From Phoronis australis (taxonomy: Eukaryota; Animalia; Phoronida), in assembly GCA_002633005.1 (NCBI GenBank), contig NMRA01000353.1, forward strand, positions 381,625-445,624: 64,000 nt of DNA. Direction: 5' to 3'. The notes under the pieces are model-generated. The model saw nothing but the letters and a program-made list of their open reading frames with translations. It did not search any database and was not told the DNA's origin. Every line of letters starts with the position of its first letter. The first letter of the stretch is position 1. Both the position numbers and the translations under genes were made by a program. This document shows positions 1 through 64,000 of this stretch, piece by piece.

Positions 1-852
1 ATGCGAGAAAGATTTCCGCCAAATTATAGTATATGTATATGTAAATGTATATGTATGTATGTAATCTCTGAATTCACTTTTGGAAAACCCAGACCCAAGT
101 TCAGATGCTACTGAGTTGATGGGCATGACATTGATGAATCTCCTCTCCTCTGAGCACAGAACTCCAGACTTGGAATGCCACTCCGATCTCGCGGCAGCTG
201 CGGTTGTGGCGCACATGCGTGAGAGTTGTTTTCATTCGTTTGTTCGGGTGTGTGTACTTGCAATGGAATTTACTATCATGAAAACCAAGGGTGTTACCAA
301 ATTGCCAAAAACAAGTGGAAATGAACCAGTGGTTTTATAAATGACTAGTTAAGGCATAAGGGATTTAATTTCATTAATTCAAAAGATTTCTACCCCATAG
401 AGATACTAGTTTTAGAACATGGATCCCTCGCATTTGTTGTAGATAATTTAGTCAGGCATACGCCCATGATAATACATCTTTATATATTATAATTAATTGG
501 ACCTTTGGAGCCGTTTGATATAATTAAATTCTTCAGTAAATATTCAGAATGCAGTAAAATTTACAAAAAATGCGTAGCTTTGAAATCTACTGTGGATAGC
601 TCTTCATATTGGTTGCAGTGTAGAACTTTCGACAAAAATTTAGAAATAAACTTTTCTTCAGAAAGTAAAAGGTAGTGATCCTGATACCTATAGACTGTAG
701 TGTATGTTGCCGTAAACAAGACATTTCATGGACATAGGTTAATACTACAAATAACAGTTGGCCTACTGGTCAGAAACAGAATTAATAAAAAACGGTATCT
801 GAGCAACAGGTGTATATTGGGAATTATAGAAACAATTGAAAACAGTAATGAA

Positions 853-898
<46 letters not shown>
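853..898. repeat. (AC)n microsatellite
   Basis: Directly visible. Confidence 0.98.
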
Positions 899-900
<2 letters not shown>

Positions 901-1794
901 CATACACTTAGGTAAGTAATTGTGAGTAATTTTTCGAGAGTTACGTAAACGCACCTGTTTTTAGGGCCTAAACTTTTCATTTAGGCCAAATGTAACTTTT
1001 TCAGTAAAATACTCTAACATGATTTTAACACCCAATAACGTTTTGTTGAAAAACTCCTGGCACGTAGTATGATAGGTTGTCGAAAGTGGTTCAACGACTG
1101 GAACTGAAACCATAGTAAAGGCCACACAACTTCCGGCATCCACCTAGGACAACAGGTCGGTGCGTATAAAGAATGATCTGTAGGGTTTTGTAGGGTTTTG
1201 ACAAATTTTGACGAAACATCGCTGATTGTATGGAACCGCACCTCAAGAGCCTCACTTGATGAAGAATAATAACAAATTGAAAATGAAGCTATGCAATTAG
1301 GCTAGATTTGATGATTATAAAATGCAACTCCGATCAAAGCTTAATCGAGCAGGCATAGCTGGAATTGGGACCATTCGACGAATTCTTCTCGCGGTGTCGC
1401 TGTTGTACTAGTGGTGATTGAATTGCGCATGTGTCGCTGTCTGCATGTAAACAGCTGGTGCAAAGACGGAATTGTTATCAAAATACGTCGTCGTGCCAAG
1501 CCTCATTATTGCTATTTTCCGGGGTGCAAATCTTCGACAGGTGGTCAAAAAATTTCCAAAAGACCTAAGGTTACTACAGGCATGGAGAATTGCGGTGAAA
1601 GAGTCAACTAAGTGACAAAAGTGTGTGGAGGCCCCATGTGTGCTCTATGCATTTCCATTGAGAGACTACATAATCACGTTACTTGGTAAGTTTTTAGCAA
1701 TTGGTTTCTATCGGCAACGTTCAGTGATGTTATCCCCACCAGTTACCCCACTGAATAACGGGTTTATTCAATGGATGTAAGTCTTTCTTTTCAG

Positions 1795-3865
1795 AAACGC
1801 ACCCTGGACCTGGATGGTAGGCTAGCACTGTAGCAGCACATAATGTTCTGGTGGGAGTGCACCCAATACAAGAGCAACGCAGAGCGTTGAAATGCGTCCA
1901 CAATTGCACCGCATACGGTATCCTTCTAGGGTTGTTTATTGGTACCATAAAGTGGCCAGTAGAGGGCATATATGTAGTATGTTGTACTTTGCAAAATGGA
2001 AAGGCATGGTCATTGTCTCCTCAATAGGCTAGGGGCAAAATGTGAGTAATCTTCATAATACAAGCACATCCTATACACCAGTTGCTTAAAGCACCACAGA
2101 AACATAGAATTAAAAACAAATTTACCAACATACGAGATTAGCACAGCATTAGAATGCCAGAAACAAATTTCTACTTGGAACTTTTCCTTCATAGTCACGA
2201 AGTAACACAAAGTACACACCTGAAGACCTATGAAAATACAGAGGTCAATGTAAAATACTAAAATTGCCACTAGAGGCAAATACTAAAATTGCCACTAGAG
2301 GCATACCGGTAGTCAGAATCATCCTAAAGTCGTCATCGTCCGTTGTCAACATCACATAAATACACTTGCTAAATTTAGTAAAGATCCTGCAAACGGTTTG
2401 GGAGATACAGCCATGGGCGCAAAAAAACAAAACTGCCACTAGGAGGCGCCACAGTAGTCCAAATCGTCTGAAAATCATTGTCAGCTGTCTTCCTTATAGT
2501 AAGCACATACACGCCAATTTTCACAATCATCCTTTGAGCGGTTTGGTTGATAGAGGGGTGGACGCAAAAATACAGACTCGAAAACAGTAAAAATGGCCAC
2601 TAGGTGGCGCAAACTACGTCGAATCCATCTGAAAACAGTAGGATAGCGTCATCTCACTAATAGGTGCCTACATACCAAATTTCATGAAAATCCGTTCAAT
2701 ACTTTTGAAGATACAAAGGTAAGCGTAAAAAACTAAAATTGCCACTAGGGGGCACACCGGTAGTCGGATCCGACCAAAAGTCGTCATCTTCCGTTGTTAA
2801 CATCATATAAATATACTTACACAATTTGTAAAGATCCTGCGAACGGTTTAGGAGATACAGCCATAGGCGCAAAAAAACAAAACTGCCACTAGGAGGCGCC
2901 ACAGTAGTCGAAATCGTCGGAAAATCATCGTCAACCATCCTCTACATAGTAAGCATATACATGCCAATTTTCACAATCATCCTTTGAGCGGTTTGGTTGA
3001 TAGAGGGGTGGACGCACAAAAACAGACTCGAAAACACTAAAAATGGCCACTAGGTGGCGCAAACTATGTCGAATCCATCTGAAAACGGGAGGATAGCGTC
3101 ATCTCACTAATAGGTGCCTACATACCAAATTTCATGAAAATCCAATAAGGACTTGTGAAGATACAAAGGTAAGCGTAAAAAAATTAAAATTGCCACTAGG
3201 GGGCACACCGGTAGTCGGATCCGTCCAAAAGTCGTCATCTTCCGTTGTTAACATCATATAAATATACTTACACAATTTCGTAAAGATCCTGCGAACGGTT
3301 TAGGAGATACAGCCATAGGCGCAAAAAAACAAAACTGCCACTAGGAGGCGCCACAGTAGTCGAAATCGTCGGAAAATCATCGTCAACCGTCCTCTACATA
3401 GTAAGCACATACATGCCAATTTTCACAATCATCCTTTGAGCGGTTTGGTTGATAGAGGGGTGGAAGCACAAAAACAGACTCGAAAACAGTAAAAATGGCC
3501 ACTAGGTGGCGCAAACTATGTCGAATCCATCCGAAAACGGCAGGATAGCGTCATCTCACTACTAGGTGCCTACATACCAAATTTCATGAAAATCCGTTCA
3601 GGACTTTTGAAGATACAAAGGTAAGCGTAAAAAACTAAAATTGCCACTAGGGGGCACACCGGTAGTCGGATCCGTCCGAAAGTTCGCACATGCCGTCCCA
3701 TTCATGAATGGAACATATGTGCCAAATTTCATGAACGTATGTCAAAGGGTTTTGGAGATAGAGCAGCGGACGCCAGACGCCGGACGCCGGACGGACGCCG
3801 CCCGTACGGACGGACGGAGATGACGGCATAATGCGTCCACATATAAATATGTGGGCGCATAATAA
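1795..3865 (-). mobile_element. Helentron-associated non-autonomous element (HINE/DINE-1/pearl-like) with internal tandem array
   Basis: Terminal palindrome ATGCGTCCACATATaaATATGTGGGCGCAT (3831-3860); adjacent GGAC/GACG microsatellite; internal array 2283-3680; left boundary approximate. Confidence 0.75.
2283..3680. repeat. Tandem array with a 450-451 bp unit (about 3.1 copies), each unit made of three monomers of about 150 bp
   Basis: Unit starts 2283, 2733, 3184, 3635; GCCACTAG recurs at spacings 144/161/145. Confidence 0.95.
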
Positions 3866-4657
3866 AATGTTATGGGACGTGCCGCTCAGAAGTCAAGGAT
3901 AACTTTTTCATAGCAGTTACTCTTCAAAACTATGCTATGTCCAATAAAATTCTATCGGCTACATTAATGAATTTCCTTATTTTATAACGGACCCCACGCC
4001 TAGGACTTCTAGTTACATGAATGAGGTATTCAGTAAATTCGTGACATTATACTGGAATAAATATTGACACCCAGAATGAATTTTACTTGTTGAGATCAGA
4101 AACACATTTTAAGTGCCATGAAAAATACACATTCTTAAATCACTTTCAACCTGTTTCGCGTATTTTAATTCAGATCTTAAATAAGGCTTGGGTACAAAGA
4201 TTATTAGTTTCTACATATAAACATGAAGATGAAATGTCAAGTATGTTCTGCCTTACAAAAGTAATTTTGTCTTGTGTTTTCTTTTATAATTTACTAATAT
4301 TTCTCTGTTACAGGTGAGAAAAAACGACTGCAACCAGCCGCCTTAACGTCTATTTTACCTTTGGACAAAGTGAAAAAGCAGTCCTTCAGCAACAACTTGA
4401 GAGAATTGAACCTATCAATTCAGAAAGTCAGCCCTTGATATCCCTGATTATGGACTCAGTTGCATTGGGAAAATTATAATTTTTATTAACAATGTTGTTC
4501 CTTTGTATGTATGTGGTTGTTCAGTTTGCCATTTTGTTTTTAAATACACTGATTATTGTTTATTCTCGAATCTTGTGCATAGTAGATTCGTATCCAGCTA
4601 GCTACGATTCAAAGCATACTTTGCTTGCATGTGGAACTTTTGTTATAGACAAGTTAA

Positions 4658-6317
4658 AGGAGAATGCCACCCGATTTAATTAGTCTTTTTTGTCGTCTTA
4701 ATCGGTCTATATCCACATCGCCTCGCATACGGTCGACCTTACCTTGCCAAGAGGTGTCGCGTTAACCTGTGAGGAATGTAAGAAACGGCGCTAGCGACGT
4801 CAGTGGTTCATATACAGAGTGAATGCCGCTATGTTGCGGTGCATCGTTCCCGCTTGTCCGAACTAAGCAGCTGCGAGGAAAGCGGTTATATCGGTTTTTT
4901 ATTTCCTCGAAAGTCCGAAATGCTTAGGAAGTGGCTCATGGTAGTGAATATAATGAAGTGTACGCAGTAAATAGCAAGTATGAGGCCGTGAAACATCTCC
5001 GTGTCTGTGGTCTTCAGACGTCGAAAGTGCCTGACGAATACCGGCTTATCAAATAACTCCATACGTTCCGTTGTCTGAGCTTGTTCACAGCGCCTCTCTA
5101 TTATTTCTTGATCACTGTATTCCTGTTCGAATTGATAGCCTGTAAAAATTAACGATCCACCTGCGAAGTCGGGACTGATGAGCTCTAGCTCGTCCTATGT
5201 TGGGATTGTGAGTTACCATGTTGAGCGTTCTGTTTCAAAATGAATTATTCTCACCCTAACCAATACTTATATAAAACTGAAACAAAGTCTGTCTCATTAG
5301 ATGCAATTTGTAATGCCTTTGGAGTGTTCGTGATCGAGTGCAAATGATTTGAGAAGCCAGCAATGAATAAATCACTGCGTTACCGGCTTTAGGTGCAATA
5401 CAACTAATTGACGGGACACCTAGGCTGTATGAGCTCATGCTAATATAGTGTTTGCTAGCAGAGCCTGTTGTGAAACAACTCGATTTCCACCCCACGGCCA
5501 GGTGTTAGGGGAATCTTTATTTACATTTACATTACTCAAATAATGATTGTCAATGTACAACTTCTGCCCTGACGGTCTGTGGCCAAAGCGGACTCGGAAC
5601 CTGAATTCGCGGCCCCCGACGAGTAAGTAGATTTGCAGTTTCGTGGCTTATTCACCAACATAATCAGGTGCACATTACTTTGGCTCACTAGTTTAGTATT
5701 TTCTTGACTGGAAGTTTAGTTTCCACTGAACTTTGGCTGGTTTATGTTCGTGATGTCTGATCAGTTTCCGAGCCACTGGCGGGGATAACGAGTCAATCCG
5801 GCCGGCCAGGCTCCGAGCCACTGGCCAGGCTAACAAGCGTTTTGTGTTTAGAACTCAAAAAATCACAAGTCTAAACAACACAGATCTAGGTTCTCCTGTC
5901 TGTATCTCACGGAAAATACTTCGAAATTATCTCCGAACAGACCCCAAACTCCTGCTACGTACCTTGTTGGGCTGCCGAACTTTGTAGGCTACGGTGTGTC
6001 CAAATACCAATAAATCCGTAAGAGCGAAATAAAACAAAACGTTTTTATAAGAACTCGGTGCATTTCTAAGGGTTTTACATCGAAGTTTGATGCTATATAG
6101 GTGTTAAACAATGACTATAAGCGATAAGCTGACACCAGTATCCCGTATTGTGAACTGCTGAACAGACTGCGTGTAAAACCGATGACGTCATTGGATAATT
6201 TCAACACCTCCGTCTGCCGTCAGGTGTCAGGTAACGCAACCGTACGTGTCGTTATGGAGTAGAACTATTCGATCTAAATTGATACAAATTAGGTTGTTTT
6301 TTGGGTGGCATGCTCCT
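4658..6317 (+). mobile_element. Non-autonomous Kolobok element with THAP remnant
   Basis: TTAA|AGGAGAATGCCACCC ... GGGTGGCATGCTCCT|TTAA; decayed THAP MLRCIVPACPN..HLRVCG at 4831-5013. Confidence 0.8.
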
Positions 6318-6829
6318 TTAACACAACTGCTCAAAGTCCTTCTTAAGAAAACTCTAAAGTAGTTACGCGCATAAACAAACAAATGCACACCAAGGGAATA
6401 CTTCTTAGGCATAACAATTCTTTAAAAGCATCACTTGTCTGCAAAGTATCCAAGTTAATTGAGACAACTTCAAACCTTTGCTATCCATTTTCAAGACTTG
6501 ATTTTTGATACTTTCAGCTATTTTAAACACTGATTACGATTCATGGGTCTGTCAAGCACATTTCTGGTATAAGGCTGAGAGGACCGTTTCTCAGATTTTT
6601 TTATTTTTCTTCTAATAAAAGATTTGAAGACTTGGGTCCTTTATAAATGATGTATAATCGAAGAATAATTAAAAATCGTTAGGCATCATTGCTTGCGTAT
6701 TGGCAGTAAGAATAATATGTTCATATACCTCACTCGCATGCAATTTTCACAAAAAATGACAGTCATAAAAAACTTGCATCATTTCAAGTCATAAGTTAAG
6801 ACTGTCCAGTCATTGAGAATTCAGAAAAT

Positions 6830-8196
6830 GTACTCGTCCGGGTTACGGCCCATGCCCGGGTTACCGCCCACCCCCAATTTTTCATGATCCAGACTTCCGT
6901 AAAAGTACCTGTGCTTCTGTCAACGTTCGTCGCACAAAATTAAGAATCCAAAATGTGCGCAACTTGCTTACCTTTCTGTGACAATCTATCAGTTTTACTA
7001 TGGCGGTAAAATACCTGCATTCTCATGCTCTTTACTGAAGGAGACACAATTGTTTCTTTTAGCTCACGCGCGGAACTCGTGTTGGTATGTACTGGTCAGT
7101 GATACAGCGCTTGTCGAATGTATTTCATTTGCTGTAGAAGAACCAGCAAAGCAGTACTTGACAGGGATATCACGTCAGTGGCCAACCTTTCTGTGATTAC
7201 CCGTGACAGTACACGAAACATAACCACCCTGAGCATTGGAATAAGAAAAGACATGGCACATTGTGACAAGCCAACTTTTGTTGCTGTTCCCGTCTTGGTT
7301 AAACGCATGTTTTTAATGACTTAAACTCCTGACACCAATATGGAAGCGCCCAACCAAAGGCAAGAGCGCAAAAAATCAATTTGTCATTAGCGCAAGTCAA
7401 ACATTCTGTCCACCTTCCACGTGGTCAAAAACTTTTTTTTGAACTTTTGATTTGCCTGATGACTTTTTACAAGATGTGTTTTGCTTCATTATTTTGGCAG
7501 CTGACCCCGAATACCCCTATTGTCTAATAGTAGTATCGTCCGATTATTGAGCACGTGCTTTGAAAAACAGCGGTAATGGCTTTGAACTTAAAAAGAAATA
7601 TACAATGTATATAAAGTGTTACATTGTTTAAAGTATTCAATTGGAAGACCTGTCCATCATTAGCACGTGTTTGGTTGCCTAACTAAGTTTAAAATATTCA
7701 GTAAGAAGACCTGCCAATCGTTAGCACGTGCTTGGTTGCCTGACTGTCCAGTGGGAAGCAAATCTTTACACAATCAAGTGCTTCCCTTAAAAATACACCG
7801 CGAAATAGCGGAGTCTTATGTGATCTGTCTTTTCTCTCAAGAAAGTTGCCCTACTGAACGCACACCTACCTGGAATACCGTAGTTCTAAGAAATGATCAG
7901 GTACGTAAAAACCCAATCACGCTCGGGATCACGACGCCACTGTATTGTGTGTGTGCAGGCCGTCGAAGTCCGGTACTTCAATCCCCCGACCTATATTTTA
8001 ACTGATATGCTTGAAGTCCGACGTCAGTGTAACTCCGTCAGGGTAAAATCGGTCCTCCGTGCAGTAAGCAACAACTCCCGATTTAAAAAAAACAAAAAAT
8101 AATCGATTTTAATCGCCCATGCTCGGCTTACCGCCCACCCCCTGTTTTTAAGATTCCCAGTTTAAGCTCCCTGGACGGTAACGCGGACGAGTACTG
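6830..8196. mobile_element. Tc1/mariner (pogo-like) non-autonomous element
   Basis: GTACTCGTCCGGGTTAC ... GTAACGCGGACGAGTACTG|TA; subterminal TTACCGCCCACCCC repeated near both ends. Confidence 0.7.
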
Positions 8197-8815
8197 TAAC
8201 ATATTTATATGGGTTTACAATGGATCTAGAAAAACAGTGTCATTAAACTTGAAAGAACTTCATGAAGTTTAAGAATTACCTCACCATGCTCTTTCCCCGG
8301 ACACTATTGCCTGTTATTTCCACACATTTAGTTGCACCAAATTTTCCAACCCCAACCCCAACCCATGCTAACCTCCCGCTAAGAACGTGAATAAACTAGT
8401 AAATTAAAACAACGTGCATACCTTTCTTTAAAAATAGCTGTACCTTTCCGAAGGCCTTGTTCATTGTCTCTGATATAAAAAGCAGGCTTTGACAACAGAT
8501 CTGGACTGGATGGGAAGATCTTGCTGGTTAGCTGCAATCAACTGATTAAAACCAATTTTTGTCCATTCAGGGACGGTTGCAGCAGAAGCGATACATATTT
8601 CCTCTGCACGGTGCCAGCCCTCAAACCTAAAACCCAAAGGTCAGGTGAAAACAGACATGAAATGTTTACATGTCAATGTGTAATAGATTTCCGGACGACA
8701 TCCGACAGGGAGTAAACAAATAGTCTAATGGTTATTTGTAACGTGCCCTGTGGGCTTGGATTGTAATCTCTCACTAACCAACAGCATAAACATTCAGCAT
8801 TGATCGATGTAACTG

Positions 8816-9070
8816 CATGCGCACTCCCAGCCTTCAATGTGGGGGGCTCGAATTCCTGACGTTGTGGACCTTTTGGCAACAAAAGTGCGGGCGGACTAAA
8901 AAAAAAAACTGGTTAACACTGTGAATTGCGCGTTTGTGCCTGCTAAGTGGACTTTTGTCTCATTTTCTCGGACTCCTCGTTTCTCAGAGTCAGTCCTCTT
9001 TGCCCAGTTCAACAAGTGGGGGAGGGCTCGTTCGAGCCCCCCGAGGCCCTCCCCCTTGGGTGCGCCCATG
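8816..9070 (+). mobile_element. hAT-like MITE, 5-bp TSD
   Basis: AACTG|CATGCGCACTCCCAG ... TGGGTGCGCCCATG|AACTG. Confidence 0.8.
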
Positions 9071-9785
9071 AACTGTCACTGGTAAGCCTGTTAGAAATCA
9101 TTCCAAACAATAATACTGCTTTGATGTACAAAAAGATCCCGAGTGCTACATCAAGTATCGTAACACCCATCACAACAAACATTGTCAACGATTAACCCGA
9201 CTGGCGACTGGCGCGAAGTCGACATCGGCCAATACCTCAGTTAACAGGCATCAGTATTGTAAATATTTAATAATCGTTAAAATAATCACAAACCTTACCT
9301 TTCTCTAAGGTCATGCTTACTTTGTCTCGTAGAGGCACCCTTTTCACGCAATCTCAGATTCAGTTTGCACGACTACAAGCCATTTCACCATGTATTTAAA
9401 GGGCTCACGAAATCGAGGCTGCTTAATCTATCACCACTAGTACACGCGCACCCTCTAGTAATGTTAAGATTGTCAAATAGCATAGCACCATTCACAGTGT
9501 AAACTCTCGCGGCTAGTCTCGGGGTCGCACGCTCTAATAATAGAATACATATGTCACGTGCGTGAGTTGGCATTCCGGAGCGAGAGTTCATGCTCTTAGT
9601 GGAGCCAATATGAAGTATGATGCGAAAGCGGTATCTGAGATGTTCTTCTTCAAGCTAACAATTGCTTGTTGACATGTTTCGTATCAAACTTGGCGGACAT
9701 CTTCAGCATGACGTTTCAAAAACTGCATTCCGACAGACATTGAAATGAAAGCTACGTCACTTGAAGATTGGATGTTCTCTTTCAG

Positions 9786-9896
9786 GAGGATTTCTACATC
9801 CCATATCCTGCTCAGATTTTCAAACACTGTACAACATGGCTGTCGCAAATGCCCGGGAGAGGGAGACCTGACGTAGTCGTTGCTGGGATCGCCGCG
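9786..9896 (+). CDS. CASD1-like gene exon
   Basis: tctctttcag|GAGGAT ... GCCGCG|gtatgg; EDFYIPYPAQIFKHCTTWLSQMPGRGRPDVVVAGIAA. Confidence 0.75.
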
Positions 9897-12800
9897 GTAT
9901 GGTTTTCTGTTTTGTTACAGATGCTGATTTAAAACAGCACGCTGACTATTCAGAAGTGTGTCATGCATAAACGTGATGCTTGATGCATGTGTCCATTGCG
10001 ATAAAAATGCGGTTTTAGGTTTCCATATGTCCGTAAAAAATGATCTGTATATCTATTCTTCAAAACATCATTTAGCGCGCTATTCAAAATAATCACAGCA
10101 GGCAAAGATGTACAGGTTCACACCGAAAGCATGCTGTGAATCCAGTAAATGTGATGCATTGAAGCGTTTACAAATTAATTTTTACTATGAAGAAGACAGC
10201 AATTTTCCATTTTGGGACCGTTTCAAGTATTCTAGGTCACCTAGTGGCCATTTTCATAATTTTACAGGCTGTTTTTGTCGCCTGCCTTTTAATCTGTCGA
10301 ACCACTCTTAGGATCAAATGTGTTCCTGCTGCCAAGAGTACGATTGAAGTTGGTTTTCCAGCGTGAACATGTACTGCAGTGCTGCCTAGTGGCATTATTT
10401 GCATGTAAGGCTGTATTTTCTAAAGCCCTTGTAGGAAATTTTATTTGCAGTGTATTCCTATTAACTTGACAACTATTAGATGGGCAAATTCAACTACCCC
10501 TGTGCCTTCAAGAGGCAATTTGATTTTCTTTACTTTTGCTTCTTTATAGTTAAAGTTCCATGACGGATTTTCATTAAATTTGGGTAAATAGTTTTCTATT
10601 TTCGTTGCTCTTCTATTGCTGCACTTACGAAATGGCCACTGACATCACATTTTTACGAAATTATAACTCAGAACTGATGATAAAACGCAAATGTATGCTG
10701 GAGAACAGCAATCAACACCACATCCGGTGTAGAATGACTTGGAACATATGCGGAGAGATTTGACCAAAATGGCTTTGTCTCCCTTCCTCAGAATGCCATT
10801 TTGTCTATCAGGGCCGTAGGGAGTGAACTCAATATTTTCACGCTGAAAGACATCGGCTATGTCAATGTTACCTTGCTGTCCTACGAGTAACTGGCAACTG
10901 AACAGCGTCTCAACACCATAGATGTCCTTCCCATGACAGGGGCAGGCTTATTCAGCAAATTCGGCAGTTTGACGTTTTCTTAATTGCTTTGTAACATTCA
11001 CTGCCTATTGAAATGAAAAAGGTGACTGCTCTGCTCATGCCCAATGATTAGTTTATTCTGAACAATCAGTAATTACTCGGCATTGCAAATGTTATGGAGA
11101 TATTGCTGCTGGTCATTGAGCGGATGTCTGTGCCTCACTATCTCCTGCACAATATTTATCCAGCCGTCCTCTCCTTCTTTCTTGTGCTTAGTCTTCTCCT
11201 GTCAAACCACTCAATGGCTTCTGCTATTCACCACCTTCATTCTACATGATGTATGTTCTCCAAGGCAGTATCAAGGTGGGCACGCCCATTGATAATATTC
11301 ATCCATACAGCCACTTGCTCGGCTCTCGTTAAAATGCCCTTCGTGATCGAAGAACGTGATCGTTTGATATACGTCTGTTCTTCGAATTGGTCAGCCGGTT
11401 CTGCACTCTTGCCATCCGGGTGTCGACAGCAGTGCGCAACTTTGAGTAGACCTTTCTTGACATTATCGGGATGGTGCTCCATGCACAGTAAACTTAAAAA
11501 TAAACTTCGGAAGAATTCTGACAAAAAAGGTCTACTACTCCGAAAAAAAATGTTGCCATGAAATGTTTTTTACTCGATCTTCATAAATATTCTCAAATTT
11601 CATGACAGGTTTATTAATGTGTTACTTAGTATCAAAAACCCACACAGAAATAAAATTTTGACAATGAAGTCCAATGACTTGTTTCTACCGTTTCTTTCGT
11701 CTTTGTAGTTAACGACTCTTGAATCGTATCTTCTTTGAAGCTCTCTTGACCAGGAGAAAATGAATCATATTAATTTTATAAAATGAAGCAAATGCGTTCA
11801 TATTTGGATGAGGCGTTGGTATCTTCAAAGTAGTGTTTTTTCAGAGAAGTGGGCCTTCGGAGTTGTATTTTTCGGAGTAGTGGGCCTTCGGAGTAGTGGG
11901 CAGTAACCAAACTGGACCCTCCAGTAGCCTAACTGCTGAGCTAATGAGCATTTCCAAGCAAGGTGCTTTCTCTAGTGTGCCGATATAACCCTAATGAAAC
12001 TCATGAGCAAAATGTTTGGCCCACTATAGTATGTAATAATCAGAATTTTGAAAATATATCTTGAAGTGCTTGAAGAAGAAAGTGAAAAATTAATGAGATT
12101 AAAAAGTAAATACCAGAAGGCTGTTAGGCAGTCATGACGTTTGACCTCCGATTTGACCTTGAAAATGACTCCGCATCAATAAAAATCCGAAATGTATCCC
12201 TCATCACAGAAATTGGTATAACCAATGTATTATATGGCCCTGTCAGTCACCAAACCGAAAAAACAAAACGGGCTGAAGTTCAAAATGGCGGCTTCCGCCA
12301 TCTCGAGTTGCAAAAAATGCTCAAGCTAATTTTGTTCTTCTGACCATATTTAACATATTTCAACAACAAAAAAACTTTACAGTGTTCAACCTTGCAGAAT
12401 TCACCGTGGGGGCGATTGGGACGGTAACTAGACTAAAAGGGCTATAATGTTTGAAATGCCCCATCTCTTGTTTGATGCGACTCATTTCATGATCCAAATG
12501 ATGTAGTATAACTAACACCATAGGGACAATTACCTAAATATTTTTTTCGTTTAGTCATCTTAATAATCCCTTGCTTTACATACTAGAGGGTTTCTGTTTT
12601 AGTGGATGATAAGATTTTGGAAGAAGGACAGGCCACGCAGCGAGGCACTCGACCACTACAAACGTACGTATAGTATTACGATAGTAGTAATTTTCAGTAT
12701 GCTTTATGCAGGTTGTTACACGGTAATCAACTAATGCGACTTCATGATAACATAAACAAAAAAGAAATGATAGTGTAAAAGGTAGTAACAGCGCTTTTGA

Positions 12801-15800
12801 GATTTCATCTTGAACATCTACATGTATATCAAACGAAATTTGGTCATGCTATTGAATCTTTTTTTGCTATATTTTGCTGAACTTTACTAAAAGACATGGC
12901 CATACGACCTAATCAATAGCATGAAAATTGCTAAATTCATTGCGAAAGAGTAAATATTTGGTTGAACGCAGACTTGATGAGGTCCTCCATAACCTAAATA
13001 TCTACGTTCCAAGAAATTTGTACAAACTCTAATATTTTAACATTTAGCCACCTAAACAGGGCAAAATGCAAATTTAACTAAATTGGCTAACACGATTAAA
13101 GGCGAAGACAACCTTTTTCCATGTCATTTTGAGCTAAAATAAGGTTGGTTGGTTATCCTAGACATATTTTCCACTTAATTACAGCTTTTTGTACTTTTAT
13201 TAATTACTCGTCCGCTACTGTGGAAGTGACGTTTTAGGCGGCAAGCATTTCGCGCCAATTTCTTTTCATATAGTCTGACTGTGAGAGCTGCCGAGTCAGT
13301 CATTGTTCTACCTCGGTTATGTTAAGTTCCGTCGCCGTTTGCTTTCATTTACTAGTCAGTGAACATGCCACACTGTTGCTGCGTACCGGAATGTACTAAT
13401 TATCGGCTCACGCGCGCTTTGGGAGTGCCTTTGCTTCGCTTTCCGATGATGACACACTTCGCCGTACTTGGTTCGTTCGTGTGAAGAACGCAGCGTTAGC
13501 CGTCCACGCAACGTACAAAGCAGTGGAGAATTACCGTGTGTGTGGCAAGCACTTTCTGCCGTCCGATTACGAAAGGAATTTGTACGCTGAACTGATGAAG
13601 GTCCCTGCGAAACAACGCGGCCTGAAGAAGGATGCCATCCATTCCGTCTGTGTTGAATCCTGGCAGTGCTCCGTCGCCACCCCCGACAAGTGCATTTTTG
13701 AAGCGAGAAGCCTCGCGAGCTGTGGCCAGTACAGTGACTGGAGCCAGTGGAGGCACTTCATCTACTCAGTGTCACCCGTGCCTCCGAACGTACCCCAGAG
13801 CCTGCAATTCCTGGAACCAGTAGTGATTCGCCCTGTGCTGTTTTCTCCAGCCCAGAGCCTCTAAGCAGCCCTGCAGCGATATTGAGTAGTGGGAGTGATT
13901 ACAGGCCCAGTTCGACACCCAGTGAAGAGGACAGTTCGTCGTTCAGTGAACAGATCGGTGAGCCAAACTTTGATAAGTTTATTGTGGACTTGTCTATTTA
14001 GAAGGTGCCAGGTGTGTGGCGAGGGAGTCACACGACACGATGTAAGCAGCTTGGGTGCTCAGGTCACCATCCAGTGGGAGTGTGTCGCGGGACACTCTGG
14101 TAAGTGGGACAGTTGTTCCTCTGTCCGTGGTATGCCGGAGGTCCACTTAACCATGTCCAGTAGTGGCTTGGCCTCGTCGAACTCTGAACAGCACAAGCAT
14201 TGTAAGCATAACAACGCACACAGTGCATTTGCACCAAGATGTGTCACCACGTCTGTCCTCAGTAGCCGCCTCGTTTCTCTCAACAGCTGCGTGTGCCTGT
14301 GCGTACTGTGCCTCGTTATACTTGGGCTCAAACATGTACCCACCCACTGAATGTCCGTGAAAAAATTCCTCGTCACCACTGCTGTGAACAAGGTCTCCGT
14401 CACTCACACTATTGTCACTGTGATACGGGTCACCGACTCCAGCCATTTTCAGCTTACAACACACTAAACAATCCCTAAATCCAACGTAGATGAGTTCTCT
14501 ACTAACCTATCTTGCCGCAGAATACTCGCCGATAGAAAGTGGTGACGACAATTGTTGAAAAACAGCACAAAACAAAAGTAGAATAGAACAGATTCGCACG
14601 GTAAAGTCAACGCAAAACCAAGTGGCGGGAAACGCTTGCCTCCTAAAACGTCACTTCTAGAGTAGCGGACGAGTAATTAATCAAATTACGAAAAGCTGTA
14701 ATTAAGTGGAAAATATGTCTAGGATAACCAACCAACCTTATTTTAGCTCAAAATGACATGGAAAAAGGTTGCCTTCGCCTTTAAGTACGACACTAGCCTA
14801 CTTATAATCGACAAAAATAAAAAACATCGCACTTTTGCATCAAATCGATTGAATGACTTTGATAGTAGAGGTCTACACTCTTCCGCAGTGCTACGAAATG
14901 TAGCACTGTCGAATGTTGTTTAACATGGCTTCTCATTGGTTAAAGTAATGAGACCGACGTCATAGCATTCAGCCATTCCCATTGGTTGAAATCTTAGAAA
15001 CCCATTTCAGTTTACAGTTACCGAGGATGCGGACCACCTTTGGCTTGAATAGTTGCATTTTATTAAAACGGGCAGTGATCGAAGTAAACAAAATCAAGAG
15101 AACTCCGATCCAATGGCTTAAGCCCAAGTACAGTGCATAAAGGCGTATGCAAGTGGAAGCGATGTGATAGGTATACCTCCGGCCAAGGCATACGCATTGA
15201 CGCCCAAAAGCCATGTTACCACAGGACTGCTTTTCAGTATAGGTAGCGCTGTGTCAAGGTATTGGCGAGGAGTGTTCACTCCGCCATCTTGCCATTCGCC
15301 GTAAGGGTTATCGGTCGAAAAACTAGCGCCCCAAGCGGTGAATAAGCAACACTAGTTTAGCGGCGTAGTCCGAACCACGAAAACACTGTTAAATTCATAC
15401 TTTAATGACGTTTGACGTGCAATAAACGTACCGTGTGGTTGAAAATGGGTAAAATACGTAAACTATCACCCACTTATAATTGAAAGAAAAAAATAATGAC
15501 GTGTGTTTTAATCAATATTAAAGTGTATTTGCTTTCATTCTCTTGAAGCTCCCTTCAAAAGCCATCATGGTTTTGTTTCATGTTTGAGTTTTAATAAGGC
15601 AAATTCCCGTTCCTAATTACATTTGATAACTCCATGGACAGCCAAATTTTAGTGATTACTCTTGGGCGTTTAGGAGGCAATTGCCAAAGGTAACAGGAAG
15701 GGGGATACATGGGAAGAGTAAAAGGCAGGTTAAAAACAGGTGGGCACCAAATGGTGTTGAACCCCTCCTAGGGAGTACATGGGAGGAGGGCTAAACAGGT

Positions 15801-18800
15801 AAAAACAGGTGGGCGCCAAATGGGTGTTGACCGCCTCCTACGGGGTACATGGGAGAAGGGCTAAACAGGTAAAAACAGGTGGGCGCCAAATGGGTGTTGA
15901 CCGCCTCCCATGGAGTGCATGGAAGAAGTGCAGAACAGGTAAAAACAAAGGGGTGTGCAGGAGTGTTGAGCACCTCCCATCGTCACACATTTTGGTTGCT
16001 GGATCCCTATGACCATTGACAATATGTACTGAGGTGGTGATAAGATTTCGCTCTCATTTTGTGCATGGCCCCAAAGACATTTTGTAATGACCGGTGTCCA
16101 TGCCCCTGCGGTTATATCAGTACCACCATGGGTATCTTCCAAGTTTTCACTTTTGGTTTCAACTCCACCCAACAATTTCGCATGTGTTCCCTATTAAATA
16201 CACCAGGCTACTAGCAATGCAGACAATTGTTTTGTGCAGTGGGTGTCACAAAAGTATGAAGAAAGCACGGAAATTCATCACTACCACAACATTGTAATCC
16301 ATTCGGATGCACTCTCACATATAATTTTAGAGCGTTCCGTTATTTCTTAGTGCTATGCCAGTACAGTTTAAACTCCCCACTCTTCCACTATAATCACCGA
16401 TAGTTACAAGTCAGTTGCTAATCTGCAGAATAGCTCACAACTTACAAAACGTATTAACATTGAGTAAATCACCACTCATAAGTAGTCAAAGTTGCAAAAT
16501 GCCATGACAAAATGTTTTAAGAGGTACTGAACGGCAATCAAAATATTCACTGCCCACACAACTTACTAGCCTACACTATGCAGACGACAGTGGCATCGGC
16601 CCGATGCGGGACTGCGATCGGCTTGTCTTCAACCGTGAATGCAAACAAGACGGATGCAGTGAACGGTCATCATTTTGAAGCGGTTAACCAAAAACGTCTG
16701 ATTTCGACTATTACCAAACTGGTCGCAAGTTGGTTAATTCATTTGCATGAGGTCGCTTCCTTTCCCCAGTTTCCCGCGGTCGCTAATGACAAAGGCTTCC
16801 TAACAATAGCTCCAGAATGAGCCAGCCAACCGCAGAAATCGCTCGTGCGGTATTAGATACATATATAACCATTTAGGCATCTATTTAAAATTTTTAGTTC
16901 CATATTACTAAATCTTCATTAAAATCGATCATATGCAGTTTTCGGAGGCAAAAATTGATGCACAACTTGCCGAGAAACAAATAACTTGTGACCATTTAGC
17001 ATTTAGGAATTAATACGGCTTGTTCAAGGACAGTGAGTTAAGCTACTCACAAGTCTTAGATAAGGCTAAGAACTGCTTTCTAATTAGTTGGCGGATGAAA
17101 TGTTTATCTAATGAAATATTAAAAAATGTACATGTTATTAGGCCCTGCCTTTTCATTGTCGGGAAGTCTTGAATTTAGAGAGCTAAAATACGGTCTCGGA
17201 TATGAAAGCTGTCTTTTTGTAAAACGTTTTAATACCATGACTTCCGGGTGTAACTCAATCTCTCATAAGGGTACTTTGCTGTGGAACTCATTGCCACCGA
17301 CAATGAGACAAGGTACTGCCTTAAATGAATTAGCCACACTTGATGATGATTTTCTCTGTGAACTGCTGTTGTGAGAACTGTTACAGATGTCTTCACACCC
17401 GACACGTACTTTTGTATTTATGTTATTAAAGTTCTGTATTTTATCTGTAGGCCTACTGCATGATTAGCTTGTAGTTTCAGTTGTAGATTTTAAAATTGTC
17501 AGATAATAGACCTTGTGCTAATGTTTCATTATTAAACCTCACCGACTTTTAAACAATGATGATTACTAGGCCTACATATTACTACTACTACTATGCGATC
17601 ATCGGAGATTAGAGCAATTATCGAACAAAAGAGAGCTGACCCTCAATCCAAGATTGCCAGCATGGACTGATCACTCGTGTAAGATACCGGCTACAGCGGT
17701 CATCCGCCCAAGTTGTTGTGCCATACAATCGAACAAGTTCAGGACTCAACGGGAGAACGCCGTAATGCGCTAAAAAACCAAGTGCTTCCAGAAACAAAAC
17801 CACTCTGAAATTGCCGGGTTAGTTTAATCTAAACAGCTATTTTGATATCAGTTTGTTTAAAGGCTCTTATCAAATTTTACTGGCTTAAAAGGACGCAATC
17901 GGTTGTAGGTCAGAAATCCAGGCGGCGACTTGCATGTATTGGTTGTTTCACTGTTAGGCGCCGTGAAAATGGCCGACGCGGGTGAAGTTAGTTGTCCTCA
18001 GAGCGAGTCGCCATAAGAAAGCCTACGGACCTCTTGTGTGCTTTCTAGAGTTCACTCTACTTTTAATCGACGAGATTTTCACATACTTTTTTGCAACTAT
18101 TTTTAATGGTGTTTTGAATGATAATCCAAGACTTTACAATTTTTAGAACATTAAAATATGTTTTTTTTTCTTCTAAAAAGTGCTCTAAACCTGCCCTTTT
18201 TATGCTCCCACACATTTATATGCGGGCGCATTATGCGTCCGCCCCTCTATCAAACTAACGACTCTGAGGATGATTGTGAAAATTGACATACTGGGTATAA
18301 GATGTCTATGGTTCTTACCTTGGAAGAGGACGGCTCACGATGATTTTCCGACGACTTTGGCTACTGTGGTGTCTCCTAGTGGCAGTTTTCTTGCTCCCAT
18401 GGCTTTATCTCTTTGACCCTCTGCAGGATCTTTCAGATGGATCTGATGAACGTTCTGCCCCCTAGTTTCAATTTCATTTTTTTCCTCTGTTTCGCTGAAG
18501 TTCCTTGAGGGAATGCTATGAAATTTGGCAAATAGCTGTGTATTAAATAAACGGTAACATGCTTGGTTTTAGGATGGATTTGACATGTTTTGCGACATTT
18601 AGTGGCCATTTTTTGCTGATTTCTAGTCTGTTTTTGGCGTTCGCCCCTCTATCAAACAAGCCACTCTAACGATGATTTGAAAATTGGTGTTTATGTTTCC
18701 ACTGTGAAAAGGACGGCTGTGACGACTTCTAGTGGCATTTTTTGCATCCATGCCTATATCTCCCAAACCCTCAGCAGGATCTTTGGCAACTGTATTAACA

Positions 18801-21800
18801 TGAAGTTAACAATGGACAACGATCAGGTTTGGATGGACCCGACAGCTGTGTTTTGGAATAGATTGGACGGACAGTGGCTGTTTTTATTTTTTGAAATTTT
18901 ACAAATAGGTTTCTATTTAGGAGACGATTACGCGCTCCCATTTTCAGGCGGATTTCTCGTATTCTGTACCAGTCGGTTGTCATTTTAAAGGTTTTTGAGA
19001 GCGTTTTTGACATCGCCCTCTCCATCCACTGGAGTGGTGCTAGAGACCAGTGCTAAGTTGTATGAAACAGTCTCAAACAGGAACTCAACGAAGCTCATTT
19101 TATCTTTAGTGTGAGGTCCTCCTTTACAGACATGCACAAGTAGGTACTAACCCGTTAAATTAGGAGCGTTGCATAAAACGTTCTGCATTTATTTTCAGTA
19201 ATGTAAAGAGTTTGAGCAACGTATAGCTTACTCTTGGAATATATCAAGTGGCGGATTAAGCAAATGCGGGGCCCGTAGCATAAGTCGAACCGCGGTGCCC
19301 CTACTCAAGTACTCATATAGTTATCTGAAAGCAAAACCAAGATAGGTGCAACTTTGACTTTTGAGATGGAAAACAATTGAGACAGCTTCTATACGAAAAA
19401 TAAATAGTATATTGTCACAAGAGGCACACATCACCGGACTTGTCGCCTTTCTTCCACAATGCTATAGTGCCCAGTATAGGGGTGGTCATTTTTAAGAAAA
19501 GTGTATCTACAGCCGAAATAGCGAACATCCCCAATATGTCCACAAATACAAGCAAACCAGGCCACCGAACCTAATGTAATGCCTACCTCAAATTCCCGCC
19601 AAACCTGGTCTTCCCCGAATGTTCAATTTCTTGTCAGTGCACATTGACCGCAGCTACAGTCTTACGGTACAGTACCACCTTCATGAATGATATCTGATCG
19701 TGATTTCAATCCTTGGCGTCAGGAAAACCAATTGCTGACTTTCGAAATAAGCGTGCCACATTAAAACGCACTATCCCGCCTGACGGTGATATGGGTAGGA
19801 GTTCAGTAGCTGTCTCGTGGCTGCAAAGTCTAGCCAAATTGGCATGTTCTTATTTAAAATACGCAATATTTCGCGCAGTTTTGCGAAGTCTTGCTTTTCT
19901 AGCCAGGTTCTAGCGTTATTGAACTCTACCCAAATCTTTCGTGGACAGACGTTCAGCCGCCACCTAGAGATCCCATGTAATGCTGACGGTAGGTTTCACT
20001 GAACCTAGTCGGGCTGAAATAAACAGGGTTTGATTGCGGAAAATTTCCACTGATGTGCGGTGGGGCAAACTTCTTGAAGTATCCATGGATGAAATGAACC
20101 ATCTTCCATACATTTCCCACTACCAAGAACATTTCGTGTCCTGCGAGGTCTCATTAATTGGGAGAATTTCGGTCCCAGTCGATGTCAAAAAGTTAAGATA
20201 AATAATGAACTTAACCTAACTAAGTAATGGTAGGGACTGAAAGTGGCAATTGTTCCTCTGTTTTTAGATTAAAGAACTGCTCTGTAATAATTGAATTTCT
20301 GTTCAACAAATCTGAGTTGTCTGGATCAAACGGAAGTCGCTTTCGCGCTCTCATTACTCTAGAGAGCGCAATATGAAGAGTTTGCTATAGAAAAGATTTT
20401 TTCATGTCCAGAGTGCTTTTCATTGATATTTTGGCGTTATGGAATTGGTTTCAAATTGTTCCTTGATAAAATTGAAGATGATTTCAAGTCTTCGAAAGAA
20501 CTGACAGTTCATAGCTGCTGGAGGTTACGCGCTACCCTCTGTTACAGCGCCATTCATATTAAAAAGTGGCCCTGTGAAAACATGATGAACGAACAAAGTA
20601 TACCGATCTCATCGCCATAACTTGCACACGCCTTTATGCACTGTACGTAACAGAAAAGTGAGAGGGCCGGGGTTCCCAGATTTCAACCAATAGGAATGAC
20701 TGAATGTTATGACGTCTGTTTCGTTACTTTAATTAATGAGAAGCCATGTTAAACAAAATTCGACAACCTTCGTAGCACTGTGAAAGAGTGTAGGTTTTGC
20801 GATACAAGTTGGCTGGTCACGGCGTGTCATTTTATGCACCAAGCATGATCTCAACGGATAACAAACTGCCATTTTCATAGATATCTATATACCGGGCACG
20901 CAGGACTAAACCATGGAGTGCAATCAGATGTCTATTGCTAGTTCTTTGCAAACTCAGACAAATCAATTCTCATCTGAGTAGGGAACACGTCCTTGGACGA
21001 TTATAAATGGTCTAAATATAAACTTATCTTCTTGGAAGGAAAGCGGGTTTATAGTCATTTTTAATTTCATGAAGAAACACCAAGGAACTTGAAATGTTCT
21101 GCGGCAGACGCAAAAATGTCCCTGAAGAGGCGCTATAGTAGTTGGATCTGTACAACTATCCGTGCTCTCCCCAACAAGCTCGCACCACGAAACTTCTATT
21201 ACATGATAGATCAGAAGCAGAGTGGAATTGGACATTGCCATGCGGGGGAGGCCACAGTAGTTGGAACTGGACGGAAGTCAACGTGAGTTGTGCTCTCCTC
21301 CGTAGGAAAGCACCTGCCACATTTTATTTTGATTCTTCAACAAGCGGTTTGGAGGAGACAAAGACAGATACAAAAATATAATAAAAAGGCAACTACATGT
21401 AGGGGTGCTGCTCTGTGTCATATCCGTCTAAGACGGGGTGAAAACCATCGTTTCCTTAATGGAAACTCATTTACAAAATTGACCATCTAATTTGCATAAA
21501 CAAAATGGCGGCCAAATTGTCGAGTTCAGATGTATTTTTATGCGCCCACATATTTATATGTGGACGCATTATGCCGTCATCTCTGTCCGTCCGTCCGTCC
21601 GTCCGTCCGTCCGTCCGTCCGGGCGGCGTCCGTCCGGCGTCCGGCGTCCGGCGTCCGCTGCTCTATCTCCAAAACCCTTTGACATACGTTCATGAAATTT
21701 GGCACATATGTTCCATTCATGAATGGGACGGCATGTGCGAACTTTCGGACGGATCCGACTACCGGTGTGCCCCCTAGTGGCAATTTTAGTTTTTTACGCT

Positions 21801-24800
21801 TACCTTTGTATCTTCAAAAGTCCTGAACGGATTTTCATGAAATTTGGTATGTAGGCACCTANNNNNNNNNNNNNNNNNNNNNNNNNNNNNNNNNNNNNNN
21901 NNNNNNNNNNNNNNNNNNNNNNNNNNNNNNNNNNNNNNNNNNNNNNNNNNNNNNNNNNNNNNNNNNNNNNNNNNNNNNNNNNNNNNNNNNNNNNNNNNNN
22001 NNNNNNNNNNNNNNNNNNNNNNNNNNNNNNNNNNNNNNNNNNNNNNNNNNNNNNNNNNNNNNNNNNNNNNNNNNNNNNNNNNNNNNNNNNNNNNNNNNNN
22101 NNNNNNNNNNNNNNNNNNNNNNNNNNNNNNNNNNNNNNNNNNNNNNNNNNNNNNNNNNNNNNNNNNNNNNNNNNNNNNNNNNNNNNNNNNNNNNNNNNNN
22201 NNNNNNNNNNNNNNNNNNNCCATACCTTGACCTGATAGTGCACTCTCATCAGATGGAAACGGCGGGCATTATGGGTGAGGGGGAAGGACTTCTGGGTTCA
22301 CTGGGTTGGAGAATAGTAAATGGCGTGCTACATCTACAGGTAGTGTTGTATATTCTGCAGACAAATACTTCTGAAGCCATCGTAATTTGCTCAGTGATTT
22401 CACCAATGCAGGGGTTCTTAAGCAATCTGTGATGCTCTAGGAACACCTTCCATGATGATTGTTTCATGTGATTGGCAAAGTACGAGTTGGTGCCAAATCC
22501 GGTCACGGCATGAAAAGCAAAAAAGGATGTTGCTGAGTCTCTTAGTAGTTTGTTGAAAAGTGCTTCAATATGTGTATATCGTCATTTCTTTGATGTGCCT
22601 GACATCATACAGATATGCTCACTTTGCATTTGTTGGAAGTGCGATACCAGAAGCAATAGAACATCGGGTGTCTCTGGAAATACGACTGACTGTGGACAGC
22701 ATGCAGTACCAGTCTTGCATCTGCTTCTTCATGTGTGGATTTCAGAGTCCTCAAATCAATCATAACGTTAGATGATTTAATTTACTTCCAGCTCATCTTT
22801 GAACCCTCATGCAACCATAAACTCTTTAACTTTAGGCGTCTACAAACACAGTTGCTCTGACAAGAAATGTGCTAGGTCTTCTTTATTCTCAGCCGGTGCC
22901 CGAAAATTTGACCAGTTTTGAGGAAGAGGTACACCACGGCCTTCCAAAAATCACCTGATTTTCTGTATTCCTTTACTACGCTGTTTTCCTGTTGTGTATT
23001 TCATAGTTTCTTGTCTGTATCTGTCAAATACAATGTCAATTTTATGATATCGAAATCCTGTGTTTAGCACTGTTTTCATGAATGAATCAGCCAGGTTCTC
23101 GAAGGTCACATCACCATCAAGCTTCCCAAGAGCTACCAGCAATGCTTCGCCATCAAAAATGAGGCAAGCGGGCGAGCCATGAAGTTGAATTCTTTTAGGA
23201 CAGTCGATGCGTTAACTATAAATACTTCGGCAAGTGAAGATTTATCTCCAGTGCGCAATGTGTCACTCGTTTATGTAAGAAAACATGGACGGGAAGAAGC
23301 TCGCGTTTGAGCACAGACGGCAAATCAACTGGCCGACCCACCTCATAAGCCGTAGCTAGGCAGCGAAGTATATCTCTCTCTGCCTTAAGAACTATTTTCT
23401 TGTCTTTATCTGTGTCTTTGGATTGTTTCACCACATCATGTAAGTTGGCAAATGTTGGGGCATTATTTTTGCGCATAGGCGCGTGAATTGACATGTCTGA
23501 ATTATCGCATTGCTCAGTGATAATCGGTCTCTAACAAATTTCTTAGTTTGTTCGTGTCCAAGTTCCTTGGCATGTAAAAGTGACTCTTGGATTAGTGCGT
23601 TACTAGGTCTTTTGTTGCAAGGCTTTGTAGCAGCTAAGGCCTTGCGGACGAGAAGACCTTCAATCCATGGAATGCGTAAAGAAGGGACTCCCAACAGTTG
23701 CCTCGTGTATTCGTTATGAAACTATGTACTCCCACAGCAGTAAGTTTGTTGAGCTATATGAGATTTCAGATTAAATGAGAGTGTCCACCTCCATAGAGCT
23801 GACGAGGTTTTGGTATTACCGGTGATACCACCTCCTTTTTGCCTGCCCCATTTACCCATTGGTCAGAATCTACCTGACAGAGCATATGAGGAGATCACTT
23901 GACTACAAAATTTCCTGCTTGAAAATCTGACCAAACAGACTGTGGAAGCTGATGTATCTCCGCTAAAAAGACCTAACCCCACTCGGGCATAATTCGGTGA
24001 GGCAGCACGAGAGTAAATGAAGAGAGATGCAGTTCCAATATACCATCCCATTGAGAGCATTGTGTACTTTAACAATATTGGAACCATGTACATGTAACTC
24101 CACCAGAAGCTGAAATTCACATCATCAGAACTACTGTTGACAAAATGCCCAGGAGTTCCTGAACTTATCCTAATTGAGAAATGTTAAAAACTCTGGAATT
24201 TTCTGTGGATCATCATCTGCAGACATACTGGTAATACAAGCATGACAGTCGCTTCTGCAATAAACGAGAGAAGGCTTGACACATGCAGGAGATGCCACAG
24301 AGCTTGCAAAGACAGTTTGTGTGCCCTCATACTGTAGCTTTGCTGGATGACATTCCACTGAGGACCAGTTCCATAGGTCTTGACCAAGTACTGCACTCTC
24401 TATACACACCTCAGCTATTCCGGAATCACTCATGTGATCTTCTATGGCCTTGATAAAGTTCAATGATAGTGAAGAACCACTAATGAGGTACTGTATTAAC
24501 ATATTTTGGTATTCTGGGACCGACCACGTATAAGCTCCATTAATCTGCAGCAGAGTGCTTGGTCGACTGTGAGGACGGTATGTTCCTGTCCAAAATGGGA
24601 CAATATGGCCATGCATCTCTTTACAACAGTATTTAAAAGTCATGTTGTTATGTTTACAATACTTTTATGTCTTATCTAAATAGTGAGATGTTCACAAAAA
24701 GCATTGATAATTATGATTTCTAATTTAATTTTCAGACTTTATTAATGAGCATTTGTAACTTAGTGAAGATGAAATAAAAAGCTTCACATGTGTCATAATG

Positions 24801-27800
24801 ATTTTTCTAGACCTTCAAAACATAGATATAGACACCTTAGTTGTCATGTTTGCCTGCAAATTGATAAAGTTACACCGAATTTTTTGGTAATGGTGGAAGC
24901 TAATTAGCATAATTGGGGAATTTAATGACGTTCATTAATATGCTCTTAAATTTAAGTGATCTAAACACACTTATATTATGTTTTTGAAGCAAAAATTTCC
25001 TAATTATTTGTCACATATTGTACTCCTGATCTTACGAATATTTCTTATCTTGTTGGTTTGGCGGCCATTTTGTTTATGCAAATTAGATGGTCAAAAACTC
25101 AAAATCCAGCTTGGGAACAGGCATAATCGAAATCAGCATACCATAATTATGCTAAAAAGATAGGTTCTTCACTTTTACTAAAAAATGCCTCTAACATGCA
25201 CATTTTCCAGAAATGCGTCTAGACTAGAACACCAACTAAGGAACTAGGTAGATACTGAGGCAAAGGAACGCAAAAAGGACCAAAGTTGCCTCTAGGGGAT
25301 TCCACAGGAGTCACATTCATAACTTTTTGGACGGCTCTGACTAACGCTGTGCCCCGGCCCTATAGTGGCAATTTTTTGTTTCTATGTATGCGTTTGTATC
25401 TCTGGAGTTCCTTAGTAGATTTTCATGAATGAAGACAAAAGTTTTGTAATAGAGAGACGAACCCCCCATGGAAAGCAGTGTGAACTGATGGGGCTACCCT
25501 CATTGTAAATATTACATTAATAAATAAATAAAGCCTTTCCAAAATTTCGAAACGGTTTAAACGTATTTTCCGCCATGTAATGACCATTTCTATGATAGTA
25601 AAAAACACCCCTCAAGCACACCAATTGCAAAGCAGTAGTGGGTATATTTCAACGATCCGCGTTGCTCTTGTAATATTAAGTTGCAGCACTATCGACTTCT
25701 GCTACTTTGTAGATAGTCTCCACTGAATCTGGAGAGCAAAACTTGAGGTTTAACGATGAAACTCAACGATATAGTGTGATAGCAAAGCAAAACAACTCTG
25801 GCATATTTAATGAAATAATGAAAAAAATAAATAAATTTCGTCGCAAGACTGCATAATTATTTGTGTAACAAGCTCACAATGCGAATCCTATCTGATGCAA
25901 AACATGACAACGCCTGTCGCTGTACGTTCTGAGCATGCCCTAATGCGCTTGTCTGTGTACATGTTTATAAGGTAAGCTTAGTGAAGTGTCATCCAATCTG
26001 GGAAGCGTGAAACGATATGTCCCGGTTTTGAAATTAGTTAATTTTGCTAGTAGGTGAACCAGTTTCCAAAAGATGTGTACTGTGATGGAGATATTCTAAT
26101 AAACCACGTGATGACACCACCATTAATCTAACCCATACCCTTCCCGTGTCATAAATCGTCATCTGTCCAAACACCCTCCCCCTCAAGTGATGATGTAATA
26201 TGTGAACTTTCGCATATCTGTAGGATATACACAGGACCATCTTTTCCCATGTTTGAAAAAACTTGCCTCCAACGGTACTCGTGTTATCTGGAAACTGCAG
26301 GACCCAGTAGTAGACAACAGAATGGGTCCAGATCCAAACAGGCAGTTGTTGAAGAATGAAAATTTCGACGCTTGGAACAACGCCACAATAGAAATAATGT
26401 GAGTCGTTTGATAATAGTGTTCAGCCGTTTCTTGAATCACCACTTCAGTAAACAAGCTGGTTCGTAGGCATAAGAAGGGTCGTTTGAATAAGACTAATAA
26501 GCAAAATGTACTATCATCGGGCTTGTGTGCGGAGGAAAAAAAAAGATTCACCGAGGGTCGATCGACAATCTGCGTATTTGGCGCGTTCGTAGCCTTCTGG
26601 AAAATTTGCGGCACCACATGAGAGTACTTTATTTCAGTCAAATTTTCTGAGTCAAATGAATGTCAAATCAGTCTACAGTAAAACTACCGCAATTACTTTA
26701 ATTATGACAACTAACACTCGTATTTGTAATAGAATTTGTCCTCTACAGGAAAGACAGTAATGTGGAGCTGTGGTACACTGGTCGACTGTCGGCATACAAA
26801 TGGCTCGATGATCTTAAGGACGGAGTTCACTACCGGGGGAGGAGCAGTGCTCAAGACCAGGTGACATTTCATTTCCCTGAACGGTAATGGCCAGTGCTGT
26901 AGAGGGGGCTAGGTGCACGTAGGCGTAGCCAACCACCTTATGGCATTTGAACGTAACGCCTACGCACCTTAAGTTACGTTCAGTGCTCAAGGTGATACGA
27001 TGGGCTTTGGGCGCCTACTTACCTCTTATTTTACCACTACAGCACTGGTGATGGCTACAGCGGGACTACTGGAAGTTTGAAGTTGCCAGAAAGAATATTG
27101 TTGCTATAGCTACAAGGAAGTCCATAGAACTAGTGTACAATCAATTGCTTTTGAAGGCCTGCACCCAAATAAGATTTCTCGTGAGGCTGGTGTTATTGTT
27201 TAGGGCTGGTCCGTTTTGCGACTGGGGCTGAACATTAATTCAATTAGTAAAGATAACACAAAGGATGTCGGCAAACACTGATAGTGAAGCCTCCCAAAGT
27301 CATGCCCACGACCCTCGCGATAAAATCCGTTCAAATATGCTTATGAGCCTACCGTCAGTCACTATTAATTTTTTTGTTGTTTGCAGGGTTTCACAAAATT
27401 AACAGAGTAAGCAGTAAGCGAATGTCAGTCGGAAACAACTTAAGACTTATTTAAAGATGCAGATGCATTTCGCCGTTAAGCTGGCTAAAATCGAAAATCG
27501 AATTAGCCCTTTACTCTCATCAAATCAGTGTCCTTACTGTGTTAGGATTCTGTTTCGGTTACTTACTCAAGTCACATGCAGTGCGTGCATTGTACACGCG
27601 CCATTTTCGAATTCGCAAACTTTAGGATTGACCAACAATTCTGAGACGCTGATGGTGTCAAGAATCTTGTTTGTAATGGAAATAGAATCCTAGAGGTAAT
27701 TGCGAGACCAATTATATGACAATAAAAGACCCAGTTCGATTTTCGTTTTTAACCTGCTTAACAACCAAGCAAACCAAAATGCAAATTTATTTCACAGCCA

Positions 27801-29660
27801 CTTAGACATTTTACATTCAAAACTAGGAAAACACTCCTCAGTACCTAGTTTGTTATTAATCTCTCGTTTATTGACCATGTGCCATTTCTGAAAATAGCTC
27901 CCATTGGCACTGCACATGGATGTGGCCGTTTGGCACATCACGCAGGTTTTTCACTGTACAACTGAAGGGATAGTAAGTTCCGGCAAATGTAGTTAGGGCA
28001 CACCGGACATAGTTACCGTTGTGAAGTCCCCTAAGCGTAAAGCAAACATGGCCGCCGGAAGTTTCCTGCATACGCCCTATAACTGTTTTTTTTCAATGTG
28101 TTCTCAATCACCTTTCACGAAAGTTGCTGGCAATGAGCCATACAATCCGCAATCACAGTGGCCTGATGGATAAATAAAACTGCATTTTTCCAGTATTTGG
28201 TTGCCAGAAAAACGAAAATAAGATTAAGACAGTTGAGCACACAAAATCAGTTTCATAATAGCCATTACCATGGTGGAACATGATTTCCGTTAACAACAAA
28301 TACATCGATGCCAACTGGAACTCAAGAAATGATTGGGCTCGGCCAAACCTAAAATTGTGCATTTGAAATTAGTGCCTACTACAAATTTTGACCTCAAACC
28401 GCGTTCTCTAAGAATTCAGCTTTGACATCTAAACAGCGGCGAAGTGTCCCTTCCAATGTTACACACAGCGGCAGGCCTATATCCACGATTTTCAGGTTTT
28501 GAGCTCATTTCCATATATTTAAAAAAAACATTCACATCAACTAAGCTTCGTTCACGGAGATGTCAGATCGATTCAAACGGCTAGGTATAACTCAGTGTGG
28601 CAATGCATGTTAGCGACTAATATGGTAGTTTGCGATATGACATCAAGTTTATTTGATAGACATTGATGATCTGGGAATAAGAATTAATTTACGGGTTTTG
28701 CAAGCGAGGTACCTTTTCGTGAGTCACATTTATTCCAGGTATGTTGACCGTTAACTTAATTCGTCTCAAGTACTACGGCAACATCTGGCTTACGTTAGGA
28801 AGATGAATTTATTTCACTTTATTTTTGGCTAATTGTTTCTTCTGGGCGCATTTCCACGGGCTTATTTTCAGCAGATCATGAAGTCTGCCACACGCTTCTA
28901 CACCCCGCACGCAATTCTCCTTTTTAGTTCCCAGAAAATCATTGAAGCTCATCGAAAAAAAACATCTTTCGAATTTTGTTAGTGCAACGAGGGCCAAGAC
29001 GTTGGACAATCGGAGCGTCTGCATTTTCCGCGCCCTTGTTGGTTGATATAATTGGATTGATTGGCAAGACCTGACTATCCAGAGAACGTATGCACACATT
29101 GTTGCTTCATGGCTGCAGTTTGTGCTGGGTCGTTACTGTAGGGGGCGGAGCTTGCGATAGGTCAAATGCACAAATTATCACAGAACCGACAGAAACGATC
29201 GCGATTGCGCTATGGCACCAGCTGCGTCACGGGACACGGCCAGCGGGTCTACAGCATTCATGCGAGCTATACTATGTGTCAGACTGGTCAACAGACTGTG
29301 TAGCCACGGGCTACAGGACAGGACCATGTCCTTCCGCTGCAGAAACCCCTCATTTCAATTTTACTTTTGGCAACTCCTTGCAAAGTGCGCTGGCCCAGAC
29401 TAATACTTATTTCATCACCAGCTCTTCGCCAACGGTCACCAACAATTTCACGTGTGCTCCCCCTACCTCCTGTTAACCACTTCTGGCTACGCAAGTGCAT
29501 CGTTATACGTGTGTAGCATAATGCGAAGATAGACCTGACATTGTTATATTTACAGGCAGTACAGATATTCTACAACAATTTCTGCAACATATATATGGAA
29601 GATTTGCAACCCGATCACTGTTGCTGGTTCGAACGTTTGGAACTAATAGATACACACTAA
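9786..29660 (+). CDS. CASD1-like SGNH/PC-esterase domain protein (sialate O-acetyltransferase-like), 5'-partial, lacking the Cas1 acyltransferase membrane domain
   Basis: Exons 9786-9896, 12603-12663, 26224-26398, 26749-26860 and 29556-29660 join in frame (intron phases 0,1,2,0) to 187 aa: ...RPDVVVAGIAA|WMIRF..SEALDHYK|R..LKKLASNGTRVIWKLQDPV..NENFDAWNNATIEI|MKDSNVELW..LKDGVHY..|AVQIFYNNFCN..DHCC..stop. This is colinear with the CASD1 luminal domain as I recall it (PHVIVAGAATW, SEALSQYK, VYWVLQDPV, NEKIDAYN, DGLH, NVYCN, SCC). Confidence 0.85.
10630..12435 (-). mobile_element. Academ transposon remnant
   Basis: Terminus TAGTCTAGTTACC at 12435; fragment HPD..CRHPDG..PADQFEEQTYIK..KGILT..QVAVW resembles Academ transposase; left boundary approximate. 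Confidence 0.7.
11530..11909. mobile_element. MITE with short subterminal repeats (Mutator-like) inserted in the Academ remnant
   Basis: CTACTACTCCGAA at the left versus repeated (C)TTCGGAGTAGTGGG ending GGCAGTAACC at the right. Confidence 0.5.
12603..12663 (+). CDS. CASD1-like gene exon
   Basis: ttctgttttag|TGGATG ... TACAAAC|gtacgt; WMIRFWKKDRPRSEALDHYK. Confidence 0.8.
13100..14780 (+). mobile_element. Kolobok DNA transposon, internally deleted (THAP-transposase and convergent KolX remnants)
   Basis: TTAA TSD (13096-13099, 14781-14784); AGG..CCT termini; near-identical TIRs of about 158 bp; THAP MPHCCCVPECTN..RVCGKHF from 13365 (+); CQVCG..WECVAGH..W transposase piece; minus-strand GYMFEP..RRGDTSWCKCTVC from 14446. 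Confidence 0.9.
14872..15003. repeat. Dispersed repeat; inverted copy at about 20670-20794
   Basis: TTAACATGGCTTCTCATT..GACGTCATA.CATTCAG.CATTCC.ATTGGTTGAAATCT shared in opposite orientation. Confidence 0.75.
15700..15975. repeat. Purine-rich minisatellite, unit about 70 bp, about 4 copies
   Basis: GTACATGGGAG.AGGGCTAAACAGGTAAAAACAGGTGGGCGCCAAATGGGTGTTGA unit. Confidence 0.9.
17200..17592 (+). mobile_element. CR1/L2-group LINE 3' remnant
   Basis: NTMTSGCNSISHKGTLLWNSLP motif; (ACT)n tail. Confidence 0.55.
18196..19020 (+). mobile_element. Degenerate HINE copy
   Basis: TTTTTATGCTCCCACACATTTATATGCGGGCGCAT end plus CTAGTGGC-containing monomers. Confidence 0.65.
21533..21861 (+). mobile_element. 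Second, near-identical HINE copy (inverted relative to the first), running into an assembly gap
   Basis: Reverse complement of about 3563-3865; palindrome 21540-21569; (GTCC)n. Confidence 0.85.
22220..25226 (-). mobile_element. Academ transposon remnant (transposase/XPG-like nuclease pseudogene)
   Basis: Terminus TAGTCTAGACG at 25226. Fragments KIDIVFDRY, FAFHAVTGFGTNSYF..SSWKVF, FSFWWSYMYMVPILL..NYAR. The other end is lost at the gap. Confidence 0.85.
25462..25532 (+). repeat. Retroposon 3' tail; second copy at 45412-45480
   Basis: CCCCAyGGAAAGCAGTrTGAACTGrTGGGsCTACCCTCATTGTAAAyATTACATTAATAAATAA in both copies. Confidence 0.75.
26224..26398 (+). CDS. CASD1-like gene exon
   Basis: tctgtag|GATAT ... 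ATAAT|gtgagt; YTQDHLFPCLKKLASNGTRVIWKLQDPVVDNRMGPDPNRQLLKNENFDAWNNATIEI. Confidence 0.88.
26749..26860 (+). CDS. CASD1-like gene exon (catalytic DxxH)
   Basis: ctctacag|GAAAG ... GACCAG|gtgaca; KDSNVELWYTGRLSAYKWLDDLKDGVHYRGRSSAQDQ. Confidence 0.88.
26892..27047. mobile_element. hAT MITE, 8-bp TSD
   Basis: GTAATGGC|CAGTGCTGTAG ... CTACAGCACTG|GTGATGGC. Confidence 0.8.
29556..29660 (+). CDS. CASD1-like gene terminal coding exon
   Basis: atttacag|GCAGTA ... TAA; AVQIFYNNFCNIYMEDLQPDHCCWFERLELIDTH*; candidate AATAAA at 30177-30182. Confidence 0.85.
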   Translation, partial: AVQIFYNNFCNIYMEDLQPDHCCWFERLELIDTH

Positions 29661-31047
29661 AGGCGGACCAAAACAACCGTGAATGCCTGATCGACAGCGT
29701 TGCGATTAATACAAGTAACTAGTAACCGACCGTCACCATGGAGACAGCCAGATGGGACATAAATCTCCATCGTTTGGGAGCCAGATCAGTTCCGACACAA
29801 AAGTCTGGCCATTGCCTCGTATCTTCACAAAAACTCTCAACTGCACGTTAATTCCTTATCTCTGTGATTACTTGGTTAAATTAGTTAGAAACAACATATG
29901 GGCGACGATGTGAATATGAAAATTGCCAAATGTTTTTAAGAACGAGTTTTGTGTCAAAATGATCCATGGTAAATCACTCAACCGTGTCCAGTAAGTATCG
30001 TGGTGTGGTGTTGGAGAATAACACTACACGATGCGGGTTATGTGAGTCACCAAGCAGGGGCAAAACTAATACTTTTGCTTGGGGGGGGGTGTCAAACATA
30101 ATTTGCCCTACATTTTGGTACGCCTACCCTACAACTTTTCTGATGGCCAAGATGAAGCAGACAGCTTTATCATAACAATAAATCAACGAATAACGACAAT
30201 GGCTTTTATAGTAATTTACCAGTCTACATCTACCTTCAGTGTAAGGTGTTTCAGTGACACCATCTTGTTTGAGTTTCCTTGATTAGCTCAGTCAAAAACA
30301 TTCCCAGTATTTTGATGTTCATCGTTTCCCTAATGAAACAAGGCACAATTTTTATTCAGGTCTCGACATAATGAGCGTTTGCGACCAGAAATTTGGAAAT
30401 GCGAGCTGAGATTTTAGCAAGCTCGTATCAATAACAAATGGCAAAATGCGACCTGGAACATCCAACCATTGCGAGCTCGGAATTTTTACACTTCTCGGCA
30501 GATACCTAGCAAAGACAAAGCAACTCGTATGAATCCAACTGTTATTTGGTTGTTGTCAAATCAATCCAATTCAGAAGAACACTAACCGAGAACAGCCCTC
30601 CTGGTGACTTGTAAGCATGTTACGTGAACGTGGGATAATGCAGAATCGATCTTTGACACGTTTCATTACCTAACATTTTCGGCTACTTTTGCAAACGAGC
30701 AACTTGCTAAACTTCGTGGTGGAAAAACATATCTGTTCTTCACGTAAGATGTACTTACTACCAAATATCCACGACAATATCACTGATATCACACTGCTAG
30801 CGGCACTGGCTGGTACCGTTGTTAGCGCGCAAGCGGTCCCGGCAGACGATCGTGACTTGGAAATGTGCGTCTCGTTTATATCGCGAAAGACAGCTAACGT
30901 AAAAATGACAAGTCTATTAATCACCAAACGATGGCCACGTCATTAATTTCAGCAAAGTAGTTTTTGAGTCGCCAAAAAATTCCCAGACGCTTTACTTTTT
31001 TCTGGGGCTGCGTGCGCGACATATCGAATCGTCTGTCCATATTGTTG

Positions 31048-31993
31048 CATAGGTGGATTTAGGGGGGGGGGNNNNNNNNNNNNNNNNNNNNNNNNNNNNN
31101 NNNNNNNNNNNNNNNNNNNNNNNNNNNNNNNNNNNNNNNNNNNNNNNNNNNNNNNNNNNNNNNNNNNNNNNNNNNNNNNGGGGGGGGGCTCAGATCCAAT
31201 TTCAAGTATCAAATTCGGAACATGGGGCAATCGTAACGGAACTATGGCTAAGTATAGGCTCTCCTGCGATATCCCAGGCGACCGGCAGTGGCGCTGCGCA
31301 CAACGACTCCGTTTCCGTCGTCTGCTCCACTGTGCAATCAAGAAAATTACTTAATTTAAAAAAAAATGGAATCTGAGAGATGATGACAAAACAGAAGCTG
31401 CTGGTAAGATGTGAATTTTAATCGAAACCTTAGTGAATCACTCAGAAACTCATAATTCTCTCTTTGTCAAACCTTAACTTAAGACGATTTCCAAAGCAAT
31501 CGCGTCATTTTTGCCAACACAAAAAACGGATTTAGTCTTTTGGACAATTGAAGACTATTTTAAATACAACAAATCTGTTACGAACTCATTGCACAAAATA
31601 TAAAACATGTAATAAGCATTACAAAAAGAAGGAGTTTTCGCACGGAAACGCTGTGGACCATAAACAAGTAAGTCTCTTTGTAACACATTAGGAGTTAATT
31701 CGTGTTGGTGTAGTGGTAAAGCACGCTCGCGCTGTTCGCCAGGTCGTGAGTTCGAGTCTGTGATATTTGCAGTTTTTCCTGTTTGACACTTTCTCCTTGT
31801 TTTTTTTTGCCTTTTTTCTTGGATAATACTTCGGGAATCAAGGAAAATGCTTGATTTTTAGAGGAAAAAACAGAAAAATTTCCCGACCTCCCCCATTCGG
31901 TGCTATGCTCATCTACATGTACAATCGTGCTTGGAGCAAATGTTTACAGACAAAATGTTGGGCCCCTTTTGTGATATCCTAGATCCGCCACTG
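31048..31993. mobile_element. hAT-like non-autonomous element, 5-bp TSD
   Basis: TGTTG|CATAGGTGGATTTAGG ... CCTAGATCCGCCACTG|TGTTG; contains a gap and a tRNA-like segment. Confidence 0.7.
31702..31762 (+). pseudogene. tRNA-derived segment (Pol III A and B boxes), not a complete tRNA
   Basis: TGGTGTAGTGG ... GAGTTCGAGTC; acceptor and anticodon stems not recoverable. Confidence 0.45.
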
Positions 31994-32217
31994 TGTTGCC
32001 AACATAATATAGGCCTACTTCAGCGATTCAACTGCGTGAACTCACGCGTGCGCACCACTCAAAAGCTGCACATCAAAAGAGTACAGCAAGAAAGAGTATA
32101 CCGGCTTGGCTCTGTTAAGCACTAAGGTGCCAATGTACGAAGACCCATTATTGCCATGAAAAATAAAACTTCAATTTGTAATTAAGCTACGGATTGCCAA
32201 TCGGATATTACGGATTG

Positions 32218-32485
32218 CATGCGCGCAACCAGCCTTCAATATGAGGGGCTCAAATTCCTAACGTTGTGTACCTTTTTGGTAACAAAATTAGCCGGCGGGC
32301 TAAAAAAAAAAACAAAAAAAAAAACGGGCGCACCTCTGTGATTTGCGCGTTTTGTGCTTGTTTAGTGGTCTTCTGTCTCAATTTCTCGGACTTTTTGTTT
32401 CTCGCAGGCGGACCTTTTTCCCACTTCGCCAAATGGGGGGGGCTCGTTCGAGCCCCCGAGCCCCCCCCCCCTGGGTGCGCGCGTG
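32218..32485 (+). mobile_element. hAT-like MITE (same family), 5-bp TSD
   Basis: GATTG|CATGCGCGCAACCAG ... CTGGGTGCGCGCGTG|GATTG. Confidence 0.8.
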
Positions 32486-32815
32486 GATTGCCAATCTGTT
32501 AATACGGATTGGCAATCTGTTATTACGGATTAGCAATCTGTTAATACAAATTGGCAATCTGTAATAACGGATTGGCAATCTGTTAATACGGATTGGCAAT
32601 CTGTTATTACGGATTGGCAATCTGTAGTACAAATTGGCAATCTGTTAATACAAATTGGCAATCTGTAATAACGGATTGGCAATCTGTTAATACGGATTGG
32701 CAATCTGTTAATTACGGATTGCCAATCTGTTAATTACGGATTGCCAATCTGTTAATTACGGATTGCCAATCTGTTAATGCGGATTGCCAATCTGTTGTTA
32801 CGGATTGACAATCCA
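32486..32815. repeat. 21-22 bp minisatellite (ACGGATTGGCAATCTGTTAAT), about 15 copies; inverted partner at 35741-35826
   Basis: Directly visible tandem units. Confidence 0.95.
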
Positions 32816-34206
32816 TTAATAAACATTCGGTTGTGCACCTTAGTTTTAAGAGAGAATAAGCGAGCTACCCTGTATATAATTTTATTTGGGCCTTAGTTAT
32901 GACGAGATTCTGGTGTCATTGTCAGCAAATCACAGTATGTTTAATTAGCAAGCGAACTCTTCAACGGCAATTTCGAATCATAGGGAGTTATTTCGACGCA
33001 TGCAAGAAGCACACAAGCTGTTTGCTTTCTTGAGGAACAGGCATCAGGACGCCTACATTTTTATCGGTGGATGCATTGAAGTGTATACAAAATGGCCTGA
33101 ATATCGACAGGGAAACCGTCTGCCATCTGATAGAAATCTTAGATCCCGATGGGGTACGATGCAGAGCAAGGAAGAGGCGGCAGAGACGCGTGTATCGAGT
33201 AAGAGGCCTTACTTTTATGTGGCGCATTAACCCTATGATAAACTGAAGCATGAAATAAAATACAATAAAAGTGTGCTGAAGAGAATGTACAGTCAATGGT
33301 CCTCTTGCGAGTTTATAACAATAACGCGAGATTATGTGAGACTTAACTCTGACGTCGAATGAAGTGGGGCCAAAGCTTGTCGTTTGGCCATTTCCCCAAT
33401 GCGGTAGCAGAGTGTATTCTGTTAGTTTCTTCTAATTTTTAGCCATTTAGTTCGAAAAATGCCAAACAAGCATTGCTGTTATGGCAAATGAAATTTAGAT
33501 TCGCACTACAACAGTACGTTCTATCGCGCGTTCTGTACTAATTTCGTCCGGTGTATTTTAAATGCATTACGGCGTTTTCCCGTTGCTCCCAACTTGTTCG
33601 ATTCTATAGCCCAACAACAAGTTGGGAAGTTTATGCCTGTAGCCAATACGACTGATTAACTCCATTCTGGCATTTATGGTTGGAGGGCCAGCTTTCTTTT
33701 GTTCGATAATTGCTCTACTGAATCTCCAATAAGATCGTATCTAGGCTGACTGGGCTGTGCTGTTACAAAAAGTTAAGATATAACATATTTGAACATAAAC
33801 CAATAAAATTTCTGAAATCTTCGTCAAATGGTGGTCATGTCTTGGTTTTGAATCGCCGAAATCGCCCAACTGCAACCGAAGTTATGACAATCTATTTTTT
33901 CCGAATACACCAATTCACTTTAAGAGTTTTCACACGCGGTCTGTAATAAGCCTGGTAGAGTGGCCAAATTGTTGTGACAGCAGACAAAAGAGTGTGCTTG
34001 AAGGTTAACAAAGAAGCTAGATGTTATCACCCGCTCAGAACCCCCTACGTCTGATAAAATCAATGAACGGGAAAACGCTGTTATGCGGGTGGTAGGCGAA
34101 ATCCGCTCACTGATTAGGTTTTCACCTCGTCAAAAATACATTCTACACCTAAAATTATCACCTTTAGAGGCGCTTACTTTCTTCAGTGGTCCTTTCTGCT
34201 TCTAAA

Positions 34207-34905
34207 CATATCTTCGATGAAGCATAGCTACGGGAATTCAGGTGACTTTGGCGAAGAATTCCAAGTCCACTTTGTGATTAGGCCTACTATTAACTTAGAC
34301 CGAGCGCGCGATAACCACAAAGTATTTCAACTGAATCAGGCGAGTATGAGGCAAAGGCTAGCGCGAGACTGACCGAAACGCGAGACCTGGCGCACGACAC
34401 TTGCAAAATAGTAAGTGAAATTTGTAAGATTTGTGTCCCTTGGACTTTTTGTTCGTCAACAGGCGTGATTTCACGTAACTTCCTCAAAATGGCGCCTGGT
34501 GAGAGAAACTCGAACAAATCGCGAGGTTTTCATGGATATGTTCAAGTTATTTGTAGATTAAGTTGTATCCAGAGTCAGGGTATGTATTAATTATAACTCC
34601 ATGTGCACATATGCATGTTTCATTTGATTTTATTTGCTGTATTTTGAAGTAAGTAACTTTTTATGTGGATATACTATCGCCCCTGGAAAGATGTATGCCT
34701 GCGGCATTCAGGCCTAGACCGGGTTGAGTTCCAATTTTAGTCCGTTCACAGCTTCGCACAACATAATAAATTCATATTTTCTTCGTCCATTCAGAGTTAT
34801 TCCACGATCTATCTACCATTTCTTAAGTTTTGTTAGCGTTTTAAGCGTAAAATTCACCATAAGAACTCCAGTAAGATTTAGCGTGTGTAGCAAAGACTCG
34901 GGGCT
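34207..34905 (+). repeat. Unclassified dispersed repeat of about 700 bp; second copy at about 54065-54740
   Basis: Colinear from ATCTTC.ATGAAGCATAGCTACGGGAATTCAGG to GTGTAGCAAAGACTC. Confidence 0.9.
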
Positions 34906-36114
34906 CACATCTTGTTGAAGTAAAAACTCCAAACCTCCTGATTGTTAAGCACAACGATATGTATAGCGAGCACATAGTTTGCTACGTTAAATCTTCGTCT
35001 ACATTTTCATTTGTTGTTGCAGTCTTAGACGCATGACCACGACCAGAAGGTCTCAGAAAGAAGTGGTTTGGCGAAATGCATGTACATCCTGTTAGTACAG
35101 TTAGGTACGACATTAGTAGATGCTGGTACAAAAATTTGGGAGGAATCTTGCATTGCCAAGTTGTCAAGATAAAGCCGAAATCGTTAACTTCAAACTAGAA
35201 TAACTCTAGGTCACGCCGGTGAATATTCATGTTCAAGCAATGTGTGAACTCCATTCGATTCATGAATTTATGTGTAATTAGGAACGCTAACACGCCGTAG
35301 TAAAAAGCAACAAAAACCAATGGTTTCATCCAAAACAAAGATGGCGCTGCCTATATAATGAAACAAAATGCAACGCATGTACAGACACACAACATTTTTT
35401 CAAATCACTACATGTTGAAACTTCATAGAAGGGAATACTGATTGAACTCTGGATATAGATGTGTATCAGTTAAAGACAATAAGAGGGGACTTGTCCTTTT
35501 TCACGGGAAACAAACTGCAACAAAAGCGAGAGAAAACAAAACAAAACAAAATGAGCGCTTAGAATGGTTTTATTATTTCAATATCAAAGTTAAAATTTTT
35601 AACATGCACAAAAAATAACTACAAGATTGTTTTAAAGTTTGTCAAATGTCTGTCTGCAATCAACAAAATTCAAATAGGTCGATGGCGCTTCCAGTAGGCT
35701 ACATTGCTCCGCGTTTGAGCCACTGGTAGTAGCCAACCATTTGCCAATCCGTAATAACAGATTCGCAATCCGTAATTACAGATTGACAATCCGTAATTAC
35801 AGTTTCGCATTTCGTATTAACAGATTCAAATTTTATTTTTTCATGACACTAATGGGAGTAGTTCCAATCGATAACAGCAAATTCAGTTCTTTTACCCGAT
35901 ATCACAGTTTGCTTAGCAGTTCACAAGACACTCAGGTGTCAGCTTATCGCTTGAATAAATCGTTTTACACCAATAAATCGTCAAAATTCGATGTAAAAGG
36001 CTTACAAATACATTGAGTTTCTAAACAAATGAGTTGTTTCATTTCGCTCTTACGATTCAATAGAAATTTTCAACGTGCCGTAGCCTATAAAGTTCGGTAG
36101 GCCAACTTACCAAG

Positions 36115-36229
36115 CGCCAGTAATAATAAAAGACGACTTGGCTTACATGAACGTCTGTATTTTTTGTAGAACAGCGACCGCAAAGACAGTAACCAAATAA
36201 TACGTACGAAAAGTACACAAATAATAGCG
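36115..36229 (-). repeat. 3' LTR (115 bp)
   Basis: Direct copy of 42822-42919 with a few substitutions and an extra segment of about 16-17 nt. Confidence 0.8.
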
Positions 36230-36292
36230 CGACGTCTCTTTAACTTTAAATGGACAAAGTCCGTACGGGCTCTGGAACCAAAACGCATAAAG

Positions 36293-37955
36293 TAGTCGGT
36301 GGGCCAGATCTCATAGCGTTCATCCTTGTGAGTACTTTGGGGGGGGCAACCTAGTTTTTTCTATGTGGCTAGATAATATACCTATAAATCAAATTCCAAA
36401 AAGTTCCCACGTCTACACTTGCACATTTTTTAAAAAAAGGTGTTTTTGTTGCGCAAAATATGATGCACATTCCTGCCACTTGATGGCGCTTTTCTATTGA
36501 ATTGACCAATCAGAGAGCCAGATTGTATTGTTGTGCTTAGTTACTTCAATATGGCTGCTCCCATGGAGTGTGTTGCCCGTATAATTCAAGGTTTATCAAA
36601 CAGCACAAAATTGTGATGTCAGATCCTAAAAAAGCTTAGGAAAGCTTCCTGACGAAAGCTGATTGACTGTGGAACTCTGTAGATCAGTAGATCAAAAAGA
36701 AGAAGTGTCACAAACGTTTGTGCAGAAAACAGCTGCATGTCCTGGTAGCCTACACAGTATACTGCTGAGTGCTGTAGACTAGAAGACCAAGTGTCAGACC
36801 AAAAAATTGAAAGGACATAGAACGGCATAGCAACGTTTCAAGGCACCAACAGTGGTACTAAAGCTGAAGTTGCTGAAAGTGATANNNNNNNNNNNNNNNN
36901 NNNNNNNNNNNNNNNNNNNNNNNNNNNNNNNNNNNNNNNNNNNNNNNNNNNNNNNNNNNNNNNNNNNNNNNNNNNNNNNNNNNNNNNNNNNNNNNNNNNN
37001 NNNNNNNNNNNNNNGTGGAGCTTTGCAGTTAATATGTATGGCAATGACCGCATCTCCATTGACAGTACTAAACGATGAACGCTGTAAGTGCAAAAAGAAC
37101 ATGTGTGTTGGGAAACTGAGTTTGTGCTGCAATGCTGAGTCAAACTGTACAGAAATGTGCAGCTGTGACAACTGCAGTAACATCAGCAACACTGACTGCA
37201 TAACATTGGATAGTTCTTTGACAAGTCAATCCTAAATAGACCTCCAACCCCGTTATTTCCTTTTTTTGTATTAAAAAGTTAATGTTATTTGTTGATTAAG
37301 TCATAGAAAGTACATACTTTGATCATTGTCATGTATTTGTCTCATAATGCTTGATAAACGCTGTCAGAATAATCTATTATTTTCATACAGTCTTTGTGCA
37401 CATTCACAGAGATCATTCAACTAAGTTGTTTTTGTACTATAACGTATTTCTGGTGTATTATGCAAACAAGCTGTATTTACACCATTAGTCAATGTTTTAG
37501 TCATTGAGGCACAAATTTTGCCCAGTTTCCAGTGTTTTGTGTTATTTTTGTTGCCTGACAATGCCAGAATAACTTCATAGTAACATTCAGACTTAGTTTG
37601 CATTTTTGCCACTAGGTGTCTCTTTACATTTTTTAAATTTCACTGTTAATTAACAATTTACATAGTAAAACATGTAATGTGAGTGTAATATTGTTCAATA
37701 CAATGGCACTGATGGGACCATATTACTTGTTTTACAAAAAAAGTCACCAAAACTGTTGCTTTTACAAATATTGGTGATTATTAGGTAACTTCAAACTCAA
37801 ATTTCTCAAAAATGTGCAACTTTATATGTGGGAACTTTTTAGATTTTGAGAACACTCAAATAAATGAATTAAAAAACACCAAAATGAGATTGCCCCCCTA
37901 AAGTACTCACAAAAACCATTTTCTAGAGGCTCTACAAAATCTGGCCCACCGACTA
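36293..37955 (+). mobile_element. Non-autonomous Academ DNA transposon nested in the retrotransposon 3' UTR
   Basis: TIRs TAGTCGGTGGGCCAGAT / ATCTGGCCCACCGACTA; subterminal IR GTGAGTACTTTgGGGGG; 3-bp TSD AAG; residual C-terminal CXC domain RCKCKKNMCVG..CTEMCSCDNCSN at about 37080-37190; contains an assembly gap. Confidence 0.85.
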
Positions 37956-38019
37956 AAGCCAATTGAACTTAAAGTCTATAAATACGAAAGGGGTATAGGA
38001 CGGATTATTAGAACAAACA

Positions 38020-41000
38020 TTAAGTCAAAGCAAAGTCCTGTAGATGTGCTGGAAGGCGACGGGGCCTCGTAGAGCGTCAAGGAGGGGCATCACTAACTGC
38101 AGGTACATCAACTGCCTCGGAAGGGGCATCAAGTGGACCGGGGTTGATAGTCAGGTCTTCGGACGGTGTATGATCGACCGGGGCCAACTCAGAGGGAACT
38201 GAAGGAGCGGGAGGCTCACTTGGAGGGTGTGAGATGGGCGTCGGCTCTGAGGATAGTGGCGTAACATGATAATCATCATCAGCTATTTCAAAGCTGGAAT
38301 CGGAAGCCGCGGAGATGGTGAGGGGGATCATCTCGTGGGGAACTTTGTAGCACTCCGTATTTTTGACACGATAGGATGTTGAGCGAAGTTGGTTGCCAAC
38401 AAATTTTTTAATGTTGAGCCAAGAACCGTCGCGACTAACCACAAGATAGCAAGGACGGGAGCGAGTCTTATCGCGATCAACATAGAGATAAACTGAATCC
38501 CCAGCTGTAGCGTTGCTCGTAAGAGGGAGTCTAGCCACAGGAGCCTTAGATCTCGAGCTGGGTTCATGGTTCCTTTCACGTTTGAGTCGTTGTGCCTCGA
38601 CCAGGCTGAGGTCGGTGACGGGTATTTGGTCGCAGGTAAATTGGTCACGTTGGAATAGCATCTCTAGGGCAGATAAGCCTCTGGAACGTAGCCGACTGTT
38701 CAGTCGGGCAACTGCAAGTGAAAGCTGCAAAGAAGTTACCTTGACATGGACCAAGTGCTCACGTAGTAACTCATCGGAAAGCTCTTCAATTGCCTTTTCA
38801 GCGACTGGGTTGTGATTGGGGGTTTTTAACACGGCCAAGTTCAATAGTAATCCCGTGTCGTTTAAGGAGATCACCGTCCTTCAAAGCACTGAAGCCAGGA
38901 GCCTGATCCGTACGGATAACTACTGGAGGACCATCCAAACGGCAAAATTCTATGCACATTTGAAGAAGACAATCTCGCAAGTCGTTACGGCGTTCACTCT
39001 CGACAAAGCGTGCGACGGTGTAGGACATACATTCCCACAGTATGAGGATCAATTGGCGTTCGCGTTTCATGACATCTGCAGCGAAAGACAGACCGACGGT
39101 CGGGGGAGGGTCAGACGAGTGTTGAGTGATCAACGTTTTGGGGAATGTCTGAAGGGAGCAACACTGGTGGCAAGATTTGGAATATCTGTCAATGGCGGAG
39201 TCCAAGTCGAGGGCGTAGAAGTAACGTTGGGCAACTAGCCTCAGCTGATTGGATGAGGGATGATCCAAGCGGAGGTGAAGAGCCATGAGTAGACCGTCTA
39301 AAACAGAACGTGGAACAACTATGCATTCGCGAATCTGAGCGAGGGGTGCATTTCTACGGACAACTAGTAAACCATCACTAGCGACCTTGACAATATTTAG
39401 GTAACGCTTCACATCTCGAACATCAGTCAGCTTCCTACTGGGGCGCGTACCTTGCGCGAGATGAGCATGAGTACGGCGAAGGTCTGAGCATGCAGTTTGG
39501 ATACTATGCCAAGCAGAACGGGTAGTGAACAGAAGCCTCGACACACCCGATAAGATGTTGTCTGTGGATGAACGAAAGACCACACAATCTTCGGTAGAAG
39601 CCACGAAGGAACACACCTGGCACGCCATGTATGAAAACTCAATACTATGTCGGCTTGCAAAGACTGATATGATGTTTGCGGCCCCTGAAACATGCCGAAC
39701 AGTAGCTTGGAACCGAGCTACAGCTGACAAAAATGTAGACACTCGAGGACTCAAAGAAAATTCACCTCTACATAACCGATCAAAGGCCTGTACACATGGC
39801 TTACTGTCAGTGAGGACCGTAGCACGATGCCTGGACTGGATGAGGTATGGGCTGAAGTGCTTCAAACCTACGGCAATTGCCAAAGCTTCAACCTCACACG
39901 GGAGCCAAAGTACTTGGCGGGACTTAAGCTTGGCGCTGAAGAAGGAGGCAATCTTGGGTTTTCCGTCCCTCGTAACATATAAGGTGGTTGCTATCCCTAG
40001 GTGCCTAGCAGAGACATCTGTCACGATCCATAGGTTGTCCTCAGGTCGGGGGAGTGTGATGAGCTTGTTAGACGAGAGTGCCTTCTGGGCAGCAGAAAAT
40101 ACACTGACTAGCTCATCGGACCATGTCAATGGATCCTTGGAATCGCGGCCTCAAATAGCATCATCCAGTGGAGACATATAGGCGGAGCAATGAGGGATAA
40201 CCCTACACAAAACCTTGAAGGCACTAATAAATGAACGCATCTGACGCACGGCTGTAGGCTTGTTGCACGAAGCAAGTGCAGATTTACGATGACTGCTAGC
40301 CTGAAGGGTGCCACCTTCCCATATCCAACCCAGGATAGTTGTGCGTCTGGGGGAAATGACCGTTTTGGTAGGTGACAAATGTATACCAGACTTAGCAAGG
40401 GCAGAAACTACCAGTTCCCAATTGGTAAGTAGCTCAGAAGCGGTCTGGCCACCAAAGTACAAGTCGTCTGCCAGCTTGGTTACGATGCCTTGTTCGAAAA
40501 GGTTACCAAGAACACGGCAGGTAAGCTCTTCTAATGCTGTTTCTGAAACCGGCATCCCCATAGCACATCTGGCATAGACAAGAATGCCATGGAAGGGGGT
40601 TACCACGCCGCAGTACTTCATGGACTCACGAAACAGGGGAATTTGATAAAAAGCACTTGTGAGGTCCGTCTTGACTATAAATCACCACTGGGCAATTTTG
40701 CGTAGGACCGAATCTACATCGGGCATGAGTGACGTTGGGGTTTGGCATATCTTCCAACGTCCGCAAAGGCTGTCACGAGTCGAATCCACAGCTAAGCTTT
40801 TTGACCAGGAAGGATGGATTGAGATACTCAACTTGAACTTTCACATCTTCGGAACGAACAAAGACACCGAGAGCCTCAAGTTCGTGAAACTTCTGTTGGA
40901 GGGCATGGAGCTTTGTCGGTGAGTACCTGATGACCTTTGCGTTGGGGCGGCTGTGTAGGACCCATGTTAATAGAGGCTTCAAATGGACCGGCGGATCCAT

Positions 41001-42799
41001 TGTAACCAGTAAAGTTGGGGGTGAAGATAGTAGCAAAGGAATCGTGGAGGCGTTCGAAAGTCTTCCGCGTGACATCCGGTAAAACTCCATCGGGATCGAC
41101 TGAAGCAAAGCGAAAATGCTGGACATGCTGCGCGGATGGTGAATAGGTTTGGGAGGGTGCTACCGTTGAACTTGTAGGTATAGGTGGGACGACGTGGTGA
41201 ACCTGACAAAAGTGTTCGTCCTTGCGTAAGAACCGGGGTTCATTTGTGTCATTTAGTAGGTGTAACTTGTCTTGGTCAACAGTAATGATCTGTGGTTTGA
41301 GCCACAAGTCACTAGGGTCGCAACATCGGGCACTTGGGGAATCTGTTCGAGGTTCAATTGCTATCTCCTGGCTATGTCCACGTAAATCAGCAGGGACGTC
41401 AATGTCGAGGCTGTCGCCTGGCCATACCACATTGGCTGAAGGAGGTGAACGCAGAACGTGCGTTCTACGGACAAGTGTCTGTCTTGACAAAGACTTACAG
41501 TGATCATTGCGATAGACATCAATTTCTCCTACACCAACCTCTTTCTTAGCTGGGTGAACTGAGATGTTGTTTCTCACTATAAATGGGATAGCAGCAAGGA
41601 CGTTTACATCAAGTGTCTTAATGACCAGGCCCTCGAAAACCAATTTGTGGTTGTCAAGCTTGAAAGTGACCTTGGTTTCACCAACAACATCGAGTGGGGA
41701 GACACCATCAGCTTGGAAAGCATAATGTGTGTTGGCGACGATAGGTGTACCGAGTGATCGGGCACAAGATTCGCGAATCATATTTCCTGTTGCACCACAA
41801 TCGAGAGTAAGCCGTACTGGTTGATCGTGGCACAGAACGTCGATGACAGGTGACTGGATAATGTGCACTCGGTTAGCGATGGGCTCCTCGGGTTCACCAA
41901 TCTCGTCGGGACACTCTGAGAGATGGGGATCATCAACCTCTCGGAGAAGTGGGCCTTCATGAAATAGCGTTTGTCTTCTGCGGGTAGGTAGGGACACTGA
42001 GACAAGTAGTGATCAAACTGGGAGCGAGGAGCCTGTTTACACAGTGGGCAGGACTTTGCTGGGCTTCGGCGAGTGACCGAGGTCGCCTTACGAGGGAATG
42101 CCCATAACGCCTTGGCATCTTCGAGTGTTTGTAACTCGTCAAGCAATGGCTGGAATGCCTGCGAAATTTCTGGTTTGATCCATGCAAGTGACTTACTTTG
42201 GACTTCGGGACCACATCGCAGTTGGACGAGTGAATCAAGCGTAACCAAGTGAGGACTGCTAAATTCTCTAAGGTCGGAGACATTTCTTCCTCATCTGTGA
42301 TAAACACGCCATGATGTAAAATGGTGTTGTCCGGGCCGAGCAAATTGTCTTCGATAAATGACATGAGTCGCTGATATAGGTCTTCCGGGCGTTCGTCGGG
42401 TTGGAGGCGTATATCAGAAAAAACAATAAAATGTCCTCCAGATGTCTGAAAGCCGTAATGACTTCTGATAGTTTGCCACATACCGGTAAGTGAGGTGGAC
42501 TGTTTGACAATAGCACTGCGGGCAATCACAGGACAATAGTTGGCCAATTGGCCTAGCATGAGGTTTAAGTGGGTTAGTTTCTGACGGGCTGTGCGTCGCC
42601 GGGATTCAGGTACAGCATCTGTATCGTCAACTAAACCTCTCAAGGGGACTCTGGCTTTTTGCCACGTATAATCGGCTTGCAGAAAGTCCTCAAAATTCGG
42701 GCCGAGTGATAACACGTAAGTTATATTGTTCTTCCAGTTATCAAAACTGGTGATAGTTTCACTTTTAGTCAAGCACCACTGCTTCGGTGCTCTGGCCAT
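38020..42799 (-). pseudogene. Frameshifted gag-pol of the LTR retrotransposon
   Basis: gag [12 protein letters not shown] from 42799; Zn knuckle CPLC..H..C; protease LDCGATGN; RT AMGMP..ADDL; RNase H VTDVS/CEVEALA/TDSKP; integrase HLRLDH..CHQC, AADV, RTDQAPGF, AEKAIEEL; C-terminal RSTRPRRLPAHLQDF. Confidence 0.93.
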
Positions 42800-42821
42800 G
42801 GTTCGATTGCTATTGCCACCA

Positions 42822-42919
42822 CGCCAGTAATAGTAAAAGACGACTTGTATTTTTTGTAGAACAGCGACCGGAAAAACAGTAGCCAAATAATACGTACGAA
42901 TAGTACACAAATAATGGCG
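42822..42919 (-). repeat. 5' LTR (98 bp)
   Basis: Minus-strand CGCCATTATT...ATTACTGGCG, followed by TGGTGGCA (PBS-like) and the gag ATG 22 nt downstream. Confidence 0.8.
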
Positions 42920-45900
42920 AAGGTTGGTTACGGTTGGAGTCTGTTTGGTGATAAATTTCAATTATTCTTCCGAGAAATAGAGACAGGAGAGCATAGCCGT
43001 ATGTTGTAATTTTAGACTTGCGAATTTTTTTTCAGTTCTAAACACAAAACGCTCGGCAGTGCCAGGGGCTCGAAACCCAATCAAGCCCGTCGCGACATGG
43101 ATCAGCCGGGTTAGTCGGCTGCGAAAATTGAAAACTAAACTTCCAGTCACGAAAAGACTAGATTAGTGAACCCGATCGGGGGCCGCGAAGCCAGATTCCC
43201 CTTCCACGGCGTCAGAACCGCCCATCATCGCGCACTACAAACGACCGCGCGTGGCTTGAAAATTCAGTTGACACGGCAGCCTATTTAGTGAGTCACTCTC
43301 ATTTTAGATAAGTTCATTTTTGAAAAAAACACGTCATTTCTCAGTGTAAAAACCAAACCTCGACTTTGTTTTATACCTTCGACAGAATGTTAACACGTCA
43401 GGTTACATGCCTGTCGTTTTGTGGCTCATCTATTTTCCGTACAATGAAGATACTGAGCAGCAAACGCGATGAAAACCCGCAAAACCAATTGTTGACTACG
43501 TAAGCAGCACAATTAAGTCCCACATTTTTGTTGTGCAATTTGCCCTGTTTTGTTACCGCGCATCCGAATACGTCATTCGGCTAGGGCAACGTTTCATGGA
43601 TTTTTTTCGACAAGATGCTTTTCAAACGTCGAGTGAAGTTGCAAAGTTTGGGTTGCGAACAAAAAATTAGAGGAGTTTGCACTCAGAGTTATTTTGGATC
43701 TTTGACGACTTTAATAACATCATATAGCAGGTCGCGGATACTTTTTCAACGAGCAGTTTCACGCTTTTCACAATACACTTAGCTATTCAAATGCACGTGT
43801 CGGTCAGAGAGCACTGATTCAAGTTTCACCGACGTCGGCAACTAACATTGCGCTCTAGAGCCTTTCAGTGGCGGTCGTAAGAGTTAAACGCCATGTAAGA
43901 AATTTGCGAGAATTTAACGTCGCAGGTAAGAGCATAATCTAAACATTTTCTTGATGGTCTAAAAATTAACTTTGGGCTCGAAAAAATGGCGGTAAAATTT
44001 TGCGACCTGTCATTTATGAAATATGCAGCTGGATTTTGAAAATGTGATCTGGGAATTTGGCTAGGTCGCAAAGTGCTACCTGGCAATTTTCATAGCGTTG
44101 AGCCCTGTTATTATTTATTTCACTATCAAATAACGATTGCGTAATATTTGGAATCACTAAGGTTTTATATGCTCACACTTGTTAAGTGTATCAGTTGTAG
44201 TGTTTTCTTTAAAACCGCAATATATTTACAAATTGTTTCTTTTCCTGATTATACTTATACACATAGTTCTCCAGGAAGTCACTAGGTGGCGCTTGCTACG
44301 AATTTAAATATCCAAGGTTTTAATGACACAAAGCATCTTTAACATGCTAAATAAGATATTCCTCATATCCACTTAGTCCAAATCCTGTTGCTGTTAAAAC
44401 AATGCATTAATCAACTTGTCGGTGAGACACTTCGTGAACATTCAGTAAGGACTGTGAGAACAGGTTGTTCAGAGTCGCGTTCAGTTTGCGGAAGACGCGC
44501 GAGTGTTTGTGCACGGGACAGCCGATGATGTTCAAATAGTGTCGTTTAGTTCCTGCTATGCATTAGCATAGCTAGGACCATGCAATTACACTTTTAAGGT
44601 TACGTCGGAAGTCCTCGAAAAATGTTCAAATTTGCCAAATTTTGGAACATCATATCTCAGAAATGGCTGATGGGATTCATACGCCGGAAACACACCACAA
44701 ACTTTACTAAAAACACGGGGATACATGATCCAATTAATAACTTGAGACTGGTGTAAAGTACATCAAATTTTAAAAGTATTTTCTTTCAGAAAACATACTT
44801 TTACCACTTTAAAAATGAATTTGGCTAAATACACTGACAAATCGATAAGGTACTACATAAAACTCCCGTCGTCGCAGTTTTTACCCTCGCCTATACCGAA
44901 CCTGCGCACATTTTGGCCTCCCTCAGAGTCACTTACATTCTTCCGCCGGCTGATCGCGACCGTTTCTTGTACAGTAAATACATAAACGTTAGGTCAACCT
45001 CGGAGAAAATGGAGGAAGTATCAGGTCAACTGTTACGCCTGTTTGTCCACTCATTGTTCGACTTTCTTTTTCCATTAAAATACGAATACCCTTCGTCCAC
45101 CTGCTACTTTCTGACCAACATAAGGGGTACGTAAAAGGTGCCCTTCATAACCATAATACTTTATGGGATTCTGATGTGAGACAATCGTTACCCATGGACC
45201 CCAGCACACGGTCCCCGTAGCATAGTGCCTTATTGAGGTTTTGTAAGACAAGCCAACCGTCATATCATGAAACTTACAGACAATATTCTTTATCGACTCT
45301 TCTCTACAACGCTGTTAGGAATCGTTTTAAAAGATTCTACGTTTGTACACGGGACTTTTAAATATAAGACTTTTTATGATTTTATAGATATACTTGCCAA
45401 GTGTTGAGGGGCCCCCACGGAAAGCAGTATGAACTGGTGGGCCTACCCTCATTGTAAACATTACATTAATAAATAATAAATGTTGCACAAAACGAAAACG
45501 AAATGATAATTTAGAAAACTGTTACAGCGTTATTTAAATTTCTTCTTGAATAATACCATAATAATAATTTGGTCATATTCTGTTTTGCTACCAAAAAAAA
45601 CTGCAGATTGGTATAGAGGAAACAATCAAATTCTGCAGGCTTTCTACTTTCAGAAAATGTATAATTTTCCGACTTAAAATTTAGTTTTAGATAATTAAGT
45701 AAATGCAGACTTGTCGATAAGGTCCTACACGTACCCCACAGATAAAGTGACGTCGAATCAATACAGTTGTGAACTGAAACTCCAAAACAGACACTGGTTA
45801 GATGACATAAAACCGGGGCTAAAACTAGTGCAGTCGAACGTCGTTACAACGTACCCTAGATGTAATATGACACTTACACTTTCACGTACCGATTATAGCA

Positions 45901-46599
45901 AATGCATGAAATCTACCCGAAACGTAGACTTGGAAGGTCCCCTCTGGCGTACGTTGAGGAAAGATGTGAAATTTGTGACAAGTCGAATGAAATATACACT
46001 TGAAGCAATTTGTAATATTTTTGCTTAAAGATGCTATAAGCACATTTTTTGTCAAAAACCGTCTTTTGATTACAAGCAATGAAACTGGTCTCGACCGGTT
46101 CTTCACTAAGACAACCGCGTTCCTGACTTGGCAGCAACTGACAGTTTGTTATTGCATGATACTACTGGACTCGCCAAGTCTCAGATTTATAAGGGTGAGG
46201 GGGCTACTGGAAGTCCGGATCAACACTTAGATTTTGTAATAGTATAACTGCTACTTGACAGTCCCATCATCCTCATAACGTCCATTTTCTGGCTTTTGTA
46301 ATTTTCAATTGATACGCCTCGGGCGTCCACAGGGGCGAATGCAACAGAACAATTTGAGATTTTTGGTTGCACTGTCTCTACAGTGAACAAGGACTCAAAA
46401 CTTTTTATTGGAAACTGTCCCTGACAGAGGGCGCTCATGAAAATGCAACTTTATTTGGCACAAATGTAATTAAAAGTTTAACATGACTTTAGAGTTGACG
46501 CCAATTAGTGACATATCCTTATATAGATGGAGGATGCCGGGATAAACAGAGTTATCCAATAACCCATGTAGGCAAAATGAAAACACGGGACCAGCTGAC

Positions 46600-47490
46600 A
46601 ACTGTTATAAACTAGGAACAAGGTTTAGACCATAACCACAAAGAAGATACAGACTGAGGTAAACGTAAAAAACAAAAAATCCCACTAGGGTGCACACGGA
46701 AAGTCCGATCCGTTCGAAAGTCGTCGTACTCTGCTTGCAACTTCATATATATACACCAGCAAAATTCAATACAGGTCCTTCAGAGTATTTAGGAAATACA
46801 GCCATGGGGAGCAAAAACAAACAAAACTACCACTAGAAGGCGCAACAGTAGTCAAAGTCGTCGGAAAACCATTGCCAGCCACCCTCTTCATGCGCGCACC
46901 CAGGGGGGAGGGGGGAGGGGGTCTCGAAGAAGCCCCCCATTTGGCGAAGTGGGCAAAATGGTCCGCCCAGCACAGTGATGCTCACGTTTCTTTATTAGTC
47001 CGCCCGCTCTTTTGTTAGGAAAAGGTCCACAACGTCAGGAATTCGACCCCCCATATTTAAGGCTGGGTGCGTGCATGCACTTCACAGTAAGAAAATATTT
47101 GTCAATAATCAAAATCATCCCTACAGCAGTTTGTTTGATAGAAATGCGGACTCCAAAAACAGACTCGAAAACAGTAAAAATGGCCACTAGGAGGCGCAAA
47201 ACACCTTGAATCCATCCGAAAACGGGAGGATAGCGTCATCTCACTAATTTTCGCATAACTGCCTAATTTTATGAAAATCCGTTGAGGACTTACGAAGACA
47301 CAGAGGTAAGTGTAAAAAACTAAAATTGCAACTAGGAGGCACACCTGCAGTCGGAGATAAGAAATTTGTCGTCATCCGTCGTCAGCTTCATAGGAACACG
47401 TCTGCCAAATCTAATCAAGATCCTGTAAGGGGTTTAGGGCATACAGCAGCGGACGCTTGACACCGGACGCCCAGACAGATGACGGCAGTA
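46600..47490 (-). mobile_element. Degenerate HINE copy with nested MITE
   Basis: Same monomers as 2283-3680 (GGCCACTAGG, GGATAGCGTCATCTCACTAAT); ends in GCAGCGGACGC..AGATGACGGC. Confidence 0.7.
46889..47077 (-). mobile_element. hAT-like MITE (same family, inverted)
   Basis: CTCTT|CATGCGCGCACCCAG ... CTGGGTGCGTGCATG|CACTT. Confidence 0.75.
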
Positions 47491-47504
47491 TGGGGTCAAA
47501 CACT

Positions 47505-47886
47505 GAGTTGGGCCATTTTTTCGACTGGAGAGGGGTGAAGGTATTGCGCATTGAATCCAACTGGTACAAGCTTGGGGCAAGAGCATCAACACAGATCACC
47601 ATACACGACTTCAGCATCAACATGGGTGGTGTGGTGCTCCACCTTCTCAGACTCTACCAGCAATTACTGAGCCCCCTGCATTCAGCAGACGCCTCGGAAA
47701 CGTGCCACCCATGCTACCCGATTTCGGTAAACAGTGAACAAGATGGCGGGTCATTGAAAGAATCTCGACAGTATCCTTTGATTTTCGCTGAGTTTGGTTT
47801 GATCCCTACTGGCCTGTTATTACAATAGCAGGCTAGCTGTTACAGTCTAATGAGGATTGTCAAAAGCAGCGCTTTTACTGAATAAA
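47505..47886 (+). mobile_element. Penelope-like element 3' fragment (GIY-YIG C-terminus)
   Basis: GHFFDWRGVKVLRIESNWYK..SINMGG..L..LYQQLL followed by AATAAA. Confidence 0.7.
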
Positions 47887-48110
47887 ATATTTCCAAGTAA
47901 ATATGGAAATATTTTATTTTTTACTTCATTGTGTGACATTTTATGATTAATATTTTATTGTATTTATTTGAAAATAACTATCAACTTTGTCACTGTCACT
48001 CTCACGCACACACAGGACTGGACAGGAGCAAACATTTAAAAGTGGCTTCCATAATCAACTTCCATCAGGTTAACATAGGAAAGTGTATTTGTAATGATCT
48101 CTTTCTCTTT

Positions 48111-48233
48111 AAAACATTACAAGATACAAAGCTGAATACCTAATCATGCACATAAACAGTGTTTCCTCAAAACATTACAAGATACAAAGCTGAATACCTA
48201 ATCATGCACATAAACAGTGTTTCCTCAAAACAT
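48111..48233. repeat. 58-bp tandem duplication in the putative taxilin 3' UTR
   Basis: AAAACATTACAAGATACAAAGCTGAATACC... twice. Confidence 0.95.
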
Positions 48234-48409
48234 GCCACAGGACAACCTTACTTCCAATCTACATGTTCTTGCTGAAAAGTCAAGTTCTAGCACAATTTCT
48301 TATTTTTTAATTGACAGGACATTATTTCTAACCCATTTAAGCTCATACACACTACAACTACTACAAACAAGCACAGCAAGGTCGACTAGATTGAACTCAA
48401 CAGATGACA

Positions 48410-63945
<15,536 letters not shown>

Positions 63946-64000
63946 CTGAAATACAATAAAACGTGTCTTAAAATGTGTCTAAAGTGATGATCAGGAAATG

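What the first reader, a model, noticed from the sequence alone, without database searches (positions are those of the whole stretch)
9786..29660. Hidden 20-kb gene for a stand-alone CASD1-type SGNH domain without the membrane acyltransferase half
Seen: five small GT-AG exons, spread across transposon-filled introns of up to 13.5 kb, splice into one 187-aa frame with no stops. The frame keeps DGVH and the terminal N.FCN..CC, then stops 11 residues after CC. Known: CASD1 couples a luminal SGNH domain (GDS..DxxH triad) to a multi-pass Cas1_AcylT domain for sialic acid O-acetylation; plant TBL/RWA proteins split the same two functions across separate genes. Inference: this may be a split, soluble or singly anchored glycan O-acetyltransferase or esterase paralog in an invertebrate, working with a separate acetyl donor transporter or acting as a de-O-acetylase. 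The GDS exon was not found and probably lies upstream of the window.
Basis: partly seen in the sequence, partly recalled or inferred. Interest (0 to 1): 0.8.

Follow-up and report, generated by a model that had tools for sequence, protein, structure and literature searches.

The report
CASD1 copy lacking its membrane half
This spliced, weakly expressed animal gene encodes the back part of the sugar-acetylating domain of CASD1 and stops just before the membrane half; it is likely a stand-alone glycan acetyltransferase of a design already catalogued in other invertebrates, but the exon with its catalytic serine was not found, so it may be a dead copy.

Summary
Five GT-AG exons (9786-29660) give one 187-codon frame that matches the CASD1 luminal (PC-esterase/SGNH) domain at E 2.5e-21 and shares CASD1 intron positions. 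RNA reads confirm the last two of four junctions, and sense-strand coverage runs on past the TAA. No Cas1_AcylT exon is detectable in the 34 kb downstream, where a taxilin gene converges. So the stand-alone 3' end is real. It is a diverged paralog (26-31% identity; orthologues share 34-47%). New complication: a homolog of the CASD1 'WQP' exon lies upstream at 1580-1685 with no open frame, and no GDS exists between it and the first exon. The 5' half is therefore either outside the window, misassembled or dead. The design is not new: stand-alone Cas1p-subfamily PC-esterases were listed in Capitella and Daphnia in 2010 (PMC2824669), and NXPE1 is a proven stand-alone animal O-acetyltransferase. 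Likely mechanism: Ser-His-Asp acetyl transfer fed by SLC33A1-type luminal acetyl-CoA. The scan had not noted this gene before; one bacterial analogue exists. Interest 0.3.

The parts
1580..1685 (+). Disrupted homolog of the CASD1 'WQP' exon: phase-1 acceptor, GxxxC start, WxPxxCxMH motif in a different frame, GTAAGT donor; no frame is open across it. May be a decayed duplicate, this gene's own broken exon, or an assembly error
   Evidence: Best of 6396 tiles in the window: 10.5 bits, 12.6 bits against 6.9 for the next non-overlapping tile; 1 of 200 Markov resamples reached 10.5; acceptor position and cysteine spacing as in L002 and L003. Not tested with RNA
9786..9896 (+). Exon 1 of the model (111 nt, phase 0/0), ends in the PDVVVAG strand
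   Evidence: its start matches an exon-skip boundary seen in 5 of 121 stored CASD1 proteins. No RNA test
12603..12663 (+). Exon 2 (61 nt, phase 0/1); first codon is the conserved PC-esterase tryptophan
   Evidence: weakest splice scores of the set; junctions not among the rows shown
13096..14784 (.). DNA-transposon-like element in intron 2 with 171-nt terminal inverted repeats and a THAP-domain frame
   Evidence: heavy read cover from diverged copies
26224..26398 (+). Exon 3 (175 nt, phase 1/2), WxLQDPV motif
   Evidence: hits a CASD1 at E 1.6e-6 among 1.84 billion representatives; junction 26398-26749 in 3 reads of X3
26749..26860 (+). Exon 4 (112 nt, phase 2/0) with DGVH (26819-26830), the Asp and His of the triad
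   Evidence: both junctions read in RNA
29556..29660 (+). Coding part of the terminal exon: NxxCN, CC, TAA at 29658-29660, just before the place of CASD1's first C-terminal membrane helix
   Evidence: junction into 29556 in 2 reads of X2 and 3 of X3; no good donor before the stop
29661..29830 (+). 3' untranslated stretch covered by sense-strand reads; the true end is not mapped (nearest AATAAA at 30177)
   Evidence: depth 3.09 (X2) and 4.31 (X3) in bin 29652-29775, 1.33 (X3) in bin 29776-29870

Best explanation
This is a spliced, weakly expressed, diverged copy of CASD1 whose message ends before the membrane acyltransferase half, and it likely encodes a stand-alone secretory-pathway glycan O-acetyltransferase whose serine-bearing exons are predicted to lie upstream of the window or to be missing from the assembly. 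Shown: homology, exon structure, two junctions, coverage past the stop, DxxH, no detectable Cas1_AcylT exon. Inferred: origin by a partial duplication of CASD1; an N-terminal anchor or signal as in CASD1 and NXPE1; a Ser-His-Asp ping-pong transfer through an acetyl-serine intermediate; luminal acetyl-CoA supplied by an SLC33A1-type carrier, so no RWA-like partner is needed. The acceptor glycan is unknown and need not be sialic acid. The piece at 1580-1685 is read as a decayed duplicate exon inside a long intron, or as an assembly error.
For: Profile match E 2.5e-21, shuffles at most 3.2 bits. Intron positions match CASD1 boundaries. Junction reads 26398-26749 and into 29556, and sense coverage past TAA with no joint or listed loose end in the last exon. 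No donor scoring above -1.2 before the stop. No membrane-like stretch after the stop: best 19-residue hydropathy 0.55-1.06 against 2.34 and 2.97 in CASD1. Best Cas1_AcylT tile on the + strand downstream 5.1 bits, E 2.5, while 19 of 25 pieces of an invertebrate CASD1 membrane half score E < 0.001. Convergent taxilin exons from 63381 down to at least 57736. Zero lesions in 564 nt, with Asp, His, Trp and three terminal cysteines kept at 26-31% identity, implies long selection. Isolated CASD1 luminal domain transfers acetyl from acetyl-CoA and has no esterase activity on pNP-acetate (PMC4510713). SLC33A1 feeds that domain (PMC13043746).
Against: No GDS and no start or signal exon found. The disrupted exon homolog at 1580-1685 is collinear with the gene and no GDS lies in 1686-9785. 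Only a handful of reads: none on the exons in X1, none on the 5' half of exon 3 in any of three runs; junctions 1 and 2 unconfirmed; 3 loose-end rows were not shown. The power test used an orthologue; exons 1, 4 and 5 themselves score at chance level singly, so a very diverged membrane half could be missed. No stand-alone close relative was retrieved. SLC33A1 and a full-length CASD1 in this genome could not be checked.
Confidence: 0.42

Rival explanations
1. A 5'-broken, still transcribed pseudogene or catalytically dead fragment: the piece at 1580-1685 is the gene's own 'WQP' exon, the GDS exon has been deleted or has decayed, and no active enzyme is made.
For: The upstream piece is a significant homolog in the right order and strand, with no open frame. 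No GDS among the 15 G[DN] dipeptides on the + strand in 1686-9785. Expression is very low and fades toward the 5' end.
Against: At least 2 frame breaks in 106 nt against none in 564 nt; under even decay both would fall in the 106 nt about 2.5% of the time (my arithmetic). Asp, His, Trp, cysteines and 8 splice sites are intact. Both breaks lie at 3-base homopolymer runs and the exon length keeps the CASD1 phase class, so an assembly error is possible. Intron 2 is 13.5 kb, so a further intron over 9.8 kb is unremarkable.
Confidence: 0.3
2. An intact stand-alone enzyme that works as a de-O-acetylase, for example on microbial or own surface glycans, rather than as a transferase.
For: Same fold and triad. 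PMC2824669 proposed esterase roles for the invertebrate expansions. A plant TBL member is described as an acetylesterase (PMC11043868, search listing only).
Against: The closest tested relatives are transferases: the CASD1 luminal domain showed no esterase activity, and NXPE1 acetylates sialic acid.
Confidence: 0.16
3. The last exon is an alternative early ending of a longer gene whose Cas1_AcylT exons lie further on, are too diverged to see, or are used in other tissues.
For: Only three RNA samples of one study and about a fifth of each run were read. Introns here are long. Sensitivity for short diverged exons is low.
Against: The last exon is the homolog of the constitutive NxxCN..CC exon, not a novel one; it has the stop in frame, no usable donor and no membrane-helix remnant. 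A convergent taxilin gene occupies the far end of the window.
Confidence: 0.07

Closest known systems
CASD1 / Cas1p (luminal PC-esterase domain plus Cas1_AcylT, PF07779)
   Same: Closest relative in every search that hit; DxxH, the Trp after the PDVV strand, WxLQDPV, NxxCN and CC; shared intron positions.
   Different: Stops before the first C-terminal membrane helix; 26-31% identity where arthropod-vertebrate orthologues share 34-46%; GDS exon not found.
Stand-alone Cas1p-subfamily PC-esterases of Capitella and Daphnia (Anantharaman and Aravind 2010, PMC2824669; main text parts 1-3 of 4, supplement parts 1, 5, 6 of 48)
   Same: [quoted passage not shown]
   Different: This gene still shows CASD1 intron positions and terminal motifs plainly.
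NXPE1 family (PF24536 NXPE4_C)
   Same: Animal single-pass PC-esterase with GDS and DxxH that O-acetylates sialic acid without a Cas1_AcylT domain (PMC12216134, bioRxiv 10.64898/2026.05.20.726592; passages read).
   Different: NXPE proteins carry an N-terminal neurexophilin/Ig domain and are a separate subfamily; no NXPE hit arose in any search here, though direct comparison was not possible.
Plant TBL/XOAT1 (PF13839) with RWA
   Same: SGNH-like transferase encoded apart from the membrane protein; RWA are membrane-half-only proteins (PMC13043746).
   Different: Only a low Atlas lead (score 0.79, PF13839 on 55% of members); no RWA-like partner shown here.

Membership tests
PC-esterase (GDSL/SGNH-like, PMC2824669) | Catalytic Ser in an N-terminal GDS motif | tested here: inconclusive
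   No GDS on the + strand upstream of exon 1 within the window; sequence left of the window is not held
PC-esterase (GDSL/SGNH-like, PMC2824669) | DxxH before the last helix | tested here: met
   DGVH at 26819 aligns with CASD1 DGLH; exon read in RNA
PC-esterase (GDSL/SGNH-like, PMC2824669) | Trp or His in place of the SGNH Asn, no GxND motif | tested here: met
   Trp at the start of exon 2 aligns with the conserved CASD1 Trp after the GAAT turn; that this is the family's W/H column is my reading of the paper's text, figure not seen
PC-esterase (GDSL/SGNH-like, PMC2824669) | N-terminal signal peptide or anchor | not testable with these tools
   5' exons not in hand; no hydrophobic stretch in the 187 residues (best 0.68)
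PC-esterase (GDSL/SGNH-like, PMC2824669) | Cysteines at both ends of the domain | tested here: inconclusive
   C-terminal C163, C175, C176 present; N-terminal cysteines seen only in the disrupted piece at 1580-1685
PC-esterase (GDSL/SGNH-like, PMC2824669) | Pfam PF13839 or PF24536 match | tested here: inconclusive
   0 of 5 single exons hit Pfam; the spliced product was not scanned; in CASD1 itself PF24536 matches only residues 64-134, the part missing here
CASD1 / Cas1p proper | C-terminal Cas1_AcylT multi-pass domain (PF07779) in the same protein | tested here: not met
   In-frame TAA with coverage beyond it; no matching exon in the window
CASD1 / Cas1p proper | CASD1-type luminal domain sequence and intron positions | tested here: met
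   E 2.5e-21; boundaries match
CASD1 / Cas1p proper | Acetyl transfer from acetyl-CoA to CMP-sialic acid or another glycan | not testable with these tools
   Needs an enzyme assay
NXPE | N-terminal neurexophilin/Ig domain and NXPE-type sequence | not tested
   No NXPE sequence was fetched; 5' end unknown; all significant hits were CASD1

The most novel reading that the evidence does not exclude
CASD1's two catalytic halves evolve as separable enzymes in animals: this gene is an intact, independently truncated luminal-domain-only paralog running on SLC33A1-imported acetyl-CoA, and the full-length CASD1s of loci L001 and L003, which have lost the Ser or the DxxH but keep the membrane half, are the mirror case. 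Together they would be natural single-site variants for testing the 2026 two-active-site model and for finding the non-sialic acceptor of invertebrate CASD1.
Probability: 0.35. Interest if true: 0.5.

Novelty: new member of a known kind. Interest (0 to 1): 0.3.

Why it matters
If the 5' half is intact, the gene is a natural version of the soluble CASD1 construct used in vitro, and supports the view that the luminal domain needs no membrane half when acetyl-CoA is imported. It would also be a handle on which invertebrate glycans are O-acetylated. The architecture itself is on record since 2010 for annelid and crustacean paralogs and is proven in NXPE1, so a specialist would find it plausible rather than surprising. 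If the 5' half is dead, it is an ordinary truncated gene duplicate.

Tried and rejected
No whole genome is held, so paralog counts, a full-length CASD1, SLC33A1 and the upstream GDS exon could not be searched. Single exons gave no Pfam hit (0 of 5) and no PDB hit of value; an invertebrate CASD1 also had none. Exon 3 found nothing among longer proteins in the 5.8-billion set; the two-row alignment found 2 proteins, one full-length CASD1 and one single-exon fragment; the metagenome scan gave 3 loci, all full-length CASD1. These searches are word-limited, so the lack of stand-alone relatives is weak evidence. Both Atlas calls gave only leads under 0.9. No RNA holder was listed by index. The first read lay was swamped by transposon reads and showed none of the gene's junctions among its listed rows; its depth in the exon 3 bin came from a nearby repeat, as one search showed, and was not used. 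A strong acceptor at 4313 followed by loose CASD1-like letters was considered as a decayed GDS exon and rejected: no profile score. A CC-bearing + strand segment at 33722 scored at chance level (E about 2). No duplicate of any of the five exons was found in the window. No structure or complex prediction was run, because the product is spliced. Literature: CASD1+paralog+invertebrate 0 papers, CASD1+mollusc 0, CASD1+gene duplication 3 unrelated by listing; one search found the 2010 paper that lowers the novelty.

Full report
Observation. Reading the window and enumerating candidate exons recovered five + strand exons: 9786-9896, 12603-12663, 26224-26398, 26749-26860 and 29556-29660. They sum to 564 nt, 187 codons and a TAA, with four GT..AG introns of 2706, 13,560, 350 and 2695 nt. 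DGVH, NxxCN and CC are present, and the stop is 11 residues after CC.

Homology. Exon 3 alone found 2 proteins among 1.84 billion representatives; the best is a sturgeon CASD1 with PF07779. It was used to collect 120 listed of 235 CASD1 hits. The spliced model scores 61.7 bits (E 2.5e-21) against a profile of the 79 full-length ones and covers CASD1 residues about 157-303; the best of 500 shuffles scored 3.2 bits. Identity to 7 vertebrate and 4 invertebrate CASD1 proteins is 26-31%, while the invertebrate and vertebrate proteins share 34-46% with each other over the same stretch. The gene is therefore likely a fast-diverged paralog, not this animal's CASD1 orthologue; the orthologue could not be looked for.

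Gene structure is inherited from CASD1. Among 121 stored CASD1 proteins, exon-skip-like gaps end or start at the place of the exon 1 start in 5 and at the exon 4/5 junction in 8. The chimeric sturgeon model has a joint at the exon 1/2 position (read by eye), and two single-exon fragments lose similarity at the exon 3/4 position.

RNA. Three RNA-seq runs with the same species label, one study, were laid, about a fifth of each. Junction 26398-26749 was read 3 times in X3, and the junction into 29556 twice in X2 and 3 times in X3. Sense-strand depth is 3.4 and 2.6 in bin 29528-29651, 3.09 and 4.31 in bin 29652-29775, and 0 and 1.33 in bin 29776-29870 for X2 and X3. No joint, indel or changed letter was listed in the exons, and no listed loose end lies in the last exon (3 rows not shown). 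X1 has no exon reads, and no run covers the 5' half of exon 3. Junctions 1 and 2 are unconfirmed: one search spanned junction 2 but its tables were filled by transposon reads, and junction 1 was never laid.

No membrane half. The stop falls just before the place of CASD1's first C-terminal helix, which starts 12 residues after CC in two references; the three frames after the stop have no hydrophobic stretch. No donor before the stop scores above -1.2, against 0.8-3.7 for the four real donors. A Cas1_AcylT profile found nothing above chance in 6396 tiles (best 5.4 bits, E 2), whereas 19 of 25 pieces of an ostracod CASD1 membrane half score E < 0.001. That test overstates the power for a diverged paralog, since exons 1, 4 and 5 are not detectable singly. 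Downstream lie a Gypsy-type element (about 38-43 kb) and a convergent taxilin gene on the minus strand.

The 5' end is the open problem. No GDS occurs on the + strand before exon 1. But the best tile in the window for the CASD1 N-terminal profile lies at 1580-1685 on the + strand: 10.5 bits, reached by 1 of 200 resamples of the upstream 9.8 kb, and 12.6 bits against 6.9 for the next tile once invertebrate rows are added. It has the acceptor phase and GxxxC start of the matching exon in L002 and L003, a WxPxxCxMH motif and a GTAAGT donor, but start and motif are in different frames and all three frames contain stops. Both shifts lie at 3-base homopolymer runs. If this is the gene's own exon, the GDS exon should lie in 1686-9785, and it does not. 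Three readings remain: a decayed duplicate exon inside a long intron with intact 5' exons outside the window, an assembly fault, or a 5'-dead gene. The contrast of at least 2 breaks in 106 nt with none in 564 nt favours continued selection on the five exons (inference). No read lay was left to test it.

Mechanism. [quoted passage not shown] SLC33A1 supplies acetyl-CoA to that domain, and the membrane half is a second, independent active site (PMC13043746; abstract, passages and Discussion). An earlier structural paper proposed delivery through the membrane domain instead (PMC12423673, passages). NXPE1 shows that an animal PC-esterase without the multi-pass half acetylates sialic acid (PMC12216134, passages; bioRxiv 10.64898/2026.05.20.726592, passages, supplements closed). 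I therefore infer a singly anchored or secreted O-acetyltransferase fed by a luminal acetyl-CoA carrier (0.42), ahead of a 5'-broken copy (0.30), an esterase (0.16) and an early ending of a longer gene (0.07). The acceptor is unknown. Another agent's unchecked note calls the genome likely molluscan; I did not test that.

Comparison and novelty. Anantharaman and Aravind 2010 (PMC2824669; main text parts 1-3 of 4) state that the Cas1p subfamily expanded independently in Capitella and Daphnia. Their supplement (parts 1, 5 and 6 of 48 and two term searches) lists 37 Capitella and 18 Daphnia proteins with the PC-esterase domain and no multi-pass half, beside full-length CASD1 in the same animals and in Lottia. 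The architecture is thus known in invertebrates, though untested biochemically as far as my searches reach. Whether this gene descends from those expansions or is an independent truncation is untested. It fails membership in CASD1 proper (no PF07779 half), and its PC-esterase membership lacks the serine test. My protein and contig searches retrieved no stand-alone relative, which is weak evidence given their word filters.

Verdict. Real, spliced, weakly expressed gene; stand-alone 3' end supported by RNA; catalytic integrity unresolved; new member of a known kind; interest 0.3.

Noticed in passing
L001:2092-3681 and L003:629-2446: Full-length arthropod-like CASD1 genes whose luminal triad looks lost (GDE with DGML in L001; GDA with DELR in L003) while the membrane half is kept; L002 keeps both motifs. 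Mirror image of the finding and in line with the two-site model.
   Followed up: partly
window 63381-57736, minus strand (possibly down to about 48400): Taxilin gene (PF09728, E 1.6e-7) convergent with the finding; coiled-coil exons near 63381, 61148, 58316 and 57867.
   Followed up: partly
window about 38080-42961, minus strand: Gypsy-type LTR retrotransposon with reverse transcriptase, RNase H and integrase matches, split over several frames.
   Followed up: no
window 13096-14784: 1.7-kb element with 171-nt terminal inverted repeats and a THAP frame; related copies are transcribed on both strands at depth above 100 in all three raw-read runs.
   Followed up: no
window about 2200-3865 and 21535-21861: Repeat with a 450-nt period upstream and an inverted 99% copy beside the N gap in intron 2; reads of this family reach depth 480-700 on one strand. 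A possible site of assembly collapse between the disrupted exon and exon 1.
   Followed up: no
window 4270-4480: Strong 3' splice-site-like sequence at 4313 followed by a 53-codon open stretch of unknown identity; no CASD1 profile score.
   Followed up: partly
window 9783-9788: The exon 1 acceptor is a tandem NAGNAG site, so the exon may start one codon later, which would match the CASD1 boundary exactly.
   Followed up: no
window about 22250-24660, minus strand: Several 100-160 codon frames that look like a broken transposase, no Pfam hit; covered by strand-biased reads of diverged copies in X1 and X2 but hardly in X3.
   Followed up: no
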